In this document: positions 1 through 64,000 of the stretch, one piece after another | How the letters are laid out: every line of letters starts with the position of its first letter | Position numbering within the stretch: the first letter of the stretch is position 1 | Notes under the pieces: generated by a model | Database searches by the model: none | Told to the model about the DNA's origin: nothing | What the model saw: the letters and a program-made list of their open reading frames with translations, nothing else | Translations under genes and position numbers: made by a program | Assembly (NCBI GenBank): GCA_016845305.1 | Contig: JAERSW010000042.1 | Coordinates: forward strand, 17,923-81,922 | DNA length: 64,000 bases | Direction: 5' to 3' | Origin: Acidimicrobiales bacterium | GTDB taxonomy: Bacteria; Actinomycetota; Acidimicrobiia; Acidimicrobiales; MedAcidi-G1

Positions 1-726
1 GGAGAAGCCGAGGAGCGCCACCGTCGACACCGGGATGAGGGCGTTGCGGGCCGCCTGTCGCCGTACCCGGTCCTCGGCCAGGCCCTTGGCCCGGGCCATG
101 AAGACGTGGTCCTCGCCGAGCTCCGACACCATCGAGGACCGGGCCACCACGAAAACCGAGCCCAGGCCCACAAGCGTCAGCGTGGTGGCCGGCAGGGCGA
201 GTCGCTCAATGACGTCGACCACCCAGGCCAGGCCGGTCAGGGACTCCGGTGCCGTGGCCCCGTAGACGGGGAACCACCCCAACTGGACCGAGAAGACCAG
301 CATGAGCATGAGCCCCACGAAGAACGCCGGGAGAGCGTCGACGGCCAACACGCCGGCCAGCAGCCCGACGTCCCGTCGCGAGCCGCGTCGCCAACCGGCG
401 GCGAACCCGAGGGCCACGCCCAGCACGGTCGACACCAGGACCGCCGTGCCGACCAGCAGTAGCGACCACCACAGCCGGTCCACGACCACCTCGGACACCG
501 CCCGGCCGTCGCGGACCGAGACGCCGAGGTCACCGCGGGTCAGGTTGGCCAGGTAGCGCCCGAACTGGTCGAGGGACGACCCGTGGAGACCGAAGTCCTC
601 CAGCATCGCCTCGCGCTGTTCAGCATCGACGATCCCCGAGTCCGGCGGGACCAGGTAGTCGATCGGGTCGCCCGGGGCGAGCCGCGGCAGGGCGAAGTTG
701 ACCATCAGGGCGGCGAGGACCACCAC
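1..726 (-). CDS. ABC transporter permease (DppB/OppB type), partial; 3' end lies beyond the window edge
   Basis: Open minus-strand frame reaches position 1, so it has no stop in the window and is absent from the ORF track. My translation (...VVVLAALMVNFALPRLAPGDPIDYLVPPDSGI...) looks like the N-terminal half of a peptide/nickel ABC permease. It lies directly downstream of the SBP gene. Start is uncertain: GTG at 724-726 would truncate TM1, and there is no ATG/GTG/TTG between 727 and the SBP stop at 781-783. Confidence 0.7.
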   Translation of the reverse strand, partial: MVVLAALMVNFALPRLAPGDPIDYLVPPDSGIVDAEQREAMLEDFGLHGSSLDQFGRYLANLTRGDLGVSVRDGRAVSEVVVDRLWWSLLLVGTAVLVSTVLGVALGFAAGWRRGSRRDVGLLAGVLAVDALPAFFVGLMLMLVFSVQLGWFPVYGATAPESLTGLAWVVDVIERLALPATTLTLVGLGSVFVVARSSMVSELGEDHVFMARAKGLAEDRVRRQAARNALIPVSTVALLGFS

Positions 727-780
727 CCCGTACTGGACGGCCAGCCGCGCCCTCCGTGCGATCCCGGGTCGCTCCCCGAC

Positions 781-2541
781 TCAGTCCTCGACCGTGTCGG
801 CGTCCCCGCGGCGACGCCGGAGGCCGACCCCGGCACCGAGCACCACCAGGACGGCCACCACGATCGCGACGATGGCTCCGGTCCCGAGGCCGCCGTCGTC
901 GTCGGCAACGGCGGCCGTCGACGACCCCTTGGCGTAGGGGGCCAGGAACGAACGCTTGGTGAAGGCACCATGTCCCGGATCGTCGATCCATCCGTCATAG
1001 GCCGCCGGTCGGTAGGCCCACCGTCCGTTCGGGTAGTAGAGCGTCACCGCTGGTGCCTCGGCGGCGAAGATCTCCTGGGCCTGCTGGATCAGCGGCTGCT
1101 TGGTGGCCACCGGTTCGTCGAGCGCGTCCTCGAGGATGGCGTCGAAGGCCGGATTGGCGTACCCGCTGAACACTCCGCCCACGCCACGACCGGGCGTGTG
1201 GAAGAAGAAGAACATGTGCTCCGGGTCGACGTGGGCGTGCGACTCGAACACGGCGATGAACATCTCCACGGTCGGAGGACCGTCGGCGCTCTTCTTTCGG
1301 GCGGCAAAGATGGCCGGGGCGTCGAGAGGCTCGACGGTGACGTCGACGCCCAGCGGCGCCAACTGCTCGGCCACCAGCTCGCCGGCCCGAATCTGGGGCG
1401 GTGCCGCGGCGTTGACCAGCAGCGTGAACGCCAACCGCTTCCCGTCGGGGCTGGTCCGGACGCCGCCATCGCCCACCACATAGCCGGCGGCGTCCAGCAA
1501 GTCGCCAGCCGCGGCCGGGTCGTACTCGTGTCCGCCGGTCGGATGGGCCCACGGGGACTGGGGATGGGTCCAGGTGTCGTTGCCGGGCACGGCCAGCCCG
1601 CCTTCGACGATGTCGACGATGGACTGCAGGTCCAGAGACATGCTCATCGCCTTGCGGACCGTGGCGTCCTTCAGGATCGGCTTGCGGGCGTTGAACATCA
1701 GGTACAGCGACTGGAAGCGGCTGCCCTCGAAGACGGCAAGGTCCTCGTTGGCCTGCATCTTCGGCACGAGCGGCGCCGGGAGGTTCCGGGTCACGAAGTC
1801 CAACTCGCCGGTCTGAAGCCCGGCGAAGGCGGCCTGGGCATCAGTGACGACCGGCATGACCAGCGTGTCGACAAGCGGGGCGCCGAGGAAGTAGTCCTCA
1901 TTGGCCTCCAACCGGTAGGAGACGCCGGGGTCGTACTCGACCATCTCGAAGGGGCCGGTGCCCACGGGCAGCGAGGTGGCGTCCTTTCGCGGGTTCTCGA
2001 TGCCCTCCCAGATGTGCTGGGGAAGGATCGGGAGGTCGGCACCTGGCAGGAGCTCGAACGTGGCGACCGGGTCGGCGAAGGTGAGCTCGACGGTGGTGTC
2101 GTCGACCACGGTGGCCGACTCGAAGACCGGATGGTCGTACACGTGATGGCCGTAGCGGCCGGGCCCTCCGTCGGCGGAGAAGTACCGGAACGTGAAGGCC
2201 ACGTCGTGGGCGGTGAAGGCCTCGCCGTCATGCCAGGTCACGTCGTTGCGAAGGGAGACCGTCCAGGTCCGCAGGTCGGCGGACGCCTCGGCCGACTCGG
2301 CCAGCCAGGGCTCCGGGTCAAGGCGGCTCTGCGACCAGAACAGGGTGTCGTACACGAGCATCGTGAAGTCGTGCGTGATGGGGAGCGCCTTGGGCGGGAT
2401 GAACGGGTTGAGGTTCTTCTCCGCGGCGTGAAGCCCGATGCGTACCACCACCTCCTCGTCGTCCTGGGCGACGGCTGCCGGAGCGGACACGGCGGCGGCG
2501 ATCGAGAGGGCGAGGGCGATGCAGAGCAGTCGTATACGCAT
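781..2541 (-). CDS. ABC transporter substrate-binding protein, family 5 (peptide/nickel type), with an unusual C-terminal TM anchor
   Basis: Internal ATG (cat 2539-2541) of ORF 781..2928 gives MRIRLLCIALALSIAAAVSAPAAVAQDDEE, a Sec signal with an AVA-Q site. The body is typical of family-5 SBPs. C-terminus is ...GLGTGAIVAIVVAVLVVLGAGVGLRRRRGDADTVED (TM helix plus basic tail). The long plus-strand ORF 583..2556 is antisense noise. Confidence 0.9.
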   Translation of the reverse strand: MRIRLLCIALALSIAAAVSAPAAVAQDDEEVVVRIGLHAAEKNLNPFIPPKALPITHDFTMLVYDTLFWSQSRLDPEPWLAESAEASADLRTWTVSLRNDVTWHDGEAFTAHDVAFTFRYFSADGGPGRYGHHVYDHPVFESATVVDDTTVELTFADPVATFELLPGADLPILPQHIWEGIENPRKDATSLPVGTGPFEMVEYDPGVSYRLEANEDYFLGAPLVDTLVMPVVTDAQAAFAGLQTGELDFVTRNLPAPLVPKMQANEDLAVFEGSRFQSLYLMFNARKPILKDATVRKAMSMSLDLQSIVDIVEGGLAVPGNDTWTHPQSPWAHPTGGHEYDPAAAGDLLDAAGYVVGDGGVRTSPDGKRLAFTLLVNAAAPPQIRAGELVAEQLAPLGVDVTVEPLDAPAIFAARKKSADGPPTVEMFIAVFESHAHVDPEHMFFFFHTPGRGVGGVFSGYANPAFDAILEDALDEPVATKQPLIQQAQEIFAAEAPAVTLYYPNGRWAYRPAAYDGWIDDPGHGAFTKRSFLAPYAKGSSTAAVADDDGGLGTGAIVAIVVAVLVVLGAGVGLRRRRGDADTVED

Positions 2542-2674
2542 GGCGGGCGAGATTAGTGAACGACCATGACCGGATCGCGAACCAGCACGGCGGCTCCCCG
2601 GGGGGTCCCAGCCGATCCGGGGAAGCCATCGACCTCGGAACCGGCCCACCGTGGGACCGGGTGCACGGTGGTTC

Positions 2675-3403
2675 TCAGACCAGCAGGTCGGCGATCGACG
2701 CCAACGACGCCAGGGCCGGCGACCCGGGGTCATGGTCGAAGAGCGCGATGCCCCGGGCATCGGCCTCGACCACCGCATCGTCCTCGGGAACCACCACGAC
2801 CTCCACGTCGCCCAACCACTCGCGAACCCGCGCCAGGTCGGCGTCGACGTCGCGGACCTTGTTGGCCACCACCAGGGTCCGTCCCTGCTGCTTCTCCCGG
2901 GCGATGGACAGGGCACGCGCCCCCACATCGAGCGACCGCGGAGTCGGTTCGACCACGACGACGGTCAGGTCGACCTTCTCAGCCTCGAGGCGGGACAGCG
3001 TCCCGAGACCCGCCTCGAGGTCGGCTACCACCGTCGCCGTACCGAAATCACCGGAGCCGAGCAACTGCTCGGCCGACATCCCGCATCAGGGTCAACCGGG
3101 CTCCGGATTCTCGATCCGGGTGATCACGCCCAGGCGGACCCCGTCCGGAGCGTCGGTCCCGAACCTCTCCATGAGTTCGTCCCAACCCGGCGCATGCTCG
3201 ACCCCGCCCTCATCGAGGCGTTCGCGGAGGGTGAGGAGGCGCTCGGTCTCCTGGTCGCCGACGCCGAGGGAGATCCCGAGGTTCGGGTTGGTGTCGCAGT
3301 CGAGGGCGACCACGGCGAGTCCGCGGCGGGCCAACGTCCGGGCCAGCGCCGCTGAGGTGGTGGTCTTGCCCGATCCACCCTTGCCGGTCACGGCGATCTT
3401 CAC
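2675..3403 (-). CDS. CooC/MinD-family P-loop ATPase with two in-frame TGA codons at the C-x-C metal-binding motif (candidate selenoprotein; otherwise a pseudogene)
   Basis: The tail of ORF 3092..3742 (VKIAVTGKGGSGKTTTSAALARTL...RIENPEPG) and ORF 2675..3079 (MSAEQLLGSGDF...VVEPTPRSL...VVANKVRD...) are in the same frame. They are separated only by TGA(3092-3094) CCC TGA(3086-3088) TGC GGG. The GTG start at 3401-3403 overlaps the upstream stop (GTGA). The joined 242-codon product is colinear with CooC (Walker A, G-x-G-C-x-C, D.EAG). Confidence 0.6.
3056..3073 (-). promoter_or_regulatory. SECIS-like hairpin 11-12 nt downstream of the second in-frame TGA
   Basis: mRNA sequence GCCGAGC-AGUU-GCUCGGC: a perfect 7-bp stem plus a flanking G.U pair, with a 4-nt loop containing GU. 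The stem starts 12 nt after UGA 3086-3088 and 18 nt after UGA 3092-3094. Confidence 0.4.
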
Positions 3404-4215
3404 GAGACCTCCACGTCGCGATCGTAGGCCGGGACGAGCCGGTCGACGAGGCCGTCCACCTCGGCCACGAAGGAACCGTCCGGATCGACGTCGAGGGGTG
3501 CCCCCGCATGCCGGTCGCCCTCGACCACGGCGGAGCTCCACGGCACGCGGACCATGACGGCTCGATCCAGGCGGTCCTCGATCCGGACCACGTCCGCCTC
3601 GTCGCGCACCTTGTTGGCCACGACGCCGATGGTCGTCGGACCCCACTCGGCCCGGTCCAGGTGGAGGAGCCGCCGTGCGGTGTGCAGGGACTTGGCGGTC
3701 GGTTCGACCACCAGCAGCGCGCAGTCGGCGTACTTCGCCCAACCGAACATGGCCTGTCGGGTTCCGCCCGGGAGGTCGCCCACCAGGCTCCAGGTGGAGC
3801 GATCAAGACCGTGAACCGTCTCCGACCAGGCGAACTGGGCCCGCTGCACGGCCCAGATCTCGCCCGACGTGTTCCCGAACTGGAGGTAGCGCACGCCATC
3901 CGGACACTCCACGGCGTACCGCTCGATGACGTCGGCCGGTCCGATGCCCGGGGCCAGGACCCAACGGGGACCACCCTCGGGGCCCTCGACCACCGCGTCG
4001 TCGGGGATGGGTCGGTCGTCGACCTCGACGCCGAGCCCGTACGGCAGTCCGGGCAACGGATCGGAGTCCAGGGCCAGGACCGGCTCGCCGCGCCGTGCCA
4101 GGAGACGGGCGAACGTCCCGGCGATGGTGGACTTGCCGGAACCGCCCTTGCCCATGAAGGCCACCCGTACGCGCCCTCCTCCGGCTTTCCCCCCATCGTC
4201 CATGGTCGTCATCAT
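3400..4215 (-). CDS. ParA/MinD/CooC-like P-loop ATPase (no C-x-C motif)
   Basis: 271-aa ORF with RVRVAFMGKGGSGKSTIAGTFARLLARRG (deviant Walker A) and LLVVEPTAKSL...VVANKVRD. It is a paralog of the downstream ATPase, and its stop overlaps that gene's GTG start. Confidence 0.8.
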   Translation of the reverse strand: MMTTMDDGGKAGGGRVRVAFMGKGGSGKSTIAGTFARLLARRGEPVLALDSDPLPGLPYGLGVEVDDRPIPDDAVVEGPEGGPRWVLAPGIGPADVIERYAVECPDGVRYLQFGNTSGEIWAVQRAQFAWSETVHGLDRSTWSLVGDLPGGTRQAMFGWAKYADCALLVVEPTAKSLHTARRLLHLDRAEWGPTTIGVVANKVRDEADVVRIEDRLDRAVMVRVPWSSAVVEGDRHAGAPLDVDPDGSFVAEVDGLVDRLVPAYDRDVEVS

Positions 4216-4250
4216 GGCACCGCCGCATCTCCCGCTTCCTCGGCGGGCCG

Positions 4251-5252
4251 CTACTCGGACCCGACGGCGTTCCGATCGGCGAGGACGTAGAGGTAGACCA
4301 GCGGCGGGAGCACCAGAACCACCAGGACCGCCGAGGCGACGAGCATTCCGGTCAGGGTGGTGGTCGCCCCGGCACCGTCCGCGATGGTCAGCTCATCGAC
4401 GAGGAGCCACGGGTACTGGCCCAGGCCCCAGCCGGCTACCACCGAGCCGACGGCGACGGCTGCAGTGGCTCGGGCCGGCCGGAGCCGGGAACGGGCCAGG
4501 AGGACGAGCGTGGCCACGCCGGCCACCACCGAACCGACCACCAGCGGGAGGCCCCGTCCGGTCAGGCCGTCGAACAGCACCGGGGCGTCGGCACGGAGCG
4601 GGAGGAGGCCGACGGTCGCCACCCCGCCGGTCACCAGGCCGACGGCCAGCGAGCGGCGACGCAGCGCATCGGCCAGGTCGGGCTGGTCGAGCGCCTCGGC
4701 CTCGGCGGCCAGGAAGACCCCGGCCAGGAAGGCGCAGGCCAGGACGGCCAGGACGCCACCGAGGATGGAGGCCGGAGTCGCCCAGGCGCCGAGCTCTGCG
4801 GCCCGTCCGTCGACCGGGACCCGCCCCGAGGCCACGGCTCCGGCGATCGTCCCCATGAAGAACGGCGTGATGACCGACGAGGCGGCGAAGGCCACGCCGG
4901 CCACCCGGGCCCACCGGACGGTCGGGGCGAACTTCCGGTACGCGAATCCCGCCCCCCGCAGCACGATCCCCAGGCCGACCAGCCAGAACGGCACGGCCAG
5001 CACCCGCATGAGGGCGGCGAAGGCGGTCGGGAAGCCGGACCACAGGAAGACCAGGACGAAGACCAGCCACACGTGGTTGGCCTCCCACACCGGCCCGATG
5101 GAGTGGTCGATCAGGCGTCGGACCGGGGCGCCACGTTCGGCGTCGCCGGCGGTCAGGTCCCAGGCCCCGACGCCGAAGTCGGCCCCACCGAAGACCGCGT
5201 AGGCGACCACCGCGGCGAACATCACAACGGCGACGGCCTCGGCGGGACTCAC
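4251..5252 (-). CDS. cydB: cytochrome bd ubiquinol oxidase subunit II
   Basis: VSPAEAVAVVMFAAVVAYAVFGGADFGVGAWDL... is a typical CydB N-terminus. The GTG start 5250-5252 overlaps the cydA stop 5249-5251 (GTGA). Confidence 0.92.
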   Translation of the reverse strand: MSPAEAVAVVMFAAVVAYAVFGGADFGVGAWDLTAGDAERGAPVRRLIDHSIGPVWEANHVWLVFVLVFLWSGFPTAFAALMRVLAVPFWLVGLGIVLRGAGFAYRKFAPTVRWARVAGVAFAASSVITPFFMGTIAGAVASGRVPVDGRAAELGAWATPASILGGVLAVLACAFLAGVFLAAEAEALDQPDLADALRRRSLAVGLVTGGVATVGLLPLRADAPVLFDGLTGRGLPLVVGSVVAGVATLVLLARSRLRPARATAAVAVGSVVAGWGLGQYPWLLVDELTIADGAGATTTLTGMLVASAVLVVLVLPPLVYLYVLADRNAVGSE

Positions 5253-6613
5253 CGTCCTCCCTCCTCGCCGTATGCGGGCCCCAGGTCGCGGGCGCCGGTC
5301 GACCACCGGCGAGACATCGATCGGACCACCACCACCGCGCCGACGGTGAGCAGCGAGTAGACCACGACGAGCGCCCCGAAGGTGAACCAGATGTAGCCGG
5401 CGTCGGTGACCGCGTCAGCGGTCCGCAGGTACCCGTCGACGATCCATGGCTGCCGGCCGACCTCGGTGGTCACCCACCCGGCCTCCATGGCCACCACCGT
5501 CAACGGACCGGCGGCAGCCAGCGCCCACAGCAGGGGCCGGCTACCGACCAGGTCACGGGTTCGCCACCACCGGACGACCACCCACCCGGCGACGACGACC
5601 AGGGCGGAGCCGATGCCCGCCATCACCTGGAAGGCGAAGCGCACCACGTTGACGGGCGGCCGGTCGGCGGCGGGCACCGAGTCGAGCCCGACCACCTCGG
5701 CGTCGAAGTCGTTGTGGGCGAGGAAGGACAGCAGGCCCTCGACCGGCACATCGATGCCGCCACGGAGCTCGCCGTCGACGAACACCCCGCCGAGGGTCAG
5801 CGGGGCCCTGGACTCCGTGTGGGCCAGGCCCTCGATGGCCGCCAGCTTCACGGGCTGCTCATCGGCGATCCGCTGGCCGGCCATGTGCCCGACAATGGGC
5901 TGCAGGGGGGTGGCCACCGCGGCGAAGGCCAACGGCACCAGGAGGCCGAGCCGGTGGGCCCGGTCAGTTCGTCCCCGGAGGGCCCCGACCGCGTAGACGC
6001 CGGCGACCAGGAACCCGACGACCATGTAGGCGGCGAGGAACATGTGCACGAACTGGACGCCGACGGCCGGGTTCAGGATGGCCGCCACCGGATCGACGTC
6101 GACCACCTCGCCGTCGACGACCCGAAACCCGGTCGGTTCGTTCATCCACGAGTTGACCGACAGGACGAAGAACGACCCGACCACCCCGGAGGCGATGACC
6201 GGAAGGAGCATCAACGAGTGGAGACGGCCCGGGAGGCGACCCCACCCGTAGACGTAGATGCCGAGGAAGATCGCCTCGGTGAAGAAAGAGAGCCCCTCCA
6301 GGGTGAAGGCCAGGCCGACCACGTCGCCGTACCGCTCCATCAGGCCCGGCCACAGCAGGCCCATCTCGAAGGCGAGGATGGTGCCCGACACGGCACCGAT
6401 GGCGAAGAGGACGCCGGCCACCTTCGACCACCGCTTGGCCAGGTCGAGGGCCACCTCGTCGCCGCGGAGCCCCCGGCGGTGGAGGACCAGGATCATGGCC
6501 GGAAGGGCCATCCCAAAGCAGGCCAGCACGATGTGCCAGCCCAGCGAGAGCGCCATCTGGCTCCTCGCCGGCAACAGGGCTGAACCGGCGGCCAGGCACA
6601 GGATCTCAGCCAT
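5249..6613 (-). CDS. cydA: cytochrome bd ubiquinol oxidase subunit I
   Basis: MAEILCLAAGSALLPARSQMALSLGWHIVLACFGMALP... matches CydA. ATG at 6611-6613 is preceded by GGAGGGG. Confidence 0.93.
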   Translation of the reverse strand: MAEILCLAAGSALLPARSQMALSLGWHIVLACFGMALPAMILVLHRRGLRGDEVALDLAKRWSKVAGVLFAIGAVSGTILAFEMGLLWPGLMERYGDVVGLAFTLEGLSFFTEAIFLGIYVYGWGRLPGRLHSLMLLPVIASGVVGSFFVLSVNSWMNEPTGFRVVDGEVVDVDPVAAILNPAVGVQFVHMFLAAYMVVGFLVAGVYAVGALRGRTDRAHRLGLLVPLAFAAVATPLQPIVGHMAGQRIADEQPVKLAAIEGLAHTESRAPLTLGGVFVDGELRGGIDVPVEGLLSFLAHNDFDAEVVGLDSVPAADRPPVNVVRFAFQVMAGIGSALVVVAGWVVVRWWRTRDLVGSRPLLWALAAAGPLTVVAMEAGWVTTEVGRQPWIVDGYLRTADAVTDAGYIWFTFGALVVVYSLLTVGAVVVVRSMSRRWSTGARDLGPAYGEEGGR

Positions 6614-6769
6614 ATCCCCTCCGGGGCACATGGTAGATGTCACCAGCACCTAGTGGCCACCGGGTTCCGGCTGGCCGACGGACCACGGAGACCAGTGGAT
6701 CCCGGCCCGGTACGTTCCTGCCGACCGACCACTCGATGCCTTTCCGACATGTCCCCAGGGAGTCGCCCG

Positions 6770-7561
6770 ATGCAGGCCCACGTCGTCCTCGCCCACCCCG
6801 AGACCCGGTCGTTCAACGGGCTGCTCGCCGACACGACCCGGTCCACGCTGGCCGCAGCCGGCTGGGATGTCACCACCACCGACCTGCAGGCCAGCGACTT
6901 CGACCCCCGGGAGTCGGCCGACCACTATGCCGACCGGGCCGACCCCGACCGGTTCCACGCCCAGACCGAACAGCGCCACCACGCCGACCGGGGCACCACG
7001 CCGCCCGAAGTCGCCGCCGAGGTCGACCGGCTGCTGGCCGCCGACCTGCTCGTCGTCCACTTCCCACTGTGGTGGTTCGGAATGCCGGCCATCCTCAAGG
7101 GCTGGATGGACCGCGTCTTCGTCTACGGGCAGGTGTACACGAGCACGAAGCGGTACGACGCCGGCGTCTGCTCGGGCCGACGGATGCTGACATGCGTCAC
7201 CACCGGGGCGTCGGCCGACTCGTGCGCGCACGACGGCCGGGAGGGCGACACCCGGATGCTGCTGTGGCCGGTGCTGTTCCCGTTCCGGTACGTCGGCTTC
7301 GAGGTGCTCATGCCCGAGGTGCTGCACGGCATCGGCGGCGTCGACTTCCTGGAGGGTGACGTCGACGGGACCTCGGTCGTGGACCGGTACGCCGACCACT
7401 GGGCCGACCAACTGACGCGACTCGACGACCGGCCGACGGTGCCGTTCAACCGCGACGCCGACTTCGGCGACGACAAGCGGCTCGTCGCCGGTGCCCAGGT
7501 CCACTCGCCGTTCGTCGCCCACGAACCGCAGCTGCCCTGGGCGGCCGACGCCCATACCTGA
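6770..7561 (+). CDS. NAD(P)H dehydrogenase (quinone), flavodoxin-like fold (Flavodoxin_2) family
   Basis: Internal ATG 6770 gives MQAHVVLAHPETRSFNGLLAD..., followed by LLVVHFPLWWFGMPAILKGWMDRVF, the signature of the NQO/MdaB/KefF-like family. Divergent from cydAB. Confidence 0.85.
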   Translation: MQAHVVLAHPETRSFNGLLADTTRSTLAAAGWDVTTTDLQASDFDPRESADHYADRADPDRFHAQTEQRHHADRGTTPPEVAAEVDRLLAADLLVVHFPLWWFGMPAILKGWMDRVFVYGQVYTSTKRYDAGVCSGRRMLTCVTTGASADSCAHDGREGDTRMLLWPVLFPFRYVGFEVLMPEVLHGIGGVDFLEGDVDGTSVVDRYADHWADQLTRLDDRPTVPFNRDADFGDDKRLVAGAQVHSPFVAHEPQLPWAADAHT

Positions 7562-7611
7562 CCCGGCACCTGAGCCCCGGCCGGTCCGGACCCCACCGGT
7601 ACCCTGACGGC

Positions 7612-7687
7612 GGGTCGCTAGCTCATCGGGTAGAGCAGGGGACTTTTAATCCCAAGGTGCCGGGTTCGAGCCCCGGGCGACCCACCA
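7612..7687 (+). tRNA. tRNA-Lys (anticodon TTT)
   Basis: GGGTCGCTAGCTCATCGGGTAGAGCAGGGGACTTTTAATCCC...GGGTTCGAGCCCCGGGCGACCCACCA. Acceptor arms GGGTCGC/GCGACCC pair, the anticodon loop is CTTTTAA, the T-loop is TTCGAGC, and CCA is encoded. Confidence 0.95.
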
Positions 7688-7726
7688 CCAGACGCCGGGT
7701 CGCCGACCGTCTGGAAGACTGCCGAC

Positions 7727-10700
7727 ATGGCCCGGTCCTCCCGGACGCTCGTCTCGGTCGTCGCCGTCGCCCTGCTCGCCTCGTCGTGTGGGGGCGGTGG
7801 GCAGGCCGTCGCCCCGTCGTCGTCCTCGAGCACGTCGGCGACGGTCACCGTCGACCCGACCACGACGGCCGACGCCGAGGTCGCTGCAACGACCACGACG
7901 CTCGTCGTCGACACCACAGCGACGACGGAGGCCGCCACCCCGTCGACCCCCGCTCCCGAGGAGGACGCCTCCTCGACGACGGTCGACCCCGCATCGAGCA
8001 CGACGGCCGGAACCAGCGCCTCCACCACCTCCGCGGCGGCCACCACCGCGCCACCGACCACGCTGGCGGAGACGACGACCAGCACCACGACCGCCGGGGC
8101 ATCGACCACCACGGCCGCCGCCGAGCCGGAGCCGCCGACGTTCGACCTGCGCTCGGCCTTCCGGTGCGTGTCGGGGATCCTCGGCCACGACGCCTGGCAC
8201 ACGTGGCGCCGCCGCGCCCCCACCGCTGACGAGACGGCCCGCACGGCCGACTGCCCGGCGGCCACCCACGACCTCCGGTGCGTCGACCGCACGCTGGGCC
8301 TCCAGCGGTCCGACCAGGTGTGGCTCGGGAGCGACGAGCCCACGGCGGCCGAGTTGGAGGCCCTCGAGCCGTGCCGACTCGGAACCACCGACGACCCGAC
8401 CCAGGACACGGGATCGGCCGCGGGCACCACCACGACCGCCGCCCCCGCGACCACCACGACGGCCCCACCGGCCGAGCTGGTGGGCGTCCTCCGATCCGTC
8501 CGGACGCCGGAGGCCGCCCACCGGGCAGCCACGGAGACCGGCTGCTCCACCATGAGTGGTGACCGGTGCACCGAGCTCTCCTGGGAGCAGGTCGGACCAC
8601 TCCGCAACGGAGGCGTGGCCGCCCTGGCCGTCGCACCGACCGACCCGAACGTCGTCTACGCCGGATTCGACGCCAACGACATGAGCTTCTGGCGCTCGGA
8701 CGACGCCGGCGCCACCTGGCAGCAGGTCCACGCCTCGGCCCACACGTCGTCCATCGCCGTCGACCCGACCGACGCCTCGACGGTCCTCTACAGCGTGATC
8801 GAAGGCTGGGTCTACCGCTCGGACACCGGGGGCACGTCACCCGACCAGGTGATGGACCGCCGAAACACCGGCGACTACCGCTTCGGTGCGGTCGCCTACG
8901 CCCCGGGCGACCGAAACGTCGCCTACGCGGCGGCCACCGGCACCCGCGAGGGCGGCGAACAGCGCGGCCGATCGGCGGTGGTCCTGGCCAGCGGCGACGG
9001 CGGGCGGAACTGGCGGGAGGTCGGGTCGTGCGGTGGGTGCGGGATCGTCCACGCCATCGCCGTCGACCCCGCCGACGCCCGGTCCCTGGTCGCCGCCACC
9101 GAGATGGGCATCCGCACCAGCTCCGACGGGGGCGCCACGTGGTCCTCCGACCGCCTTCCCCGCCTCGGCTGGGGCGACAACGTGGTCCTCGACGTGCAGT
9201 TCCGTCCCCACTCGTCGACCCACCTGCTGGCCGCCACGTTCGACCACGGCGTCCTGCGCAGCACCGACGGTGGTACGTCGTGGACGCGATCCAACGACGG
9301 CCTGACCGACACCATGGCCCACGAGGTCCGGTTCGCCCCGAACGCCGGCGACGTCGCCTACGTCACCACCCACGACGGCGTGTTCCGCACCGACGACGGC
9401 GGCCGGACCTGGGAGCCGCGATCCGGTGGCCTCGACTACCGGTACGTCCACGCCATCGCCGTCGACCCCCGCGACCCCGACGTCGCCTACGTCGGGACGG
9501 CGTCGGAGTTGAACCAGCTCCACGCCCAGCACATGCAGGAGGGCCTGCACCGCGGCGAGGGCCTCTTCAAGACCACCGACGGCGGGCGCACCTGGACGCT
9601 CAGCGACTCGGGCATCGAGGAGTCGCGCATGGTGATGGTGACCCCGCACCCCGTCCGGCCGTACGAGGTGTGGACCGGTGCCTCGGCAGGACGGTCCGGC
9701 TACCTGTCCATCGACGCCGGGAGCTCCTGGGCGGTCTCGTCGACACGTGCCTCGCACTACCCGATGGTGTCGGCGTGGTCGTCGACCTTCCCGAGCGTCC
9801 AGTACCTGTCCAGCCTGTCCAGTCGCGTCGAGTTGATCCGCAGCGCCGACGAGGGCCACACGTGGACCTCGTTGTCGGACGCGCTCGGTCGGGGCGTCAG
9901 CGCCCGCAGCCGCGCCAACGGCCAGTACGACGAGTCGCGGCACTTCCACGCCCACACCCACGGCCTGGCCGTCGCTCCGTCGGATCCCGACGTGGTCTAC
10001 GCCGGGACGATCTCCCACCCCAGCCAGTTCGAGCAGTACACCCTGGACGGCGCCCACATCTTCCGGTCGACCGACGGCGGCGACACCTTCACCGAGGTCG
10101 ACGAGGGCTTTCCCACCGCCACCGACACGTCGATCAACGCCATCGTGATCCACCCCACGAACGCCGACATCGTCTACGTGATGACCTCCTCCTACGAGTC
10201 CATCGAGGGCATCGGCATCTACCGGTCGACCGACGGCGGGGACTCGTGGCAGGCCATCAACGACGGCCTCGACCTCGAGACCAACGACCTCCAGATCGAT
10301 CCCGTCGACCCCCGGATCCTCTATGCGGCCACGGCCAGCGGCGTCTACCGGACCACCGACGGCGGCGACAGCTGGCACCTCCGCTCCAACGGCATCTTCG
10401 ACGGGTTCTCGGGGTTCCCGACCCGACGGGAACGCGAGGTGGTCGACCTGGCCATCGACCCGGTCAACCCCAACGTCCTGTACGCCACCGGCTTCAAGGG
10501 CGTCTACCGGACGAAGGACGGCGGCGAGAACTGGTACGTGGCCAACGGCGACCTCCCCGTCGAGTCGTGGCGGGGACACGGCGCCTTCGGGCACGACCGC
10601 AACATCGAGGTCGACGCCACCGGGCAGGTGGTCTACGTCCTCCTCGGCACCCGGAAGCCCGACAACTACGACCCGGTCCGCATGTACCGGGCCGTGCTCG

Positions 10701-10993
10701 GCACCCCGGAGGCCCGCACCTGGACGTTCGCCGCCGGTGGCCGGACCATCACCGTCGAGACGACCTCCCACCTCTCCGGCCTGGTCGTCGACCTCGAACG
10801 GGATCGGGTCCGGTTCGTGGCCGCCGGACCCGGTGGGACCGAGGCCCGGACCACCGTCACCATCCCGTCCGAGTTCGTGGACGGCCCCGCCGGCGTGACC
10901 GTCGACGGGATCTCCGTCCCGGCCACGATCGACGGACAGACGATCACCTTCGCCTACCCCCACGACGGCGAGGGCACCGTCGTGGTCCGCTGA
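7727..10993 (+). CDS. large secreted lipoprotein with about 12 BNR/Asp-box repeats (double beta-propeller, GH74/sortilin/Ycf48-like)
   Basis: MARSSRTLVSVVAVALLASSCGGG carries a lipobox. A roughly 260-aa Thr/Ala/Ser/Pro low-complexity linker follows. Repeated S/T-x-D-G-G-x-T/S-W motifs include SDDAGATW, SGDGGRNW, SSDGGATW, STDGGTSW, TDDGGRTW, TTDGGRTW, STDGGDSW, TTDGGDSW and TKDGGENW. Confidence 0.88.
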   Translation: MARSSRTLVSVVAVALLASSCGGGGQAVAPSSSSSTSATVTVDPTTTADAEVAATTTTLVVDTTATTEAATPSTPAPEEDASSTTVDPASSTTAGTSASTTSAAATTAPPTTLAETTTSTTTAGASTTTAAAEPEPPTFDLRSAFRCVSGILGHDAWHTWRRRAPTADETARTADCPAATHDLRCVDRTLGLQRSDQVWLGSDEPTAAELEALEPCRLGTTDDPTQDTGSAAGTTTTAAPATTTTAPPAELVGVLRSVRTPEAAHRAATETGCSTMSGDRCTELSWEQVGPLRNGGVAALAVAPTDPNVVYAGFDANDMSFWRSDDAGATWQQVHASAHTSSIAVDPTDASTVLYSVIEGWVYRSDTGGTSPDQVMDRRNTGDYRFGAVAYAPGDRNVAYAAATGTREGGEQRGRSAVVLASGDGGRNWREVGSCGGCGIVHAIAVDPADARSLVAATEMGIRTSSDGGATWSSDRLPRLGWGDNVVLDVQFRPHSSTHLLAATFDHGVLRSTDGGTSWTRSNDGLTDTMAHEVRFAPNAGDVAYVTTHDGVFRTDDGGRTWEPRSGGLDYRYVHAIAVDPRDPDVAYVGTASELNQLHAQHMQEGLHRGEGLFKTTDGGRTWTLSDSGIEESRMVMVTPHPVRPYEVWTGASAGRSGYLSIDAGSSWAVSSTRASHYPMVSAWSSTFPSVQYLSSLSSRVELIRSADEGHTWTSLSDALGRGVSARSRANGQYDESRHFHAHTHGLAVAPSDPDVVYAGTISHPSQFEQYTLDGAHIFRSTDGGDTFTEVDEGFPTATDTSINAIVIHPTNADIVYVMTSSYESIEGIGIYRSTDGGDSWQAINDGLDLETNDLQIDPVDPRILYAATASGVYRTTDGGDSWHLRSNGIFDGFSGFPTRREREVVDLAIDPVNPNVLYATGFKGVYRTKDGGENWYVANGDLPVESWRGHGAFGHDRNIEVDATGQVVYVLLGTRKPDNYDPVRMYRAVLGTPEARTWTFAAGGRTITVETTSHLSGLVVDLERDRVRFVAAGPGGTEARTTVTIPSEFVDGPAGVTVDGISVPATIDGQTITFAYPHDGEGTVVVR

Positions 10994-11010
10994 GTCCGCC
11001 CGGAGGACGG

Positions 11011-12270
11011 TCAGCCGGTCGCTGACGACCCGGCGCCGACCAGCGAGCACGGGTCGACGCCGCGCAGCGCCAGGACCCGCTCGACGGCCTCGTCCAGCCA
11101 GGCACCGTCCAGGGTCCGGTCGTCGAGGGCGGCCACCAGGCCCCAGGCGGCGGGCACCACGTTGGCCAGTCCGCCGACCATCAGGAGGTCGGCACCGGCG
11201 ATCAGGGCCAGGCGGGCCGCCGTCGGCACGTCGACCAACTGGGCGACGGCCCCCATCGACAGGTCGTCGGTGACCACCACCCCGTCGAAGCCCAGCTCGC
11301 CGCGCAGCAGGCCGGTGACGGCAGCCGCCGACAGCGACGCCGGCACCCCCTCGGTCAGGCCCGGCACGGCCAGGTGTCCGACCATGACCGCCGTCCCGTC
11401 CGGCACCAGGGAGAACGGCAGCAGGTCCACCTCGCGCAGGTCGTCGACCGGTGGCGTGGTGGCCAGTTCGTCGTGACTGTCGGCGTTGGCCCGGCCGTGC
11501 CCCGGGAAGTGCTTGGCCACCGGGACCAGGCCACCGGCCAGCACGCCCTCGGCAAAGGCCGCTCCGAGACCGGCCACCAGCACCGGGTCGTCGGAGAAGG
11601 ACCGGGCTCCGATGCCCGGCGCGGGTCCGACGTCCAGGACCGGCGCCAGGTTGACGGTGACGCCGTGCCCGGCCAGGGCCGACGCCCGCTCGGAGGCCAC
11701 CCGTCGGACCTCGTCGGCCGGCCAGGCGGCCATCTCGGCGGCCGACGGGAGGTCGCCGAGCAACGAGGCGAACCGCTGCACGGTCCCGCCCTCCTCGTCG
11801 ACGGCGATGACGACCGGACCGGTGGCCGAGGCCTCCTGGACGGCGGCCACCGCCGGAGCGAAGCCGTCGCCGGCCGGCCCGACGACCACGGCGCCGGCCA
11901 CGAGGCCACGGGCCGCGAGGTCGGCGACCACGGGAAGCTCGGCCTGGGCGACCACCGGCAGGAGGACCTGGCCGACACGCAGCCCGACGGGGAGGTCGGC
12001 CACGCACTCCAGCGCGGTCGGCCCCAGCACCACCGTGGTGGTGGTCGTCGTGGCGGGAACGGCCGTGGTGACCGGCGCGACCGTGGTCGCGGGCGCCGTC
12101 GAGGTGGTGCGGACGACCGTCGTGGCGGGAACGATCGTGGTGGTCGGCACCGCGGTGATCGACACGGTGACGGGTGGCCGCACGTCCTCCTCGCCACGGC
12201 CGCACCCGCCGGCCACCAACGCCCAGGCCAGGGAGGTGACCAGCGCCGCGACGATCACCCGGACCCGCAT
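11011..12270 (-). CDS. glycoside hydrolase family 3 N-terminal domain lipoprotein (beta-N-acetylhexosaminidase, NagZ-like)
   Basis: Internal ATG (cat 12268-12270) gives MRVRVIVAALVTSLAWALVAGGCGRG (lipobox), then a Thr-rich linker and the KHFPGHG motif. Confidence 0.88.
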   Translation of the reverse strand: MRVRVIVAALVTSLAWALVAGGCGRGEEDVRPPVTVSITAVPTTTIVPATTVVRTTSTAPATTVAPVTTAVPATTTTTTVVLGPTALECVADLPVGLRVGQVLLPVVAQAELPVVADLAARGLVAGAVVVGPAGDGFAPAVAAVQEASATGPVVIAVDEEGGTVQRFASLLGDLPSAAEMAAWPADEVRRVASERASALAGHGVTVNLAPVLDVGPAPGIGARSFSDDPVLVAGLGAAFAEGVLAGGLVPVAKHFPGHGRANADSHDELATTPPVDDLREVDLLPFSLVPDGTAVMVGHLAVPGLTEGVPASLSAAAVTGLLRGELGFDGVVVTDDLSMGAVAQLVDVPTAARLALIAGADLLMVGGLANVVPAAWGLVAALDDRTLDGAWLDEAVERVLALRGVDPCSLVGAGSSATG

Positions 12271-12371
12271 GGGGAGAGTGCACCACACCCACCGCGGCCT
12301 CGCCGGTCGCCCACCCGACCACCCCGTCCGGGCACCCGAACGGGAACGTCCGCCCCGCCTAGCCTGCGCCC

Positions 12372-13163
12372 ATGCGCACCCTCCTCGTGCTGGCCGTCGC
12401 CGCGGCCACGGTGGTCGCCGTCCTGTTCTTCGGCCTCGGAGGCATCGGAGGGGATGCCGAGGTGGCCACCCCACCGACCATCGCCCCGTCGGGGGCCGCG
12501 TCGGGGACAACGTCCGGCGACCCCGGCGGCGACGGTGCCGTCGTCGCCACCACGTGGGCCGTGGCCACCACCACGACGAGGGACCCGGACGCCGAACCGA
12601 CTCTGGTGGCCGTGACCACCACGGCCGCGCCGGCCGGCGTGGCCACCACCACCGTCGCCACCCAATCACTCGGCACCCTCGCCCCCATCGAAGGCCTCGG
12701 CCACCCCACCCTCGACGCCGGCTCGTCGGTCAGCACGGTGGGCATCGACCGGATCATGTTCGGCATGACCGTCCACGACGCCCAGGTGGCCGCCGGCAGC
12801 CGCTTCACGCCGGTGACCCCGGTCGGCCACTGCTTCCTCGTCGTCCCCGAGGCAGGCCAGGCGGGCCTCACCTTCTGGGTGGTGGCCGGCACCGTGGAAC
12901 GGGTCGACGTCGACACCCGGACCGTCACCACCCGGTCGGGGGCCGGGATCGGCAACACCGAGGACCGCATCCGGGAGATGTTCGGGGAGCGCATCCACAC
13001 CACGCCCCTGCCCGACGGCTCCGGCAACCTGCTGGCCTACGTCCCCAAGGACGTCCAGGACGCCACCTACCGGGTCATGTTCCTCAGCAACGGGATCCAG
13101 ATCACCCGCATGTGGGCCGGACGCCTCCCCTGGGTGGAGGAACTGGGCGGCTGCCCGGCATGA
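12372..13163 (+). CDS. hypothetical membrane-anchored or secreted protein with a Thr-rich linker
   Basis: MRTLLVLAVAAATVVAVLFFGLGG is an N-terminal TM or signal segment, followed by a T/A/G/P-rich linker and a roughly 150-aa C-terminal domain. I do not recognise a family. Confidence 0.6.
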   Translation: MRTLLVLAVAAATVVAVLFFGLGGIGGDAEVATPPTIAPSGAASGTTSGDPGGDGAVVATTWAVATTTTRDPDAEPTLVAVTTTAAPAGVATTTVATQSLGTLAPIEGLGHPTLDAGSSVSTVGIDRIMFGMTVHDAQVAAGSRFTPVTPVGHCFLVVPEAGQAGLTFWVVAGTVERVDVDTRTVTTRSGAGIGNTEDRIREMFGERIHTTPLPDGSGNLLAYVPKDVQDATYRVMFLSNGIQITRMWAGRLPWVEELGGCPA

Positions 13164-13199
13164 GACCGGCCGGGACGTGATCCGGCGACCCTCGGAGGA

Positions 13200-13697
13200 T
13201 CAGTACCCCTCGGGCAGGTCGTGGACGTACTCGGCGCAGCTCACGAACACGGCGCCGTAGCCGATCCGCTCGCCGACGCCGGACTCCAGGTCGAGGCCCC
13301 GGACCCACTCGATGGCGCCGGCGCTGATCGTGCCATCGTGGGCGAAGACCTCCAGCGGGCCGTCCAACGACGCCTCGTAGCGCACCGACCCGCCGATGGT
13401 CAGGCCCACGTAGGGCTGGCCGAGGAACCCCTGGACGATCGCCTCCACGTGCTGGCCGCTCTCGGGATGCTCTCCCACGCCGATGGCCGCCACGTCGCCG
13501 GCCCCCGGCGAGTAGCAGGTGAAGGCCAGGTCGAACGACCGGTCCCCGACCTGGACCCAGCCGTTGGTCGGCACCCCGGGTTCCGGTTCGACGGTCGTCG
13601 TCGTGGGCGCCACGGTGGATGTCGGCACCGGCGCGGCGCCGCCGTCGCCGCAGGCCGACGCCAGGAGGACCAGCAGGCCGATGGCGACGACCCTCAC
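13200..13697 (-). CDS. hypothetical lipoprotein
   Basis: The GTG start 13695-13697 overlaps the upstream stop (GTGA). VRVVAIGLLVLLASACGDGG carries a lipobox and is followed by a TTTT linker. It is the C-terminal part of ORF 13200..14462. Confidence 0.6.
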   Translation of the reverse strand: MRVVAIGLLVLLASACGDGGAAPVPTSTVAPTTTTVEPEPGVPTNGWVQVGDRSFDLAFTCYSPGAGDVAAIGVGEHPESGQHVEAIVQGFLGQPYVGLTIGGSVRYEASLDGPLEVFAHDGTISAGAIEWVRGLDLESGVGERIGYGAVFVSCAEYVHDLPEGY

Positions 13698-14248
13698 GCG
13701 ACGACCACCGGCGTCCGGAGCAGCAGTTCCATCCGGCGGTCGGCCAGGCACCAGGCCTCCACCCCGTCGGCCGGCCGGCCCGCGGCGACCAGCCCGGCAT
13801 CGGCCTCGACCACCAGCACCGCCTCGTCGACCGTCCCGAAGGGTCGCTCGTAGGCCACCACCTCGGCCGTCCCCCAGTCGGCGTCCACCCCCGCCAGGGC
13901 GACGGCCAACGCCGCGGGAACCGCCGACCCCGGCTCGGGTCGGTCGCCGTTCGCCCCGCCCCGCCACACCTCGACCCACCGCCCCGGGCGATCGGCCGGT
14001 CCCAGTCGGAGCCCCGCGGCCCGGAGGCGTCGCACGAGGTCCCGACCCCGGACCGCCTCGGCGCCGAGGGCCAACGCCCTCTCGCGGGCGTCGGCCGGGA
14101 CGTCGTAGTGGTCGCCCTGGAAGGCCATGCGCCGCAGGCCGAGCCGCTGGGCGAACGCGTGGAGCTCGCCGACGCTCTCGTCGCTCACCAGGTGCGCCCA
14201 GCGGGCGCCCCTCCACGGCCACACGGCCTCGTCGACCAGCACGGCCAC
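13694..14248 (-). CDS. DUF4031 domain-containing protein
   Basis: VAVLVDEAVWPWRGARWAHLVSDESVGELHAFAQRLGLRRMAFQGDHYDVP... matches the DUF4031 pattern. GTG at 14246-14248 (alternative start 14242). Confidence 0.7.
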   Translation of the reverse strand: MAVLVDEAVWPWRGARWAHLVSDESVGELHAFAQRLGLRRMAFQGDHYDVPADARERALALGAEAVRGRDLVRRLRAAGLRLGPADRPGRWVEVWRGGANGDRPEPGSAVPAALAVALAGVDADWGTAEVVAYERPFGTVDEAVLVVEADAGLVAAGRPADGVEAWCLADRRMELLLRTPVVVA

Positions 14249-14351
14249 GGCGACGATGTTGCCCGACCGGCGGCCCCGACCGCCACCGGGGCCGGGAGGC
14301 GGCGAACGGACCGACCCGGCGGCGCATGTCCGGGAATGGGAGACTCCGCTC

Positions 14352-14636
14352 GTGGCGACGAACTCCGGAGTGGCGGACGAGGTGGTGACCCTCCGGCTGC
14401 CCGCCACGCTCCCCATCGACGACCTCCCCCGGGTGGCCCTCGCCGCGCTGCTCCGCATCCACCGCATCGACCCCGCCGACGTGGGCGACCTCGCCGCATC
14501 GGTCCAGGACATGGCGAACGAGATGAACGCCTCGGGCTCCGACGTCACCGTCGACTACCGGATCGACGGGTCCGAGGTGGCGGTCGACCTCAGCGGCGAC
14601 GGCCGCACGCTGCGCATCACCGCCCCCCGACGCTGA
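14352..14636 (+). CDS. small hypothetical protein (94 aa)
   Basis: Tail of ORF 14127..14636. GTG 14352 is preceded by GGGAGA at 14338-14343. Product: VATNSGVADEVVTLRLPATLPIDDLPRVALAALLRIHRIDPADVGDL...TVDYRIDGSEVAVDLSGDGRTLRITAPRR. Confidence 0.45.
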   Translation: MATNSGVADEVVTLRLPATLPIDDLPRVALAALLRIHRIDPADVGDLAASVQDMANEMNASGSDVTVDYRIDGSEVAVDLSGDGRTLRITAPRR

Positions 14637-14660
14637 GGCCGGCCGCCGGCGCCCCGGGCC

Positions 14661-15323
14661 TCAGGCCCGACGGACCACCGCCCACGTGGCCTCGCCCACC
14701 GTCGAGTCCACGGCATCCCAGCCCACGCCGGTGGCCGACTCCAGGGCATCCACGACGGCCCCGGTCGACAGGTGGATGGGCGTCTCCGGCCCCCGGCTGT
14801 TCACCCACACCAGCGCCCCGTCGGCGGCCAGGCACCGGTCGACCTCGGCGGCGAACAGGAACATGTTCTGCAGGATCAGCACGTCGAGCACGCCGTCGAC
14901 CAGCGGCAACGACGAGCCGTCGGCACACACCAGCGGCGGTGCCCCATCCACGGCGTTCGACAGCATCCCCCACGAGAGGTCGGCGGCCACGAACGTGTCG
15001 AACCGTCCGGCCAGGTCCCGGGCCGAGATGCAGGTCCCGGCCCCCAGCTCCAGCACCGTGCGCCCGTCGACCCCTCCACGGGACACACCGCCCCGCTCCA
15101 GGGCGTCGAGCACCGGCAGGTTGCGCCTCGGATGGTCGCGGGTGGCCGTCCAGTCCGGGGCCAACGAGTCGAACAGGTCGCGGACCTCCCCGACCAGCCC
15201 CTCGTTCCACGTCCCGTCGGCGGCCACCAGCTCGGTGACCTGCCGCATCCGGTGGTTCACGACCGTGCCGCGGGTCCCCTCGTCGGCACCGTCGATCCCC
15301 GAGAGGTGCGTGATCGTTCCCAC
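14661..15323 (-). CDS. class I SAM-dependent methyltransferase
   Basis: VLELGAGTCISARDLAG is the SAM-binding motif I, followed by DVLILQNMFLF. Start is GTG 15321-15323 or ATG 15248. Confidence 0.75.
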   Translation of the reverse strand: MGTITHLSGIDGADEGTRGTVVNHRMRQVTELVAADGTWNEGLVGEVRDLFDSLAPDWTATRDHPRRNLPVLDALERGGVSRGGVDGRTVLELGAGTCISARDLAGRFDTFVAADLSWGMLSNAVDGAPPLVCADGSSLPLVDGVLDVLILQNMFLFAAEVDRCLAADGALVWVNSRGPETPIHLSTGAVVDALESATGVGWDAVDSTVGEATWAVVRRA

Positions 15324-15346
15324 GGACGGCCCCGGTCGCCCGGAGG

Positions 15347-15784
15347 TCAACGCCCGGTCGAGCCGAAGCCGCCCTCGCCGCGCTCCGACGGGGGCAGCTC
15401 GTCGACCAGGGCGAAGCGGCACTCCTCGACACGCTGGATGACCAGCTGGGCGATCCGCTCGCCGCGCACCACCTCGAACGGCTCGGACGGGTCGGTGTTG
15501 ACCAGCAGCACCTTCAGCTCGCCCCGGTAGCCGGAGTCGATGAGGCCCGGCGTGTTCAGGCAGGTCACGCCGTGCTTCAGGGCCAGGCCGCTGCGCGGCT
15601 GGACGAACCCGGCGTAGCCGGCCGGAATGGCGATGGCCGCCCCGGTCGGCACCAGGGCCCGACCACCCCCCGGGGCCAGCGTGAGGTCCTCGGCGGCCAC
15701 CAGGTCGGCCCCCGCGTCGCCCTCGCGGGCGTACGCCGGCAGCGGCAGGTCGTCGACGAGGCGGACCAGGGGGATCTCCAGCAC
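15347..15784 (-). CDS. dut: dUTP diphosphatase
   Basis: [30 protein letters not shown]...[34 protein letters not shown]...GFGSTGR. All dUTPase motifs are present. GTG start 15782-15784. Confidence 0.93.
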
Positions 15785-15860
15785 GGCGGCGACCCTAGCC
15801 CTCGGCCCGCGCCACGACGGGCGCCCGAGGACGCGGTGGGCACGCCGTAGGCTCGGCGCC

Positions 15861-16406
15861 GTGCTGGCATGGATGGACCTCGAGATGACCGGGCTGGACC
15901 CCGACGTCGACGTCATCGTCGAGATCGCCACCCTGGTCACCGACGACGACCTGGAGATCGTCGCCGAGGGTCCCGACCTGGTCGTCCACCAGCCTCCCGA
16001 GGTGCTGAACCGGATGGACGACTTCGTCCGCACCATGCACACCCGCAGCGGCCTGCTCGACGCCATCGCCGCGTCGACCACGACGCTGGCCGAGGCCGGC
16101 GAGGCGACGCTCGACTTCCTGAAGGCCCACATCGGCGAGGCGGCCACCGTACCGCTGTGCGGCAACTCGATCGGGACCGATCGGCGCTTCCTGGCCCGGT
16201 ACCTCCCCGACGTCGAGGGGTTCCTCCACTACCGGTCGGTGGACGTGTCGACCATCAAGGAACTGGCCCGCCGGTGGCACCCCGAGGTGGTGAAGTCGGC
16301 CCCCGAGAAGGCCGGCGGCCACCGGGCCATGGACGACATCCGGGAGTCGGTGGCCGAGCTCCGCCACTACCGGACCGCCCTCTTCAGCGGCGACCGCGCC
16401 CACTGA
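15861..16406 (+). CDS. orn: oligoribonuclease
   Basis: [31 protein letters not shown]...[12 protein letters not shown]...[13 protein letters not shown]...[17 protein letters not shown], a DEDDh exonuclease. GTG start at 15861. Confidence 0.92.
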
Positions 16407-16468
16407 CCCCACCCCGCTGACGACATCCCGCTGACAGGCCCGTCGACGGGCCCTCCTAGGGTCGACCC

Positions 16469-17569
16469 ATGACCTCCACGGCCGACGGGCACGCCTCCGA
16501 CGCGCCCCGGCCGGTCCGCCAGGAGCAGGAGGAGGCGTCGACCGAGGTGGCCGAGATGGCCCCCGGCCTCTACCGGTTCCAGCTCCCCATCTCGATGCCG
16601 GGCCTCGGCCACGTCAACTGCTACGCCCTCGAGGACGCCGACGGCTTCACCCTCGTCGACCCGGGCCTGCCCAGCATCGAGTCGTGGGAGGCCCTCGGCC
16701 ACCGGCTCGCCCAGGTCGGCGCCGACCACTCCCGGGTCCACACCGCGGTGGTCACCCACAGCCACCCCGACCACTTCGGCGGCGTCCACCGCCTCCGCGA
16801 CGACCACGGCACCCGGGTCCTGACCCACGAGGACTTCCGCTCGGTGTGGATGGACTCGGCGCTGGACGACGGGATGGACGGCGTGGAGCTGGACCTGGCC
16901 GACGACGAGGACCTCGAGCGGGTCCGGACGCTGATGGCCCGACCCACCCCGTGGGGGGCGACCCGCCAGGCCCCGCCGGCCACCGAGCTCCGGAAGTGGT
17001 CGGAGATGGACGTGACCGGCGGGTCGCGGTCGTGGCGGGTACCCGTTCCGTCGACCACGGTCGTCGACGGCGAGGAGCTGGTCCTCGGCGGCCGCACCTG
17101 GCTGTCGTTGCACACGCCCGGCCACACCCACGACCACCTGTGCCTCTACGACCCGGTCGACGGGATCCTGCTGTCCGGCGACCACGTCCTGCCCACCATC
17201 ACCCCGCACATCGGCGGCATCGGTCCCATGGACGACCCGCTGGCCACCTTCTTCCGGTCGCTGGAGCGCATGAAGGAGCTGCCCGGGCTCCGCCAGGTGC
17301 TGCCCGCCCACGGGCACCCGTTCGACGACGTGGCCGACCGGGTCGACCACATCGTCGACCACCACGGCGAGCGCCTGGAGACCATCCGCGAGGCCGGCGA
17401 CGAGCTGGGCAGCGCCACGGTCGAGGCCTACATGCAGCGGCTGTTCAAGGAGCGCTCGTGGGGCGACATGGCGGCCAGCGAGACCTACGCCCACCTCGAG
17501 CACCTCCGGATCATGGGCCGGGCCACGAGGGACGAAGTCGCAGGTCAGGCCCTGTATTCGACGTCCTGA
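16469..17569 (+). CDS. MBL-fold metallo-hydrolase
   Basis: 366-aa ORF with LVDPG...VVTHSHPDHFGG (H-x-H-x-D-H motif). Confidence 0.88.
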   Translation: MTSTADGHASDAPRPVRQEQEEASTEVAEMAPGLYRFQLPISMPGLGHVNCYALEDADGFTLVDPGLPSIESWEALGHRLAQVGADHSRVHTAVVTHSHPDHFGGVHRLRDDHGTRVLTHEDFRSVWMDSALDDGMDGVELDLADDEDLERVRTLMARPTPWGATRQAPPATELRKWSEMDVTGGSRSWRVPVPSTTVVDGEELVLGGRTWLSLHTPGHTHDHLCLYDPVDGILLSGDHVLPTITPHIGGIGPMDDPLATFFRSLERMKELPGLRQVLPAHGHPFDDVADRVDHIVDHHGERLETIREAGDELGSATVEAYMQRLFKERSWGDMAASETYAHLEHLRIMGRATRDEVAGQALYSTS

Positions 17570-17610
17570 TTTATTCAGTTGACCCGGGGTGACCGGATCG
17601 ACTCGGATGA
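17567..17610 (+). promoter_or_regulatory. candidate WhiB7-type promoter: AT-rich tract abutting a -35-like TTGACC
   Basis: TGATTTATTCAG (17567-17578) is the only AT-rich patch in the area. It sits directly upstream of TTGACC (17579-17584). No convincing -10 hexamer was found. Confidence 0.35.
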
Positions 17611-17952
17611 AGTCCGGTTCGACCCCCCTATCGTGGACGTCGGACCGGTCGGGACCCACCGTCCCGACCACCACCGAACGGAACCGGAAGCACACCACAT
17701 GCACGAGCACCGCGGACACCGCAACGGCCATTCGGCCGGCATGCACGCCGCCTCGTCGCGCGTGCGTCCGACCGCCCTGCATTCGGCCGGGCGGTGCCAC
17801 GCGTCGGTGGTGCATTCGTCCGTGAAGCCGAACGGTTCGTGGCTCGCGTCGACGACGTTTGCCACCGCCTATCGGACCACCGGTTTCACCAAGACCGGCC
17901 AGCGGCCCCGGGGAGCGACCAGCTGAACAGCTGAACGCAGATCCACCCCCCG

Positions 17953-17990
17953 AGGCCGCCGGAGAAATCCGGCGGCCTTCTCCGTTTTTC
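17953..17990 (+). terminator. intrinsic terminator/attenuator inside the whiB7-like leader
   Basis: AGGCCGCCGGA-GAAA-TCCGGCGGCCT is a perfect 11-bp stem, followed by TCTCCGTTTTTC. It lies about 90 nt upstream of the whiB start codon. Confidence 0.8.
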
Positions 17991-18030
17991 GGACCGGATC
18001 CACGCCTCGCCACCACCAACGACCAGAACC

Positions 18031-18069
18031 CCGACCCAGCAATCCGACCCAGCAACCCGACCCAGAAAC
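18031..18069 (+). repeat. three tandem 13-nt C/A-rich repeats between the attenuator and the whiB RBS
   Basis: CCGACCCAGCAAT / CCGACCCAGCAAC / CCGACCCAGAAAC, immediately followed by C-AGGAA-CCGAC-ATG. Confidence 0.9.
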
Positions 18070-18080
18070 CAGGAACCGAC

Positions 18081-18422
18081 ATGAGCATGCAGGTGCTGAC
18101 CTACGAACGAGAGACCTGGCGGCGACAGGCCGCCTGCGAACGCCTCGGCGTCCCCACCCGGGTCTTCTTCTCCGAGGACCTCGGGGAGATCGCCCTGGCC
18201 AAGAACACGTGCGCCGAGTGTCCGGTGATGGAGGACTGCCTCGAGGGCGCCATCCGTCGCCGCGAGCCGTGGGGCGTGTGGGGCGGCCAGCTGTTCCGCA
18301 ACGGCCACATCCTGGCCACCAAGCGCCGTCGCGGCCGCCCGTCCAAGGTGCCGCGCCCCGAGGACCAGCTGCCCGTGGTGCCCATCCCGGTGCGCATCCA
18401 GCAGGAGCTGCTGTCGGCCTGA
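18081..18422 (+). CDS. whiB7: WhiB-family transcription factor, WhiB7-like (EPW motif plus C-terminal AT-hook)
   Basis: MSMQVLTYERETWRRQAACERLG...AKNTCAECPVMEDCLEGAIRRREPWGVWGGQLF...KRRRGRPSK. It has the four-Cys Fe-S pattern, GVWGG and an RGRP AT-hook. ATG 18081 is preceded by AGGAA. Confidence 0.85.
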   Translation: MSMQVLTYERETWRRQAACERLGVPTRVFFSEDLGEIALAKNTCAECPVMEDCLEGAIRRREPWGVWGGQLFRNGHILATKRRRGRPSKVPRPEDQLPVVPIPVRIQQELLSA

Positions 18423-18440
18423 CCGGGATCACCAGGCCAC

Positions 18441-18479
18441 GGCGGCACCCACCCGTCCCCCTCCCGGGTGGGTGCCGCC
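18441..18479 (+). terminator. strong hairpin downstream of whiB (terminator without a U-tract)
   Basis: GGCGGCACCCACCCG-(9 nt)-CGGGTGGGTGCCGCC, a 15-bp perfect stem that starts 19 nt after the stop. Confidence 0.6.
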
Positions 18480-18528
18480 CGAGGACGCCGACCACGGACC
18501 GGGGTGACGCTCCGGCGAGCCCCGGTCC

Positions 18529-19095
18529 GTGCGGCTCCCACCGTGCCGGTACCGTCGCGGGATCGTGCTCCGATCCCGCGGCGGTCCCGGTGCCGCCCTC
18601 CTCACCGTCTGCCTCGCCCTCGCCGCGGCCCTACCGGTGGCCGGATGCGGTTCCGACGACGCGTCGATGGTCCACGACGACGTGGCCACCCTCCCGTTCG
18701 AACGATGGGACGGCACCTCGACCACGCTGGCCGACCTGGTGGCCACCGACGGCCGCCCGCTGGTCGTGAACCTGTGGGCCACGTGGTGCACCCCCTGCCT
18801 CGAGGAGATGCCCCACCTCCAGGCCGCCCACGAGGCCCGCGGCCACGAGGTGCGCTTCGTGGGCCTGAACGTCAGCGACTCCCCGACCCGGGCCGCGGCG
18901 CGGGCCGACGAGATGGGCATCACCTACCTTCTGGGTCGTGACCCCGACGGCGACTTCAGCGAGGCCCTCGGCGCGGTGGGGCTCCCGGTGACCGCCTTCG
19001 TGGACCGCTCGGGCGACGTCGTCCACGTCCACCACGGTCCGTTGGACGCCGAGTCCCTGTCCACCACCATCGCCGACCGCCTGACCCTGCCATGA
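18529..19095 (+). CDS. TlpA/ResA-like thiol-disulfide oxidoreductase lipoprotein
   Basis: LLTVCLALAAALPVAGCGSDD carries a lipobox. VVNLWATWCTPCLEEMP contains the thioredoxin CxxC motif. The alternative start GTG 18565 gives a more typical signal peptide. Confidence 0.88.
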   Translation: MRLPPCRYRRGIVLRSRGGPGAALLTVCLALAAALPVAGCGSDDASMVHDDVATLPFERWDGTSTTLADLVATDGRPLVVNLWATWCTPCLEEMPHLQAAHEARGHEVRFVGLNVSDSPTRAAARADEMGITYLLGRDPDGDFSEALGAVGLPVTAFVDRSGDVVHVHHGPLDAESLSTTIADRLTLP

Positions 19096-19108
19096 CCCGG
19101 GACGCCTC

Positions 19109-20209
19109 GTGATCGACGTCAGCCTGGCCCTGCCGTTCACCCTGGGCATCGTCACCGCGGTCAACCCGTGCGGCTTCGCCATGCTCCCCACCTGGCTGGG
19201 CTACTTCGTCGGACGCGACACCGCGGACGGCGAGGCCCGCCCCGAGCAGGCCCTGCGCGGCCTCTCGGTCAGCCTCACCCTGACCACCGCCTTCGTGCTG
19301 GTGTTCGGGCTCCTCGGCCTGGCCGTCAACACGGTGGTCAGCGAGGAGGCCGTGGCCTCGCGCACCCCGTGGGTGACCGTCGCCCTCGGGATCGCCTTCG
19401 TGCCGTGGGGGCTGGCCCTGCTGGCCGGCCGCCAGGTCCGCGTCCCGTTCCTCAAGCCGGGGAGGGGACCCCGGACCCGGGAGTTCTGGTCGGTCCTGGG
19501 CTTCGGGGCCTCCTACGCCGTGGTGTCGATCGGCTGCGCGGCACCGATCTTCCTGCTGCACGTGGCCGGCAGCTTCCGACGGGACGGGATCGTCGACGGC
19601 ATCGCCGTGTACCTGGCCTTCGCCGCCGGCATGGCCGCCGTGGTCACCTCGCTGACCCTGTCGCTGGCCATGGCCCGGGGTGGCCTGGCCCGGCACCTAC
19701 GACGCCTCCTGCCCCACTTCGACCGGATCGGCGCCGTGTTCCTCATGCTGGGCGGCGCCTACCTGATCGTCTACGGCGTCTACGAGATCCGGGTCCTGCG
19801 CAACCCGGGGGTCGGGTCGAACCCGATCGTCGACGCCGTCACCGACCTCCAGTCGCACCTCACCAACTGGACCATGCAGGTCGGCGGCCTGCGCCTCGGC
19901 CTGGCCCTGTGGCTGGTGGTCGGCACCCTCGTCGTCTGGGGCATCGGACCGGCCCTGGTGGGGCGGTTCCGACGGTGGGCCTGGGGTTCCGTGGCCGTGG
20001 CCTGGGTGGTGGCCGAGGGCATCGTCCACCGCGGCGACCTGGTTGTCGTCCCGGTGGGCCGCCTCGCCCTTGACTGGCCGGCCCGGATCGGCAACTGGTT
20101 CGACGACCCCTGGCGGTGGGCCACCCCGTTGGAGGCGCTGCTGACCGTCGCCGTGGTCCTGACCGCCTACGGGGCGGCGCGGGGGGCGATGGCCGGCCGG
20201 CGACGATGA
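19109..20209 (+). CDS. ccdA: cytochrome c biogenesis protein CcdA/DsbD-family membrane protein with a C-terminal TM extension
   Basis: VIDVSLALPFTLGIVTAVNPCGFAMLPTWLGYFVG... is the CcdA N-terminal motif. A second Cys sits in SYAVVSIGCAAPIF. 366 aa. Confidence 0.85.
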   Translation: MIDVSLALPFTLGIVTAVNPCGFAMLPTWLGYFVGRDTADGEARPEQALRGLSVSLTLTTAFVLVFGLLGLAVNTVVSEEAVASRTPWVTVALGIAFVPWGLALLAGRQVRVPFLKPGRGPRTREFWSVLGFGASYAVVSIGCAAPIFLLHVAGSFRRDGIVDGIAVYLAFAAGMAAVVTSLTLSLAMARGGLARHLRRLLPHFDRIGAVFLMLGGAYLIVYGVYEIRVLRNPGVGSNPIVDAVTDLQSHLTNWTMQVGGLRLGLALWLVVGTLVVWGIGPALVGRFRRWAWGSVAVAWVVAEGIVHRGDLVVVPVGRLALDWPARIGNWFDDPWRWATPLEALLTVAVVLTAYGAARGAMAGRRR

Positions 20210-20898
20210 GCCGACGCTCCTCCACCGCCGTCGACGACCGCACCCCCGGCCGGGTCGAGCCCATCGGGTCGCTGGCCGACCTGCTGGCCCTGCCCGGCGT
20301 GGTGGAGGAACTGGAGTTGCGCTCGACGGTCGGGGTGTGCGCCCTGCACGGCGGTGGCCTGGAACGGGCCACCGAGGTCGTGGCCCGCGAGGTGGCCGAA
20401 CGCACCGGGGCCTCGTCCTACGCCGTGGTCCAACCCGACGGCTGCCGACGCCACCTTCCGTCCACCCGGTTCACCGCCGGGACGTCGGACCGCCTCGACG
20501 CCTTCCTGGACCGCGTCGACACGGTGCTGTCCATCCACGGCTACGGCCGCCATGACGACTTCTGGGCCGTGCTGGTCGGCGGGGCCGACCGGGCCGCCGC
20601 CCACCACGTGGCCGGGCACCTCCGGGGCGTGCTCCCCGACGAGTACCGGGTGGTCGACGACGTGGAGGCCATGCCCCGCAGCCTGCGGGGCCTGAATCCC
20701 GACAACCCGGTGAACCGGACCGGTGGTGGCGTCCAGGTGGAGCTCCCACCCAGCATCCGGTGGAACCGCGACCACCGCGACTGGTCGGACCGCGACGGCA
20801 CGCCGCGCGCCGAGCACCTGCAACTGCTGATCGACGGCCTGGTGGCCGCCCTCGACGACCCCGAGCGGCCCGTCCCCGGCGGTGGCCCGGGAGGGTGA
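20206..20898 (+). CDS. poly-gamma-glutamate hydrolase-like (DUF867/UPF0714) family protein
   Basis: ATG 20206 overlaps the ccdA stop (ATGA). ...VCALHGGGLERATEVVAREVAERTGASSYAV...VLSIHGY... resembles the phage-related YjqB family. Confidence 0.65.
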   Translation: MSRRSSTAVDDRTPGRVEPIGSLADLLALPGVVEELELRSTVGVCALHGGGLERATEVVAREVAERTGASSYAVVQPDGCRRHLPSTRFTAGTSDRLDAFLDRVDTVLSIHGYGRHDDFWAVLVGGADRAAAHHVAGHLRGVLPDEYRVVDDVEAMPRSLRGLNPDNPVNRTGGGVQVELPPSIRWNRDHRDWSDRDGTPRAEHLQLLIDGLVAALDDPERPVPGGGPGG

Positions 20899-20902
20899 CC
20901 GG

Positions 20903-21592
20903 CTAGGGGGCCCGGCGCTCCACGATCCAGCCGTCTCCGGCCCCATCACCGCCGTGGCGGTACCGGAGCCGGTCGTGGAGCCGGTCGGGGCGCCCCTGCC
21001 AGAACTCGACCATCGAGGGCCGGACCCGGTAGCCGCCCCAGTGCCCGGGCCGCTCCACGTCCCGGCCGGCCCAGCGGTCCTCCGCCTCGGCGTAGGCGGC
21101 CTCCAGGGTGGCCCGGTCGGGCACCACGACGCTCTGGTCCGATGCCCAGGCCCCCAGCTGGCTGCCCCTCGGTCTGGTCGTCCAGTAGGCGTCAGACTCG
21201 GCGTCGTCGAGACGCTCGGCCGTGCCGGTCACCCGGACCTGACGTCGCAGCTCGGTCCAACTGAAGGTGAGCGCTGCCCGACCCGAGGCGTCCATCTCGA
21301 CGGCCTTGTCGCTGGTGTAGTTGGTGAACAGGACGAACCCGTCGGCGTCGACCTTCTTCAGGAGCACGTTGCGGGCCGACGGCCACCCGTCGACGGTGAC
21401 GGTGCTCAGGACCATGGCGTTGGGCTCCCAGTAGCCGGCCGCCTCGACCTCGCCGAACCACCGCTGGAACTGGGCGAACGGGTCGTCGGCCAGGTCGGCC
21501 TCGTCGAAGCCCCCGGTCTCGTACGCCTCGCGCACCCCGCTCAGGTCCATGCCTCCGACCGACCCGTCTCCAGAAGACATGCCGCCAGTCAA
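20903..21592 (-). CDS. pdxH: pyridoxamine 5'-phosphate oxidase
   Basis: ...DPFAQFQRWFGEVEAAG..EPNAMVLSTV...SARNVLLKKVD..GFVLFTNYTSDK...EFWQGRPDRLHDRLRY. Alternative starts lie a few codons in. Confidence 0.92.
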   Translation of the reverse strand: MTGGMSSGDGSVGGMDLSGVREAYETGGFDEADLADDPFAQFQRWFGEVEAAGYWEPNAMVLSTVTVDGWPSARNVLLKKVDADGFVLFTNYTSDKAVEMDASGRAALTFSWTELRRQVRVTGTAERLDDAESDAYWTTRPRGSQLGAWASDQSVVVPDRATLEAAYAEAEDRWAGRDVERPGHWGGYRVRPSMVEFWQGRPDRLHDRLRYRHGGDGAGDGWIVERRAP

Positions 21593-21633
21593 CCACGGCG
21601 CCCCCGGCGTCGGCCGACCGGACCTAGGGTCGG

Positions 21634-22035
21634 GTGATGCCCGGCACCGGCCCTCCCACGGCCCGCGAGGTCGCCCTGGTGGCGGTGGGCGGAGCGGTGG
21701 GCGCGGCCGCCCGATGGGCCCTCATCGAGGCCACGGCCGGACCCGAAGGCGGCGTCGCCGGTCCGGTCCTGCTGGCCAACCTGATCGGTTGTGCGGTCCT
21801 CGGGGTGCTGGTCGGCCGCGGCATCTCGGGGGCGACCCACCTGCTCCTCGGCGCCGGGTTCTGCGGTGGGCTGACCACCTTCTCGACGTTCGCCGTCGAG
21901 GTGGCCACCGCCCTGCGGTCCGACGACGTCACCGGGGCGATCGGCTACGCGCTGGTGTCGGTGGTCGGTGGCCTGTGGGGGTTCGCGCTCGGCCGTCGGG
22001 TCGGCCAGGCCGTCACCGGAGGTCCGGCGTGCTGA
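21634..22035 (+). CDS. crcB: fluoride channel CrcB/FluC, subunit 1
   Basis: ALVAVGGAVGAAARWAL...LANLIGCAVLGVL...GFCGGLTTFSTFAVE. Confidence 0.9.
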   Translation: MMPGTGPPTAREVALVAVGGAVGAAARWALIEATAGPEGGVAGPVLLANLIGCAVLGVLVGRGISGATHLLLGAGFCGGLTTFSTFAVEVATALRSDDVTGAIGYALVSVVGGLWGFALGRRVGQAVTGGPAC

Positions 22036-22394
22036 CCGGTCCGATCCCGACCGCCGTCGCCTTCGTGCTGCTGGCCGGTGCCGGAGCAGCGGTCCGGTTC
22101 CTGGCCAGCCACCCCTCCGGCAGGTGGCCGGGCGGGCACCTCGGCACCATGGCCGTCAACGTCGTGGGCTCGTTCGCCCTCGGCCTGCTGGCCGGGACCG
22201 GCGACGCCACGCTCACCATCGTCGGCACCGGGGGCCTCGGGGCGCTGACCACCTTCTCCACGTTCGCCGCCGACGCCATGGGCATGGCCGACACCCGCGT
22301 GGGTCGACGCAGCGGCCGGACCATCGGACACGTGGCCAACACGCTCGTGCTCGGCGTGGGCGCGGCCGCCCTGGGCCTGTACCTGACGGCCTGA
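22029..22394 (+). CDS. crcB: fluoride channel CrcB/FluC, subunit 2
   Basis: GTG 22029 overlaps the upstream stop. ...GTMAVNVVGSFALGLLAG...GGLGALTTFSTFAAD. Tail of ORF 21549..22394. Confidence 0.88.
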   Translation: MLTGPIPTAVAFVLLAGAGAAVRFLASHPSGRWPGGHLGTMAVNVVGSFALGLLAGTGDATLTIVGTGGLGALTTFSTFAADAMGMADTRVGRRSGRTIGHVANTLVLGVGAAALGLYLTA

Positions 22395-22404
22395 GCCGGC
22401 TCGG

Positions 22405-23685
22405 TCAGGAGATGCTGGTGGCCCCGCGCATGTAGGGCTGGAGCACCTCGGGGATGGCGACGGTGCCGTCGGGCTGCCGGTGGGTCTCGACCACGGCGGC
22501 CCACACCCGGGGAACGGCCAGGCCGGACCCGTTCAGGGTGTCCACGATCCGCGTGCCCTTCTCGCCGGTCGGCCGGTAGCGGACGTTGGCCCGACGGGCC
22601 TGGTAGTCGCTGAACCACGACACCGACGACACCTCCAGCCACTGGTCGGCGCCCGGGGCGTACACCTCGAGGTCGAACGTCCGGGCCGACGAGCCACCCA
22701 GGTCGCCGGCGCACAGGTCCAGCACCCGGTACGACAGGCCCAGGTCGGTGATGGCCGCCTCGGCACGGGCGAGGATGTCGGCGTGCACCTCGGGCGACTG
22801 CTCCCGGGTGGCGTAGGCCAGCAGCTCGACCTTGTCGAACTCGTGGACCCGCAGCAGGCCCCGGGTGTCCCGTCCCGCCGAGCCGGCCTCGCGCCGGAAG
22901 CACGAGGTGTGGGCCATCAACTTCATGGGCAGGTCGGCCTCGTCGACCACCTCGTCGCGGTGGAACGACGTGAGGGGCACCTCGGCGGTGGGGATGGCCC
23001 ACAGGTCGTCACGTTCGAGGTGGTAGGCGTCCTCCTCGAACTTGGGCAGATGGCCCGTCGACACCATCGTGGCCGTCTTGACCAGGGTCGGGGGCCGCAT
23101 CTCCCGGTAGGCGTCGGCATTGCGGTCCAGGCCGTACTGGACGAGCGCCCGACACAGGGTGGCGCCCATGCCCGAGTACATGACGAACATCGAGCCCGAC
23201 AGCTTGGTGCCACGCTCCACGTCGAGGATGCCGAGCTCCTCGCCGATCTCCCAGTGCGGCACCCGCTGGTGCTCGCCGTAGGCGTCCGGATCCCAGTGCT
23301 CGTGGCGCACCACGACGTTCTCGTGCTCGGACAGACCGTCCGGGGCGTCCTCCGACGGCGTGTTGGGGATCCGCAGCAGGATGTCGCGGACCTCGGCCGC
23401 CAGGGCGTCGACCTCGGCGGCCAGCTCGTCCTCGCGGGCGCCGAGCTCCCGACTGCGGGCCTGCAACTCGGCGGCCTCGTCGGCCTTCCCGTCGCGATGG
23501 AGGCCGCCGACCTGCTTGGAGATGGTATTGACCTCGTTGCGGACCTGGTCGCGCTCCTCGGCCAGGGAACGCTGCCGGGCGTCCAACTCGACCACCCGGT
23601 CGAGGGGCGACGTGTCCTCGCCACGACGGGCGAGGGAGGCCTTGACGGCCTCGGGGTCGGAGCGCAGCAGGCGGATGTCGATCAC
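22405..23685 (-). CDS. serS: serine--tRNA ligase
   Basis: 426-aa ORF: MIDIRLLRSDPEAVKASLARRGED... (coiled-coil arm), with class II motifs (FRREAGSAGRDTRGLLRVHEF; GSGLAVPRV). Confidence 0.95.
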   Translation of the reverse strand: MIDIRLLRSDPEAVKASLARRGEDTSPLDRVVELDARQRSLAEERDQVRNEVNTISKQVGGLHRDGKADEAAELQARSRELGAREDELAAEVDALAAEVRDILLRIPNTPSEDAPDGLSEHENVVVRHEHWDPDAYGEHQRVPHWEIGEELGILDVERGTKLSGSMFVMYSGMGATLCRALVQYGLDRNADAYREMRPPTLVKTATMVSTGHLPKFEEDAYHLERDDLWAIPTAEVPLTSFHRDEVVDEADLPMKLMAHTSCFRREAGSAGRDTRGLLRVHEFDKVELLAYATREQSPEVHADILARAEAAITDLGLSYRVLDLCAGDLGGSSARTFDLEVYAPGADQWLEVSSVSWFSDYQARRANVRYRPTGEKGTRIVDTLNGSGLAVPRVWAAVVETHRQPDGTVAIPEVLQPYMRGATSIS

Positions 23686-23711
23686 GGTTCGAACCTAGCG
23701 GGGAGCCCCCG

Positions 23712-24599
23712 TCACGACCCCTTCGAATCGGCGGCCGCGTCGGCGTCCCGGCGCAGTCGCAGGTGTCGACCCTCGGCCGGACGCAGCTGCTGGTTCTCCC
23801 GATGGTGGACCCGCGAGTAGCCGATGAACTTCACGATGATGATCCCCCACAGGTAGAAGCCGCCCAGCAGCTTCATGATGAGGCCGGCGGCCTGCTGGTC
23901 GGACCGCACCGTCACGCCGAAGGCCTGATAGCCGTCGTCGTAGTGCTTGTAGACGGTGCCCTCGGCGAAGGTCAGCCACGCGGCGGGGATGGTCGGGATG
24001 ACCGACATCAGGAACAGGTAGATCATCTGGCCGGGCACCGAGATCCGCAGCTCGGGCAGCGGCGCGGCGACCGGCACCCACATGAGCAGGGCACTCAGGA
24101 ACAGGGCGAGGTGCACGCCGTAGTGGAACGCCCCCGAGTCGAACGACCACTGGACCACGCCGCTCCAGTGGGTCAGGGCCGTGAGGCCATTGAAGAGCAC
24201 GCCGGCCACCACCGGATGCGCCATGCGCCGCAGGATCCGCGACCCCCGACCCCCGTCGAGCACCAGCAGCCTTGCCAGCCACGCCGGCATGGCCAGCAGG
24301 AACAGCGGCGGCACGATGAACGTGATCACCAGGTGCTGGACCATGTGCACCGCGTAGAGGTGCTCCTCGGCGATGTCGTGCACCGGCCAGTCGGCCGACA
24401 CCAGAAGCAGCAGCGTGGCGACCACGAAGGCCCGTCGTTGGAACGGGGTCGTGACCGGTTCCCCGGCCGGGACGACCCTCGGGCCGATGACCCGGGTGGC
24501 CCACCAGCCGAGGGCCACGACGGCGAGGACGAGGAACCAGACCTCGGGGTGGGCCTGCCATCGCCACGGGTCGGGCGAGGCGGCGAGGAGGACGGTCAT
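23712..24599 (-). CDS. ctaG: cytochrome c oxidase assembly factor CtaG (Caa3_CtaG family membrane protein)
   Basis: MTVLLAASPDPWRWQAHPEVWFLVLAVV...HLYAVHMVQHLVITFIVPPLFLLAMP... Confidence 0.85.
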   Translation of the reverse strand: MTVLLAASPDPWRWQAHPEVWFLVLAVVALGWWATRVIGPRVVPAGEPVTTPFQRRAFVVATLLLLVSADWPVHDIAEEHLYAVHMVQHLVITFIVPPLFLLAMPAWLARLLVLDGGRGSRILRRMAHPVVAGVLFNGLTALTHWSGVVQWSFDSGAFHYGVHLALFLSALLMWVPVAAPLPELRISVPGQMIYLFLMSVIPTIPAAWLTFAEGTVYKHYDDGYQAFGVTVRSDQQAAGLIMKLLGGFYLWGIIIVKFIGYSRVHHRENQQLRPAEGRHLRLRRDADAAADSKGS

Positions 24600-24671
24600 C
24601 GGATCACGGACCGGTCACCGGGTGGCCGGGCCCCTGGTGGGACGCCGGACGCCTGCGCCCGGCTCCGCCGT

Positions 24672-25001
24672 CTAGCCCTTGTGCCAGAACTCGAAGACGG
24701 TGAGCATGATCCCGTACACGATGGTGGCCAGGATCAACCCCGCCACGAAGAACTTCGTGAACATGGGGCTGTCGAACTTCAGGTGCATGAACCAGGCGGC
24801 CACGTAGAAGAACTTGTAGACCATCATCAGCATCAGGACCGGGATGAGGATCTCGCCCGGCACGCTCTCCATCCAGTACGTCGCCACCTCGAGGGCGGTG
24901 ACGATGGCCAGGATGATGGCGACCTGGACGTACTTCCTGTCCGACGGGTGGTCGTGGGCCTCGTCGTGCGAGTCCACGTGCTCTGCGGTGTCGGTGCTCA
25001 T
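24672..25001 (-). CDS. cytochrome c oxidase subunit IV (caa3/Bacillus CtaF-CoxD type, 3 TM)
   Basis: 109 aa: ...RKYVQVAIILAIVTALEVATYW...MLMMVYKFFYVAAWFMHLKFD.... The N-terminus is His/Asp-rich (EHVDSHDEAHDHPSD). Confidence 0.85.
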   Translation of the reverse strand: MSTDTAEHVDSHDEAHDHPSDRKYVQVAIILAIVTALEVATYWMESVPGEILIPVLMLMMVYKFFYVAAWFMHLKFDSPMFTKFFVAGLILATIVYGIMLTVFEFWHKG

Positions 25002-25032
25002 GACGGTGTCTCCCGGTTCCAGGTGTCCCGGC

Positions 25033-25638
25033 TCAGCTGGTGGGCGAGGGGACCAGGTAGATGACGGTGAAGATGAAGATCCACACCACGTCGACGAAGT
25101 GCCAGTACAGGCCCACGATCTCGACCGTCTCCGACCGCTCCTTGGTGAGCGTCCCCCGGAACGACGAGATGAGCAGCGACATCAGCATGACGATGCCGAG
25201 GCTGACGTGCACGCCGTGGAAGCCGGTCAGGGTGAAGAACGCCGACGAGAACGGGCTGGTGGTGTAGCCCAGGCCCTCCCGCAGGAAGGTCGTGAACTCG
25301 TACACCTGGCCGCCGATGAACAGCGAGCCCAGCAGGGCGGTGGTCAGCAGCCAGATCCGGTTGTTGCGGATGTCGCCGCGCTGCAGCGCCGACAGCGCCA
25401 GCACCATGGTCAGCGAACTCATCAGCAGCACGAACGAGCTGACCGACGTGAACGGGATGTCGAAGATGTCGCCGGGCGCCGGCCCGTCACCGAACCGACC
25501 CCGGTAGATCAGGTAGGTCGAGATCAGGCCACCGAACAGCAGGCATTCCGAACCCAGGAACGTCCACATCAGGAGCTTGTTGTTGGACAGGCCGGTGCCC
25601 GTCCCGTGGCCGTGCGACACGGCGGCGGCGTCAGCCAA
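25033..25638 (-). CDS. ctaE: cytochrome c oxidase subunit III
   Basis: TTG start 25636-25638 is preceded by GAGGAGG (6-nt spacer) and overlaps the ctaD stop. ...LLMWTFLGSECLLFGGLISTY...FFTLTGFHGVHVSLG...LYWHFVDVVWIFIF. Confidence 0.9.
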   Translation of the reverse strand: MADAAAVSHGHGTGTGLSNNKLLMWTFLGSECLLFGGLISTYLIYRGRFGDGPAPGDIFDIPFTSVSSFVLLMSSLTMVLALSALQRGDIRNNRIWLLTTALLGSLFIGGQVYEFTTFLREGLGYTTSPFSSAFFTLTGFHGVHVSLGIVMLMSLLISSFRGTLTKERSETVEIVGLYWHFVDVVWIFIFTVIYLVPSPTS

Positions 25639-27610
25639 CGGGGGCCTCCTCAGCGGTCTCGGCGGCAGCCTCTCCGGCGTCACCGTGGTCGTCGGGACCC
25701 TGGTCGTCATGACCGTGGTCGTCATGACCGTGGCCGTGCGGACCGTCCGGGTCGTCGGTCGGCTCGAACACCCAGCCGTAGATGGCCATCAGCACCAGGG
25801 CACCGCCCGGCACGCAGAACCACAGCGAGTACATGAGGCCGAACCCGATGAACGGCAGGCCGGCGGCCAGGACGATCGGCCAGTAGGACGGCGACGGCAG
25901 GTGGGTGTCGGTCGCCGAGCCGTCCTGGCAGACCTCTTCGGCCGTCGCCACCCGGACCACCCGGCCGTCCTCGTCCTGGCCGTACTTGCGGTGCCAGAAC
26001 TCGTCGAGGGCCTCGACCTGGATGTCGTCGTCGAAGTTGTGCACCGGCGTCGGGTTCGGGGTGAACCACTCGAGGCTGCGGGCGTCCCACGGGTCGAGGC
26101 CGACCGGCGGAGCGTGCTTGGCGGCCCTCGCGGAGACCCAGACGTTGAGCAGGAACGCCAGCACGCCGAGGCCGATGATGAAGGCCCCGATGGTGGCGAA
26201 CATGTTCCAGAACTCGAAGCCGAAGCCGGGGCTGTAGGTGTCGATCCGCCGCGACATGCCCTGGAGCCCGAGGATGTGCATCGGGCCGAAGGTCATGTTG
26301 AAGCCGACGATCATCAGCCAGAAGTTCCACTTGCCCAGCTTCTCGTTCAGCAGGTGGCCGAACGCCTTGGGCCACCAGAAGTAGAAGCCGGCGAAGATGC
26401 CGAGCAGGGCGCCACCGAAGATCACGTAGTGGAAGTGGGCGACGATGTAGTAGGTGTCGGTCTGCTGGGTGTCGGCCGGGGCCAGCGAGTGGGTCACGCC
26501 GGACAGGCCGCCGATGGTGAACATCGACACCACGCCGGAGGCGAACAGCATCGGCGTGTTGAACCGGATCTTCCCGCCCCACATGGTGGCCAGCCAGTTC
26601 AGGATCTTCACGCCGGTCGGCACGGCGATGAACATCGTCGACACCGAGAAGGCGGCGACGGAGATCGGGCCGATGCCGGACACGAACATGTGGTGGGCCC
26701 ACACGCCCCAGCCCATGAAGCCGATGGCGATGCCCGAGAACACCATGAACGGGTAGCCGAAGATGGGCTTCCGGGAGAAGGTCGGGATGACCTCGCTGAT
26801 GATGCCGAAGCTGGGCAGGATCAGGATGTACACCTCGGGGTGTCCGAAGATCCAGAACAGGTGCTGCCACAGCAGCGGATCGGCGCCCATCTCCGGGTTG
26901 AAGAAGTTGGCGCCGAAGTTCCGGTCGAACATGAGCAGGAACAGGGCGACGGTGATGACCGGCACGGCGAACAGCAGCAGGAACTGCACCACCAGGATCA
27001 TCCACGTGAACACCGGCATCTTGAACAACGTCATGCCCGGAGCCCGCATGTTGAGCACGGTCACGATCAGGTTCATCGCCGAGACCAACGACGCGATGCC
27101 CATGATCTGCAGGCCGAGGGCGTAGAAGTCCATGCCCTTGCCCGGCGAGAAGATCGTCCCGGTGTTCGGGGCGTAGGCGAACCAGCCACCGTCGGGGGCG
27201 TCGCCGAAGACCCAGGCCATGTTCAGGAACAGGCCGCCGAACAGGAACACCCAGTACGACAGGGCGTTCAGGCGGGGGAAGGCCACGTCGCGGGCACCGA
27301 TCTGCAACGGCAGCAGGTAGTTCGCGAACGCGGCGGCCAGCGGCATGATCACCATGAAGACCATGGTCACGCCGTGCATCGTGTACACCCGGTTGTAGGT
27401 GTCGGCGCCCAGCACCGTCCCGTCCGGCGTGGCCAGCTGGAGTCGGATCAGCAGCGCCTCGAGGCCACCGATCAGGAAGAAGAGCATGGCGGTGGCGCCG
27501 TAGAGGATGCCGATCTTCTTGTGGTCGACGGTGGTGATCCAGTCGCGCCACCCGGTGTTGCCCTTGGGTCGGGTGTAGACCCCGATCGGGCTGGCCGTCG
27601 TCTCGCTCAT
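25631..27610 (-). CDS. ctaD: cytochrome c oxidase subunit I with a C-terminal CtaF-like 2-TM extension and a His/Asp-rich tail
   Basis: All six canonical metal-ligand His are present (TMHGV; GHPEVY; WAHHMF; AHFHYV). There is about 120 aa extra after ...PVHNFDDD, including LPSPSYWPIVLAAGLPFIGFG...LMAIYGWVFEP and HGHGHDDHGHDDQGPDDHGD. Confidence 0.95.
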   Translation of the reverse strand: MSETTASPIGVYTRPKGNTGWRDWITTVDHKKIGILYGATAMLFFLIGGLEALLIRLQLATPDGTVLGADTYNRVYTMHGVTMVFMVIMPLAAAFANYLLPLQIGARDVAFPRLNALSYWVFLFGGLFLNMAWVFGDAPDGGWFAYAPNTGTIFSPGKGMDFYALGLQIMGIASLVSAMNLIVTVLNMRAPGMTLFKMPVFTWMILVVQFLLLFAVPVITVALFLLMFDRNFGANFFNPEMGADPLLWQHLFWIFGHPEVYILILPSFGIISEVIPTFSRKPIFGYPFMVFSGIAIGFMGWGVWAHHMFVSGIGPISVAAFSVSTMFIAVPTGVKILNWLATMWGGKIRFNTPMLFASGVVSMFTIGGLSGVTHSLAPADTQQTDTYYIVAHFHYVIFGGALLGIFAGFYFWWPKAFGHLLNEKLGKWNFWLMIVGFNMTFGPMHILGLQGMSRRIDTYSPGFGFEFWNMFATIGAFIIGLGVLAFLLNVWVSARAAKHAPPVGLDPWDARSLEWFTPNPTPVHNFDDDIQVEALDEFWHRKYGQDEDGRVVRVATAEEVCQDGSATDTHLPSPSYWPIVLAAGLPFIGFGLMYSLWFCVPGGALVLMAIYGWVFEPTDDPDGPHGHGHDDHGHDDQGPDDHGDAGEAAAETAEEAPVG

Positions 27611-28803
27611 CGGTCGACCTCCGTCGCCGCGATGACCTCCATCGTCGGGCTGCTCCCCAGCGTCGACAGGTAGGCCACCACGTCATCGATCTGGCTCTCG
27701 CTGAGGCCCATGGCCGGCATGCCCCGGCGACCCTCGGCGTAGGCGGGCTTCTCCTCGGGGGCGTTCCGCAACCAGGCCTCCAGCTGCGGGCGGCTCAGCG
27801 AGCCGTCCGGCTGGTACAGGTCGAAGATGCCACCGGCGTAGGTGGTCCGGCTCATGAAGTGTGTGAGGTTCGGCGCGGCGTTGGCGACCAGGTCGGCCCC
27901 ACCACCGTCGTTGATGCCGTTCACCACGTGGCAGCGGGTGCACTGGCCCTCGAAGACGGCCCGGCCCCGCTGTGCCGCGGCGTCGGTCGGCTCGGCTGCC
28001 GGCTGGACCTGCTCGTCGATCCAGGCCTGGAAGTCGGCCGGATCCATGGCCACGGTCTGCATCCGCATCCGCGAGTGGCTGAGGCCGCAGAACTCGGTGC
28101 ACTGGCCGAAGTAGACGCCCGGGGTGACCGCCTCGATCTTCCACGGCGAGATGCGGTACGGCACGGCGTCGCGCTTGCCGTTGAGCGCCGGGATCCAGAA
28201 GCTGTGGATCACGTCACGGCTGGTGAGCTTCAGGCCGATCTCCGAACCGGTCGGGATGACCAGCTGGTTGGCGGTGACGATGTCGGCGGGCGGCAGGTGC
28301 CGGGGGTCGGACAGGTCGACGCCGTCCAGCCCGTCGAAGTAGTAGCGGAACTCCCACCACCACTGCTGGCCGACGACCACCACCTCGGGGTCCCAGGAGG
28401 TGCGCTCGCCGTCGACGCTGACCACGATGTCCGTGCGGTCCTCACCGTTGATGTCGAAGTGGGTGAGCAGCGTGAACACGGCGATCAGGGCCATGAGCAC
28501 GGCGGGACCGATGGTCCAACCGAGCTCGGCCCGAAGGTGGCCGTGGACCTGCTCCGGGAACTCGTCGGTGCTGTGGTCGTCGCGGAACTTCCACCAGATG
28601 AGGGCCGTGGCGCCGAAGATGATGACGAAGACGATGCCGGCGATCAGGAAGACCGGATCAGAAAGCTCGTCGATGGTCTCGGCGATCGGGCCCTGAGGCT
28701 CCAGGGTGTCCAGGGGCGCGTCGGAGGCACAGCCCGTCAGGACGGCCAGGCCGCCGAGGAGGAGGGCGGCGAGCCGCCCGGAACGCAGGGACTTGGGGAT
28801 CAA
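27607..28803 (-). CDS. ctaC: cytochrome c oxidase subunit II with a fused C-terminal cytochrome c domain (caa3 type), lipoprotein
   Basis: TTG 28801-28803 overlaps the upstream stop. LAALLLGGLAVLTGCASD carries a lipobox. CuA motif: HSFWIPALNGK...CTEFCGLSHSRM. Heme c motif: CTRCH. Confidence 0.92.
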   Translation of the reverse strand: MIPKSLRSGRLAALLLGGLAVLTGCASDAPLDTLEPQGPIAETIDELSDPVFLIAGIVFVIIFGATALIWWKFRDDHSTDEFPEQVHGHLRAELGWTIGPAVLMALIAVFTLLTHFDINGEDRTDIVVSVDGERTSWDPEVVVVGQQWWWEFRYYFDGLDGVDLSDPRHLPPADIVTANQLVIPTGSEIGLKLTSRDVIHSFWIPALNGKRDAVPYRISPWKIEAVTPGVYFGQCTEFCGLSHSRMRMQTVAMDPADFQAWIDEQVQPAAEPTDAAAQRGRAVFEGQCTRCHVVNGINDGGGADLVANAAPNLTHFMSRTTYAGGIFDLYQPDGSLSRPQLEAWLRNAPEEKPAYAEGRRGMPAMGLSESQIDDVVAYLSTLGSSPTMEVIAATEVDR

Positions 28804-29591
28804 TGGTCCGCCTCCGCGTGGGCGTCGTCTTGGTGGGCGCCGCCGCCCTTGTGGTGGAACTCCCGCTCGCCGCTGACCGCCGTCACGATGCCGAGGACCA
28901 GCACGGCGACGCAGCCCACGAAGAGGATGCCGCGAACCGCCACCCGGGGCAGGTCCGGACGCTGGCTGACCAGCACGGCGAGGCCGAAGATGACGATGCC
29001 GACCACGGTGGCCACCCAGACGGCGCCGGTGACCGACGAGGCCAGCAGGATCCGGGACACGGCGAGGACGAGGACGCCCACGCCGATGGTGCCGAGGATC
29101 GGGATCTCGATGGGCCGCATCAGGTTCTCGCGGGCCTCGGCGTTGGCGGCCGGGTCTCCGGAGACCTTCTCGGACCAGTTGGTCATCGTCCACTCGACGG
29201 CGACGGCGGCCACGATGCAGAGGCCGATCACGAAGACGGCGGGGTGCACGACCAGTCCGACACCGAGGGTGCCGACGCCGAGGGCGCCGAAGACCGGCCA
29301 CAGCGAGCTGCCGACCTCGTGCTGGGCGGCGGGCGCCTCGTCGAGGCCCAGGACCTCGGCCTGTGCCTCGGCATCGGCGTCGCGGAAGGCCACGGCGACG
29401 AGGCCGAACAGGGCCAGCACGCCGGCGGCGAAGACGAGGATGGTGTACGAGACGTGGTTGCCGACGCCGCCCTTCCAGCCCAGCGAGAGGGGGCCGGTCT
29501 CGGTGGCGCCCGACGTGTAGCCGGCGAACACCGCGGCGAAGACGACGGCGACGAAGAATCCGAACCAGAGCTTGAACCCGGTGGTGAGCAT
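28800..29591 (-). CDS. 8-TM membrane protein: N-terminal half resembles actinobacterial oxidase subunit CtaF (Cyt_c_ox_IV), C-terminal half is unknown
   Basis: 263 aa. MLTTGFKLWFGFFVAVVFAAVFAGY... then an acidic loop ...HEVGSSLWPVFGALGVGTLGVGL...AAVAVEW, four further TM helices, and a C-terminal HHKGGGAHQDDAHAEADH. Confidence 0.65.
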   Translation of the reverse strand: MLTTGFKLWFGFFVAVVFAAVFAGYTSGATETGPLSLGWKGGVGNHVSYTILVFAAGVLALFGLVAVAFRDADAEAQAEVLGLDEAPAAQHEVGSSLWPVFGALGVGTLGVGLVVHPAVFVIGLCIVAAVAVEWTMTNWSEKVSGDPAANAEARENLMRPIEIPILGTIGVGVLVLAVSRILLASSVTGAVWVATVVGIVIFGLAVLVSQRPDLPRVAVRGILFVGCVAVLVLGIVTAVSGEREFHHKGGGAHQDDAHAEADH

Positions 29592-29606
29592 GTCGATCCC
29601 CTGCGC

Positions 29607-30185
29607 CTACTTGGCGATGTAGATGCCGATCCAGATGACCGAGTACACGGCCACCGAGGCGTACCAGTAGAGGGCGGCCGCCGAGACGAGGTCGCGGTGC
29701 CGGCTGGTGTCCTGGCCGCCAAGGGCCCGCAGCAGCAGGAGCCCCAGCCAGAGCACGCCGATCGCCACCATCACCATGTGCGAGCCGACGATGGTGAACA
29801 GCAGCGTCGCCGCCTCGCTGGCGTCGATGGGCAGGCCGATGTCCTTGAAGTAGAAGACCGTCTGGTTGACCATGGCGATGCCCAGCACCGCGGTCAGGGC
29901 CATGGCGATCATGGCGTGGATCCGGTCGTCGTTCAGGACGGCGTGGACGGCCCAGCCCATGGTGATGGCCGACATGGCCATGGTCGACATGTTCATGCCG
30001 CCGGGCACCAACTGGATGGCCCCCTCCGGGTACCACTGGGCACCCCACGCCATGGCGTCGTGGCGGATGGAGAAGTAGAGGGCGAACAGGCAGCCGAAGT
30101 ACATGACGACGCTGCCCGTGCCGAAGGCCGAGGCGACCACCAGGGTCCGGGGCCGGGTCGGCGCGGCGGGGACGGTGGAGGCCAT
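29607..30185 (-). CDS. heme-copper oxidase subunit III-like paralog (5 TM)
   Basis: 192 aa, colinear with ctaE in this window: ...LLFTIVGSHMVMVAIGVLWL...AAALYWYASVAVYSVIWIGIYIAK versus FFTLTGFHGVHVSLG...LYWHFVDVVWIFIF. The ATG shares one base with the upstream stop (TGATG). Confidence 0.75.
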   Translation of the reverse strand: MASTVPAAPTRPRTLVVASAFGTGSVVMYFGCLFALYFSIRHDAMAWGAQWYPEGAIQLVPGGMNMSTMAMSAITMGWAVHAVLNDDRIHAMIAMALTAVLGIAMVNQTVFYFKDIGLPIDASEAATLLFTIVGSHMVMVAIGVLWLGLLLLRALGGQDTSRHRDLVSAAALYWYASVAVYSVIWIGIYIAK

Positions 30186-31672
30186 CAGGCGGCGCCCTTC
30201 CGGTTGGCGGCGGTGTGCAGGCTCCCGGTCAGCATCCAGATGGCCAGGCCACCCAGCAGCGCCAGCGAGCCGACCAGCGACACGAGGTTCAGGCCGTCGA
30301 CGCCCGAGTCGGGGTTGCCGGCGGTGGCCAGGTCGACGCCGGTGAAGTCGGCCTGGTCCAGCAGGCCGCTGACCAGGTCGGCCACGCCGACGAGCACCGT
30401 GCCCCCGGCCACGGCGAGGCCACCGAGCAGGAAGAGGCCCGGTCGGCGACCCTTGGGACCAACCAGCTCCTCACCCCAGTGGTGGAAGCCGGCGCCGACG
30501 CCGAGGACGACGGCGCCCAACACGAGGGCGAAGTGGGCGCCGGTGACCGAGGTGTCGAGCAACTCCAGCGGGGCGATGACCCGCACCGCGCCCACCGCCG
30601 TGGCGGCCAGCACCAGCACGGCGGCCAGCACCGAGCAGACGGCCTCGGCCGGCGGCTTCGAACCCAGGTTGCCGGCGCCACGGCGCAGCGTGTCGGCCAG
30701 GCCGCCCACGATGGCCAGGGCGACCGGGACGATGGCGAAGGCGGCGACCACCGAGATGGCCTCCTCGGCGACCGGGGTGCCGGGCGTGTCGAAGAAGGTC
30801 TGGGCGAAGGCGCCGAACGACAGGAAGCCGAACGCCGCGGTGGCCACCAGGAGCACGTCGCGGTTGGCCTGCTCGGTCCGGGTGGCAGACGACACGAGGT
30901 CCAGGGCGATGCCCAGCACGGGAAGGGCCAGCACGTAGATGGCCGGGTGGGTGAACATCCAGGAGAGCTGCTCCCAGATGGCGTCCTCGGCACCGAAGCG
31001 CACGGCCGGGCGACCCCGCAGGTCGACGTAGGCGAGCACGGCGTTGGCGGCCAGGACGCCCAGCATCCCCGTCCACACCGTGGCGCCGACCAGCGTGGTC
31101 CAGGCGGTGTAGGGCAGGTCCCGCAGGCCGGTGCCGGCGGCCCGACCGGAGACGATGGTGGTCATCACGCAGACCGAGGCCAGCAGCAGGCCGCCGATGG
31201 CGAGCAGGAGGCCCATCATGGTCAACGCCGTGGCCTCGCGCTGGCCACCGCCACCGGGGGTGCCGAGGCCGCCGTCCACGAGGAAGCCGGCGACGGTCAT
31301 GCCAGCGCCGACCAGCCAGGTCCAGCAGGCCATCGCCGCGGCCCGGGGGAAGACCAGGGAGCCGCCGCACTGGCGGGGCACCACGGTGGTGGCGAGGGCC
31401 ATGAGAGCGGGCAGGACGCCGAGCAGCACGAAGGCCACGCGGTGGGCCGACCAGAACTGGAAGACCTCGTCCGCGCTGCCGAACACGTCGGCCGAGGCGA
31501 GGTCCAGACGCTCCAGGCCCACCAGGAGGCCGGCCACGGCCCCCAGGAGGATGGACGTCATGCCACCGAATCCCCACACCCGCGCCAGCGCCACGGGATC
31601 CGTGGTGGTGACGGCCTGCTCCAGGGCGGTCGGCGCGGAATCGGAGGCGGCGGCGTTGTCAGTCGTCGTCAT
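30185..31672 (-). CDS. degenerate heme-copper oxidase subunit I-like protein (lacks the helix VII CuB His pair and the second helix X His)
   Basis: 495 aa, colinear with the in-window CtaD: FWSAHRVAFVLLGVLP (helix II His kept); WMFTHPAIYVLALP (helix VI His and Tyr kept); FGAFAQTFF in place of WGVWAHHMF; GAHFALVLG in place of AHFHYVIFG. Confidence 0.75.
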   Translation of the reverse strand: MTTTDNAAASDSAPTALEQAVTTTDPVALARVWGFGGMTSILLGAVAGLLVGLERLDLASADVFGSADEVFQFWSAHRVAFVLLGVLPALMALATTVVPRQCGGSLVFPRAAAMACWTWLVGAGMTVAGFLVDGGLGTPGGGGQREATALTMMGLLLAIGGLLLASVCVMTTIVSGRAAGTGLRDLPYTAWTTLVGATVWTGMLGVLAANAVLAYVDLRGRPAVRFGAEDAIWEQLSWMFTHPAIYVLALPVLGIALDLVSSATRTEQANRDVLLVATAAFGFLSFGAFAQTFFDTPGTPVAEEAISVVAAFAIVPVALAIVGGLADTLRRGAGNLGSKPPAEAVCSVLAAVLVLAATAVGAVRVIAPLELLDTSVTGAHFALVLGAVVLGVGAGFHHWGEELVGPKGRRPGLFLLGGLAVAGGTVLVGVADLVSGLLDQADFTGVDLATAGNPDSGVDGLNLVSLVGSLALLGGLAIWMLTGSLHTAANRKGAA

Positions 31673-31871
31673 CGAAGCTTCTCAGGTCAGCGGGCGGGTG
31701 GAGTGCCCTCGTCCGGCGATCCGAGCGCGCTCGGACCAGACGAGGCTAGGCGGATCGACGGTGGTTCCGGCGCTCGCACGTCCGGCGCAATCTAGTCGGC
31801 GCGCGCCCGGTCGGCTGACCTGAACGAGGAAAAGCACGGCCTGTCGCGGCGCCCGGGCGGGGTCCAACGGG

Positions 31872-32792
31872 TCAGACGAGGACGTCCACGACCATGGCCG
31901 CGAAGAGGAGCGTCACGTAGGTGATGGACCAGGAGAAGAGGCGCATGGCGGTGCGCTCGCCGGGGTCCCGGCGGACCGCCTCCACCAGCACGCCGAAGGC
32001 GAGCCCCAGGACCAGCGCCGAGCCCAGGTACACCCAGCCCATCCCCGCCACCGGGGAGAAGACGAGGGTCAGGCCGACCAGGACCACCGTGTACAGGGCC
32101 ATCTTCCGGACCGTCTCGCCGATGCTGACCACCGACGGGAGCATCGGCACCTCGGCCGCCGAGTAATCGTCCCGATACTTGATGGCCAACGCCCAGAAGT
32201 GCGGCGGCGTCCAGAAGAAGATGACGAGGAACAGGACGACGGGCGCCCAGTCCAGCGTCCCGGTCACCGCCGACCAGCCAACCAGGACGGGAACGGCGCC
32301 GGCAGCGCCACCGATGACGATGTTCTGCGTCGACGTCCGCTTCAGCCACAGCGTGTACACGAACACGTAGAAGAAGGTGGCCGACACGGCCAGCACCGCG
32401 CTGAGCAGGTTGACGGTGGCGAACAACCAGGCGAAGGCCACCACCTCGAGGACCACGGCGAACGTCAGCGCCGCCCTCGGCGACATCACCCCCCGGACCA
32501 GGGGACGGTGCATCGTCCGCTCCATCAGGGCGTCGATGTCCCGGTCCACGACCATGTTCACGGCGTTCGCGCCACCGGCGGCCAGCGTTCCGCCCACCAC
32601 GGTGGCCACCATCAGCCACACCGACGGCACCCCGCCCTCGGCCACGAACATCGTCGGCACCGTCGTCACCAGGAGGAGCTCGATGATCCGCGGCTTGGTG
32701 AGCGCCACGTAGCCCGCCACCTTCTCGCGACGGGAGAAGGTGGCGCCGTCGACCGCTGGCGGTCCGGCGGCTCGGGGGGAGTCGGCGCGCAT
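31872..32792 (-). CDS. ctaB: protoheme IX farnesyltransferase (heme O synthase)
   Basis: ...VALTKPRIIELLLVTTVPTMF...GGANAVNMVVDRDIDALMERT..RPLV... Confidence 0.93.
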   Translation of the reverse strand: MRADSPRAAGPPAVDGATFSRREKVAGYVALTKPRIIELLLVTTVPTMFVAEGGVPSVWLMVATVVGGTLAAGGANAVNMVVDRDIDALMERTMHRPLVRGVMSPRAALTFAVVLEVVAFAWLFATVNLLSAVLAVSATFFYVFVYTLWLKRTSTQNIVIGGAAGAVPVLVGWSAVTGTLDWAPVVLFLVIFFWTPPHFWALAIKYRDDYSAAEVPMLPSVVSIGETVRKMALYTVVLVGLTLVFSPVAGMGWVYLGSALVLGLAFGVLVEAVRRDPGERTAMRLFSWSITYVTLLFAAMVVDVLV

Positions 32793-32798
32793 CGTCGG

Positions 32799-33641
32799 TC
32801 AGGCTAGGAGCCAGTCGGCCGGGGTCGGTCCGTCCGGATAGAGGCGTTGCTGGAACCGACGCATCCCGGCCAGCCAGCGGTCGACGTCGTCGCCCTTGCG
32901 GCGGACGTACTCGGCCACGTCCGGATGGGGCAGGACGTGGAAGCGCCCGTCGGCCAGGGCCTCGACCACCGTGTCGGCCAGCTCGGCCGCCGTCAGCACC
33001 CCGTCGACCGCGGCGGCCCCGGACGGCCCGTCGCCGGGCATCAGGTCGGCCGTCGGGCTGTTGGTCGTGATGTTGGTGGCCACCGCCTGCGGGCACAGCA
33101 CCGACACCCCGATGCCCCGGTCGCCGTAGGTGACGCTGATCCACTCGGCCAACGACACCGCCGCGTTCTTGGTCACCGAGTAGTGGAGCGAACCGATCTG
33201 GGTCAGCAGGCCGGCGGCCGACGAGGTGTTCAGCAGGTGCCCGCCACCGGCCGCCACCATGTGGGGGATGGCGTACCGGGCCGCGTACAGGTGGGCCATC
33301 ACGTGGACGTCGAACATGCGGTGCAGCTCGTCGTCCGGCGCCTCGAGGCCACCGACGGTGACGTAGCCGGCGTTCGACGCCATCAGGTCGATCCGTCCGT
33401 GGCGCTCCACCGTGCCGTCGACGAGGGCCCGGACCGCGGCCTCGTCGGACACGTCGCAGCCCGTGGCCTCCACCGCCGTCGCCCCGCCGGCGAGCCTCCC
33501 GGCCAGGGCCTCCACGCCGGCGACGTCCCGGTCGGCGGCCACCACCGCGGCCGCCCCCTCGGCGGCGAACCGCTCCACCATCGCCTCGCCGATCCCGCTG
33601 GCCGCACCGGTCACGACCACCACGCTGTCCCTGAGTTCCAT
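32799..33641 (-). CDS. SDR-family oxidoreductase
   Basis: Internal ATG (cat 33639-33641): [21 protein letters not shown]...NTSSAAG...[13 protein letters not shown] (TGxxxGxG motif and YxxxK). Confidence 0.88.
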
Positions 33642-33686
33642 GGTCGGCGAGCCTACGGAGCCGGGTCGGTCCGTACCCTGACGGGC

Positions 33687-34619
33687 GTGAGCGAGGACGC
33701 GCCCCGACGACGTGGCCCCCTGACCCCCGACGGGTACCGCCGGATCTGCGGCGTGGCCCTCGGGCTGCTGGCCGGGATCGTGGTGTCGGGCGCCGCGGTG
33801 CGCCTGACCGGCTCGGGCCTCGGCTGCTCGGACTGGCCGACCTGCGAACAGGACCAGTTCGTCCCCGAGGCGAACCTCCACGGCTGGATCGAGTTCGGGA
33901 ACCGGCTGGTGACCGGGCTGGTGTCCCTTGCCGTGGTCGCCGCGGTGCTCGGATCGATGGCCCGGTGGCCGCGCCGGCGCGACCTGCTGCGCTGGTCGTG
34001 GGGCCTGGTCGGAGGCGTCGTCGGCCAGGTGGTCCTCGGTGGCCTGGTGGTGCTCAGCCACCTGAACCCGTGGCTGGTCCTCGGACACTTCGCCCTGTCG
34101 ATGGTGCTGGTGTGGAACGCGGTGGTGCTCCACCACCTGGCCGGGGACCACGCCCGTCCCCCCGTGGTCGTCCCCGACGTGGTCCGACGCCTCACCGGCG
34201 TGCTGTGGGGCCTGGCGGTCCTCGTCCTGGCCAGCGGCACCCTGGTGACCGGATCGGGACCGCACGCCGGCAGCCACGACGACCCCATCCCCCGCCTGCC
34301 GTTCACCGTCCTGGAGGCGGCCCGCGTCCACGGCACGAGCGTGGTCGTCCTGCTCGGCGTGGTCGCCGCCCTGGTGCTGGCCGTCCGGCGCCACGGGGCC
34401 GAAGCGTCGGTGCGTCGGGCCGTGGCGTGGCTGGTCGGGGTGGTCGCCGCGCAGGCCGCCATCGGATGGACCCAGTACTTCACCGGCGTGCCCGTCGTGC
34501 TCGTCGGCCTGCACGTGGCCGGCGCCACCGCGCTGTGGATGGTCGTCGTCCGGCTCCGGCTGGTGGCCGTCGACCGCCGGGGCCCCGCCGAGGCGCTGGT
34601 GGGAGGGCCTCCCTCGTGA
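33687..34619 (+). CDS. ctaA: heme A synthase (COX15/CtaA)
   Basis: GTG 33687: [53 protein letters not shown]...LGHFALSM... Confidence 0.9.
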
Positions 34620-34951
34620 GCCACCCGCCGACCCTCACGGACGCGCCCACCACCGACGCGCCCACCACCAACAGGCCCGACGTCGACCTCGGCACCGACG
34701 AGGACGTGGCGACCGACCGGCCGTGGATCGTGCTGGTGTGGAACGACCCCATCAACCTGATGTCGTACGTCTCGTTCGTCTTCCAGAAGCTCTTCGGCTA
34801 CTCGAAGGCCAAGGCCGACCGGTTGATGCTGGACGTCCACCACAAGGGCCGGGCCGTGGTGTCCGGCGGGACCCGGGAGAAGGCCGAGATGGACGTCTTC
34901 CGCCTCCACGAGCACGGCCTGTGGGCCACGCTGCAGCGGGAGGACCGGTGA
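34616..34951 (+). CDS. clpS: ATP-dependent Clp protease adaptor ClpS
   Basis: ...[76 protein letters not shown] 34616 overlaps the ctaA stop (GTGA). A later in-frame GTG start is possible. Confidence 0.88.
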
Positions 34952-35418
34952 TCCTGCGACGGCGGAAGGCCCTGGCCTTCCAGCGGGACGGCGAGCGGAC
35001 CGTCGTCCTCCTCGGCCCCGACGAACGCGACCTGATGGCCGACCTGGCCCGGCAGTTCCACGCCGTGGTGGCCGACGACGACGACCCCGCCCTGGCCCGC
35101 CTCTACCCGACCGCCTACGTGGACGACCGGGAGCGCCAGGACGACTACGCCTCGCTGGTCCACGACGACCTCGTTCGGACCCGCCTGGACGCCGCCGACG
35201 TGGTGCTGGCCACGGCTCACTCGGAGTCGCTGGATGATGACGAGCTGGCCTCGTGGATGCAGGTCCTGAACGGACTGCGCCTGCTCCTGGGCACCCGTCT
35301 GGACGTGTCCGAGGAGGACGGCTTCGACCCCGAGGCCCCGGACGCCCCTCAGCGGGCCCTCCTCGCCTGGCTGGGATTCCTCCTCGAGGAGACGGTCGGC
35401 GCGGCGTCCGACGGGTGA
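34948..35418 (+). CDS. DUF2017 domain-containing protein (usual clpS neighbour in actinobacteria)
   Basis: GTG 34948 overlaps the clpS stop: [37 protein letters not shown]...[13 protein letters not shown]... Confidence 0.75.
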
Positions 35419-35468
35419 CGCGACCCCGGGGGCCGCTGGTATCGTGACCCCGCTCTCAGCGAGGTCCG

Positions 35469-35541
35469 GCCCCCATCGTCCAGCGGCCTAGGACGCCTGC
35501 CTTTCACGCAGGTAACACGGGTTCGAATCCCGTTGGGGGTG
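35469..35541 (+). tRNA. tRNA-Glu (anticodon TTC)
   Basis: GCCCCCATCGTCCAGCGGCCTAGGACGCCTGCCTTTCACGCAGGTAACACGGGTTCGAATCCCGTTGGGGGTG. The anticodon loop is CTTTCAC. Confidence 0.92.
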
Positions 35542-35573
35542 CGAAGGACGTCCGGTTCCGATCGGACGACCGG

Positions 35574-35651
35574 GGTCCTGTGGTGCAGTTTGGAGTGCAC
35601 GCCGGCCTGTCAAGCCGGAGGTCGCGGGTTCAAATCCCGTCAGGACCGCCA
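35574..35651 (+). tRNA. tRNA-Asp (anticodon GTC)
   Basis: GGTCCTGTGGTGCAGTTTGGAGTGCACGCCGGCCTGTCAAGCCGGAGGTCGCGGGTTCAAATCCCGTCAGGACCGCCA. Acceptor arms GGTCCTG/CAGGACC pair. Confidence 0.93.
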
Positions 35652-35655
35652 CCGT

Positions 35656-35677
35656 CGCCCGCCCTCCGGGGCGGGCG
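35656..35677 (+). other. GC hairpin between tRNA-Asp and tRNA-Phe (processing or terminator-like)
   Basis: CGCCCGCCC-TCCG-GGGCGGGCG, a perfect 9-bp stem. Confidence 0.6.
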
Positions 35678-35683
35678 GTGCAC

Positions 35684-35759
35684 GGTCGGGTAGCTCAGTT
35701 GGCAGAGCGTCCGCCTGAAAAGCGGAAGGTCACCGGATCGACGCCGGTCCCGACCACCA
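35684..35759 (+). tRNA. tRNA-Phe (anticodon GAA)
   Basis: GGTCGGGTAGCTCAGTTGGCAGAGCGTCCGCCTGAAAAGCGGAAGGTCACCGGATCGACGCCGGTCCCGACCACCA. Confidence 0.94.
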
Positions 35760-35763
35760 CCGG

Positions 35764-35797
35764 AGGCCCGCCCATCAGGGCGGGCCTTTCCCGTTCC
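35764..35797 (+). terminator. terminator after the tRNA cluster (convergent with the minus-strand glycosylation operon)
   Basis: AGGCCCGCCC-ATCA-GGGCGGGCCT, a 10-bp stem followed by TTCCCGTTCC. Confidence 0.65.
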
Positions 35798-35803
35798 CGG
35801 CCC

Positions 35804-37063
35804 TCAGCCGAGGTCGTCGCACCCGAGGGTCACCGACCAACCCTCGGGGAGGATCGGCACCGCGGTCCGGGCGTTCACGTCGAGGTGGCACGCCTCTCGA
35901 GCCCGCTCCAACCCGTCACTCCAGGTCGGGCCCGTCCGACGTAGGTCGCTGGGAACCCAGTGCGTGAGGACCGCGGCCATGACGACGACCAGGACCACCA
36001 GCCGACCGACCCGCCGGCCCTCGGTCAGCATGAGCAGTGTCCACACGAGGCAGAAGGCGGGGAAGACCGCGTACCTGGGTTCCGACCCGACCATCCAGGA
36101 CGCGGCCAGGAAGAAGCCGACCCCGGTGACCGGCACCGCGAGGAGGACCAGCGCCCTGCGGTCGAGCCCCGCCCGATGCCAACGTGACCAGGTGGCCAGG
36201 AGTCCGAGACCGACCACGGCCACCACCATCAACGACACGAGTGCACGGACGACCAGTTCGCCCGTGACCGAGGACGCGTCAGCGCCGGAGATCCGAGGCC
36301 AGAACGGCAGGACGTTGTAGGCGACGACGCGCTCGAGGAACAGGAACCCGATCTTCGTCACCGACCGGTCGGGATCCATCTGGCGAGCGTCGTCCACCAG
36401 GGTGGCCATCATCACGAACTGCACGACGAGGCCGACGGCCCAGCCACAGATCACCGGCGCGGGCCGACCTCCCTCCCGTCGGTCGGACCACCAACGGGCG
36501 ACGGCCAGGGGCGCGAGGCCGAGGGCGATCGGTGACGTCAGCCCTGCCATCGCGGCGAGCAACGCGTCGTTGACCTGACGTGCGGTTCCGTCCTGCACGC
36601 CGACCAGCACGACGGCGGTCGCACAGAGCATGAGGAAGTGGAGGTTGGCGATGTTGCCGATGGATTCGAACCCGGTGATCGCGAGGAGGACGGGCGATAC
36701 CGCGAGCCCGGCGAGGAACCATCCGCTTCCGATCGAGCGGTCCGCCAACCAGATCGTCCCCGCGAACCAGCCCACGACCGACGCGCCACCCACGAACACG
36801 ATCGCCGGCGCCCACTCGATGGGCACCAGCGTCCCCAGGGTGCCCAGGAGGCGCGGCAGGAGGTGAAAGTAGCCGGCGACCGACTCGCCGAGGGGTGCGA
36901 ACCAACCGTCCTCGAGGGCATGGGCGAAGAACCGAGCCCCGTCCTCGGCCCAGAAGTTCCGCGGCCCGAACGGTGCGCGGGCCCAGACCACCAGGCCGGC
37001 CAGGAGTCCGATCAGGACCGCTCCCCGGGACGTCCTCGGGGAGCCGACCGAATCGGTGGACAT
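35804..37063 (-). CDS. polytopic membrane protein, putative GT-C-type glycosyltransferase
   Basis: ATG (cat 37061-37063) shares a base with the upstream stop. 419 aa with more than 10 predicted TM helices: MSTDSVGSPRTSRGAVLIGLLAGLVVWARAPFGPRNFWAEDGARFF.... Last gene of a sugar-activation operon. The function is inferred from context only. Confidence 0.5.
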   Translation of the reverse strand: MSTDSVGSPRTSRGAVLIGLLAGLVVWARAPFGPRNFWAEDGARFFAHALEDGWFAPLGESVAGYFHLLPRLLGTLGTLVPIEWAPAIVFVGGASVVGWFAGTIWLADRSIGSGWFLAGLAVSPVLLAITGFESIGNIANLHFLMLCATAVVLVGVQDGTARQVNDALLAAMAGLTSPIALGLAPLAVARWWSDRREGGRPAPVICGWAVGLVVQFVMMATLVDDARQMDPDRSVTKIGFLFLERVVAYNVLPFWPRISGADASSVTGELVVRALVSLMVVAVVGLGLLATWSRWHRAGLDRRALVLLAVPVTGVGFFLAASWMVGSEPRYAVFPAFCLVWTLLMLTEGRRVGRLVVLVVVMAAVLTHWVPSDLRRTGPTWSDGLERAREACHLDVNARTAVPILPEGWSVTLGCDDLG

Positions 37064-38112
37064 CACACGAGGCCGTCGTCGATGGCCTGCGCGATCCAGG
37101 GGACCAGCTCGTCGAGGACGCCCTCGATCGGCGTGTCGGCGGTGAAGCCGAGGACGTCGTTCGCCTTGGAGACGTCCGGCACACGCTGCTGGACGTCGTG
37201 GGGGAAGGGCTCGTCGTGCACGAACTCCAGCGGCCGATCGGGACCGTGGACGTGCCGCCAGATGATCTCGGCCAGCTCCCTGACCGTGGTCGACCGTGCC
37301 GTCGAGAGGTTGAAGTCCTCGTTGCGGGCGGCCGGGGCCTCGAGGGAGTCGACGATCCCCCTGGCCAGGTCGCCGCCATAGGTGTAGCACCGCACCTGGT
37401 CGCCCGAACCGAGGATGTGCAGGGGGTCCTGGCCCTTGAGGACCTTCTGGATCAGATCGGGGACCACGTGGCTCATGGCCAACGACACCGACCCGGACCG
37501 GACGTCGACGTCACCGAGGGCCCGGCGCTCGCCGACGCCCACGCAGTTGAAGGGCCGGAGGATCGTGTAGGGAACCCCGTACTGGTCCCATGCGGCCCGG
37601 GCGAAGTACTCGACGGCCAGCTTCTGGAAGCCGTATGACGAGATCGGTGGTGGGACGGCCAGCTCGTCGCCCTCGGCACTCGGCCACCGGTCGGTCGACT
37701 CGAAGACCATCGACGACGACAGGTAGGTCACCTTCTCGAGTCGCCCAGCGGCATGCGCGGCGATGGCGGCGTCGCAGGTACTGGCGATGATCCGCTCATT
37801 GGTGGCCAACAGGTCGTAGGCGTAGGTGTGGAAGTAGGTGATCCCACCGATCATCGCCGCGCCGGCGATCACGTGGTCGGCGTCCGAGAAGAGGTCCCGC
37901 AGCAGGTCGACGTCGCGGCAGTCGCCCTCGACCAGCCGGTAGTCGGGGTGGTCGTCGTACTCGTGCTCGACCGGCCCGTACTTGGAGAAGTCGTCGATGC
38001 CGGTCACCCGGTAACCGCGGCCCAGGAGTTCCTGGACGACGTAGCCGCCGATGAACCCCGCGGCTCCGGTCAGGACCACGTGTCGCTGGTCGGTCGTTCG
38101 ATCGTCGGTCAC
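37063..38112 (-). CDS. NAD-dependent epimerase/dehydratase (extended SDR)
   Basis: GTG 38110-38112 overlaps the upstream stop. VVLTGAAGFIGGYVVQELL...SSYGFQKLAVE (GxxGxxG and YxxxK). Confidence 0.88.
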   Translation of the reverse strand: MTDDRTTDQRHVVLTGAAGFIGGYVVQELLGRGYRVTGIDDFSKYGPVEHEYDDHPDYRLVEGDCRDVDLLRDLFSDADHVIAGAAMIGGITYFHTYAYDLLATNERIIASTCDAAIAAHAAGRLEKVTYLSSSMVFESTDRWPSAEGDELAVPPPISSYGFQKLAVEYFARAAWDQYGVPYTILRPFNCVGVGERRALGDVDVRSGSVSLAMSHVVPDLIQKVLKGQDPLHILGSGDQVRCYTYGGDLARGIVDSLEAPAARNEDFNLSTARSTTVRELAEIIWRHVHGPDRPLEFVHDEPFPHDVQQRVPDVSKANDVLGFTADTPIEGVLDELVPWIAQAIDDGLV

Positions 38113-38864
38113 TCGTCGCCTCCGTCGTGTCGGGGGGGCTCGGGCTTCGGCCGCCGCAGGAGCCCGAAGGCCACCAGGTACCAGCGCAGGTACCGCATGA
38201 GCCACCGGCGGACCTGGAAGTTGGACGAACCGAAGGACCGTTCGATCCAGATCGTCGGGATCTCGGCCACCGGGAGCCGGGCCCGTCTGGCCTTGGCGAC
38301 CAGCTCGATCCCCATCTCGAAGCCGTGTTCCGAGTCGATGCCGACCTCGTCGAGGAACTGCCGGTCGTACGCCTTGAAGCTGTTGGTGGCGTCGTGCGTG
38401 CCGACCCGGGCGAACCAGCAGAGCGTCAATCCGGCCACGCGCGACAGGAGGGACTTCAGGAAGGGAGCGCCGACCTGCTGACCGCCGGCCATGTACCGCG
38501 ACGCCGAGGCGATGACCACCCCACGGTCGATGAGCCGGACCAGGTCGTCGATGGCGCGCGGGTCGTCGCTGCCGTCGGCCATGGTGACGACCACGACGGG
38601 GGCCGCCGATGCCGACACCCCGTACCGGATGGCATTCGCCGGCCCGGGTCCGAGGTCGTTGACGACGATGCGGAATCGGGGATCGGTGGCATGGAGGCCG
38701 GCGACCACGGGATGGGTGGGGTCCGACTCGTCGTCGACGACCACGACGCACTCGAACGAGAGGGTCACCGCATCGGCGATGCGTTCCAGGACGCTCGTGA
38801 TCGCGCCGGCCTCGTCGCGGGCCGGGATGACGATGGAACAGGCGGGACCCGCGGCCTGGCTCAA
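38109..38864 (-). CDS. GT2-family glycosyltransferase (polyprenol-phosphate sugar synthase, Ppm/ArnC/GtrB-like)
   Basis: TTG 38862-38864 overlaps the upstream stop and GGAGG lies upstream. CSIVIPARDEAGAI...VVVVDDESDP...MADGSDDP.... Confidence 0.8.
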   Translation of the reverse strand: MSQAAGPACSIVIPARDEAGAITSVLERIADAVTLSFECVVVVDDESDPTHPVVAGLHATDPRFRIVVNDLGPGPANAIRYGVSASAAPVVVVTMADGSDDPRAIDDLVRLIDRGVVIASASRYMAGGQQVGAPFLKSLLSRVAGLTLCWFARVGTHDATNSFKAYDRQFLDEVGIDSEHGFEMGIELVAKARRARLPVAEIPTIWIERSFGSSNFQVRRWLMRYLRWYLVAFGLLRRPKPEPPRHDGGDE

Positions 38865-40039
38865 ATCAGGACGCCTCCGCCGGTCAGGTTCCACAGGTCG
38901 ACCACCGGCTGCCGGAATTCCAGGCCCCGGTAGGCGGTGTGCGGGGTGGCGATGACCACCAGGTCTGACTCGTCGAGGACCTTCTCCAGGGGGACGAGGC
39001 GTTCGTCGACCACGTGGGGATCGGTGCAGAGGACCTCCCGGGCACGGAAGAGGAGCAGCTTCCGGAGCTTGTAGCTGAGGCTGCTCCGACTGTCGTCGAT
39101 GTCGCCCTTGAACGCCATGCCGAGGATGCCCACCGTCATGCCCGAGAGGTCGTGGGACGCCTCGATCCGCTTGATGAGGTAGAGGGGGAGGCCCTCGTTG
39201 ACCATCATCGCCGCGTGGCCGAGCGCGAACGAGTTGTCGCTGAAGGCGGCCAGCTGCATGGTGTCCTTGAAGAGGCACGGCCCAGCGGCGAAGCCGGCAC
39301 CCGGCATGTCGGCCGCCCGGGGGTAGTCGGTGGTGATGGCCGACCGGACCCGCTCGAAGTCGACCCCGAACTCGTTGGCCATCATCCAGAACTGGTTGGC
39401 CGCCGCGAACTTCACGTACCGCCAGGTGTTCGTGAACAGCTTGGCCAGTTCCGCCTCCTCGGGAAGCACCCGGATCGACTCGACGCCGAACGTGTCGAAG
39501 AAGGCGACCACCCGGTCCGACACCTCGGCGGTCCTGGCCCCGACCAACTGGGGAAGCGAGACGATCTCGGTCAGGGCGAAGCCCTCGGCGATGCGCTCGG
39601 GACAGAAGGCCACGTCGACGCCCGGGTGGTTGTCGGCGAACCAGGCCTCCACCCTTCTGGTCACCCCGGGAAAGACGGTGGAGCGGAGGATGACCAGCTG
39701 GCCGGCACGGAACCGGTCGGAGATCTCCGCGAGGGCGACCAGCACGGCGCTGGGGTCGGGGTTGAGGTGCTCGTCCACCGGGGTCCCGATGACCACCACC
39801 ACGACCTCCGCGTCGGAGACCACCGCCGGGTCGGACGAGGCGCTGAACGCCCCCGAGAGGAGAACCTCGGCCAGGAGATCCGGGGCGCCATCCTCCAGGA
39901 ACGGCATCGACCCGCCGAGGACACGCTCGACGGCACCGGCGTCCGTGTCATAGGCGACCACCCGGTGGCCATGGTCGGCGAGGACCAGCCCGAGGGGAAG
40001 CCCGACGTGTCCCGCTCCACCGATGACCACCACGTCCAT
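38861..40039 (-). CDS. nucleotide-sugar dehydrogenase (UDP-glucose/GDP-mannose dehydrogenase family)
   Basis: MDVVVIGGAGHVGLPLGLVLADHGHRVVAYD...FCPERIAEG...GFAAGPCLFKD...GMAFKGDIDDSR. Confidence 0.88.
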   Translation of the reverse strand: MDVVVIGGAGHVGLPLGLVLADHGHRVVAYDTDAGAVERVLGGSMPFLEDGAPDLLAEVLLSGAFSASSDPAVVSDAEVVVVVIGTPVDEHLNPDPSAVLVALAEISDRFRAGQLVILRSTVFPGVTRRVEAWFADNHPGVDVAFCPERIAEGFALTEIVSLPQLVGARTAEVSDRVVAFFDTFGVESIRVLPEEAELAKLFTNTWRYVKFAAANQFWMMANEFGVDFERVRSAITTDYPRAADMPGAGFAAGPCLFKDTMQLAAFSDNSFALGHAAMMVNEGLPLYLIKRIEASHDLSGMTVGILGMAFKGDIDDSRSSLSYKLRKLLLFRAREVLCTDPHVVDERLVPLEKVLDESDLVVIATPHTAYRGLEFRQPVVDLWNLTGGGVLI

Positions 40040-40145
40040 GCGGCGACAGGCTAACGGCGGCGGCTCGGGCCGATCCGGGTTCCGGAGCGGCGATGGGAAA
40101 CGCCTACCGTCCGGTGGTGCCCCTCCCTCGGTCAGCCAGCGCGCC

Positions 40146-40955
40146 ATGAGCGACGATCCCCGGGTGCGGGTGGCGGCGGCCAACCTGCGCGACCTCGGCG
40201 GGCCGACCACCGTCGACGGGCGACGGGTCCGGACCGGTCGGCTGTTCCGTTCCGGGCACCTCGCCGAGTTGGCGCCCGACGAACGGGCGACGGTCGACGG
40301 CCTCGGGCTGCGGACCGTCGTCGACCTCCGTCGACCCACCGAGGCCGAGGCCCGACCGACCCCGGTGCTCGACGAGGTGGAGGTGATCGGCCTGTCGGTG
40401 TCGACCGACGACAACGAGTTCGCCGTGGCCGCCAACACGATGCTGGACCCCGACGCCGAACCCCACGGGATCGACCACATCGCCGCCTACTTCCGGCGAC
40501 TCGCCCACGACCGCGTCGACCGGTACCGCCCTGTGCTGGAGACCGTCACGGACCCCGACCGGCACCCCGTCCTCTTCCACTGCACGGCCGGCAAGGACCG
40601 CACCGGCGTGGTGGCCGCCGTCCTGCTGCGACTGCTCGGCGTACCCGACGATCAGATCGCAGCCGACTACCTGCTGTCCAACGAGGTCCGGCGACCGTGG
40701 ATCGAGGCCACCGAGGTCGACCACCGACGGCGGATCGCCGACCACCTCGGGGTCGCCGTCGACGAGGTACCGGCCGATCGGATGGGCACGTCTCGGGCCC
40801 TGCTGTGGTGCCACGCCACCTACCTCGAAGCCGTGTTCGCCGGGATCGACGAGCGGTGGGGCTCGTTCGACGCGTTCGTCCGCGACGGCCTCGGCCTGGA
40901 CGACCACCGGCTGGCCGCCTTCCGCGACGCACTCCTCACTCTCCGGGTCGCCTGA
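40146..40955 (+). CDS. protein-tyrosine phosphatase (Y_phosphatase3 family)
   Basis: Internal ATG 40146: MSDDPRVRVAAANLRDLGG...LFRSGHL...VVDLRR...LFHCTAGKDRTG (CX5R motif). Confidence 0.85.
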   Translation: MSDDPRVRVAAANLRDLGGPTTVDGRRVRTGRLFRSGHLAELAPDERATVDGLGLRTVVDLRRPTEAEARPTPVLDEVEVIGLSVSTDDNEFAVAANTMLDPDAEPHGIDHIAAYFRRLAHDRVDRYRPVLETVTDPDRHPVLFHCTAGKDRTGVVAAVLLRLLGVPDDQIAADYLLSNEVRRPWIEATEVDHRRRIADHLGVAVDEVPADRMGTSRALLWCHATYLEAVFAGIDERWGSFDAFVRDGLGLDDHRLAAFRDALLTLRVA

Positions 40956-41012
40956 GGGCGACGCCCCGGGCCTGTGGCAGGGTGGCCCTTCGACCGTCGA
41001 GGAGGCGAAGCG

Positions 41013-42725
41013 ATGTCCGACCCGTGGTTCATGGACGACGAACCATCCACGTCATTCCCCATCTACACGCGCGGCAACGTCGGCGAGGTCTTCCCCGACC
41101 CGGTCTCGCCGCTGACCGCGGACCACACCTGGCACGGCGCCGGCAACGAGGGCCTGCTCGGCTTCATGACCCGGTTCACCATCGACGCCGACGAGTACGA
41201 CCCCGGCCAGCGCACCATGTTCGAGGTCTTCGGCGGCTACATGTTCCTGAACCTCAGCGTGGCCCGCCTCATGGGCGCCCGCTCGTCGGCCATGACCCCC
41301 GAGCTCGTCGACCTCGGCTTCTTCGGCACCGGGACCACGCTGCCGCCCCACGTCCCCCGACCCAAGGACGACGACCCGGCGATCACGCAGCGGGTGGACG
41401 GGCTGATGTTCTCGTGGATGACGACCACCGAGGTCCCCGAGGTCGACGCCCAGGCCACCGAGGTCGACACCCTCGTCGCCGGCCGTCCCGACCTGTCCTC
41501 CGTCGACGAGGCCGCGCTCGTGGCACGCATGCGCGAGATGCCTCCCGTCTTCAGCCGCCTGTTCGCCACCCACTCGGAGGCCAGCGCCGCGGCCAGCGTG
41601 GTCATGGGTGCGCTGACCGTCGCCGCGCTCGGGGTGGGCCGCCCGGGCCTCGACCTCCGGATCGCCGGCGGCCTCGGCGGGGTGGCGTCGGCCGCGCCCA
41701 GCCACGACCTGTGGTCCCTCGGTCGCCTCGTGGCCGCCTCGCCGGAGCTGACCGCCGCCTTCGACGCCGGGATCGACGGGCTCGTCGACCGGCTGGCCGA
41801 CCTCGGCCCGGTCGCCGACGAGTTCCTGGCCGGCTTCGCCGCCTTCACCGCCACCCACGGCAGCCGAGGACCCAACGAGTGGGAGCTCCGGTCGAGGACA
41901 TGGGAGACCCACCCCGAGCTCCCGCTGTCGCTCGTCGACCGGATGCGACTGTCCCCCGACGGGGACGACCCCGTGGCCGCCCACGACGACGCCGTCGCCC
42001 GGTCCACCGAGGCCCTGGAACTCCTCGGCACGATGGTGGCCGGCAACGCCGAGGCCGAGGGGACGCTGGCCATCGCCGTGCCCGCCGCCCGGGCCTGGAT
42101 CCCGGCCCGGGAACAGTGCAAGACGACGATCGTGCGGGTCATCCACGAGGTGCGGCTCGCCGCCCTCGAGCTGGGCCGACGCCTCGCCGGTGACGGCCGC
42201 CTGGCCGACGCCGGCCACGTGTTCATGCTGCGCGACGCCGAGCTGGAGTCGGCGATGGCCGGTGGGATGGCCGACGAGGCCGCCGGACGCGAGGCCACCT
42301 ACCTCGGGCTGTTCGACCTGCAGCCGCCGTACTGGTTCGCCGGCGAGGTGCCCGCCTTCGGACGTCGTGCCGACGCCCCGCCGGCGGACGGACCGTCCAA
42401 GACGATGATCCAGGGCATGGGGGGCAGCGCCGGCACCGTCGAGGGCCGGGCCCGGGTGATCCTCGACCCGGCCGACGCCCTCGACCTGGAGCCCGGCGAG
42501 ATCCTCGTGGCGCCGATCACCGACCCGTCGTGGACGCCGCTGTTCGTCCCCGCGGCCGGCGTGGTCGTCGACGTGGGTGCGGTGATGAGCCACGCGGTCA
42601 TCGTCAGCCGGGAACTCGGCATCCCCTGTGTGGTGGCGGCCACCGGGGCCACCACCCGGATCCCCGACGGAGCACTCGTCCGGGTCAACGGCGACACCGG
42701 GACGGTCACCCTCCTCGACGCCTGA
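41013..42725 (+). CDS. PEP-utilising enzyme mobile-domain protein (PEP synthase/rifampicin phosphotransferase-like)
   Basis: ATG 41013 is preceded by GGAGG. The C-terminus GSAGTVEGRARVI...GEILVAPITDPSWTPLF...GAVMSHAVIVSRELGIPCVV is a swivelling phospho-His domain. Confidence 0.78.
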   Translation: MSDPWFMDDEPSTSFPIYTRGNVGEVFPDPVSPLTADHTWHGAGNEGLLGFMTRFTIDADEYDPGQRTMFEVFGGYMFLNLSVARLMGARSSAMTPELVDLGFFGTGTTLPPHVPRPKDDDPAITQRVDGLMFSWMTTTEVPEVDAQATEVDTLVAGRPDLSSVDEAALVARMREMPPVFSRLFATHSEASAAASVVMGALTVAALGVGRPGLDLRIAGGLGGVASAAPSHDLWSLGRLVAASPELTAAFDAGIDGLVDRLADLGPVADEFLAGFAAFTATHGSRGPNEWELRSRTWETHPELPLSLVDRMRLSPDGDDPVAAHDDAVARSTEALELLGTMVAGNAEAEGTLAIAVPAARAWIPAREQCKTTIVRVIHEVRLAALELGRRLAGDGRLADAGHVFMLRDAELESAMAGGMADEAAGREATYLGLFDLQPPYWFAGEVPAFGRRADAPPADGPSKTMIQGMGGSAGTVEGRARVILDPADALDLEPGEILVAPITDPSWTPLFVPAAGVVVDVGAVMSHAVIVSRELGIPCVVAATGATTRIPDGALVRVNGDTGTVTLLDA

Positions 42726-42777
42726 GCCGCCCGGCCTCGGGCGTCAGCGGGTGCCAGCCGGCGTCAGCGGGGTTCGG

Positions 42778-43752
42778 TCACGCGCAGTTCGGCGCCCACT
42801 CCGGGTCGAGCATCCCGCCGGCCACCAGCCACCGGACGGTGTCGGCCAGCGTCTCGGACACCGGCCGCCACGACCCGAGGCCGCTGTCGGCCAGCAGGGC
42901 GGCGTCGTCGCCGGGCACGATCCCCAGCATGATCTCGACGGCCTCGTCGTCGACCATGCCGGCGAGCGCGGAGGCCGGCGTCGGGAACAGCGCCCGGTCG
43001 CGACCGGTCACCTCGGTCACCCGGGCGTGGAATTCGTCCCAGGTCATGTAGGTCCCGCCGGCCACGTAGCGATTCGGACCCCGACCGGGGACCATCAGGC
43101 CGGCGATGGCCGCCCCGAGGTCGCGGACGTCGACGAGCAGCCAGCCCCCGGAGGCGAGGCTCATCATGATCTCGGTCGACAGGGTGGGGATGAGGTTGGC
43201 GGCCAGCACGTTGAGGCCCAGGTCGTCCGGTCCCACCACGCCGGCCGGGTAGACGATCGACACCGGAGCGCCGGCGGCCTGCATGGCCCGGGCGTGCTCC
43301 TCGGCGACGGCCTTCGAGGCGTTGTAGGGGTTGCCCCCGCCCTGCACCGGGTCGTCGCCGGACAGCACGTCGCCGGTGGGCGGGAAGATGACCGACATCG
43401 TCGACAGGTGCACGATCGGGTCGCAGCCGGCGGCGGCCGCCGCGTCCAACACGTTGACGGCGCCGGGGGCGTTGACGTCAAGCGCCCGGTGCATCTGCTC
43501 CGGGTCGAGGCTGGTGAACGCCGCGGTGTGCACGCAGGCGTCACAGCCCTCCAGTGCCGAGGCCACGGCCGCGGCGTCGGTCATGTCGCCGACGACGGCC
43601 TCGACCGGTCCGTCGATCCCGTGCAGGTCCCGGACCCGATCCAACTTGTCGGCGTCGCGCACCAGCGCCCGCACCTCGTGACCGGCGTCGAGCAGCGCCT
43701 TCAACGCATGTCCCCCGATGAACCCCGTCGCTCCGGTCAGCATCACCTTCAC
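42778..43752 (-). CDS. NAD-dependent epimerase/dehydratase family oxidoreductase
   Basis: VKVMLTGATGFIGGHALKALLDAGHEVRALVRD...NPYNASKAVAEE (YxxxK). Confidence 0.85.
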   Translation of the reverse strand: MKVMLTGATGFIGGHALKALLDAGHEVRALVRDADKLDRVRDLHGIDGPVEAVVGDMTDAAAVASALEGCDACVHTAAFTSLDPEQMHRALDVNAPGAVNVLDAAAAAGCDPIVHLSTMSVIFPPTGDVLSGDDPVQGGGNPYNASKAVAEEHARAMQAAGAPVSIVYPAGVVGPDDLGLNVLAANLIPTLSTEIMMSLASGGWLLVDVRDLGAAIAGLMVPGRGPNRYVAGGTYMTWDEFHARVTEVTGRDRALFPTPASALAGMVDDEAVEIMLGIVPGDDAALLADSGLGSWRPVSETLADTVRWLVAGGMLDPEWAPNCA

Positions 43753-43816
43753 GTCGATCCCCCGATCGGCTCGCCTGACGGACCCGGTGGACCGTAGCCC
43801 CGGTCGGCGGGGTTGG

Positions 43817-44584
43817 TCAGCGGCCGAAGCCGGCGAGGCGCTCGGCGGTGTCACCGATCGGGTAGCCCATCGAGGCCTCGTAGGCGAGGCCCTCGCCGAG
43901 AGGGCGTTCCATGGCCTCGCGGTAGAGGTCCTTGTAGGCGGCCAGCGACCCGGCGCTGTTGGCCAGCAGGGCGTCGACCAGTTCGGCCATGGCGTCGTCC
44001 AGGTCGTCGGCCGGGACGGAGCGGGTGACCAGGCCCATGGCCGCCGCCTCGGCGCCGCTGAACGTCCGCGCCGTGTAGGACAGCTCGCGGGCCGCGGCCA
44101 TGCCGACGAGTCGCGGCAGGCGCTGGCTCATCCCCCACGTGGGACGGAGGCCGAACCTGGCGTGGGTGTCGCCCAACTTGGCGGCCTCCACGACGACGGC
44201 CAGGTCGCAGGCCAGGGCCAGCTCGAGGGCGCCGGTGAAGCAGTGGCCGTTGAGCCTGGCCACCGTCGGCTTGGGCATGGTCGACAGCAGGCCGGTGACC
44301 CGTCGGGCCGGCGCGTCCAGCGGCTCGCCCACGACGCCGTCCACCGGCTCCTCCCCGGACATCCGGCCACCGAGGGCCTTGAGGTCCACGCCGGCGCAGA
44401 ACGCCCGGCCGGCGCCGGTGAGCACCACCACCCGCACGTCGTCGTCGGCCGCGGCATCGTCGAGCGCGTCGCCGAGGGCCACCAGCATCGACGGCGTGAT
44501 GGCGTTGAGCGCCTCGGGACGGTTCAGGGTGACGGTGGTGACCGGTCCGTTCCGGTCCACGAGTACCTCGGCGTCAGACGGCAC
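43817..44584 (-). CDS. enoyl-CoA hydratase/isomerase (crotonase) family
   Basis: VTLNRPEALNAI...VVVLTGAGRAFCAGVDLK...NGHCFTGALELALACD. Confidence 0.9.
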   Translation of the reverse strand: MPSDAEVLVDRNGPVTTVTLNRPEALNAITPSMLVALGDALDDAAADDDVRVVVLTGAGRAFCAGVDLKALGGRMSGEEPVDGVVGEPLDAPARRVTGLLSTMPKPTVARLNGHCFTGALELALACDLAVVVEAAKLGDTHARFGLRPTWGMSQRLPRLVGMAAARELSYTARTFSGAEAAAMGLVTRSVPADDLDDAMAELVDALLANSAGSLAAYKDLYREAMERPLGEGLAYEASMGYPIGDTAERLAGFGR

Positions 44585-46109
44585 GTTCGCGTCCCTCCCA
44601 GTAGGCGTCGCGCAGGTAGCGCTTCTTCAACTTGCCGGTGGCCTCCCGGGGCAGGGCCTCGTGGACGTCGACCGACTTCGGACACTTGTACCCGGCGAGG
44701 CGACCGCGGCACCAGTCGAGCAGCTCGGCCTCGGTGGCCGTCGCGCCAGTCTCGAACTGGACGGCGGCCTTGACCTGCTCGCCCCACTCGTCGTCGGGAA
44801 TGCCGAACACCGCGCAGTCGGCGACGGCCGGGTGGGCGACGAGGGCGGCCTCGACCTCGGCCGGGTACACGTTGGCCCCACCGGTGATGACCATGTCGAT
44901 CTTGCGGTCCGACAGGTACACGTAGCCCTCCTCGACGTGGCCGACGTCGCCGACCGTGAACCAGCCACCGGGGAGGCGGTTGGCCTCGGTCTTGTCGGGA
45001 TCGCCCACGTACTCCGGCTGGCCGTCGCCGCGCAGGAAGTAGAGGACGCCGGTCTGGCCGTCGGGCAGGCGTTCACCGTCGTCGTCGAAGGCGGCCACGG
45101 TGAGGAAGGCCGCCGGCTCGCCGATGGTGCCGGGACGCTCCCGCCACGCCTGCGGCGAGACCCGCAGCGGACCGGTGCCCTCCGACGAGCCGAACAGCTC
45201 GTTGACCACCGGGCCCCACCAGTCCAGGACCACCTCCTTGGCCCAGCGGGGACACGGCGCCCCGCCATGGACCACCGAGACCAGCGACGACAGGTCGTGG
45301 CGACCGGCCAGCTCGTCGACCCGCTTGGCGAGGCGGACGATGTGGGTGGGGACGATGCAGGCGCTGGTGACGGCCCGGTCCTCGATGGTGGCCAGAAAGC
45401 GTTCGGCGTCGAAGCGGTCCTCGAACACGATCGACTGGCCGAGGCCGAGCGCCGCGTTGTGGAAGGCGCTCGGCATGGCGTGGTACATCGGGCTGACCAC
45501 CAGGTGCGGGCCGTGGTCGGGGAGGTCGTAGAAGCGCCCCCAGTTGGCCGACATGCCGGTGAGCAGGTCGCGGGCCGAGCCGCTCTGGTCGGAGCGCTGG
45601 ACGCCCTTGGGTCGACCGGTCGTGCCCGAGGTGTAGTTGCGGACCGAGCCAGCGGGATCGTCCGGAGGCTCGACGTCGGGGTGGGCGGCCAACCAGTCCT
45701 CGAACGCGCCCGTCCCCGGCACCTCGTCGAGCACCACGATCCGGTCGAGGCCGACCATGGCCGCCGCCTCGCGTCCGACCTCGGCGTCGACGGCGTCGAC
45801 CACCAGCAGGCGGCTCTGGGAGTCCTCCAGCAGGTAGGCCACCTCGTCGGCGGTGAGGTGCCAGTTGAGGGGCACGTACCGGGTCCCGGCCCGCATGCTG
45901 CCCAGCACCATGGGCGCCCACTCGATGCGATTGTGGGCCATCAAGGCCCAGCGGTCGCCGACGCCGAGCCCCTCGGCGGCCAGTGCGGCGGCGAATCGGC
46001 GGGCCCGCTCCTCGAGCCCCGCCCAGGAGTAGGTGGCGCCGCCGGACACGGCGGAGACGGCGATGCCGTCGGGATCGGCGTCGGTCCGGGGGAGCAGGTT
46101 GCTGGGCAT
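44574..46109 (-). CDS. AMP-dependent acyl-CoA synthetase/ligase
   Basis: 511 aa: ...VRNYTSGTTGRPKGV...GEP...WFTVGDVG...DRKIDMVITGGANVYPAEVE...GKLKKRYL. Confidence 0.92.
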   Translation of the reverse strand: MPSNLLPRTDADPDGIAVSAVSGGATYSWAGLEERARRFAAALAAEGLGVGDRWALMAHNRIEWAPMVLGSMRAGTRYVPLNWHLTADEVAYLLEDSQSRLLVVDAVDAEVGREAAAMVGLDRIVVLDEVPGTGAFEDWLAAHPDVEPPDDPAGSVRNYTSGTTGRPKGVQRSDQSGSARDLLTGMSANWGRFYDLPDHGPHLVVSPMYHAMPSAFHNAALGLGQSIVFEDRFDAERFLATIEDRAVTSACIVPTHIVRLAKRVDELAGRHDLSSLVSVVHGGAPCPRWAKEVVLDWWGPVVNELFGSSEGTGPLRVSPQAWRERPGTIGEPAAFLTVAAFDDDGERLPDGQTGVLYFLRGDGQPEYVGDPDKTEANRLPGGWFTVGDVGHVEEGYVYLSDRKIDMVITGGANVYPAEVEAALVAHPAVADCAVFGIPDDEWGEQVKAAVQFETGATATEAELLDWCRGRLAGYKCPKSVDVHEALPREATGKLKKRYLRDAYWEGRERAV

Positions 46110-46202
46110 GGGACCTCCGTGGACGTCGGGCCGACGCGGATGGGAACGGGTCGATAACGCCGGTTATCGCCGGACGCCGGAACGCGCTACTCTGGTCGGC
46201 GA

Positions 46203-46222
46203 GGTTAGCCAAACGGCTAACA
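46203..46222. promoter_or_regulatory. 20-bp palindromic operator, copy a (GGTTAGCCAAACGGCTAACA)
   Basis: Lies in the divergent region between the acyl-CoA synthetase (start 46109) and ferredoxin-P450 (start 46263). Same motif as at 57319, 57341, 57416, 60741 and 63795. Confidence 0.7.
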
Positions 46223-46262
46223 ACCCCGGGCATCCGGGTCGTCCGAGGGAGGGACGCCGCCG

Positions 46263-46460
46263 ATGAAGATCGTGATCGACGCCGAGAAGTGCGAGGGCCA
46301 CAGCCGCTGCTACTCGCTGGCCCCCGACCTGGTCGACGTGGACGACCTCGGCAACGCGCTGGTGCTCGGCGACGGCACCGTGCCCGAGGGCCTCGAGGAC
46401 AAGGCCCGGCTCATCGTCGACAACTGCCCCGAGTACGCCATCACCATCGAGGAGGACTGA
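46263..46460 (+). CDS. ferredoxin (single-cluster, P450 redox partner type)
   Basis: MKIVIDAEKCEGHSRCYSLAPDL...DNCPEYAITIEED. 65 aa, located 4 nt upstream of the P450. Confidence 0.88.
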   Translation: MKIVIDAEKCEGHSRCYSLAPDLVDVDDLGNALVLGDGTVPEGLEDKARLIVDNCPEYAITIEED

Positions 46461-46464
46461 ACCG

Positions 46465-47718
46465 ATGACCGACACGGCGGACGCCCACACCGACGAGGCC
46501 CCCGCTCCCGGCGGCCCTTGCCCGGTCACCGACCTGGCCACCGACTACGACATGTTCGACCCGGACTACCTCCGGGATCCCTTCTCGGCCTGGGCCGAGT
46601 TGCGGACCGAGGGCTGCCCCATCGCCCACACCGAGCGCTACGGCGGCTCGTGGCTGCCGACCCGCTACGACGACCTGCAGGCCCTGGCCAAGATGGTGCC
46701 CGAGCTGTCGTCGAAGTCGCCGATCGTGATCGACATGCCCGACGCGCTCGTCAAGGACGACGCCACCGGGTACAACGCGGCCGCCCCCATCAGCGCCGAT
46801 CCGCCCGAGCAGAGCTGGACGCGCCGGGCGCTGCTCCCCCACTTCACCCCCAAGGGCGTGATGAAGGATCGGGAGTACACCGAGCGGCTCTGCCACGAGC
46901 TCATCGACGGCTTCATCGACGACGGCCGGTGCGACGCCGCGGTCGACTACGCCCAGCAGATCCCGCCGCGCGTCATCGCCCGCAAGCTGGGCGTCGACGA
47001 GGGCATGGTGGACGACTTCATCGAGTGGGTCCGCGGCGTGCTCGAGCTCGGCCTCCAGCAGCCCGAGCTCCGGGCCAAGTACCGCGACGTCATCCGGGAG
47101 TTCTTCGCCGCCGAGGTGGCCGACCGCCGGGCCAACCCGAAGGACGACCTCATCACGGCGCTGTGCCAGACCGAGCACGAGGGCGAGCTGCTGCCCGACG
47201 AGGTGGTCATCGGCATGTGCAACCTGCAGCTGGTGGCCGGCATCGACACCACCTGGTCGTCGATCGGCTCCGCGCTGTGGCACTTCGCCGGCAACGAGGA
47301 CGACCGTCGCCGCATGGTGGCCGAGCCCGAGCTGTGGGACACCGCCGTCGAGGAGCTGCTGCGCTTCTACGCCCCGGTCACCATGGCCCGCAACGCCGCC
47401 GAGGACGTCGAGTACGGCGGGATCACGTTCAAGAAGGGCGACAAGATCCTCATGAACTTCCCGGGCGCCAACCACGACCCGGACCACTTCGAGGATCCCC
47501 ACGAGGTACAGCTGGACCGCCAGCGCAACCGGCACGTGGCCTTCGGCATCGGCATCCACCGCTGTGCCGGGTCGAACCTGGCCCGCATGGAGATGGAGGT
47601 GGCGCTCAAGACGTGGTTCGAGCGCATCCCCGAGTTCACGCTGTCCGACCCGGACGCCGTGACGTGGGCCGGCGGCCAGGTCCGCGGGCCGCGCATCATC
47701 CCCGTCACCTTCGGCTAG
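46465..47718 (+). CDS. cytochrome P450
   Basis: 417 aa with AGIDTT (I-helix), ELLR (ExxR) and FGIGIHRCAGSNLA (heme-thiolate loop). Confidence 0.93.
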   Translation: MTDTADAHTDEAPAPGGPCPVTDLATDYDMFDPDYLRDPFSAWAELRTEGCPIAHTERYGGSWLPTRYDDLQALAKMVPELSSKSPIVIDMPDALVKDDATGYNAAAPISADPPEQSWTRRALLPHFTPKGVMKDREYTERLCHELIDGFIDDGRCDAAVDYAQQIPPRVIARKLGVDEGMVDDFIEWVRGVLELGLQQPELRAKYRDVIREFFAAEVADRRANPKDDLITALCQTEHEGELLPDEVVIGMCNLQLVAGIDTTWSSIGSALWHFAGNEDDRRRMVAEPELWDTAVEELLRFYAPVTMARNAAEDVEYGGITFKKGDKILMNFPGANHDPDHFEDPHEVQLDRQRNRHVAFGIGIHRCAGSNLARMEMEVALKTWFERIPEFTLSDPDAVTWAGGQVRGPRIIPVTFG

Positions 47719-47728
47719 GGGTCACGCC

Positions 47729-47789
47729 CGTTCCGGAGCGCTCGCCGCTCCGGGGCCGGGGACTCGTTCCGGAGCGCTCGCCGCTCCGG
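47729..47789. repeat. two identical 25-bp hairpin-forming repeats between convergent genes (bidirectional terminator or REP-like unit)
   Basis: CGTTCCGGAGCGCTCGCCGCTCCGG occurs at 47729-47753 and again at 47765-47789. Each contains CCGGAGCG-CTCGC-CGCTCCGG (8-bp stem). Confidence 0.85.
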
Positions 47790-47798
47790 AACCGGGAA

Positions 47799-50129
47799 CT
47801 ATTGCGCCACGGACTCGGCGTGCAGCATCCCGGCGGCCACGGCCGCACGGGTGGCCTCGTCGACGCCGGTCAGCACCTCCACGGTGACGCCGTGGATGGT
47901 CGCCGTGCACGCGAAGCCGTGGGGGTACGGCCCCACCGGTGACGCGGTGTCGACGCCGACGTCGAACGTCTCGCCACCCATCGAGTAGACGACGGGCACC
48001 GTCCGGTCCAGGCGGGCCTGGCCCACGACGCGTCCGTCGACGGCCAACGTCGCCGTCCCGCCGGCGGCGAACCCGCCGTCGGAGTCGAACAGCACCGCCA
48101 CCTCGTGGGGCCCCGGTCCCAGCGGGACGTCCGCGGCCACCGTGGTGCGCTCGTGGCCGTAGAGGTTGTAGTGCCAGGTGGGCCGGCCCTCGTCGAGGTA
48201 GATCGTCCAGCCGTTGAAGCTGCCGCCGTGGCTCACGACGACACCCTCGGGTATCCCCCCGCCGGCCGGGACCTCGAGGTCGCAGGTGATGCGGTACGAA
48301 CGGTTCTTGGTGTTGAGCACGGTGCGCTCCGGCATGCGGACGTGCGCCGTGGTGTAGGTCATGCGGGTCACGCCCGCCGGCACCGACGGGGCCCGGGCCG
48401 CCGGATCCAGGTTCGGCGTGGCGTCGCGCAACGGGTAGACGCCGTTGCGGCGGCACTCGGCGTCGAACAGCTCCTGCATCTCGGCGAGGCGCTCGGGCTG
48501 CTCGTCGGCCAGGTCGCGACCCTGCGAGAAGTCGTCGCGCAGGTCGTAGAGCTCCCACCGCTCCTGGGGGCCGTCGAACGGCGCCGACCCGAACCGCTCC
48601 CACGGGACCCGACCGTGGAAGCACGAGGCCATGAAGCCGTCGTGGTACAGGCCGCGGTTGCCCATCATCTCGAAGTACTGGGTGCGCCGCCCCTCGACGC
48701 CCGGGTCGTCGAAGGCGTCCAGCATCGACATGCCCTCCACGGGCATCTGCTCGATCCCGTTCACGTGCGTCGGCGCCTCGACGCCCGCCGCGGCGAGGAT
48801 GGTCGGGGCCAGGTCGACCACGTGGTGGAACTGGTCGCGCAGGCCGCCGGCGTCGGTGATGCGCCGCGGCCACGACACCGCCAGGCCGTTGCGGGTCCCC
48901 CCGAAGTGCGACGCCACCTGCTTCATCCACTGGAACGGGGCGTCCAGCGCCCACGCCCAGCCCACGTTGTAGTGGCACTCGCTGCGGACCGTGCCCATGT
49001 CGTCGAGGTGCTCGAGCAGGAACTCCGGGTCCTCCTCCACCCCGTTCTGCAGGGCGGGCAGCGACCACGTCCCGTGGATGCGGCCCTCGGCCGACGCCCC
49101 GTTGTCGCCGGTGACGTAGACGAAGAGGGTGTCCTCCCACTCGCCCAGGTCGTCGATGGCGTCGATGAGGCGGGCCACCTGGGCGTCGGTGTGGGCGAGG
49201 AACGCGGCGTACACCTCCATGAGCCGTCGGGCCACCGGCTTGTACCGGTCCGGGTACTCGTCCCACGACGGGATGACGTCCGGCCGGGCGGTGTTCGCGG
49301 TGGCCGGCGGGATCACGCCCATGGCCAGCTGGCGTTCGAAGATGGACTGGCGCAGGTCGTCCCACCCGTCGTCGAAGGCGCCGCGGTAGGCGTCCAGCCA
49401 GGCGTCGGGCACGTGCAACGGCGTGTGGACGGCGCCCGGCGCGAAGTAGCAGAACCACGGCTTGTCGGGGCGGTGGGCCCGGACCCGTTGGATCCACTCG
49501 ATGGCCTTGTCGGCCATGTCCTCGGTGAGGTGGTAGTCGTCGCGGCCCTCGTAGGGGGCGATCGGGGTGGTCTGGTCGTAGAGGTCGGGTTCGAACTGCG
49601 ACGTCTCGGCGCCGGGGAAGCCGTAGAAGCGGTCGAAGCCGAGGCCGGTGGGCCACCGGTCGAACGGTCCGGCCGGGCCCATCTCCCAGATCGGGGTGAG
49701 GTGGCCCTTGCCGAACATGCCGGTCGTGTAGCCGTTCTGGCGCAGCACCTCGGCCACGGTGGCCGCCTCGCGGGGGATGACGGAGTCGTAGGCCGGGAAC
49801 GAGTTGGCCGCCTCGGTGATGCGGCCCATGTGGACGGTGTGGTGGTTGCGGCCCGTCAGCAGCGTGGCCCGGGTGGGGGCGCAGATGGCGGTGGTGTGGA
49901 ACCGGTTGAACCGCAGGCCGTCGGCGGCCACCCGTTCGAGGCCGGGCGCGGCGACCGGACCGCCGAAGCTGGAGAACGCCCCGAAGCCGACGTCGTCGAG
50001 CAGGACCACGACCACGTTGGGCGCCCCGTCGGGGGCATGGTCGAGGTCGAGCGGCACCGGGTCGCAGTCCTCGGTGAGCCGGCCGATGGTGCCGCCGTAG
50101 GCCGTGGTGGGTCGGGGGATGGCGGTCAT
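47799..50129 (-). CDS. arylsulfatase (type I sulfatase, formylglycine-dependent)
   Basis: Internal ATG (cat 50127-50129): MTAIPRPTTAYGG...NVVVVLLDDVGFGAFSSFGG...FHTTAICAPTRATLLTGRNHH (C-x-P-x-R). 776 aa. Confidence 0.9.
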   Translation of the reverse strand: MTAIPRPTTAYGGTIGRLTEDCDPVPLDLDHAPDGAPNVVVVLLDDVGFGAFSSFGGPVAAPGLERVAADGLRFNRFHTTAICAPTRATLLTGRNHHTVHMGRITEAANSFPAYDSVIPREAATVAEVLRQNGYTTGMFGKGHLTPIWEMGPAGPFDRWPTGLGFDRFYGFPGAETSQFEPDLYDQTTPIAPYEGRDDYHLTEDMADKAIEWIQRVRAHRPDKPWFCYFAPGAVHTPLHVPDAWLDAYRGAFDDGWDDLRQSIFERQLAMGVIPPATANTARPDVIPSWDEYPDRYKPVARRLMEVYAAFLAHTDAQVARLIDAIDDLGEWEDTLFVYVTGDNGASAEGRIHGTWSLPALQNGVEEDPEFLLEHLDDMGTVRSECHYNVGWAWALDAPFQWMKQVASHFGGTRNGLAVSWPRRITDAGGLRDQFHHVVDLAPTILAAAGVEAPTHVNGIEQMPVEGMSMLDAFDDPGVEGRRTQYFEMMGNRGLYHDGFMASCFHGRVPWERFGSAPFDGPQERWELYDLRDDFSQGRDLADEQPERLAEMQELFDAECRRNGVYPLRDATPNLDPAARAPSVPAGVTRMTYTTAHVRMPERTVLNTKNRSYRITCDLEVPAGGGIPEGVVVSHGGSFNGWTIYLDEGRPTWHYNLYGHERTTVAADVPLGPGPHEVAVLFDSDGGFAAGGTATLAVDGRVVGQARLDRTVPVVYSMGGETFDVGVDTASPVGPYPHGFACTATIHGVTVEVLTGVDEATRAAVAAGMLHAESVAQ

Positions 50130-50185
50130 CGGCGGGCCGGTTCCTCGCTGGAGTGGAGTCGGGTGGGAAGAAGTCGGGTGGTGGG

Positions 50186-51484
50186 TCAGACGCTGCCGAC
50201 CGGACCGAAGGTACCTGCCGACCGCAGCTCGATGATCCGTCCGGCGGAGAGGCCGATCTCGGCCAGCACCGCATCGGTGTGCTCGCCCAACCCCGGCGAC
50301 GGTCCGGCCAGGCCGGTGGGTGCGGCGCCCAGGGCCACCGGCATGCCAGCCGTCGTGTAGCGACCGAAGGTCGGATGGTCCAGCTCGACGACGAACCCGT
50401 TGGCCCGGACCTGGGGGTCGTCGAGCGCCTCGTCGGGCAGGTTGTAGCGACCGCACGGGTAGCCCGCGGCGCGCAGGTCGGCCAACCACTGTTCGGTGGT
50501 CCGTTCGGCGAAGCATCGCTCGGCGGCATCCACGACGGCCAGGAACTCCGGCGACCCGGCCGACGCGTCCCTCGGCGGCCGCTCCACCCCGGTGACCTCG
50601 TGGAACCTGGCGTGGAGGCCCGGGGAGAGTCCGGCGACCGACACCAGGCCGTCGGACGTGGCGTACGTCCGGAAGTACAGCCGGAACGCCGTCTGGCCCT
50701 GGAGGGCCGACCCCTCGTAGAGGTCGCGCTGTTCGTCGAACCCGCCGCCATCGGCCCGTAGGTCGGCCAGGGCCGAACGGTCCGCCTCGTCCTGGTCGGC
50801 CAGGGCCTCGAACCGGTGGAGCACCGCGGTGCCCAACCCGAGGGCGGTCGACAGCAGGGAGGTGTCGACCCGCTGGCCCTCGCCGGTCCGGTCGCGGTGT
50901 CGGAGGGCGGCCAGGACGCCCAGGGCCGAGACCATGCCCGTCCCGAAGTCGTTGACGGCCGGACGGGTGGGCAGGGGCACGCCGTCCGACGACCGGTTCA
51001 TGAGGAAGCCGGCGCCGCTCAGCCCCTGCACCAGGACGTCGTAACCACCCTCGTCGGCCGCCGGCCCTTCGGGCCCGAACGGGGTGTGGGTCAGGTGGAC
51101 CAGCGTGGGGTCGACGGTCCGGGCATGGTCCCAGCCGATCCCGTAGCGGTCGAGGTCCGATCCCTTGACCCCCACGATGGCCACGTCGGCCCAGCGGAAC
51201 AGGCCGTCGCGTACCTCGGGGGCACCGTCGGCCCGGAGGTCCAGGACCATGCTCCGCTTGCCCGGGTTGATCGTGGCGTAGGCCCGGGCCTCGCCCGGTC
51301 CGAGGTCGGCCAGGCGACGCATGGCGTCCCCCTCCGGTGGTTCGACCTTGACGACGTCGGCCCCCATGCCGGCCAGCAGGCGGCCGCAGTACGGGACCGC
51401 CGCGTTCTGGGCGAACTCCACCACCCGGATCCCGTCCAGGACGCCCGGCGTGGATCCACCACCGTCCGGACGGGGGTCAGGCAC
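50186..51484 (-). CDS. family III CoA-transferase (CaiB/BaiF)
   Basis: GTG 51482-51484 overlaps the upstream stop region. GVLDGIRVVEFAQNAAVPYCGRLLAGMGADVVKVEPPEGD... Confidence 0.88.
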   Translation of the reverse strand: MPDPRPDGGGSTPGVLDGIRVVEFAQNAAVPYCGRLLAGMGADVVKVEPPEGDAMRRLADLGPGEARAYATINPGKRSMVLDLRADGAPEVRDGLFRWADVAIVGVKGSDLDRYGIGWDHARTVDPTLVHLTHTPFGPEGPAADEGGYDVLVQGLSGAGFLMNRSSDGVPLPTRPAVNDFGTGMVSALGVLAALRHRDRTGEGQRVDTSLLSTALGLGTAVLHRFEALADQDEADRSALADLRADGGGFDEQRDLYEGSALQGQTAFRLYFRTYATSDGLVSVAGLSPGLHARFHEVTGVERPPRDASAGSPEFLAVVDAAERCFAERTTEQWLADLRAAGYPCGRYNLPDEALDDPQVRANGFVVELDHPTFGRYTTAGMPVALGAAPTGLAGPSPGLGEHTDAVLAEIGLSAGRIIELRSAGTFGPVGSV

Positions 51485-52532
51485 CGACGGATCCCAGGGT
51501 GCCGACCGGCGCACCGCCCAGCATCGGACCACTGGTGTGGAGGTGGCAGGCCACCTCGCCGCCGGCCAGGGTCGGGGTGAACTCGGGGAACGACTCCCGA
51601 CAGACGTCCATCACGTGCGGGCAGCGGTCGGCGAAGGGACAGCCGTCCTCCGGCGCGTTGCCGACCGACCCGGCCGTGCCGATGGTCAGCGCCCGGCGAC
51701 GGGCCGACCGCCCGGTCTGGACCTCCGGATCGGGATCGGGGATCGAGGCCAGGAGGAGTTCGGTGTAGGGATGGGCCGGGGCGTCACAGATCCCGTCGGA
51801 CGGCCCCGTCTCCACGATCCGGCTGTGGTACATCACGGCGATCCGGTTGCACACGTGGCGCACCACGGCGAGGTCGTGGGCGATGAACAGGTAGGCCGCC
51901 GACGTCTCCCGCTGGAGTCGCTCCAGCAGGTTGATGACCTGGCTCTGGGTCGACACGTCGAGCGCCGAGACGGGTTCATCGAGCACCAGGAGGTCCGGGT
52001 CGGTGGCCAGGGCACGGGCCACGGCGATCCGCTGGCGCTGCCCTCCCGAGAACTCGTGGGGGTACCGGTTCAGGTGGTGGCGCTGGAGGCCGACCTGCTC
52101 GAGCAGGTCGCCGGCCCGGTCCTGGCGGGCCGCTCCGGACAGGCCGGCATGGATCCGCAGCGGCTCGCCCACGATGTCGCCCACCACCATCGACGGGTTC
52201 AGCGAACCCACCGGGTCCTGGAACACCACCTGGACGGCTCGACGGAACGACCGGGGGACCGATCCCTCGAACCCCGTGACGTCGAAGTCGCCCACCCGGA
52301 TCCGGCCGGACCGGGGCCGGATGAACCGGAGCACGGCCCGTCCGATGGTGGTCTTGCCCGAACCCGACTCACCGACCAGCCCCAGCGTGTCGCCCCGGGC
52401 GATGCTCAGGCTGACGTGCTGGACGGCCCGCACGTCGGGCAGTCGCTGCCAGGGCAGGAACCCCCGTCCACCCGGGAAGGTGATGCTGAGATCGTCGATC
52501 TCCAGGACGAGATCGTCGGCCGGACCGGTCAC
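51477..52532 (-). CDS. ABC transporter ATP-binding protein (DppF/OppF type)
   Basis: [27 protein letters not shown] and LVLDEPVSALD, plus the C-terminal oligopeptide-type extension with Cys residues. Confidence 0.92.
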   Translation of the reverse strand: MTGPADDLVLEIDDLSITFPGGRGFLPWQRLPDVRAVQHVSLSIARGDTLGLVGESGSGKTTIGRAVLRFIRPRSGRIRVGDFDVTGFEGSVPRSFRRAVQVVFQDPVGSLNPSMVVGDIVGEPLRIHAGLSGAARQDRAGDLLEQVGLQRHHLNRYPHEFSGGQRQRIAVARALATDPDLLVLDEPVSALDVSTQSQVINLLERLQRETSAAYLFIAHDLAVVRHVCNRIAVMYHSRIVETGPSDGICDAPAHPYTELLLASIPDPDPEVQTGRSARRRALTIGTAGSVGNAPEDGCPFADRCPHVMDVCRESFPEFTPTLAGGEVACHLHTSGPMLGGAPVGTLGSVGA

Positions 52533-54454
52533 GATGCCGCCCCTCCGTGGGCCCGGACGCCGCGCAGCACGACCTCACCGGCCCGGATGCACCGGACCGA
52601 CGAGGCCCCGACCGTCTGCAGGGGCACCGGGCCGACCCGACAGGCGTCTCCGGCATGGGCGCACCGATCGGCGAAATGACAGTGGTCGGGCCACTCCCAG
52701 GGCGGCGGGACGACCCCCGGGATGGTCGGGAGCTCGCCCGACCGGGCCTCGTTGCGGGGAATGGCCCGGATGAGTCCCTCGGTGTAGGGGTGCTGCGGGT
52801 CGGCGAACACCTCGGTCAGCCGACCGGTCTCCACGATCTCTCCGGCGTACATGACGGCCACCCGGTCGGCCAGGTCGGCGACCACCCCGAGGTCGTGGGT
52901 GATGAGCAGGACCGAGACCCCGAGGTCCCGGCTGAGGTCGCCCACCAGGTCCAGGATCTGGCCCTGGACGGTCACGTCCAGGGCGGTGGTCGGCTCGTCG
53001 GCGATCAGGAGCTTCGGTTCACAGGCCAGGGCCATGGCGATGACCACCCGCTGGGCCATCCCGCCGGAGAACTGGTGGGGATAGGCGTCGATCCGGCGAC
53101 CCGGATCGGGGATCCCGACCAACTCCATCAACTCCACGACCCGGGCCCGGGCCTGGCGGCGACCCATGCCCAGGTGCACCTCGAGGGGCTCGGCCACCTG
53201 GCGGCCCACCGTGTAGGCCGGGTTCAGCGCGGCGGACGGCTCCTGGAAGATCACCCCGATCTCGTGCCCCCGGATCCGGCGGAGCTCGTCGAAGTCCAGC
53301 CCCACCAGCTCGCGCCCGTCGAGGCCGATCGACGCCGCCGAGGCCAGCCCCGGATCGGGCACCAGCCCCATGATCGACATGGCGGTGATGGACTTCCCGG
53401 ATCCCGACTCGCCGACGAGGGCCATCACCTCTCCCCGACCGATGTCCAGGTCCACGCCGGAGACCACCGAGACGTCCTCGGTCTCGCCGGGCCGCGGGAA
53501 CCGGACGGACAGGTTCCGGATGGTGAGCAGTGCATCGTCCGACGGGGGGACCGGGTCCGACCCGGGATCCACGGCCTCGACGTCGCCGACCCCGACCCGA
53601 CCGCCACGGGCCTCCCGGGCGAAGGCGTCCCGCAGCCCGTCGCCGAACACGTTGAAGGCGATGACGGTCAGGAACACGGCGATCCCCGGGGGGACGGCCG
53701 GCCAGAAGCTCTGGTCGATCGAGTCCTGGGCGTCGCGCAACATCCGCCCCCAACTGGCCTGGTGCGCGCTGGCCCCGATGCCCAGGAAGCTGAGGGCCGC
53801 CTCGGCCAGCACCGCCTGGGCGAACAGGAGCGTGGTCTGGACGATGAGGGGCGGCGCGATGTTCGGGAGGATGTGCTTCCACATGATCCGGCGATCGGTG
53901 GCGCCGGCGGCCCGGGCGCCATCGACGTAGAGCTCCTCGCGGGCCGCGAACACCTCGGCCCGGGTGAGGCGGGTGATGATCATCGAGTACACGACGCCGA
54001 TGGCGAACATGGCCGTGGTCAGGCCGGTCCCGACCGCGGCGATGATGGCCATGGCCATGACCACGGCGGGCACGGCCACCACGGTCTCCACGAAGCGCAT
54101 GACGATGCGGTCCACCCACCCGCGGAAGTAGCCGATGACCAGGCCGAGGGGGACCCCGACGACCAGGGCGATGAGCACCGCCTCGGCGCCGGCGAACAGG
54201 GCGTACCGGGCGCCGTAGAGCAGTCGGGTGAAGATGTCCCGACCGACCAGGTCCGTCCCGAGGAGGTACTCCCCGAACGGAGGGAAGAGGAAGTCCTGGA
54301 AGCGGGTGGCCACGTTGGGATCGTGCGGGGTGAGGAAGCGAGCGCCCGCCGCCACCAGGACCAGCACGACCAGGTACCCGCCCCCGACCAGCGAGACCCG
54401 GTTCCTGAGGAACCGCGACCAGAAGCGGCTCCGCGCCGACTGGTGGGCGCTCAT
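52529..54454 (-). CDS. fused ABC permease (DppC type) and ATP-binding protein (DppD type)
   Basis: ATG 54452-54454 overlaps the upstream stop (ATGA). The N-terminal roughly 300 aa is a permease (...[23 protein letters not shown]...). The C-terminal half has [26 protein letters not shown] and [11 protein letters not shown]. Confidence 0.88.
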
Positions 54455-55380
54455 CCGGGCCGCACCTTCGGATTGAGCCACGCATAGGCCAGGTCGAGGA
54501 CGATGTTCACCATGACGACCACGAACGTGGTGACCATCACGAAGGCCAGGATGATCGGCGTGTTCTTCCGCAACACGGCATCCACGCCGAGGCTGCCCAG
54601 GCCGGGCACGTTGAACACCGATTCGACGAAGATGGCGCCACCGATGAGGGCCGAGGTCTGGAAGCCGGCCAGCGAGACAATGGGAATCGCCGCGTTGCGC
54701 AGGGCGTGGCGCCGGATGACCCGCCGGACGGGGAGTCCCTTGGCCAGGGCGGTCCGGATGTAGTCCTTCTGGAGGACGGCGATCATCGACGACCGGGACT
54801 GCCGGGCGATGGCCGCGGCGGCCGACAGGCCGAGGGCGATGCACGGGAGTACCAGCGAGTGGAGCCACCCGCCGATCGTCTCGGTCCGGGTGTTGGACCA
54901 GATGGCGGGGAACCACCGGACCTGGACGGACAGGAAGTAGGCCAGCAGGATGGCCGCCCAGAAGTTGGGGATGGCCATGCCGAACGAGGACACCACGGTC
55001 ACGATCCGGTCCGGAAGCCGTCCGGCCTTCAGGGCAGCCAGGATTCCCAGACCGACCCCGGAGACCAGGGCGATGGCCAGGGCACCGAAGACCAGGGTCA
55101 GCGTCACCGGGGCCCGGTCGCCGAACATGGTCAGGACCGACTCACCGGTGAACCAGTCGGTCCCCAGGTCGAAGCGCACCACGTCGGTGAGCCAGTCGCC
55201 GTACTGCACGAGCAGCGACCGATCCAGGCCCAGTTCAGCGCGCTTCTCGGCGATCGACGCCAGGGAGGCATCCTCTCCCAGCAGGGCCGCTGCCGGATCC
55301 ACCGGGTTGAACTGGATGAGGAAGAACACCAGCGTTCCGGTGAGGAACATGAGCGGAATGGCGGCGAGCAGTCGGCTCAC
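54451..55380 (-). CDS. ABC transporter permease (DppB type)
   Basis: 309 aa: ...DYIRTALAKGLPVRRVIRRHALRNAAIP... (EAA loop). Confidence 0.92.
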   Translation of the reverse strand: MSRLLAAIPLMFLTGTLVFFLIQFNPVDPAAALLGEDASLASIAEKRAELGLDRSLLVQYGDWLTDVVRFDLGTDWFTGESVLTMFGDRAPVTLTLVFGALAIALVSGVGLGILAALKAGRLPDRIVTVVSSFGMAIPNFWAAILLAYFLSVQVRWFPAIWSNTRTETIGGWLHSLVLPCIALGLSAAAAIARQSRSSMIAVLQKDYIRTALAKGLPVRRVIRRHALRNAAIPIVSLAGFQTSALIGGAIFVESVFNVPGLGSLGVDAVLRKNTPIILAFVMVTTFVVVMVNIVLDLAYAWLNPKVRPG

Positions 55381-55498
55381 CAGGAGGCGTAGCAGGACAC
55401 CTTCTCCTTCAGGCTCCGTCGGGCCGGGGTGATCGGGCGAGCGATGGGCGGGGACGCAGCAGCGTCCCCGCCCATCATCTCACCGGAGGGGTCCGGTC

Positions 55499-57250
55499 TC
55501 AGCCGAAGCGCACGCCGTACGGCATGGCGGCCTGCATGTTCAGGCCCAGCACCACGCCGGTCAGGTTGGGCGTGTGCACGTTGTTCTGTGCACCGTGGGC
55601 CAGCGGGATGATGACCCCCCGCTCGACCAGCTGGGCGGCGATCTCGGCATAGATGGCCGAGGACTTCGCCGAGTCGGTCTCGTTGGCCGCCTCGGTCATC
55701 ATCACGTCCAGGTCGGCCAGGTCGTCCAGGCCGAACGGGTTGAACGCCCCGGTCGGGCTGATGAACTTGCCGAAGTCACGGGCCGGGTGGACCAGCAGGT
55801 CGCGCATCCAGGTCATGCCCCAGTCGCCCTTGCGGGTCCGTGGGCCGAGCTCACCGTTGTTGATCTGGATCTGCTCGACCGTGATGCCACTGGCCGCCAG
55901 CATCTGGTTGACCATCTCGACGTGCGGGTTGATGACCGGCATGATCGGCGCACTGATGGTGATGCCGTCCGGGTACCCCGCCTCGGCCAGCAGTTCCCTG
56001 GCCTTGTCCGGGTCGTAGGGATAGGCGTCGTCCAGGGCCGCAACGTGGAACTGGCTGAACGCCCGGGGGTAGATGCCGCCGAACGAGTCGCCCTTCCCGG
56101 CGTGGATGGCCGCGTTGTAGGCCTCCCGGTCGATCGAGTACAGGATGGCCTGGCGGACCCGTACGTCGGCCAACGGCTCGTCGAACGCTCCGTCCCGCCC
56201 GGTGATCATCAGGTACGGGAAGTAGTTCGGCACCTTGACGTGAACATTGCCCGGTTCGAGCGCCCCGTCCAGCTGCGCATCGCGCACGGTCGACATGATG
56301 TCGGCCTCGCCGGTGAGCAGGGCGTTGAGGCGGGCCACGTTGTCCTTGGCGGCGGTGACGGTGACCGTCTCCACGCCCTGGTCGGCCGGGTTCCAGTAGC
56401 TCGGGTTGAGGTGGAACACCTCGGTGACGCCGGCCTGGGAGTCCGCATCGGACCAGATCCACGGACCGGAGCCCTGCGGGTCACGGGAGATGTCGGTGCC
56501 GTCGAGCGCGTTGGGGCTGATCATCATGCCCATGACCATCGACATCTCGAGCGGGAACTGCGGTGCCGGGACCGAGAAGTGGACCTGGAAGGTGTCGTCG
56601 TCCACGAGGGTCACGTCGGTCACCGCCGCCCAGGTTCCCTTGTTCGGGTTCCCCTCGAAGCCCTTGTGGTACAGCAGGCTGTCCACGGCCGCCTGGGCGT
56701 CGAAGGTCGCACCGTCGTGGAACACCACGTCGTCGCGGACGTCGAACTCCCAGATCGTCGCCTCGGGCTGGCTCCACGAGGTGGCCAGCGACGGAGCGAG
56801 CGTCAGGTCGGCACGCTGCCGGGTCAGGGTGTCGTACACCGGGTAGAGGTAGGCGCTCTGGGCAGACTGGGCACCGGCCGGGTTGAAGGTGGTCACCGCC
56901 GAGAACTCGACGAATCGGAGCGTTCCCGCCGGAGCCGGGATCGCCTCGGTGGTCGTGGTGGCCGGGGCCTCCTCCTCGGCGGCCTCTTCCTCGGCGGCCT
57001 CTTCCTCAGCTGGGGCCTCCTCGGCCTCCTCCTCGGCAGGAGCCTCCTCCTCCTCGGGAGCCACCGTGTGCTCCGGGATGGTCACCGCGGCGGTCGTGGC
57101 CGGTGCCGCCGTGGTGGCCGGAGCGGCGGTGGTCGCCGTGGCCTCCTCGGCAGGTGCCGCCGCACCACCGTCGTCATCCGAGCCGCAGGCCGCGGCCAGC
57201 AGGCTGAGTGTCAGGAGGGCGGCCAACAACCGCCCGCTCCGTCGGAACAT
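55499..57250 (-). CDS. ABC transporter substrate-binding lipoprotein, family 5
   Basis: ATG (cat 57248-57250): MFRRSGRLLAALLTLSLLAAACGSDDDG (lipobox), a Glu/Ala-rich linker (EEEAPAEEEAEEAPAEEEAAEEE), then a family-5 SBP body. Confidence 0.9.
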   Translation of the reverse strand: MFRRSGRLLAALLTLSLLAAACGSDDDGGAAAPAEEATATTAAPATTAAPATTAAVTIPEHTVAPEEEEAPAEEEAEEAPAEEEAAEEEAAEEEAPATTTTEAIPAPAGTLRFVEFSAVTTFNPAGAQSAQSAYLYPVYDTLTRQRADLTLAPSLATSWSQPEATIWEFDVRDDVVFHDGATFDAQAAVDSLLYHKGFEGNPNKGTWAAVTDVTLVDDDTFQVHFSVPAPQFPLEMSMVMGMMISPNALDGTDISRDPQGSGPWIWSDADSQAGVTEVFHLNPSYWNPADQGVETVTVTAAKDNVARLNALLTGEADIMSTVRDAQLDGALEPGNVHVKVPNYFPYLMITGRDGAFDEPLADVRVRQAILYSIDREAYNAAIHAGKGDSFGGIYPRAFSQFHVAALDDAYPYDPDKARELLAEAGYPDGITISAPIMPVINPHVEMVNQMLAASGITVEQIQINNGELGPRTRKGDWGMTWMRDLLVHPARDFGKFISPTGAFNPFGLDDLADLDVMMTEAANETDSAKSSAIYAEIAAQLVERGVIIPLAHGAQNNVHTPNLTGVVLGLNMQAAMPYGVRFG

Positions 57251-57318
57251 CTTTTCCCCTCTCACGACCCGTCGCCAGGCCACTCGGTGGTCGACCGCGG
57301 GGATCGACCTCGTCGGCA

Positions 57319-57360
57319 GGTTAGCCAACTGGCCAAGAAGTATTAGCCACTTGGCCCATC
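57319..57360. promoter_or_regulatory. two adjacent degenerate copies of the palindromic operator (b1 GGTTAGCCAACTGGCCAAGA; b2 TATTAGCCACTTGGCCCATC)
   Basis: Lies in the divergent region between the SBP/ABC operon (start 57250) and the acyl-CoA dehydrogenase (start 57444). Confidence 0.55.
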
Positions 57361-57415
57361 CTGTCAACTCCCGGGCACGGATTCCCGGGAGCCCGACGGA
57401 CGATGGGTTGGCAGG

Positions 57416-57435
57416 GGTTGGCCAATCGGCTAATA
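57416..57435. promoter_or_regulatory. palindromic operator, copy c (GGTTGGCCAATCGGCTAATA)
   Basis: Ends 8 nt before the acyl-CoA dehydrogenase ATG (57444). The TAATAC inside it could serve as the -10 of a leaderless transcript. Confidence 0.65.
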
Positions 57436-57443
57436 CTGGCCCC

Positions 57444-58673
57444 ATGGTTCCTGACCCCATGGTCGAGCCCACCGCCCACGGGGACGTCCCGTCGATCGAG
57501 GCGTTCCGCGCCGAGGTCCGTGCCTTCCTCCGGGAGTACGACGCCCGCCCGGCCACCCCGGGGCGCTCCCGCCGGGACCGGACCAGGGCCTTCCTGGCCG
57601 CCCGCTACGACGCCGGCCTCGGGGCACTCGACTACCCGGTGGCCGACGGTGGCCGGGGCCTGGACCGGCACCACGTCGACGTCTATCGCACCGAGGCCGC
57701 CCACCGGACCGCCGACGACGGCGGCTCGGGCTTCGGCATCGGGCTGGACATGTGCCTGCCGACCATCCGGGACCACGGGAGCCCCGACCTCCGTCGACGC
57801 TTCCTGGCCCCCGGGCTACGTGGCGACGAGCACTGGTGCCAGCTCTACAGCGAGCCCGGCGCCGGCTCGGACCTGGCCGGACTGACCACCCGGGCGGTCC
57901 TCGACGGCGACGAGTGGGTGGTCACCGGGCAGAAGGTCTGGACCTCGGGTGCCGAACACGCCGACTTCGGCATCCTGCTGGCCCGCACCGACTGGGACGT
58001 CCCCAAGCACGCCGGCGTGTCCATGCTGGTGCTCCCCATGGACCAGCCGGGCGTCGAAGTCCGGGCCCTCCGCCAGATGACCGACGTAGCCCACTTCAAC
58101 GAGGTCTTCATCGACGAGGCCCGGGTCCCCGCGGACTGGGTCGTCGGCGAACCGGGCGACGGCTGGCGTATGGCCGTGGCCCTCCTGGCCCACGAGCGGT
58201 CCTCGATCGGCAAGGGCGGTGGCCGCCAACCGGTCCCCGTCGATCGGCTCGTGGACCTGGCCCGTGCCACCGGACGGGCCGACGACCCGGTGGTCCGCCA
58301 GGACCTGGCCCGACTGGCCACCGGGGCGAGGATCATCGAGTGGCTGAACCTCCGGTCGGGCATCCACCCGTCGGTCACCAAGCTCTGGCGGACCCGGCAG
58401 GGACGCGACGCCGCCGACGTGACCGCCCGCCTGGCCTACCCGGGCGGTGTCGCCTGGGAGGGGCCCCGAATGGGCACCACCGAACCGGGCCACTACGCCG
58501 ATCCCGACGGCTCCCACTGGGCCTACGGGATCTGCGACGCACGTGCCCTCTCGCTGGGTGGCGGGACCGACGAGGTCCAACGCAACACCCTCGGCGAGCG
58601 GGTCCTGGGCCTACCCCGGGAGCCGGCCTCCGACCGGGACGTCCCGTTCAGCCAGGTTCCGAGGAACGCCTGA
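57444..58673 (+). CDS. acyl-CoA dehydrogenase family protein
   Basis: MVPDPMVEPTAHGDVPSIEAFRAEVRAFL...WCQLYSEPGAGSDLAGLTTRA...GQKVWTSGA...GGGTDEVQRNTLGERVLGLP. Confidence 0.9.
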   Translation: MVPDPMVEPTAHGDVPSIEAFRAEVRAFLREYDARPATPGRSRRDRTRAFLAARYDAGLGALDYPVADGGRGLDRHHVDVYRTEAAHRTADDGGSGFGIGLDMCLPTIRDHGSPDLRRRFLAPGLRGDEHWCQLYSEPGAGSDLAGLTTRAVLDGDEWVVTGQKVWTSGAEHADFGILLARTDWDVPKHAGVSMLVLPMDQPGVEVRALRQMTDVAHFNEVFIDEARVPADWVVGEPGDGWRMAVALLAHERSSIGKGGGRQPVPVDRLVDLARATGRADDPVVRQDLARLATGARIIEWLNLRSGIHPSVTKLWRTRQGRDAADVTARLAYPGGVAWEGPRMGTTEPGHYADPDGSHWAYGICDARALSLGGGTDEVQRNTLGERVLGLPREPASDRDVPFSQVPRNA

Positions 58674-59280
58674 ACGACTCCCGTTCGCCCCGGGCCGCCC
58701 TCCCGGGGTCCAGGCCCAGGGACAGGGCCCGCAGGATCAGCACCAGCCGCTCCTCGACCCGCTCGCCCATGTCCGGGACCCCACCGTCGCGCTCCACCCA
58801 GGGGTCCACCGTGGAGGCGAACAGGCAACGGGCCAGGTGGAACACCGTGGCGATGCCCACGTCGACCCGGACCTCGGTCTCGTCGTCGTCGATCCGCGCC
58901 TCGAGGGCATGGCCGACGGCCACGTCCAGCGTGGGATGGGCGACGTGGGTCCGGTCGGCCTCGCCGGACAACGACGCGTAGGCCAGGGCCCGCACGAAGT
59001 CGGGCCACCGCCGCAGGGAGAAGGGGGCCACCCGGGGGGAGTCGTCCAGCCCCTCGCCTGCTGCGTACTCGGCGGTGAGCCGGGCGAACCCCTCGCGCAG
59101 GACGGCGTCCTTGCCCCCGAAGTAGTGGTGGACCAGCCCGTAGTTCACCCCGGCCTCCTCGGCCAGGCGTCGACCGGAGATCCGTTCGGGTGGGGCACCG
59201 CCGAGGAGCCGGGCTGCCGCGGCCACCAGCGCCTCGCGGACCGCCTCGGCACCCCGGGGCCGGACCGACCCCCCGGTCAC
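58648..59280 (-). CDS. TetR-family transcriptional regulator (paralog 1)
   Basis: GTG 59278-59280 overlaps the upstream stop. ...ISGRRLAEEAGVNYGLVHHYFGGKDAVL... (HTH). Confidence 0.85.
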   Translation of the reverse strand: MTGGSVRPRGAEAVREALVAAAARLLGGAPPERISGRRLAEEAGVNYGLVHHYFGGKDAVLREGFARLTAEYAAGEGLDDSPRVAPFSLRRWPDFVRALAYASLSGEADRTHVAHPTLDVAVGHALEARIDDDETEVRVDVGIATVFHLARCLFASTVDPWVERDGGVPDMGERVEERLVLILRALSLGLDPGRAARGERESFRRSSEPG

Positions 59281-59906
59281 CGGTCGACCTCGAGTCCGAC
59301 CGACCGGTACAGGGACCGGAGGACGGCGAGGAACCGCTGCTGGATCATCGCCCCGTCGACCTCCGGATCGAGGCCCAGCCCCCGGGCGTTGTGCTCGACG
59401 AACACCGGCCATCCCAGCTGGAGCAGCACGATGGCTGCCACGGTCGCCCGGTGGTGGACGGGGTCGCCGTCGGAGTGGGCCTCGTCGGCCAACCGGAGCA
59501 TGGCATCGAGCACCGGGCGGGAGGCGTCCTCGTCGTCGTAGCCACCCTCGAGGGCCACGTGGGCGGCGAAGCCGAAGATCTCCCGGTCCGAGATGGCCTG
59601 CTCGACCGGGATGGGTCGGGTCCCTCCGGCCATCGCCTCGTCGACCAGCCGGCTCCCGTGCCGGCCGCGGGCCTCGGTCAGGAGGTCGCGGGAGGTCTCG
59701 AAGTAGTAGTGGACGAGCCCGTAGTTGACCCCGGCCTCCTCGGCCACCTCCCGACCGGTGACCGTCGACGGCGGCCGCTCGGCCATCAGCCGGATGGCGG
59801 CGTCCAGCAGGGCGGTGCGCGAGGAGACCTCCAACCCCTCTGGCGACCCCCCTGGGGCCCCGTCGTGGGACCCGCCGCGGGACCCGGCGCCCGGTCGGGC
59901 CATCAA
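59277..59906 (-). CDS. TetR-family transcriptional regulator (paralog 2)
   Basis: ...VTGREVAEEAGVNYGLVHYYFETSRDLL... (HTH). Overlaps the upstream enoyl-CoA hydratase stop. Confidence 0.85.
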   Translation of the reverse strand: MMARPGAGSRGGSHDGAPGGSPEGLEVSSRTALLDAAIRLMAERPPSTVTGREVAEEAGVNYGLVHYYFETSRDLLTEARGRHGSRLVDEAMAGGTRPIPVEQAISDREIFGFAAHVALEGGYDDEDASRPVLDAMLRLADEAHSDGDPVHHRATVAAIVLLQLGWPVFVEHNARGLGLDPEVDGAMIQQRFLAVLRSLYRSVGLEVDR

Positions 59907-60697
59907 GCCCTCCCTGGTCGGAGGCGACCACCGGCCGCAAGCAGCGCGGCACCCCGGCCGATCCGGTCGACGCCGCCCACCTCCGGGGCGACCATCGCCG
60001 CGGCGTGGGCCTTCATGGTGCGACCGGCTCCGGTGGGGAAGCCGGCCAGCTCGCGGGCCAGGTTCCGGGCCGATGCCAGGACCTCGTCGTCGGGCACCAC
60101 GTCGAGGGCGATCCCCAGGCGCTGGAGTTCCGGGCCGGTGAACCGACGACCGGTGAGGGTCAGCTGGTGGGCCACCAAGAGGGGGTGGCGTTCCAGCAAC
60201 CAGGCCAGGTTCATGGCCGCCGGCATGCCCTGGCGCACCTCGCCGACCTGGAGGAACGCCTCGCGGCCCACCACCAGCAGGTCACAGGCCAGGGCGAAGG
60301 CCGCCCCGCCGTTGATGGCGAACCGCTCGAGCGCGCCGACCACCGGGACCGGACAGTCGGCGATGGCCCGGTGGGCCGAGACGAGGGAGGCCGAGGCGGT
60401 GGGCAGCCAGTCCGGTGGCGGTTCGGCTCCGTACTCCTTGAGGTCCAACCCAGAGCAGAACCCACCCCCCGCACCGTGCAGGAGGACCACCCCGACGTCG
60501 TCGAGGTCGGCGACCGTGGTGAAGGCGGCGGCCAGGGCGTCCGACAGGGGACCGATCAGGGCGTTCTTCCGCTCCGGGCGGTTCAGGACGATGGTGGCCA
60601 GGCCGTCGACCACCTCGAGGAGGACCAACTCGCTGGGGGTCTGGATGCTGGAAGACGGGTCGCCATCGGTCTGGTCGGGGGCCTCGGGATGGGTCAT
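59903..60697 (-). CDS. enoyl-CoA hydratase/isomerase family
   Basis: IVLNRPERKNAL...VVLLHGAGGGFCSGLDLK...INGGAAFALACD. Confidence 0.88.
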   Translation of the reverse strand: MTHPEAPDQTDGDPSSSIQTPSELVLLEVVDGLATIVLNRPERKNALIGPLSDALAAAFTTVADLDDVGVVLLHGAGGGFCSGLDLKEYGAEPPPDWLPTASASLVSAHRAIADCPVPVVGALERFAINGGAAFALACDLLVVGREAFLQVGEVRQGMPAAMNLAWLLERHPLLVAHQLTLTGRRFTGPELQRLGIALDVVPDDEVLASARNLARELAGFPTGAGRTMKAHAAAMVAPEVGGVDRIGRGAALLAAGGRLRPGRA

Positions 60698-60740
60698 GAT
60701 GTCCCCGATCGGTCGGACGGAGGTGGCGGGTGCCGTGGGA

Positions 60741-60760
60741 GGTTAGCCAAATGGCTAACC
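60741..60760. promoter_or_regulatory. palindromic operator, copy d (GGTTAGCCAAATGGCTAACC, perfect 9+2+9 palindrome)
   Basis: Lies between the echA-tetR-tetR operon (start 60697) and the acyl-CoA dehydrogenase (start 60792). Confidence 0.75.
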
Positions 60761-60791
60761 TCGGGCAAGCGACCTCCCGGAGCACCCCGCC

Positions 60792-61955
60792 TTGACCTCT
60801 CCCGACATCCTCGACCTGGACTTCGACGCCCACCTCGACGTGGTCCGGCGCCTCACCGACGAGGAGTTGATCCCCGGCGAAGCCGAGATGACCGATCTGG
60901 GCGAGGTCCCGCCCCGACTGGTCGAACGCCTCGTCGCATGCGGGCTGTTCGGCATCACCCTCCCCCGGTCATGGGGCGGCCTCGGGTGGACCATGGAACA
61001 GCAGGTCCGCCTGACCTTCGAGTTCACCCGGGCGTCGCCCGTCTACCGCTCGCGGTTCTCGACCACCATCGGCCTGTGCTCCCAGATCCTCCTCGACCAC
61101 GGCACCGACGAGCAGCGGGACCGGTACCTACCGGACATGGCCACCGGCCGGTGCGTGACGTCGTTCGCCCTGACCGAGCCCGGTGCGGGGTCCGATGCCA
61201 CCGCGGTGGCCACCACGGCGGTCCGGGACGGCGAGCAGTACGTCATCGACGGCCACAAGCGCTTCATCACCAACGGCGCCTGGGCCGACCTGCTCATCGT
61301 GTTCGCCCGGACCGGGGAGGGCTTCTCGGCCATCCTCGTCCCAGCCGACACCGAGGGCGTGACGGCCACGCTCCCCACCCGGATGAACGGCCACGAGGCG
61401 GGCCCGGTGGCCGAGCTCTCCTTCACCGACGCCCGCGTCCCGACGGCCAACCTCATCGGCGACGAGGGTGCGGGCCTGACCCTGGCCCTCCGGGGGATCA
61501 ACCACGCCCGCACGCACGTGGCGGCCACCGCGGTGGGCTCTGCCACCCGCCTGCTCGGCGAGGCCGCCGAGCACGCCCGGACCCGCCACCAGTTCGGCCG
61601 ACCCATCGCCGAGTTCGGCGTCATCGAGGCCATGCTCGGTCGGAGCCGAGCCGAGCTCGAGGCAGCCCGAGCCCTCGTCCTGGACTGCGCCAGGGCCTGG
61701 GACGCCGGGAGCATCCCGTGGACGAGGATCGCCGCGGCCAAGCTGGTGGCCACCGAGACGGCCAACCGGATCGCCGACCGGGCCGTCCAGGTCCTGGGCG
61801 GTGACGGCATCGTCGGCGACCACCCGGTGGGGCGCCTGTGGCGCGACGTCCGGGCGCTCTCGATCTACGAGGGCACCACCCAGATCCACGAACGGAACCT
61901 GGCCCGCCACCTCCTCAAGACGGTGGGAGACGGACACCCGGTCTTCGACGACTGA
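60792..61955 (+). CDS. acyl-CoA dehydrogenase
   Basis: TTG start. ...FALTEPGAGSDA...GHKRFITNG...IYEGTTQIHERNLARHLL. Confidence 0.92.
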   Translation: MTSPDILDLDFDAHLDVVRRLTDEELIPGEAEMTDLGEVPPRLVERLVACGLFGITLPRSWGGLGWTMEQQVRLTFEFTRASPVYRSRFSTTIGLCSQILLDHGTDEQRDRYLPDMATGRCVTSFALTEPGAGSDATAVATTAVRDGEQYVIDGHKRFITNGAWADLLIVFARTGEGFSAILVPADTEGVTATLPTRMNGHEAGPVAELSFTDARVPTANLIGDEGAGLTLALRGINHARTHVAATAVGSATRLLGEAAEHARTRHQFGRPIAEFGVIEAMLGRSRAELEAARALVLDCARAWDAGSIPWTRIAAAKLVATETANRIADRAVQVLGGDGIVGDHPVGRLWRDVRALSIYEGTTQIHERNLARHLLKTVGDGHPVFDD

Positions 61956-61970
61956 CCGACCGGGATCCGA

Positions 61971-63050
61971 TCAGTCGGAGACCCGGCCCAGCACCTGCTC
62001 AGCCTCGGCCACCAGCCGGTCGATGATGGTGGCCACCGGCTCCTGGTCGGTGAGGTGGACCACGCCCTGCCCGGCACCCTCGTGCACCAGGGGTGCGACC
62101 TCGTGGCGCATCACCTGGCCCAGGAGGTCGCCGATGAGGATGTCCTGGTGGGGCATCTTCAGCGGCTCCGGCGCACCCTCGGCCGACCACTCGTCACTCC
62201 ACGACGACCGCAGCATCCGGAAGGTCTTGCCGCTCACCGACCGGCTGATGACGGTGTCGGTCACGCCGGCGGCCAGCAGCTTGTCGAGCAGCACCGGCGA
62301 CGGGGCCGCCTCCTCGGACGCCAGCAGCGCCGTGCCGATCCAGACGCCGTCGGCGCCGAGGGCCATCGCCGCGGCCAGGTGGCGGCCCGTGGCCACCCCA
62401 CCGGCGGCCAGCACCGGGCGACCGCCGGCCGCCTCGACCACCAGCGGGACCAGGGTGAAGGTCCCGATGGGCCCGGTGTGCCCGCCCGAGTCGGTGCCCT
62501 GGGCGACGAGGATGTCGGCGCCGGCCCGGATGGCCGTCTCGGCGTGCGCCGGGCGACCCACGAGGCTCACGATCATCGAGCCCTGCTCGTGGGCCTGCTC
62601 GACGGCCCACGTCGGCGAGCCCACGCCGAGGGCCAGCAGGGGGATCCGGTGGTCCATGACCACCGCCAGCTGGTCGCGGGCCGTCTCCTCGCTGCGGACG
62701 AAGCGGGACCGCATGCCCGGAAGGCCGTCGTCGGGCACCTCGTAGCGGTGGCGCATCCGCTCCACGAAGGCCACGTGGGCCTCCGGCAGCGTCGACTCGA
62801 TGGCCGACCGGTCGTCGGTCTCGGGCATGCCGGCGGGGATCACCAGGTCGACGCCCCACGGCAGGTCGCCGAGGGCAGCCTTCATCCGGCTGATCCCCTC
62901 CTCGATCTCCTCGGGCGTGCGCCGGGTACAGCCCCAGATGCCCACGCCCCCGGCCCGCGAGGCGGCGATGGCCACCTCGGGGTCCATGCCGAAGCCGAAG
63001 ATCGGCCGCTCGGCGCCCAGGAGGTCGCGGATGCGGGCTCCCATCGCCAT
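61971..63050 (-). CDS. nitronate monooxygenase (NMO/2-nitropropane dioxygenase-like FMN enzyme)
   Basis: ATG (cat 63048-63050): MAMGARIRDLLGAERPIFGFGM...ILVAQGTDSGGHTG...PVLAAGGVATGRHLAAAMALGADGVWIGT. Confidence 0.88.
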   Translation of the reverse strand: MAMGARIRDLLGAERPIFGFGMDPEVAIAASRAGGVGIWGCTRRTPEEIEEGISRMKAALGDLPWGVDLVIPAGMPETDDRSAIESTLPEAHVAFVERMRHRYEVPDDGLPGMRSRFVRSEETARDQLAVVMDHRIPLLALGVGSPTWAVEQAHEQGSMIVSLVGRPAHAETAIRAGADILVAQGTDSGGHTGPIGTFTLVPLVVEAAGGRPVLAAGGVATGRHLAAAMALGADGVWIGTALLASEEAAPSPVLLDKLLAAGVTDTVISRSVSGKTFRMLRSSWSDEWSAEGAPEPLKMPHQDILIGDLLGQVMRHEVAPLVHEGAGQGVVHLTDQEPVATIIDRLVAEAEQVLGRVSD

Positions 63051-63766
63051 CAGGCCACCGCCCCGACCACGGTGGCCAGGCCGCCCAGGCCGCAGAGGCC
63101 CAGGAGCATCGGCCGGAACAACGCCTTGTCGACCCAGCGGCGGAACGGGGGCGCCAGCACCAGCCCCACGACCGCCGACCCCATGACCAGGGCGCTGAGC
63201 TCGAGGTCGCGCGACGACAACGACCCGGTCACCACCAGGCGGAGCACCACCACCGCCGTCATGACGAGCACGAACGAGGCGAGGTTCGGACGCAGGACGT
63301 GGGGCGGATCGTCGTGGTGGACGATGGCGTACGGCGGACCGGGCAGGGCGGCCACCCGGAGCCCGAAGGCCACCAGCGACCCGGACAGCACCGACGCCCA
63401 CCGGCTGGCCACCGGACGCCACCCCGACGCCATGGCCGCCACCGAGACGACCACCAGGGCGCCCACGACGATCCGCAGCCCGCGTTCGGACAGCGCGGCG
63501 AGGGCCAGCTCGCCGGCCACCAGTCCCACCGGGGCGCCGAGCAGGCAGCGTCGCCACCGCACGGCGTCGAAGCCGGCGAACTCCCGGGTGACGTTGCGGA
63601 GGCCGACCACGACGCCCCCGACCATGAGGGGCAGCGGGACGAAGTCGGGATCGACGGCGAGCAGGAACGGCGCCGCCACCAGGGTGATGCCGATGCCGGC
63701 CGTGGCCTGCACGAGGGCACCGGCGGCGACGGCGACCACCACCACGACGATCTCGACCGGGGACAC
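63050..63766 (-). CDS. TauE/SafE-family sulfite/anion exporter membrane protein
   Basis: 238 aa with about 8 TM helices: MSPVEIVVVVVAVAAGALVQATAGIGITLVAAPFLL... Confidence 0.75.
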   Translation of the reverse strand: MSPVEIVVVVVAVAAGALVQATAGIGITLVAAPFLLAVDPDFVPLPLMVGGVVVGLRNVTREFAGFDAVRWRRCLLGAPVGLVAGELALAALSERGLRIVVGALVVVSVAAMASGWRPVASRWASVLSGSLVAFGLRVAALPGPPYAIVHHDDPPHVLRPNLASFVLVMTAVVVLRLVVTGSLSSRDLELSALVMGSAVVGLVLAPPFRRWVDKALFRPMLLGLCGLGGLATVVGAVA

Positions 63767-63794
63767 GCTGGGACCATAGCCCCGGAGGACACGG

Positions 63795-63814
63795 TGTTGG
63801 CCAAACGGCTAACA
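63795..63814. promoter_or_regulatory. palindromic operator, copy e (TGTTGGCCAAACGGCTAACA)
   Basis: Lies between the TauE-NMO operon (start 63766) and the alcohol dehydrogenase (start 63866). Confidence 0.65.
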
Positions 63815-63865
63815 TCGCCCCGACCCGGCGGCGGTGCCGCCTCCGACCCCACCGATGGAGCCCCC

Positions 63866-64000
63866 ATGCGCGCAGCCGTCCTCCACGAAGCCCCCGGCGA
63901 CCTGGTCGTCGAGGACCTGGCCATCGCCCAGCCGATCGGCCGCGAGGTCCTCATCCGGACGAAGGCCTCCGGACTGTGCCACAGCGACCTGCACGTCATC
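63866..64000 (+). CDS. zinc-type alcohol dehydrogenase (MDR family), partial; continues beyond the window
   Basis: GGAG then ATG 63866: MRAAVLHEAPGDLVVEDLAIAQPIGREVLIRTKASGLCHSDLHVI (GxCHSD zinc ligand motif). Confidence 0.85.
   Translation, partial: MRAAVLHEAPGDLVVEDLAIAQPIGREVLIRTKASGLCHSDLHVI

Follow-up and report, generated by a model that had tools for sequence, protein, structure and literature searches.

A candidate double-selenocysteine CooC-like ATPase gene in Acidimicrobiales DNA and its TGA-containing orthologues

A gene on the minus strand of a 64-kb stretch of Acidimicrobiales DNA (64,000 nucleotides in all, hereafter the window) is very probably a genuine, intact selenoprotein gene in which two UGA codons encode selenocysteine (Sec) within the metal-binding motif of a P-loop ATPase. 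Two in-frame TGA codons are the sole interruptions of its 242-codon frame, and in the ORF list the gene is cut into the tail of one ORF (3092..3742) and a second, shorter ORF (2675..3079). The minus-strand text across the junction reads CCG GAG CCC GGT TGA CCC TGA TGC GGG ATG TCG GCC GAG CAG TTG CTC GGC, with IENPEPG-U-P-U-CGMSAEQLLGSGDFGTATVVADLEAGLGTLSR as the predicted read-through junction peptide. A first-pass annotation had described the two same-frame TGAs as the only breaks in the gene, had found Walker A, D-x-EAG and VANKVRD motifs kept in the joined product, and had proposed a GTG start coupled to an upstream paralogue; sequence and translation confirmed each of these points, the paralogue's TGA stop overlapping the GTG start (3403-3401) as GTGA at 3400-3403. 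Coordinates of all features are listed in Table 1.

Table 1. Features of the candidate selenoprotein gene and its neighbors (positions are those of the window).
Feature	Position	Strand	Basis
CooC/MinD-type ATPase, candidate selenoprotein gene with U-P-U-C motif	2675..3403	-	242 codons plus TGA stop, GTG start; translation
Deviant Walker A/P-loop GKGGSGKT, residues 7-14	3362..3385	-	Translation; columns invariant in 25-homologue alignment
First UGA, residue 104, proposed Sec	3092..3094	-	Aligned with near-invariant Cys104 and first Cys of CooC1 C-Y-C
Second UGA, residue 106, proposed Sec	3086..3088	-	Aligned with near-invariant Cys106 and second Cys of CooC1 C-Y-C
Cys107 codon (TGC), third residue of U-P-U-C (CxCC-type) motif	3083..3085	-	Invariant Cys in Cys and Sec forms
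SECIS-like hairpin, 7-bp stem (3073-3067 with 3062-3056), loop AGUU (3066-3063)	3055..3074	-	Centroid fold
D-L-E-A-G switch-II-like motif, residues 128-132	3008..3022	-	Downstream of both UGAs; D128, E130, A131, G132 invariant in homologues
Upstream paralogous CbiA/MinD-type ATPase, 271 aa, without Cys motif	3400..4215	-	Pfam CbiA
Family-5 solute-binding protein (NikA/DppA/OppA type), directly downstream	781..2541	-	Pfam SBP_bac_5, E = 6e-82
ABC permease gene (NikB/DppB type), 5' part, cut by window edge	1..770	-	GC3 0.92; Pfam BPD_transp_1
cydA, cytochrome bd oxidase, upstream	6649..5249	-	Pfam Cyt_bd_oxida_I, E = 2e-125
cydB, cytochrome bd oxidase, upstream	5306..4251	-	Pfam Cyt_bd_oxida_II, E = 3e-61

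The product is a MinD/CooC-type P-loop ATPase. It matched Pfam CbiA (E = 2e-16), and its best PDB sequence match in phmmer was CooC1 (3KJE; E = 1.4e-15, residues 1-234), followed by MinD (3e-7); "CO dehydrogenase maturation factor" is the JGI name for homologues. A 68%-identical Cys homologue, modeled with AF2 as a stand-in for the window protein (pLDDT 89.8), gave structural matches to MinD, FleN, CooC1 (TM 0.72), and NifH, with MinD and FleN equal to CooC1 in rank on structure alone. The original assignment to the CooC type is upheld by the best PDB match and the fold, and is supported at that level, the fold being that of the Cys-homologue model and the identity to CooC1 being about 25%. 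Neither Pfam nor NCBIfam gave a HypB or CobW match for the product, NF041053 (the CobW-related selenoprotein model) was absent from its NCBIfam matches, and an E. coli HypB query had no match in the window or in any locus.

In an alignment with 25 homologues both TGAs fell on near-invariant Cys of the motif N-P-E-P-G-C-P-C-C-G, and in the phmmer alignment to PDB 3KJE both fell on the C-Y-C of CooC1, which corroborates the earlier placement of the TGAs on the two metal-site Cys. At least 110 of 120 homologues carried CPCC or CMCC. The C-P-C of Cys homologues, U-P-U here, corresponds in the alignment to the C-x-C metal-binding motif that CooC-family proteins have about 100 residues beyond the P-loop. 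At the level of sequence, these alignments show the two UGAs standing in for the two Cys of the G-C-P-C-C-G motif that the family carries, so that it reads U-P-U-C.

The same arrangement proved widespread. Genomes and metagenomes were scanned with the pattern TGA-CCN-TGA-TGY, in which TGA was obligatory at the first position in both scans and at the second in the genome scan; the metagenome scan left the second position free to be TGA, TGC, or TGT. All 104 genome matches (104 species-level genomes) were true orthologues with P-[GD]-U-P-U-C-G, as were at least 62 of the 120 metagenome matches. The TGA-CCN-TGA arrangement was thereby found in 166 further independent public contigs from around 100 species, and the recurrence puts the TGA pair of the window gene, as far as sequence comparison can tell, far beyond chance. 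Carrier genomes belonged mostly to Acidimicrobiia, with some from Nitriliruptoria, Chloroflexota, and Dormiibacterota. The unique complete orthologous genes (n = 122) encoded 241-275 aa at identities of 44-73%; because identity falls to 44%, the contigs do not represent one contaminating sequence. A sequencing or assembly error that turned TGC into TGA twice has nothing in its favor beyond the rarity of the pattern, and its likelihood is negligible given the same two codons in independent assemblies from many projects and technologies, closed long-read MAG chromosomes (e.g., OZ241886.1, OY763490.2, OZ244195.1) included.

The first position was TGA in 122/122 unique orthologues, as the search pattern required. 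The second was TGA in every true metagenome orthologue, although TGC and TGT were allowed; no true U-x-C form occurred among the metagenome matches, nor did any fetched locus contain a C-x-U form. Each of the 122 unique genes had exactly two internal stops with an open frame on either side, and none had scattered stops or frameshifts. The first-pass annotation had proposed orthologues as a check, and those recovered carry either Cys at both columns or TGA at both, with no pattern of decay. In the tree, Sec forms are interspersed among Cys forms, and every switch seen in the recovered data involves both positions at once.

Two internal stops and a broken ORF track would also be produced if two independent nonsense mutations had inactivated a Cys-type CooC-like gene. 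Such a pseudogene is scarcely credible when the identical TGA pair recurs in 166 other contigs without further stops or frameshifts, both halves of the gene are under purifying selection (in 122 genes, pN/pS is 0.38 upstream of the UGAs and 0.58 downstream of the hairpin; pS is about 0.6), and the partner gene still overlaps it by 4 nt at the start/stop junction. On these comparative data we regard the pseudogene reading as already refuted in practice. The switch-II-like D-x-EAG residues are conserved in Sec forms too, downstream of the UGAs, so the frame is still in use past them. In 58 of the 122 genes TGA is also the gene's own terminator, and the upstream paralogue ends in it too; TGA must therefore still be a stop codon in these organisms.

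If translation did stop at the first UGA, a P-loop fragment of about 103 aa and a C-terminal fragment starting from the ATG at 3079, two codons past the second UGA, might form a two-piece ATPase. Gene callers do annotate two pieces, and the 134-aa C-terminal piece stands as a separate gene in a public protein collection. We consider a split gene very unlikely, however: the ATG is not conserved, orthologues having Leu, Val, or Ile instead (CTG, CTT, TTG, CTC, GTN, ATC); the frame never shifts over the junction in 122 genes; and the metal-binding loop would be severed exactly at its ligands. Pro105, located between the two UGAs, and Cys107 and Gly108, located just after them, are invariant as amino acids while synonymous variation is free (the Cys107 codon is TGC in 67 and TGT in 55 of the 122 Sec forms), so these residues are evidently translated. 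An intact gene read through both UGAs fits these observations.

Just downstream of the UGAs the transcript can form the hairpin GCCGAGC-AGUU-GCUCGGC (3073-3056, 18 nt), with an optional closing G.U pair at 3074/3055. As previously described, it comprises seven pairs plus the G.U and starts 12 nt after the second UGA, or 11 nt when the G.U pair is counted; its apical loop is 25 nt away from the first UGA and 19 nt away from the second. Nowhere else in the window does the motif GAGCAGTTGCTC occur. Known bacterial elements conform to a bSECIS consensus of a 3-9 nt loop, a 4-16 bp stem, a UGA-to-loop distance of 16-37 nt, and an MFE of no more than -7.5, with a loop start of G[G|U] in which the G falls within the first two loop positions (PMC13188914). 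With its AGUU loop, 7-bp stem, and distances of 25 and 19 nt, the hairpin satisfies this consensus for both UGAs, and the median hairpin MFE among Sec forms was -11.4.

The fold energy of the 61-nt stretch was unremarkable for G+C-rich DNA when compared with shuffles (z = -0.97), and support for the hairpin is therefore comparative rather than thermodynamic. Its mere presence is weaker evidence than first assumed, because the conserved A/P-E-Q-L-L-G codons are mutual reverse complements; judged from these codons, conservation of the E-Q-L-L peptide accounts for part of the hairpin. What makes it convincing is the frozen state of the synonymous sites (TTG, CTC) among Sec forms. Among the 122 Sec genes the loop was AGUU in every case, and the codons of E112-Q113-L114-L115 were GAG in 121/122, CAG in 122/122, TTG in 122/122, and CTC in 119/121, whereas neighboring codons had 1-2 bits of synonymous entropy. 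Stem cells were 97.4% paired in Sec forms, and compensatory changes were found in two pairs, the outer (G-C in 69, C-G in 33) and the third (C-G in 73, U-A in 29, U-G in 18). The covariation score was 0.220 compared to 0.111 in shuffles, none of 500 of which reached it, and controls slid along the alignment scored at most 0.091. The exact hairpin motif was present in 118 of 122 Sec forms and in none of the seven Cys forms (p = 3e-9), a small control set (n = 7) in which a similar stem was still possible in two. Conservation of the hairpin, one of the checks proposed at the outset, was thus found at the nucleotide level only in TGA forms, with covariation. No Rfam SECIS family matched the whole window at the gathering threshold or positions 2950-3150 at E up to 10. 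To our knowledge Rfam hardly covers bacterial SECIS elements, which leaves this null result uninformative.

Genes for Sec decoding were sought in the window and in related loci. ARAGORN found no tRNA-Sec in the 64-kb window or in all related loci (∼1.2 Mb), and a tblastn search of the window plus 225 loci with the E. coli proteins SelA, SelB, and SelD returned only one weak SelD match (locus L192), probably a HypE-like protein of the AIRS family since the same locus also gave a HypE match. The Sec trait is documented within the class Acidimicrobiia: all 84 complete Actinomarina genomes carry selC, selA, selD, and a divergent selB (bioRxiv 10.64898/2026.04.03.716425). We assume that the genome studied here has the capacity to decode Sec. 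The window was also checked for other selenoprotein candidates, defined as an in-frame TGA between two coding-like stretches; the TGA at 61953 was judged by eye to be the ordinary stop of an acyl-CoA dehydrogenase-like ORF, and that at 32801 is a stop after which the next gene follows.

That the Sec machinery was not found in the window or related loci would agree with a hairpin that merely stimulates decoding of UGA by near-cognate or suppressor tRNAs, as Trp, Cys, or Gly, yielding a full-length, selenium-free protein; the full-length product is clearly selected, which is compatible with any mechanism of read-through. We judge this improbable. The UGAs sit exactly on the two metal-ligand Cys, the classic Sec/Cys signature; the hairpin has a SelB-type loop (G-U at loop positions 2-3) and bSECIS spacing; and Sec usage is documented in the same class. 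Trp or Gly would moreover abolish the metal site, and plain Cys codons would be cheaper than mis-insertion of Cys.

We accordingly favor insertion of Sec at both positions, where each UGA would be read by SelB carrying Sec-tRNA(Sec) and recruited to a single SECIS hairpin, at loop distances (25 and 19 nt) both of which fall within the 16-37 nt found for known bacterial SECIS elements. With one hairpin for two UGAs, the hairpin would have to act a second time. Decoding of the first Sec and one Pro codon would have advanced the ribosome by only 6 nt, leaving the stem still outside it, so that a second SelB complex could bind. We know of no experimental case, in any bacterium, of a single hairpin serving two UGAs 6 nt apart.

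The gene neighborhood offers some indication of function. The paralogue was directly upstream in 111 Sec loci, with the 4-nt overlap in 82 of them and without the conserved Cys, and tblastn found it in 152 loci. Immediately downstream of the ATPase pair in the window come the SBP_bac_5 gene and the permease gene. Whether cydA and cydB, further upstream in the window, are linked to the ATPase pair is uncertain. In seven annotated Cys-form loci the neighbors included HypC/D/E/F, HycI, the small and large subunits of NiFe hydrogenase, and nik/opp-like ABC genes, and no CODH gene was annotated. Sec loci share these neighbors: among the 110 loci of at least 6 kb, 55 had hyp/hydrogenase genes, 45 had ABC genes, and 87 had either. 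The 64-kb window itself contains no hyp or hydrogenase gene, and searches of the loci found neither HypA nor HypB homologues. The hydrogenase large subunits encoded in the loci have the C-terminal sequence SFDPCMPCTTH, which rules out the linked hydrogenase as a [NiFeSe] enzyme.

From these neighborhoods, a function of the ATPase in nickel handling or hydrogenase maturation is slightly favored, and the client is likely a [NiFe]-hydrogenase or a nickel import system rather than CO dehydrogenase. Because hyp/hydrogenase genes are neighbors and no HypB was found in the loci, a HypB-like role suggests itself, and the ATPase may take over HypB's job, yet it is not a member of the HypB family. By analogy with CooC1, an ATP-driven dimer would offer the selenolate ligands and Cys107 to a metal ion, the dimer partner being either another molecule of itself or the motif-less paralogue to which its gene is translationally coupled. 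If the gene neighborhoods are a guide, the metal would be nickel and the client a [NiFe]-hydrogenase, with the ATPase pair doing the work of HypB. Joining all these elements gives a broader proposal to which we assign somewhat less than an even chance: that the gene represents the first Sec-containing family of MinD/CooC-class ATPases, undescribed and widespread, whose two Sec and one Cys would form a selenolate-rich nickel site, which would take the place of HypB in [NiFe]-hydrogenase maturation among aerobic Acidimicrobiia and their related lineages, and which would re-use one minimal SECIS for two UGAs 6 nt apart.

Several known systems bear comparison. CooC1 of Carboxydothermus hydrogenoformans (PDB 3KJE/3KJG/3KJH/3KJI) is an ATP-dependent Ni-insertion chaperone for CO dehydrogenase, and the C-x-C motifs of its two subunits build an intersubunit Ni/Zn site. 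The window protein shares with it the deviant Walker A (GKGGxGKT) and the D-x-x-G switch, and its U-P-U matches the CooC1 C-x-C column for column; it differs in its low identity (∼25%), its Sec ligands, its third Cys (CxCC-type), its motif-less paralogue partner, and neighbors that are hyp/[NiFe]-hydrogenase and nik-like ABC genes rather than cooS/acs. The HypB of Thermococcales is an ATPase of the Mrp/MinD family instead of the usual GTPase and functions in nickel delivery to [NiFe]-hydrogenase. By description it provides a MinD-class ATPase in the role suggested here, although it contains no Sec and has HypA as its partner instead of binding Ni via a CxCC motif. As for the hairpin, it resembles the E. 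coli fdhF-type SECIS in being a coding-region stem-loop just after the UGA with a small apical loop of G then U, and the minimal fdhF element has a UGA-to-stem spacer like the 11-12 nt found here. Unlike that element, the hairpin has a short, perfect 7-bp stem and a 4-nt loop with no bulged U, apparently serves two UGAs, and is also constrained by the E-Q-L-L peptide.

Among listed selenoproteins, the nearest functional precedent is the CobW-related selenoprotein (NCBIfam NF041053) with motif UxxC (PMC13188914). It too is a P-loop NTPase metallochaperone in which Sec replaces a Cys of a Cys-rich metal-binding motif. The two differ in NTPase family, CobW proteins being G3E GTPases and not MinD/CooC ATPases, and in the number of Sec (one there, two here). 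The first-pass annotation had considered a U-x-U site unusual, and it is indeed rare, but it has a precedent: in 2007 a UxU form of a rhodanese-related sulfurtransferase was reported from the Olavius algarvensis symbiont metagenome (PMC1976440). That protein likewise has two Sec one residue apart, encoded by two UGAs 6 nt apart in a bacterial gene, but its fold and chemistry (sulfur transfer) are unrelated, and its second Sec is an occasional variant, whereas U-x-U was the sole Sec form recovered here.

The double-Sec CooC-like ATPase is apparently an undescribed selenoprotein family. It is missing from the 2026 inventory of 119 prokaryotic selenoprotein families, NCBIfam (release 20) has no specific model for it, and no description of it was found in the literature on selenoproteins, CooC/metallochaperones, or Acidimicrobiia. 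Given its absence from the inventory and from NCBIfam, the gene is probably called as two fragments or as a pseudogene in more than 100 species-level genomes. If the Sec reading is true, the selenoproteins would gain a family overlooked by current inventories and annotation models, and selenium would be placed in a non-redox role, the metal-ligand chemistry of a nucleotide-driven metallochaperone. Two UGAs 6 nt apart with one 18-nt hairpin make a compact natural system for studying SelB/SECIS geometry and the efficiency of tandem Sec insertion, and would constitute a natural exception to the strict UGA-SECIS spacing of E. coli. The joint switching between Sec and Cys at both positions, with the two forms interleaved in the tree, is an evolutionary pattern that merits attention. 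In Actinomycetota that are abundant in soil, sediment, and the sea, the finding would tie the use of selenium to the trafficking of nickel and the maturation of hydrogenases.

On the minus strand of the window, whose G+C content is 71.6%, a 242-codon frame is broken at two in-frame TGA codons, which lie in the local context CCG GAG CCC GGT TGA CCC TGA TGC GGG ATG TCG GCC GAG CAG TTG CTC GGC. A mechanical ORF list cuts the gene in two here, and its start overlaps the TGA stop of an upstream paralogous ATPase ORF as GTGA. The details of this broken gene, on which the first-pass annotation had built its proposal of a U-x-U selenoprotein, were found to be correct on re-reading the sequence. Elsewhere in the window, the product of a long plus-strand ORF combines a Thr/Ala/Ser-rich N-terminal region with many S-x-D-x-G-x-T-W repeats after it, BNR/sortilin-like by eye.

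Positions of the candidate selenoprotein gene and of other features in the window
Feature	Position	Strand	Details
Candidate selenoprotein gene	3403..2675	minus	GTG start 3403-3401; 242 codons; TGA stop 2677-2675
Internal TGA codons	3094-3092 and 3088-3086	minus	sole interruptions of the frame
Hairpin GCCGAGC-AGUU-GCUCGGC	3073-3056	minus	core fixed at 3059-3070
Gene as broken in the ORF list	3092..3742 and 2675..3079	minus
134-aa C-terminal piece	2675-3079	minus	ATG at 3079
Paralogous CbiA-type ATPase	3400..4215	minus
cydA/cydB	4251-6649	minus	cytochrome bd oxidase genes
tRNA-Lys	7612-7687	plus	lone
Repeat-containing ORF	7727-10993	plus	1088 aa
tRNA-Glu/Asp/Phe cluster	35469-35759	plus
Second opp/dpp/nik-like ABC transporter	51543-55314	minus	two permeases, two ATPases

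With Cys placed at both stops, the joined product matched Pfam CbiA (CobQ/CobB/MinD/ParA nucleotide-binding domain; E = 2e-16) and no model at its cut-off in NCBIfam (release 20), which holds none for this family. The closest solved structure by sequence was 3KJE, the Carboxydothermus CooC1 (residues 1-234, E = 1.4e-15), with MinD far behind (3e-7). Among 989 homologues retrieved from 5.8 billion protein clusters, the top ones are ∼245 aa long and 55–68% identical; they come from Acidimicrobiia as well as other Actinomycetota, under the names “AAA family ATPase” or “CO dehydrogenase maturation factor.” An AlphaFold model of a Cys homologue (P0001, 68% identical; pLDDT 89.8) resembles MinD, FleN, CooC1 (TM 0.72), and NifH, the CPCC loop being the lowest-confidence part of its core. 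Taken together, these matches and this fold identify the protein as a MinD/CooC-class ATPase whose nearest characterized relative is CooC. CooC1 builds its intersubunit metal site from the C-x-C motifs that two subunits contribute; the motif of the present family is C-x-C-C or U-x-U-C. The two stops occupy the columns of C-Y-C in the alignment to 3KJE and coincide with the near-invariant Cys104 and Cys106 in an alignment with 25 homologues (motif N-P-E-P-G-C-P-C-C-G-L-S-P-E-Q-L-L-G, Cys107 invariant), confirming the earlier placement of both TGAs on CooC-family cysteines.

Orthologues with TGA at residues 104 and 106 (Sec forms, as distinct from Cys forms with Cys at both) were collected with two nucleotide patterns. 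Across 185,579 species, each represented by one genome, CCNNNN-TGA-CCN-TGA-TGY-GGN-NTN(7)-GAR-CAR returned 104 loci, all of them orthologues. The metagenome pattern, CCN(10)-TGA-CCN-TGH-TGY-GGN-NTN(7)-GAR, left the hairpin unconstrained and let the second position be TGA, TGC, or TGT; among the matches listed, at least 62 of 120 were true orthologues, every one reading G/D-TGA-P-TGA-C-G, and those with Cys at the second position were chance matches in which flanking homology was absent. Hosts are MAGs, mostly of Acidimicrobiia (Acidimicrobiales, Ilumatobacteraceae, Microthrix, Aldehydirespirator), with others from Nitriliruptoria (Egibacteraceae, Euzebyales, Nitriliruptorales), Solirubrobacterales, Chloroflexota, and Dormiibacterota/Limnocylindria. 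Three host bins carry unlikely labels (Saprospiraceae, Polyangiaceae, and Saccharimonadales, at loci L124, L140, and L210); their motifs are nearly identical to Acidimicrobiia or Chloroflexota ones, and they are most simply read as mis-binned contigs, not true hosts. Single genomes with two U-P-U-C copies include a Microthrix MAG (L134 and L151) and an Egibacteraceae MAG (L127 and L170). At locus L220, two copies lie ∼2.8 kb apart; the upstream part of the second is unlike the family’s conserved N-terminal region, and this copy may be a partial duplication.

From the loci of both scans we extracted 131 complete genes (122 unique, 241–275 aa), each with exactly two internal stops. Amino-acid identity of the Sec forms to the window protein is 49–73%, and among all pairs the minimum is 44% and the median 59%. 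The pN/pS ratios, 0.38 upstream of the UGAs and 0.58 downstream of the hairpin (pS ∼0.6, hence saturated), indicate that both gene halves are under purifying selection. A pseudogene or sequencing error has a negligible probability given the identical TGA pair, the lack of other internal stops, and this selection across orthologues; these comparisons exclude a lineage-specific accident, as they do sequencing error and decay, and the first-pass view of decay as unlikely is borne out. The 134-aa C-terminal piece is listed as a separate gene (P0121) in the public protein collection (NCBI and Logan), so gene callers split the selenoprotein gene; the ATG of this piece is non-conserved, and that the locus is truly a split gene appears very improbable.

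The hairpin is coded by A-E-Q-L-L-G. Because GAG/CTC and CAG/CTG are mutually reverse-complementary, a conserved E-Q-L-L in a G+C-rich genome can form a stem by accident, and synonymous sites are therefore the test. In the 122 unique Sec-form genes the codons are GAG (121/122), CAG (122/122), TTG (122/122), and CTC (119/121), while those of the equally conserved flanking residues Pro102, Pro105, Cys107, Gly108, and Ser110 vary freely (1–2 bits entropy). TTG at the hairpin Leu makes the loop A-G-U-U; the seven Cys-form genes that served as controls mostly use other codons there, their four E-Q-L-L codons being GAGCAG-CTCCTG (twice), GAGCAG-ATGCTC, GAACAG-TTGCTG, GAGCGT-CTCCTG, GAGCAG-TTGCTG, and GAGCAG-CTGCTC. 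A comparable stem is possible in only two of the seven and the Sec-form sequence is present in none, the exact motif occurring in 118 of 122 Sec forms vs. 0 of 7 Cys forms (p = 3e-9). Over 116 distinct sequences, stem pairing is 97.4%. Its outermost pair switches between G-C (Ala GCN … Gly GGC) and C-G (Pro CCN … Gly GGG), and the third between C-G, U-A (GCT … AGC), and U-G, with the Gly-to-Ser change of the U-A form matched by a synonymous change opposite. The covariation score was 0.220 vs. 0.111 in column shuffles (0/500 reached 0.220) and at most 0.091 with slid partners. The SECIS-like hairpin of the first-pass annotation thus stands, on frozen synonymous sites as well as covariation in Sec forms. 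Its 4-nt loop (AGUU), 7-bp stem, median MFE of −11.4, and apical loop at UGA distances of 25 nt (first) and 19 nt (second) satisfy the bSECIS consensus of a 2026 review (PMC13188914): loop of 3–9 nt with G within its two opening positions, usually then G or U; stem of 4–16 bp; MFE ≤ −7.5; and 16–37 nt from UGA to apical loop. The local fold is thermodynamically unexceptional (z = −0.97 vs. shuffles), and no Rfam model matches the hairpin region (whole window; 2950-3150 at E up to 10).

Two conserved UGAs occupy Cys columns, the frame beyond them is open and constrained, and one conserved, covarying hairpin lies at SECIS distance from both. From these sequence features, the gene very probably encodes a genuine double-Sec selenoprotein. 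TGA terminates 58 of the 122 unique genes and is therefore an ordinary stop in these organisms. Read-through of the UGAs without Sec is improbable. For Sec insertion, the hairpin would recruit SelB with Sec-tRNA so that the first UGA is decoded, Pro would be read next, and the ribosome would meet the second UGA after moving only 6 nt, the stem then starting 12 nt from the A-site codon; the same hairpin would be used again by a second SelB complex. The minimal E. coli fdhF element has a UGA-to-stem spacing much like that of the second UGA here. We know of no biochemical demonstration of one SECIS being re-used. The precedent for closely spaced Sec pairs is computational, comprising UxxU and UxxxxU families in a review table (PMC13188914) and a rhodanese-related sulfurtransferase reported in a form with UxU (PMC1976440). 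Neither the 64-kb window nor the related loci contain selA, selB, selC, or selD, and the tRNAs of the window are only tRNA-Lys, tRNA-Glu, tRNA-Asp, and tRNA-Phe, with no tRNA-Sec. Class-level support for Sec decoding comes from Actinomarina (Acidimicrobiia), with Sec machinery in all 84 complete genomes (bioRxiv 10.64898/2026.04.03.716425); the trait also occurs in several other Actinobacteria, and machinery in the carrier genome itself is assumed.

In a neighbor-joining tree of the 122 Sec forms and their 120 nearest Cys forms, with the paralogue as outgroup, Sec forms fell into 11 pure clades (61, 22, 15, … members); parsimony gave at least seven Sec/Cys switches, indicative only as the tree is without bootstrap. 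Both positions switch together in everything recovered: the metagenome matches listed include no true U-x-C form, and C-x-U is absent from the fetched loci, the scan patterns being blind to C-x-U elsewhere.

Neither a UxU motif nor any CooC, MinD, ParA, or CbiA-type ATPase appears in the 119-family inventory of May 2026 (PMC13188914). No such family is mentioned in the main text of the 2022 review, the deep-Sep paper, or the BSepDB paper, and further literature searches, incomplete in coverage, returned nothing relevant. The nearest listed analogue, the CobW-related selenoprotein (UxxC), is a metallochaperone that belongs to a different NTPase family. Protein searches gave no full-length match above 68–70%, although Sec-form orthologues reach 73% identity; with the separately stored 134-aa gene, this makes it evident that the UGAs are not read through in public pipelines. 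Within this incomplete literature coverage, we rate the gene as a new variant within two known groups, bacterial selenoproteins and CooC-like chaperones.

Read along the minus strand, the window has cydA and cydB, then the paralogue and the selenoprotein gene, then SBP_bac_5 and the permease, the cyd genes lying immediately upstream of the ATPase pair. The paralogue, which lacks any conserved Cys, is present in 152 of 167 loci (tblastn) and was identified directly upstream in 111, of which 82 show a 4-nt overlap (ATGA/GTGA); since it almost always precedes the selenoprotein gene, a heterodimer would be as plausible as a homodimer. Cys-form genes neighbor HypC, HypD, HypE, HypF, a HycI-type protease, small and large [NiFe]-hydrogenase subunits, nik/opp-like ABC importers with a complete gene set (SBP_bac_5, a pair of permeases, and two ATPases carrying oligo_HPY), additional CbiA paralogues, and DUF1059. 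The Cys-form loci L228-L232 and many Sec loci hold three or four CbiA/MinD-type paralogues, one often convergent and just downstream, and a small DUF1059 gene, in what looks like a larger uncharacterized multi-ATPase module around hydrogenase maturation genes. The window has a second transporter, far from the ATPase pair, with 34–44% identity to the one linked to Cys-form locus L231, and no hyp or hydrogenase gene. Among the 110 Sec loci that are 6 kb or longer, 55 have hyp/hydrogenase genes, 45 ABC genes, and 87 either. The large subunits of the linked hydrogenases have SFDPCMPCTTH at their C-terminus and are thus Cys-type. Queries with E. coli HypC, HypD, and HypE found homologues in 9–16 loci, and those with HypA and HypB in none. 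Because of these hyp/hydrogenase and importer neighbors and the absence of HypA and HypB, we lean slightly toward a nickel-handling chaperone pair that would stand in for HypB and/or take nickel from the importer.

Follow-up and report, generated by a model that had tools for sequence, protein, structure and literature searches.

The gene at 18081-18422 is very probably an orthologue of whiB7/wblC, and the 511 bp upstream of it a homologue of the whiB7/wblC control region that works as an attenuator. This reading rests on the joint presence of a WhiB7-type protein, an AT-rich/TTGAC motif, a uORF, an antiterminator and a terminator. A first-pass annotation had already suggested a whiB7/wblC-like attenuation logic, and the suggestion is supported on comparative grounds, as each control element is present and conserved.

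The locus and its host

The window, which is the whole 64,000-nucleotide stretch of DNA that was analysed, belongs to a MAG of 2.9 Mb (136 contigs, 72% GC) from an uncultured bacterium of the class Acidimicrobiia. This is another class than that of Mycobacterium and Streptomyces, and the earlier impression of a different actinobacterial lineage was thus right. The upstream neighbour of whiB7 is a metallo-beta-lactamase-fold (MBL-fold) gene on the same strand with the stop codon TGA at 17567-17569, and the intergenic gap from there to the whiB ATG at 18081 (17570-18080) is exactly the 511 bp that had been reported; the sequence features described in the annotation are all present where it had placed them. 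The leader fold gives z = -4.69 for the structure of the gap. Its features are found again in 23 relatives from genus and family, and about 90 Acidimicrobiia loci have them with compensating changes. An Rfam scan of 17400-18500 gave no family above 31 bits, so that the leader matches no Rfam family, and the sole near match was 6C, located 3' of the whiB7 gene. In the literature no published account of whiB7 in Acidimicrobiia was found, and the Wbl review is silent on this class. The features are as follows.

17567-17576, + strand: AT-rich element TGATTTATTC, presumed AT-hook site of WhiB7, with the core TTATTC at 17571-17576
17579-17584, + strand: -35 hexamer TTGACC; its TTGAC aligns across the family without variation
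17603-17608, + strand: -10-like hexamer TCGGAT, 18 nt after the -35; non-canonical, no A at position 2
17614-17648, + strand: 5'-terminal hairpin, in which 17614-17623 pairs with 17639-17648
17649-17667, + strand: second leader hairpin (TCGGGAC, loop CCACC, GTCCCGA), in MFE and centroid structures
17699-17926, + strand: uORF of 75 codons (MHEHRGHRNGHSAG...TGQRPRGATS*), stop TGA at 17924-17926; ATG and stop conserved
17899-17913, + strand: antiterminator 5' strand CC-A-GCGGCC-C-CGGGG, within the last uORF codons; pairs with 17948-17962
17920-17933, + strand: stop-codon hairpin CAGCU-GAAC-AGCUG, which contains the uORF stop and is nested in the antiterminator loop
17948-17962, + strand: antiterminator 3' strand CCCCG-A-GGCCGC-C-GG, overlapping the terminator 5' arm
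17952-17990, + strand: intrinsic terminator with a 12-bp stem (9 G-C pairs), GAAA loop and tail CTCCGTTTTTC
17991-18080, + strand: pre-whiB7 spacer, C/A-rich, G- and T-poor, with the ribosome-binding site AGGAA at 18071-18075
18081-18422, + strand: whiB7 orthologue, 113 aa from ATG 18081 or 111 aa from ATG 18087

A protein of the WhiB7 class

In the Wbl fold, four conserved cysteines (C-Xn-C-X2-C-X5-C) hold a [4Fe-4S] cluster. The set here consists of C18, C44, C47 and C53, in AAC...CAECPVMEDC, and Pfam Whib is matched at 2.2e-15 with 57.4 bits (cut-off 23.6). REPWGVWGG and the AT-hook KRRRGRPSK, both pointed out before, are found in the translated product. There are nine Wbl paralogues in the genome, and EPW together with RGRP occurs in the whiB7 product alone; EPW next to the WGG turn is absent from the 8 other paralogues. 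An EPW triplet beside a G[V/I]WGG turn is known as the contact to SigA region 4 (PMC3905903). The closest solved structure in a PDB search is WhiB7 of M. tuberculosis (7KIF, 2.4e-18), with whose hook KRRRGRPSK aligns, and the other Wbl classes (WhiB, WhiB1, WhiB3, WhiB4) come at 8e-8 to 2e-5. Hook-bearing WhiB7 orthologues exist in 35 of 41 relatives, and a conserved tail of 24 residues lies C-terminal to the hook. Judged by its cysteines, EPW, hook and PDB ranking, the product is a member of the WhiB7 class. SigA binding, activation of AT-rich/-35 promoters and intrinsic drug resistance are the roles to be expected of a WhiB7, and by analogy they are putative here. As to the start of the gene, the ATG at 18081 that had been assigned does exist, but the start conserved among orthologues is the second ATG, at 18087.

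A predicted WhiB7-type promoter without a canonical -10

The AT-rich element overlaps the stop codon of the MBL-fold gene. Its core TTATTC fits T-W-A-W-T-C and lies 2 bp 5' of the -35, and the AT-rich patch that had been described beside the -35, TGATTTATTCAG (17567-17578), indeed adjoins TTGACC. Of 110 loci, 58 have an AT-flanked TTGAC at a distance of 330-600 nt upstream of whiB7, and the AT-rich motif is spaced from the TTGAC by 2-3 bp; 57 distinct Acidimicrobiia whiB7 promoters have an A at -6 in 100% and a T at -4 in 98%. In the genome (2.9 Mb), TWAWTC-N2-TTGAC occurs once, at whiB7, and only 4 of the 2238 TTGAC sites have at least six A/T among the seven positions -10 to -4. A search for a regulon with the whiB7 promoter motif gave no genomic site besides the whiB7 promoter itself. 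A looser AT-rich/TTGAC search gave three further sites, upstream of ORFs that were named by eye as phenylacetate-CoA-ligase-like, M20-peptidase-like and acyl-CoA-synthetase-like, and there is no obvious resistance gene among them.

A SigA-type -10 (TANNNT) was not found at 16-19 nt from the -35 of the whiB7 promoter. The -10-like hexamer at this place has the class consensus T-Y-S-S-R-T, with a T at position 1 in 77% and at position 6 in 60% of the promoters; the A at position 2, which sigma-A promoters as a rule require, is present in just 9%. A promoter of the sigma-28 or ECF type was ruled out, since the hexamers (TTGCCT, TTGAGT, TCCGAT, others) match neither consensus. The canonical TATCGT (17629-17634) is 44 nt after the -35, inside the loop of the 5'-terminal hairpin, where a TANNNT is conserved, and it may be a second -10. 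From the promoter elements, the TSS is predicted at about 17614-17616.

The 5'-terminal hairpin covaries and begins at the predicted +1. It is paired in 80.6% of cells (22-46% when slid), has 11 compensatory cells, and its covariation score was matched by 0 of 500 shuffles. The second hairpin is the RNAalifold consensus across 16 genus sequences; RNAalifold on the 5' leader gave this hairpin only, and the first one comes from an explicit pair count.

Terminator and antiterminator

The terminator has the arms GAGGCCGCCGGA (17952-17963) and TCCGGCGGCCTT (17968-17979) around GAAA, followed by CTCCGTTTTTC up to 17990, and its energy is -26.3 kcal/mol. The distance of about 90 nt to the start codon that had been given for it is borne out, with 90 nt to the ATG. 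In 17300-18600 it is the one terminator-like site (0.3 expected from shuffles). The hairpin stands upstream of the orthologue in 30 of 30 loci of relatives and in 94 of 110 loci overall, and a related hairpin is present in Streptomyces and Mycobacteriales loci. Pair counts indexed on the loop are circular, as the hairpins had been chosen for pairing, and such counts are excluded from the evidence.

Alternative pairings, for which folding of the leader had been suggested as a check, were found as the antiterminator 17899-17913/17948-17962. This duplex has -29.3 kcal/mol and a median z-score of -2.9 (94 loci), and 94% of cells are paired as compared to 29-47% in slid controls. The antiterminator follows the terminator arm variants GCCGCC, GCCGTC and GCCGCT, and it fits the terminator arms of its own locus better than those of other loci (P = 6e-14). 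In nascent RNA up to 17967, computed pair probabilities are at least 0.97 for 11 antiterminator bp. The stop-codon hairpin is an independent RNAalifold prediction with compensatory changes in 2-3 pairs. At ribosome-free equilibrium the terminator is favoured (-49.8 versus -42.2 kcal/mol for the local segment, and likewise for the full leader), and therefore read-through must depend on co-transcriptional kinetics. With a ribosome placed at the uORF stop in the model, the terminator forms, which suggests that a ribosome that finishes the uORF masks the antiterminator.

The proposed working, for which Poulton et al. (bioRxiv 10.1101/2023.06.02.543512), PMC11550727, PMC3905903 and PMC4128351 are the sources, would be as follows. 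RNA polymerase would start near 17615, directed by the AT-rich motif, TTGACC and the weak -10-like hexamer, and WhiB7 bound to sigma-A region 4 would, as in the mycobacterial system, place its AT-hook into the AT-rich minor groove and boost its own promoter. The leader RNA would carry the 75-codon uORF. A ribosome that has reached the uORF stop (17924) would cover the 3' half of 17899-17913, in which case the terminator hairpin (17952-17979) could form and transcription would stop at the U-tract, ahead of whiB7. Where a translation inhibitor or a shortage of charged tRNA holds the ribosome at an earlier point of the uORF, 17899-17913 would stay free and could pair with 17948-17962 as soon as this is made, which would occupy the 5' arm of the terminator and permit read-through into whiB7. 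Such a kinetic switch, together with its inducing signals, is what the sequence of the whiB7 leader suggests.

The uORF and alternative readings of the leader

Alignment of leaders brought out the conserved uORF that had been anticipated, from the ATG at 17699 to the TGA at 17924-17926. ATG and stop are aligned across the family. Between stop and terminator stem there are 25 nt here, 23-26 nt within the genus and 27-33 nt across the order. The Shine-Dalgarno sequence is weak (GGAAG at 17685-17689, 10-14 nt upstream). An enrichment in Ala as in mycobacteria was not found in the uORF, which is rich in His, Ser and Thr. Ala-rich uORFs do occur in other Acidimicrobiia families, as judged by eye. 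In a codon-position test of the uORF, an excess at third positions is absent (0.183/0.221/0.225), and selection at the protein level therefore gives no proof of translation. A conserved functional uORF peptide was dropped as a candidate, as the codon-position test and dN/dS gave no protein-level signal. The uORF is nevertheless presumably translated in vivo, to judge from its sequence.

The attenuator may have the same build and yet be tuned mainly to amino-acid supply (histidine or any charged tRNA) and not to antibiotics, with a pause at the His-codon cluster or at any rare codon as the trigger of read-through. This is possible, but somewhat unlikely. Such a cluster lies near the uORF start (17702-17731), the genus uORFs have 3-6 His codons within the first 11 codons, and their composition is 12.8% His and 7.9% Ala, compared to at most 3.7% His and 12% Ala in a crude proteome. 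Family members keep the His runs, at shifting positions. Of 22 uORFs with a length of about 61 codons, 10 contain all 20 amino acids, each with P ~0.004 under proteome composition, but these counts come from related genomes and are not independent, and the own uORF of the locus, with 18 of 20 amino acids (P ~0.35), is not unusual. It has been found that the uORF composition decides which starvation signals activate whiB7 (Poulton et al., 10.1101/2023.06.02.543512). The His-rich stretch is conserved as nucleotides too, and its codon positions vary equally, so an RNA constraint could account for it. Tuning to amino acids is also compatible with a response to antibiotics and does not exclude it.

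It is very unlikely that the leader is an RNA switch which binds a ligand, a tRNA or a protein and needs no translation of the uORF. The strong structure of the leader, its mostly nucleotide-level conservation and the weak ribosome-binding site of the uORF would fit such a switch, but the frame is kept through 11 length classes in relatives (56-75 codons, each in frame), the distance from stop to terminator is fixed, and the diversity of amino acids is particular to the uORF frame (18-20 different ones per genome versus 10-18 in other forward frames). The missing Rfam match also speaks against it, and experiments have found a dependence on the uORF for the homologous leaders in Mycobacterium and in Streptomyces (10.1101/2023.06.02.543512, PMC11550727).

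The open 75-codon frame with its conserved ends and a terminator directly 3' could also be read as an independent small-protein gene, in which case whiB7 would be transcribed from a separate downstream promoter. This is highly improbable, because a dN/dS of ~0.68 and the codon positions give no clear selection on the peptide, a Pfam and NCBIfam search of the frame gave no match, and the conserved residues 'QRPRG' at the C-terminal end map exactly onto the antiterminator strand. The pre-whiB7 spacer, with a mean composition of A 0.36, C 0.36, G 0.20 and T 0.07, is poorly conserved and variable in length (60-130 nt), and the family alignment shows no conserved -10/-35 element in it. That the hairpin 17952-17990 is a plain terminator of the MBL-fold hydrolase gene, with the remaining gap unconstrained, is extremely improbable and was ruled out by synteny and distance: the MBL-fold gene is upstream on the same strand in 39 loci, but the hairpin lies 383 nt past its stop, with a conserved promoter motif and the uORF in between, it is kept in about 55 loci without an MBL gene in the upstream flank (up to 1.5 kb), and the whole gap is conserved and structured.

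Within the attenuator reading, it is unlikely, though conceivable, that the WhiB7 switch of the Acidimicrobiia, above all that of the family studied here, has been re-tuned by the loss of the -11 A, a selected codon content of the uORF and the gain of a tail. The -11 A may have been lost class-wide, which would leave the promoter silent without WhiB7. The His cluster and the nearly 20 amino acids in about 60 codons may reflect a selected codon content, and if so, the uORF would report histidine or general tRNA charging, not alanine. The PRPEDQLPxVPIPxHL tail may add a further contact, either to DNA or to RNA polymerase.

The leader set points to selection on the frame, stop position and codon content of the uORF and not on the peptide sequence, and the about 90 leaders are natural covariation data for the antiterminator.

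Comparison with known systems

The Acidimicrobiia whiB7 locus is of a known control type and largely ordinary, with no new mechanism, in a lineage for which no published description was found. The full WhiB7 circuit (AT-rich promoter, uORF, antiterminator, terminator) appears to be older than the split of Acidimicrobiia and Actinomycetes. The circuit persists in uncultured environmental bacteria with small genomes, which are no evident targets of antibiotics, and this fits the newer view of WhiB7 as a general sensor of translation stress and amino acids, beyond drug resistance.

The leader and promoter of mycobacterial whiB7 have reportedly been studied by Burian (2012/2013), Dinan (2014), Burian & Thompson (2018), Lee, Lee & Roe (2022) and Poulton (2024). 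With the protein of M. tuberculosis, M. smegmatis and M. marinum the four cysteines, EPW, GVWGG and the AT-hook are shared, and with the leader its length (about 350-470 nt), a uORF just before a U-tailed stem-loop and the antiterminator alternative. The core of the hairpin here, GGCCGC..., is similar to the one at a Mycobacteriales locus (L117). The host class is different, and the Acidimicrobiia protein has the conserved 24-residue tail after the hook. The mycobacterial uORF is Ala-enriched (10.1101/2023.06.02.543512), whereas that of the Acidimicrobiia genus is rich in His, Ser and Thr. The promoters differ as well, as the Actinomycetes loci examined have a -35 of the TTGCGC or TTGCCT types and a -10 of TANNNT or CAGGGT, in contrast to TTGAC and a hexamer without the A at position 2 in Acidimicrobiia.

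The wblC gene of Streptomyces coelicolor, too, is preceded by a long leader that combines a uORF with a Rho-independent terminator and a conserved antiterminator; studies of this leader are said to be those of Yoo (2016), Lee (2020, PMC7157823) and Lee, Lee & Roe (2022). The layout of a Streptomyces locus (L089) equals that of the Acidimicrobiia leader, but there is little primary sequence similarity beyond the hairpin core. Expression of wblC is induced by translation-targeting antibiotics and by amino-acid starvation.

As in trpL, hisL and leuL of E. coli, the position of the ribosome on a leader ORF would select between antiterminator and terminator, and the His-codon cluster recalls hisL. 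In contrast to these, the uORF here is far longer and compositionally broad, about 190 nt separate the sensing codons from the switch helix downstream of them, and a clear 1:2 'pause' hairpin is not defined. While the E. coli leaders control biosynthetic operons, the leader described here controls a transcription factor.

Locus and WhiB7 protein

In the Acidimicrobiales genome (a MAG of 2.9 Mb, 72% GC and 136 contigs), the whiB7 gene is preceded on the same strand by a gene for a metallo-beta-lactamase (MBL)-fold hydrolase, and the two are separated by a 511-bp leader, which begins with TTTATTCAG and TTGACC (17579-17584) immediately downstream of the MBL stop. On re-reading of the sequence, the AT-rich patch with TTGACC, the length of the gap, the WhiB marks and the terminator were all found as described in the first-pass annotation.

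Features of the whiB7 locus (window positions, strand)
16469-17569, +, MBL-fold hydrolase gene (Pfam Lactamase_B, 8e-26), stop codon TGA at 17567-17569
17603-17608, +, -10-like hexamer TCGGAT, by its distance from the TTGAC box
17614-17623 with 17639-17648, +, covarying 5' hairpin, TATCGT in the loop
17629-17634, +, canonical TANNNT (TATCGT), 44 nt past TTGAC in this family
17699-17926, +, uORF, 75 codons, ATG at 17699, TGA at 17924-17926, stop 25 nt before the stem
17899-17913, +, antiterminator 5' strand CC-A-GCGGCC-C-CGGGG, encoding the conserved 'QRPRG' end of the uORF
17920-17933, +, stop-codon hairpin, 5 bp, between the antiterminator strands
17948-17962, +, antiterminator 3' strand CCCCG-A-GGCCGC-C-GG, flank plus 5' arm of the terminator
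17952-17990, +, intrinsic terminator, hairpin GAGGCCGCCGGA-GAAA-TCCGGCGGCCTT and CTCCGTTTTTC
18081 (start ATG), +, whiB7, 113 aa, Pfam Whib 2.2e-15, with REPWGVWGG and KRRRGRPSK

Judged by its sequence, the protein is WhiB7: among the nine Wbl paralogues of the genome it is the only one with the EPW triplet and the RGRP AT-hook, and among solved structures it matches M. tuberculosis WhiB7 best (7KIF, E = 2.4e-18), the alignment running from the N-terminus to the hook, with the remaining Wbl classes at 8e-8 or worse. Its closest named relatives come from Acidimicrobiia and Acidimicrobiales MAGs, Candidatus Poriferisocius and Microthrixaceae, and therefore the "different actinobacterial lineage" noticed earlier can be named as the class Acidimicrobiia, another class than that of Mycobacterium or Streptomyces. 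A lack of the AT-hook in orthologues, which would have spoken against the earlier reading, was not the rule, as EPWGVWGG and the hook occur in 35 of 41 related genomes. In six loci of the 110-locus comparative set (L078, L082, L084, L085, L104, L107), four of them in records titled Ilumatobacteraceae or Ilumatobacter, the hook reads KRPCGRPPK, Cys replacing the first Arg of the RGRP core; the upstream terminator is retained in all six.

The order MBL-fold hydrolase, whiB7, TlpA/ResA-like thioredoxin and CcdA/DsbD-like membrane protein (16469-20209) is widely kept in Acidimicrobiia; 74 loci have the thioredoxin gene 3' of whiB7, and 39 have the MBL gene 5' of it. Immediately 3' of the whiB7 stop there is a long hairpin (18433-18477, GGCGGCACCCACCCG...CGGGTGGGTGCCGCC, C-rich loop UCCCCCUCC) that matches only the second hairpin of the Rfam 6C RNA (30.9 bits, gathering 47), and its counterparts in relatives have different stems and the same C-rich loop. 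A further hairpin (18493-18531, CACGGACCGGGGTGACGCTCCGGCGAGCCCCGGTCCGTG) lies between whiB7 and the thioredoxin gene; its inner motif, GG-UGACG-loop-CGA(G/A)-CC, is conserved, and its outer stem covaries. This hairpin lacks a U-tract, matches nothing in Rfam, is single in the genome and was found in 23 family loci and five loci of other Acidimicrobiia families.

Terminator and leader

The terminator is the only terminator-like site in 17300-18600, where shuffled sequences gave 0.3 expected. A GC-rich hairpin with a T-rich tail lies 60-130 nt 5' of the start in 29 of 30 relatives' loci (267 nt in the other one), and the hairpin was found in 94 of 110 loci, 80 of them named and mostly Acidimicrobiia. 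The stem core is GGCCGCCGG(A/G), with variants including GGCCGTCGG, GGCCGCTGG and GCCGCTGGGAG that have matching 3' arms, and as GGCCGCGGA-type stems also occur at one Streptomyces and one Mycobacteriales locus, the sequences argue for a terminator element that is homologous across the phylum. That it is instead the terminator of the independent upstream gene was considered and rejected, as 383 nt separate it from the MBL stop, with the promoter motif in between, and about 55 loci in which no MBL gene appears in the upstream flank (at most 1.5 kb) keep the hairpin before whiB7.

The whole leader folds far better than shuffled sequences (z = -4.69). An alignment of the 620 nt upstream of the start from 18 genus members and five other genera of the family contains eight conserved blocks, from which the leader is read as conserved as one unit.

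Conserved blocks of the leader, 5' to 3'
Block 1, TTTAATC-N2-3-TTGAC, straight after the MBL stop or with a longer spacer in other genera
Block 2, hexamer T-N-G-N-N-T, 17-18 nt past block 1
Block 3, TANNNT box, about 44 nt past TTGAC
Block 4, GGTGG...CCRCC hairpin
Block 5, aligned ATG
Block 6, CAGCGGCCCCGGGGAGCG
Block 7, stop codon
Block 8, hairpin and T-run, invariant

From the T-run to the whiB7 start, the 60-130 nt of the relatives vary in length and sequence, are C/A-rich and G/T-poor, and contain no conserved promoter-like box in the aligned genus and family loci. In the window, the spacer before the ribosome-binding site carries near-tandem 13-nt repeats (18031-18069; CCGACCCAGCAAT, CCGACCCAGCAAC, CCGACCCAGAAAC), and relatives share its composition, not the repeats.

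Antiterminator and proposed switch

Folding of the leader for alternative pairings, as proposed earlier, gave an antiterminator of 17899-17913 with 17948-17962 (duplex energy -29.3 kcal/mol). Most loci have an equivalent upstream partner (median z -2.9 against shuffles, 69 of 94 below -2), and this partner tracks the variants of the arm, CCCGACGGCC going with GGCCGTCGGG and CCCAGCGGC with GCCGCTGGG. A locus' own arm binds the upstream segment 2.6 kcal/mol better than do the arms of other loci (Wilcoxon P = 6e-14, the loci being related and their independence thus overstated). An alignment of 24 sequences has 94% of cells paired, compared to 29-47% with the partner slid, and at four pairs both partners have changed. 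Where the genus has a C·A mismatch, other genera have a U-A pair. The stop-codon hairpin was predicted independently by RNAalifold and also has compensatory changes.

In the folding model, the antiterminator forms in nascent RNA that ends before the 3' arm (17615-17967), its pair probabilities being 0.97 or higher whether or not a ribosome is placed on the His cluster of the uORF. With the full sequence the minimum-energy state is the terminator, also with a ribosome at the stop covering 17909-17939, and locally the terminator has -49.8 kcal/mol versus -42.2 kcal/mol for the forced antiterminator. With the terminator so favoured, the switch would have to be kinetic: an antiterminator that forms first would delay terminator folding while the polymerase passes the U-tract, and a ribosome terminating at the uORF stop would keep the antiterminator from forming. 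Such a kinetic switch, which we infer here from modelled folding, matches the published whiB7/wblC model (bioRxiv 10.1101/2023.06.02.543512, PMC11550727).

The uORF

The alignment of related leaders also bore out the expected conserved uORF, as ATG, frame and stop position are kept in genus and family. Genus uORFs use the same frame from the aligned ATG and stop 23-26 nt ahead of the stem, and across the order the uORFs, some 50-100 codons long, end 27-33 nt ahead of it. The family has 11 length classes (56-75 codons), every one in frame, which is improbable without a reading-frame constraint. It is unlikely that the leader is a translation-independent riboswitch, given this conservation of frame and stop.

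Selection on the peptide itself is not clear from the sequences: pairwise differences average 0.183, 0.221 and 0.225 for the first, second and third codon positions, the median dN/dS is 0.68, and a Pfam and NCBIfam search with the peptide gave no match. The uORF is unlikely to be an independent small-protein gene, as neither peptide-level selection nor a promoter before whiB7 was seen. The uORF does seem to be selected for its codon content. Its frame encodes 18-20 different amino acids in each of the 22 genomes, 10 of which use all 20, versus 10-18 in the other two forward frames, and a 61-residue peptide with all 20 has P ~0.004 under a crude proteome composition; the window's uORF, with 18 (no Asp or Ile), is unremarkable by itself. 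His accounts for 12.8% of the residues in the genus uORFs, and 3-6 of their first 11 codons are His codons. Mycobacterial uORFs are alanine-enriched (bioRxiv 10.1101/2023.06.02.543512), which is not seen in this genus, where Ala (7.9%) is below the 12% of the proteome.

Promoter

A sigma-70 consensus scan of the region found no promoter. Across 57 distinct Acidimicrobiia promoters the motif is T-W-A-W-T-C-R-N-TTGAC, with A at -6 in 100%, T at -4 in 98% and C at -3 in 75%; the A/T richness upstream of TTGAC is partly imposed by the selection filter, and the motif, as it appears in these sequences, is more specific than merely 'AT-rich'. TWAWTC-N2-TTGAC occurs once in the genome, at whiB7, and an AT-rich flank is present at four of 2238 TTGAC sites. 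The hexamer 17-18 nt 3' of TTGAC has T first in 77%, T last in 60% and A at position 2 in just 9% of the 57 promoters (consensus T-Y-S-S-R-T), unlike five Actinomycetes whiB7 loci with A at position 2 (TAGGTT, CAGGGT, TAAGGT, TAGAGT, TATGGT). With this odd hexamer, the promoter might depend strongly on an activator. In nine loci of other Acidimicrobiia families (L048, L049, L095, L098-L102, L110), the uORF ATG is just 8-10 nt past the odd hexamer, a spacing that supports it as a functional -10 and suggests that these sensor uORFs are leaderless or nearly so.

The genome's three other AT-rich-flanked TTGAC sites, C12:79146(+), C82:3408(-) and C134:42116(-), have -10 hexamers at 17-18 nt whose second base is A and whose sixth is T (TAGCCT, TACGGT, CAGCAT). 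They may be WhiB7 targets; the ORFs 3' of them, identified by eye, are phenylacetate-CoA-ligase-like, M20/ArgE-like and long-chain acyl-CoA-synthetase-like.

The 5' hairpin has 80.6% of cells paired versus 22-46% when slid and 11 compensatory cells, and 0 of 500 shuffles match its covariation score. A conserved RNA hairpin from 17614 fits transcription that starts from the TTGAC promoter at about 17614-17616, as the first-pass annotation expected. In the TATCGT box T, A and T are fixed in the family and the three other positions vary, as a -10 would show, and it may be a second, basal promoter.

Comparison with known systems

Judged by comparison of sequences, this is the whiB7/wblC attenuator already known, together with the autoregulated promoter (PMC3905903, PMC4128351, PMC11550727, bioRxiv 10.1101/2023.06.02.543512). 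A literature search found no paper in which whiB7 and Acidimicrobiia occur together, and a review of Wbl proteins is confined to Mycobacterium, Streptomyces and Corynebacterium. M. tuberculosis WhiB7 stops at the hook, whereas the Acidimicrobiia proteins have a conserved tail beyond it, VPRPEDQLPVVPIPVRIQQELLSA (residues 90-113, 18348-18419, motif PRPED-LP-VPIP-HL), which is also absent from the Streptomyces orthologue compared. Compared to the mycobacterial model, the system described here differs in the protein tail, the odd -10, a uORF that is His-rich and not Ala-rich, and the stop-codon hairpin.

Follow-up and report, generated by a model that had tools for sequence, protein, structure and literature searches.

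A heme-copper oxidase subunit I paralogue depleted of metal ligands, with a probable structural or accessory role, encoded ahead of the caa3 oxidase genes in Acidimicrobiia

Heme-copper oxidase subunit I is among the most strictly conserved catalytic scaffolds in biology, and the locus described here raises the question of what a subunit I paralogue lacking half of its metal ligands does directly ahead of the structural genes of a caa3-type oxidase. We refer to the whole stretch of 64,000 nucleotides from an Acidimicrobiales bacterium as the window, and to the paralogue and its two neighbours as X1, X3 and X4.

The cta locus and its additional subunit I gene

The features of the locus are as follows.

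23712..24599, (-) strand: ctaG, caa3-type assembly factor (Caa3_CtaG E=3.7e-37)
24672..25001, (-) strand: ctaF, Bacillus-type subunit IV (COX4_pro; TIGR02229 above cut-off)
25033..25725, (-) strand: ctaE, canonical subunit III (COX3 E=2e-18; CyoC and QoxC models E=1e-45)
25631..27610, (-) strand: ctaD, canonical subunit I, extended at its C-terminus by a subunit IV-like segment (COX1 525 bits; TIGR02891 696 bits, above cut-off)
27607..28803, (-) strand: ctaC, subunit II with fused cytochrome c domain (COX2_TM, COX2, Cytochrom_C; TIGR02866 170 bits, above cut-off)
28800..29591, (-) strand: X4, 263 aa, predicted 7-TM protein whose N-terminal four TM helices resemble actinobacterial subunit IV
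29607..30185, (-) strand: X3, 192 aa, degenerate subunit III paralogue; its start overlaps the X1 stop (TGATG)
30185..31672, (-) strand: X1, 495 aa, 12 TM helices, ligand-depleted A-family heme-copper oxidase subunit I paralogue
31673..31871, (-) strand: conserved non-coding gap of 199 nt between ctaB and X1
31872..32792, (-) strand: ctaB, heme O synthase (NF003349 396 bits and TIGR01473 324 bits, both above cut-offs)
32799-33641: SDR gene preceding ctaB, divergent from ctaA
33687..34619, (+) strand: ctaA, heme A synthase (COX15-CtaA E=8e-22)

The canonical CtaD carries all six ligands (H79, H257, H306, H307, H392 and H394) along with E259, Y261 and K335, and its extension matches PF12270 at residues 567-616. 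CtaC has a lipoprotein signal (LTGC) and a TTG start which overlaps the X4 stop, while the start of ctaE is uncertain, with alternatives at 25638 and 25620.

The sequence-only reading had placed X1 first in the cta operon. This holds for the block of structural genes, but ctaB lies upstream across the 199-nt gap, hence X1 heads the structural block and not the whole cluster. The overlap with a subunit III-like gene described there is real, and the partner at 29607-30185 matches COX3; the two-gene module was however incomplete, as the third gene, X4, had been missed. The order ctaB-X1-X3-X4-ctaC-D-E-F-G was found in all 79 species loci that were long enough, and on closed or long contigs as well. 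Stop and start codons overlap at the X1/X3 junction in about 56 of 80 loci and at the X4/ctaC junction in about 47 of 77, which suggests translational coupling. The gap between ctaB and X1 is likely to hold the promoter and 5'UTR of the X1-ctaG block; about 110 nt of it are nearly invariant in nine relatives with coding dS of 0.3-1.5, and two TANNNT-like motifs persist across the order. An Rfam scan placed no family on the gap and found only tRNAs, and scanning 23-35 kb for sigma-70 promoters and terminators produced no hit better than in shuffled sequence.

That the 495-aa product is a subunit I paralogue, as previously read, was confirmed by several lines of comparison. Pfam COX1 (PF00115) matches residues 37-441 with E=1.3e-35 and 123.6 bits against a gathering cut-off of 34.8; the same model gives 525.5 bits for the canonical CtaD of the window (25631-27610). 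Against this CtaD, BLASTP gave E=2e-32, with 28% of 413 aligned columns identical. AF2 modelled X1 with confidence (pLDDT 86.5, pTM 0.89), and Foldseek found the model similar to bovine and actinobacterial COX1 at TM 0.8-0.84 over some 490 columns, so that both the PF00115 score and the predicted 12-TM fold place X1 in the subunit I superfamily. All NCBIfam matches were A-family models (CtaD_CoxA, cyt_aa3_Actin, CyoB and QoxB), and together with the best PDB matches they indicate a true A-family homologue. The equivalog scores are another matter: TIGR02891 CtaD_CoxA gave 128 bits where the cut-off is 670.75 and the neighbouring CtaD reaches 696, and NF050116 (actinobacterial aa3) gave 95.9 bits against a cut-off of 880.

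In databases X1 and its orthologues go under the names "cbb3-type cytochrome c oxidase subunit I" (PGAP), "cytochrome c oxidase subunit 1" or hypothetical. We rejected a cbb3-type (C-family) assignment, as there was no CcoN match among the NCBIfam hits of X1, the cluster has no cbb3 subunit genes, and the neighbouring structural genes are the caa3-type ctaC-G.

Ligand and channel residues in X1 and its orthologues

A functional subunit I carries six invariant histidines, of which two serve the low-spin heme, one the high-spin heme and three CuB/FeB; in the A-family these are accompanied by D132, N139, E286, K362 and T359 of the D- and K-channels and by the heme-propionate arginine pair. In the BLASTP alignment with CtaD the corresponding blocks of X1 read SAHRVAFVLLGVLP against TMHGVTMVFMVIMP, WMFTHPAIYVLALP against WIFGHPEVYILILP, FAQTFF against WAHHMF and AHFALV against AHFHYV. 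The reported replacement of HH by QT and of His by Ala thus stands, and phmmer alignments to CtaD of M. smegmatis (6hwh) and QoxB of B. subtilis (6koc) put the same X1 residues opposite the canonical ligands, restoring no histidine at the positions that had lost it. Q291 and T292 replace two CuB histidines of helix VII, and A381 replaces the second low-spin heme (heme a) histidine in helix X. What X1 retains is, as stated earlier, H77 in helix II, H242 and Y246 in helix VI, and H379 at the high-spin heme position in helix X, which makes three of the six histidines (H77, H242 and H379). Among the channel residues D132 has become L, N139 A and E286 A. X1 cannot form a CuB centre or a low-spin heme ligated by two histidines, and with these ligand and channel losses we agree with the earlier conclusion that it is not a second oxidase; the missed equivalog scores and the lost propionate arginines speak against such an enzyme as well.

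We surveyed the ligands in 195 orthologues, made up of 77 non-redundant genomic sequences and 118 further members. Among the genomic set 25 keep none of the canonical histidines, 23 keep one, 23 two and 6 three, so the window copy sits at the maximum. A further 87 of the 118 additional members have none, bringing the total to 112 of 195, and no member retains more than three; the implied half-functional or catalytically different site at the retained ligands is not supported by this result. Gln occupies the CuB His2 position in 77/77 and 116/118 members, with T, S or P at the second lost CuB position. The histidines retained in the window copy vary even among near relatives: H77 is Tyr in an orthologue of 89% identity, and orthologues at 71-79% have N or Q in place of H379, with Asn at 79% identity.

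The remaining functional residues show the same picture. Family-wide, E286 is replaced by Q, A or M, K362 by hydrophobic residues, D132 by S or T, N139 by A, and R481/R482 by D/F; the equivalents of all these are gone in every member, the exception being one Glu at E286. Across the 77 genomic members no His, Met, Cys, Lys or Tyr reaches 90% conservation, and the positions that do are nearly all Pro, Gly and Trp together with P-side loop motifs common to canonical CtaD. No conserved potential axial ligand was detected in the family, and bulky family-specific residues, such as R78 in place of Gly and W200 in place of Leu, adjoin the lost ligands. Taken as a whole, the family seems to be cofactor-less, and we regard the half ligand set of the window copy as a probable relic of its lineage.

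Some conservation goes beyond the structural positions. The His-Tyr pair of helix VI, cross-link partners in A-family enzymes, is a case in point. In the marine clade H242 is at least 90% conserved and Y246 invariant down to 44% identity, which hints at a residual local role; in the wider family the His gives way to Q, N, G or P and the Tyr position is Y or F. Few parts of X1 are better conserved than the former active-site region (W238, Q291 and F294), and the closer clade shows no variation at D295 or in the GTP after it. Such a region could be a small-molecule or ion site rather than pure scaffolding.

Compared with A-family subunit I (M. smegmatis CtaD 6HWH, bovine COX1 1OCC and B. subtilis QoxB 6KOB), X1 has the same 12-helix fold; common to both are the P-side loops PLQxGA...FPR and RxxGM...PxFxW, the Trp of helix VI and the majority of the structural Pro and Gly. 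X1 differs in its ligands, which are partly lost in the window and entirely lost in most orthologues. Nitric oxide reductases (NORs) are likewise homologous to subunit I, but their active sites have changed and O2 is no longer reduced. According to PMC11214002, the NOR branches (cNOR, qNOR, eNOR, sNOR, gNOR, bNOR and nNOR) have retained the high-spin heme together with a metal site of three His; they lack the Tyr, and in gNOR one metal-site His is Asp. In X1 the histidines themselves are gone and conserved substitute ligands are missing. With two of the three metal-site positions being Q and T/S/P, we rejected a NOR assignment under the definition given there.

Selection on X1 and the partner genes

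X1 was found in at least 104 Acidimicrobiia species genomes under purifying selection, including abundant marine groups (Tara, ALOHA and MedAcidi bins). Rhabdothermincola sp. is an organism name met among the records of the family. It should be noted that the locus search used an alignment of 20 closer sequences; the broad 37-sequence alignment contained no stretch conserved enough for this search.

The reading frame is intact in 80 of 80 genomic copies (491-598 aa, from species at 32-94% identity), and dN/dS is 0.09-0.23, as compared with 0.04-0.13 for CtaD. Neither a disrupted frame nor a dN/dS near 1 was seen, so the decay of orthologues that the sequence-only reading had named as counter-evidence did not appear. 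X1 is at the same time the fastest-evolving gene of the operon, at about twice the rate of CtaD; its median identity is 45% against 77% for CtaD, and it is the least conserved operon gene in 54 of 62 loci. Accessory subunits, unlike catalytic ones, typically evolve fast in this way.

X3 matches Pfam COX3 (PF00510) with E=4.4e-12 and 46.9 bits, above the gathering cut-off of 23.8, and hence falls within subunit III. It has 27% identity to the CtaE of the window (E=3e-12). On the 5-TM actinobacterial CtaE model (NF050119 aa3_CtaE_Actin) it aligns over the full length and scores 50 bits against a cut-off of 190. Unlike CtaE, CyoC and QoxC it is far under the equivalog cut-offs, and the motifs GFHGxHV and YWHFVD (YWHFVDVVW) are degraded. 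X3 is a paralogue of CtaE; its dN/dS is 0.07-0.21. A COX3-like accessory protein is also known in NorE.

The third gene is harder to place. The X4 of the window gave no sequence match in Pfam (including PF12270), in NCBIfam or in PDB, the last tried with both single sequence and profile, and its AF2 model is poor (pLDDT 64, pTM 0.41). By hhalign, however, residues 94-138 align with the PF12270-like C-terminal extension of CtaD (92% probability, E=6e-7, 45 columns). One orthologue reaches E=0.019 on PF12270, and on the same model the distant homologue P0265 clears the gathering cut-off (31.1 against 26.9 bits). In P0265, X3 is seemingly not directly upstream. The N-terminal four helices of X4 appear related to actinobacterial CtaF (PF12270), from which it differs by three extra helices and by what follows them: in other lineages X4 bears a C-terminal periplasmic cupredoxin domain, with the blue-copper ligands present in a minority, whereas in the clade of the window this domain is absent and the tail is rich in His, Asp and Glu (at least three His within the last 30 residues in 58/80). 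Cupredoxin-bearing X4 genes occur in the same gene order, the blue-copper forms perhaps not always. The family numbers 1133 representatives, and dN/dS of X4 is 0.07-0.27.

Possible roles of the module and what they mean

As the metal-binding residues have been lost while selection has been retained, the X1 module probably has a structural or accessory role and does not make up a second oxidase. Of the roles suggested by the sequence-only reading, scaffold, assembly and supercomplex component are still the plausible ones. The explanation we favour, and to which we give an even chance, is that X1, X3 and X4 form a cofactor-free shadow I'/III'/IV' module that is made with the caa3 oxidase and docked on it. 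The module would have originated when A-family oxidase genes were duplicated in the lineage of the Acidimicrobiia, and would then have lost hemes, CuB and proton channels. Pseudo-subunit I (X1), pseudo-subunit III (X3) and X4 would assemble together, and X4 would contribute, in trans, the subunit IV-like hairpin which is fused to the C-terminus of the real CtaD. Made alongside the caa3 subunits, the module would dock on the active oxidase as an inactive pseudo-protomer or supercomplex scaffold, moving no electrons and reducing no O2. We infer the assembly of the three proteins and their contact with caa3 from gene order and codon overlap, and membership of the operon is equally compatible with an assembly factor outside the final complex. 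Since the X4 of other lineages carries cupredoxin, the ancestral module may have tethered an electron carrier next to the oxidase. More tentatively, and with rather more doubt than belief, we consider the triad as a complete "dead protomer", an obligatory structural partner of caa3 descended from a blue-copper-tethering module; if true, it would to our knowledge be the first heme-copper oxidase catalytic core turned pseudoenzyme in such a partnership.

An assembly factor or chaperone would be a transient scaffold that mimics the subunit I/III core, holds CtaC, CtaE or CtaF, or heme a or copper, during oxidase biogenesis, and is absent from the mature enzyme. The module does have the heme a genes (ctaA, ctaB) on one side and the structural genes on the other, the last of the cluster being the CuB-related ctaG; the acidic and His-rich X4 tails and the cupredoxin domains of X4 relatives are compatible with copper handling, and X1 retains the P-side loops of CtaD, which face subunit II in solved oxidases. 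We nevertheless consider this explanation unlikely. Known assembly factors (Surf1, CtaG/Cox11, Sco, PCuAC and CtaM) are small, whereas a set of 12-TM, 5-TM and 7-TM proteins with codons overlapping the structural genes is more like stoichiometric subunits; X1 has no conserved heme- or Cu-ligating residue, and both the tail and the cupredoxin of X4 are lineage-specific rather than universal. A decidedly low probability attaches to an independent non-redox function, where the X1 fold would be re-used as a channel, transporter or sensor (for protons, water, O2, lipid or quinone) and merely be co-regulated. It would fit with the purifying selection on the module and with the new residues of the highly conserved former binuclear-centre region, where Q291 is invariant, Q235 and N210 are 92% conserved, and D295-GTP is fixed in the closer clade. 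Still, X1 showed no conserved intramembrane path of polar or charged residues, the family-wide conserved positions are nearly all structural or loops inherited from CtaD, and the module is strictly linked to ctaC, codons overlapping, across more than 80 species, which points to a role bound to the oxidase.

We give very little credence to a catalytically different redox site, in which X1 would bind one heme, or a heme and a non-copper metal, through its retained residues. The window copy does keep H77, H242, Y246 and H379, and the marine clade holds on to H242 and Y246; but H77 and H379 are exchanged in close orthologues, most of the 195 members have none of the six histidines, and the propionate-binding arginines, E286, K362 and D132 are all lost. 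Neither heme site is complete, since in canonical enzymes H77 serves one heme site and H379 another, and the module has no subunit II partner. Low conservation of X1 within its operon, and the many spurious long ORFs that high GC yields, could suggest a decaying pseudogene or an annotation artefact, a reading with practically no chance of being right: it is refuted by the intact frames, the dN/dS values, the confident AF2 model and the conserved overlapping junctions.

The structural or accessory reading has parallels. CydB of cytochrome bd is a paralogue of the catalytic subunit that has kept the fold, lost the hemes and now supports the active subunit as a structural partner. The same concept applies to X1, but the superfamilies are unrelated, and CydB is universal and experimentally part of its enzyme whereas the putative association of X1 with caa3 is read from the genes and restricted to Acidimicrobiia. 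Rogue D1 (PsbA) paralogues lack Mn-cluster ligands, and some have gained a new catalytic function. They are comparable by analogy only, as ligand-depleted paralogues of a bioenergetic core kept under selection; the proteins are unrelated, and X1 shows no sign of such a new function. The searched literature contained no account of a ligand-less subunit I paralogue, in line with the earlier remark that its function is undescribed.

As annotation pipelines name X1 as an oxidase subunit, terminal-oxidase inventories from genomes and inferences on oxygen affinity are inflated for organisms that carry it. X1 is also a structural target, which could reveal an active/dead oxidase pair or a new supercomplex architecture. 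Across lineages the X4 cupredoxin has decayed in parallel, from blue-copper to ligand-less to absent, and this series may offer a natural case of redox modules turning structural. For the family itself, the loss of metal ligands and of both proton channels under continued selection suggests that the subunit I fold has a second, non-redox use.

Gene order around X1

The COX1-family paralogue X1 is encoded in a Bacillus-like cta cluster on the minus strand of the window (23.7-32.8 kb), followed by two further ORFs, X3 and X4, which together with X1 we call the module.

Genes of the cta cluster and the neighbouring ctaA (window coordinates, strand)
ctaB: 31872-32792 (-), cta cluster
X1: 30185-31672 (-), 495-aa ORF, COX1 family
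X3: 29607-30185 (-), 192-aa ORF, COX3 family
X4: 28800-29591 (-), 263-aa 7-TM ORF without family match
ctaC (COX2 + cytochrome c), then ctaD, ctaE, ctaF, ctaG: after X4 (-)
ctaA: 33687-34619 (+), divergent from the cta cluster

A first protein search returned 77 relatives of X1, all from Acidimicrobiia or Actinomycetota metagenomes, and a second one seeded with a soil member added 447 more. Scanning one genome per species placed the gene in 104 species, and 79 loci were retrieved. All loci long enough have the order ctaB-X1-X3-X4-ctaC-ctaD-ctaE-ctaF-ctaG, including a closed 3.66-Mb contig. The TGATG stop/start overlap of X1 and X3 noticed in the sequence-only reading is real at the window junction, and in about 56 of 80 loci these genes share 1-4 nt. 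X4 and ctaC overlap in about 47 of 77 loci; in the window the apparent TTG start of ctaC overlaps the X4 stop (ATTGA, 28780-28803). X1 and the caa3 structural genes form one tightly packed gene block.

ctaB and X1 are separated by a gap of 199 nt (31673-31871, -). About 110 nt of it hardly vary between relatives with diverged or nearly saturated synonymous sites. The gap contains two motifs of TANNNT type about 45 nt apart, GGCTAGnnT and CTAGC[AC]T, which are kept across the whole order, low-GC lineages too; the window's clade also has an inverted repeat (CGATCCG...CGGATCG). The gap gave no Rfam match, and is probably a promoter or operator with the 5'UTR of the X1-ctaG block.

The window ctaC encodes a lipoprotein signal peptide (lipobox LTGC), like Bacillus CtaC. 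ClpS and a DUF2017 protein are encoded directly downstream of ctaA (34640-35418, +); the pair is also found on the ctaA side of the cluster in five distant relatives (loci L001, L003, L004, L085 and L086), adjoining ctaA wherever this is present, which suggests a conserved linkage. Further along is a tRNA cluster (35469-35759, +; tRNA-Glu(TTC), tRNA-Asp(GTC), tRNA-Phe(GAA)), and tRNA-Lys(TTT) is at 7612-7687.

Ligand loss in X1 and its orthologues

By homology X1 belongs to the heme-copper oxidase superfamily: it aligns to the canonical window CtaD with 28% identity (BLASTP, E=2e-32), and phmmer alignments to structurally solved subunit I from M. smegmatis and B. subtilis are consistent with this. 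Taken together, these alignments bear out all the blocks quoted in the sequence-only reading, and also the loss of two CuB histidines (Q291/T292) and of the second heme a histidine (A381). X1 retains H77 (helix II), H242 and Y246 (helix VI) and H379 (helix X). A canonical redox subunit role is impossible for X1.

Canonical histidines retained in 77 non-redundant genomic X1 copies
0 of six: 25 copies
1 of six: 23 copies
2 of six: 23 copies
3 of six: 6 copies, window X1 among them

Of another 118 full-length members, 87 have lost all canonical histidines, 30 retain a single one and 1 retains two. H77 is Tyr in an orthologue at 89% identity, and H379 is Asn at 79% and Gln at 71-77%. Gln occupies the first CuB position of helix VII in 77/77 and 116/118 members. 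Of the channel residues of A-family O2 reductases, E286 is replaced by Q, A or M, K362 by hydrophobic residues, D132 by S or T and N139 by A; the heme-propionate Arg pair is D and F. The marine clade conserves both H242 and Y246. The former active-site region is strongly conserved (W238, Q291 and F294, with D295 in the closer clade), and this conservation could be due to packing or to a small-ligand site. Because no His, Met, Cys, Lys or Tyr is conserved at 90% or more, and the positions that are so conserved are nearly all Pro, Gly, Trp and P-side loop motifs common to canonical CtaD, we read the family as a whole as cofactor-less and the three histidines of window X1 as relics.

The companion genes X3 and X4

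X3 is a paralogue of the window subunit III, CtaE (27% identity, E=3e-12); its signature motifs are degraded. Window X4 itself gave no Pfam match. Three results would tie it to actinobacterial subunit IV (PF12270): hhalign pairs its helices 3-4 with the PF12270-like CtaD extension at 92% probability, one orthologue matches PF12270 weakly, and the distant homologue P0265 matches above gathering score. From the X3-CtaE paralogy and these ties the module therefore reads as a shadow version of subunits I and III and of an actinobacterial-type IV, without its own subunit II.

The X4 family has 1133 representatives at 50% clustering (profile search). Long members (340-410 aa) bear a C-terminal cupredoxin domain, seen in other Acidimicrobiia lineages (L088, and proteins P0234, P0265, P0291 and P0333) and in identical gene order in at least one case (L088, 2695-3924). 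The blue-copper C..H..M motif is kept in about 6 of 49 long members (e.g. FMCDVHPDM) and the remainder look ligand-less, so X4 shows a loss of cofactor parallel to the one in X1. X4 of the window's clade lacks the domain and retains a His/Asp/Glu-rich tail (28800-28870); across 80 orthologues, 17% of the last 20 residues are His, and some tails (L058, L060, L067) carry a tandem HGDE/HHD repeat, e.g. EHGDEHGDEHGDEHGDEH. This tail probably lies on the outer face, where it might bind metal.

The canonical CtaD carries a fused two-helix hairpin that matches PF12270 (25631-26010, C-terminal ~120 aa), and its last residues form a His/Asp-rich tail (PHGHGHDDHGHDD...). All relatives have the extension, their CtaD being 637-690 aa long, and a Bacillus-type CtaF (COX4_pro) is encoded alongside.

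Possible role and naming of the family

That X1 is a pseudogene is practically negligible as an explanation. It is the fastest-evolving operon gene, least conserved in 54/62 loci, with a median identity to the window of 45% versus 77% for CtaD. The orthologues are not decaying: all 80 genomic copies are intact (491-598 aa), and Nei-Gojobori dN/dS of window genes against ten orthologues is 0.09-0.23 for X1, 0.07-0.21 for X3, 0.07-0.27 for X4 and 0.04-0.13 for CtaD. The AF2 model of X1 is confident (pLDDT 86.5, pTM 0.89) and matches bovine, mycobacterial and E. coli subunit I (TM 0.75-0.84, ~490 columns). X1 is a real gene maintained by selection.

The interpretation in the sequence-only reading stood in part only. 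Its idea that the retained histidines might support a different catalytic site is very improbable, as these ligands are unconstrained even in near orthologues and many members keep none. X1 as an O2 reductase or nitric oxide reductase (NOR) was rejected, as it fails defining functional features of both; NORs keep the histidines (PMC11214002). We infer, at about even confidence, that X1, X3 and X4 come together in an inactive I'/III'/IV' module, which would be part of the caa3 oxidase or dock onto it and act as a structural pseudo-protomer or supercomplex scaffold. It seems rather unlikely that the module is instead a transient assembly scaffold, and improbable that it has an independent non-redox membrane function. 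For the pseudo-protomer or supercomplex scaffold, the cupredoxin of other lineages suggests that the ancestral function was to keep an electron carrier close to the oxidase. CydB of bd oxidases, a heme-less paralogue serving as structural partner, is the nearest conceptual parallel to X1.

No description of a ligand-less subunit I paralogue like X1 was found in the literature searched. We checked database names for six orthologues (P0002, P0023, P0046, P0068, P0214 and P0426). NCBI records have 'cbb3-type cytochrome c oxidase subunit I' or 'hypothetical protein', and JGI has 'cytochrome c oxidase subunit 1', even 'subunit I+III'. The PGAP name 'cbb3-type' was rejected since all best models are A-family, and none of the names given suits a ligand-less A-family paralogue. 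Misnamed orthologues would inflate oxidase counts in genome surveys. X1 is an unexpected finding for bioenergetics and a useful one for annotation.
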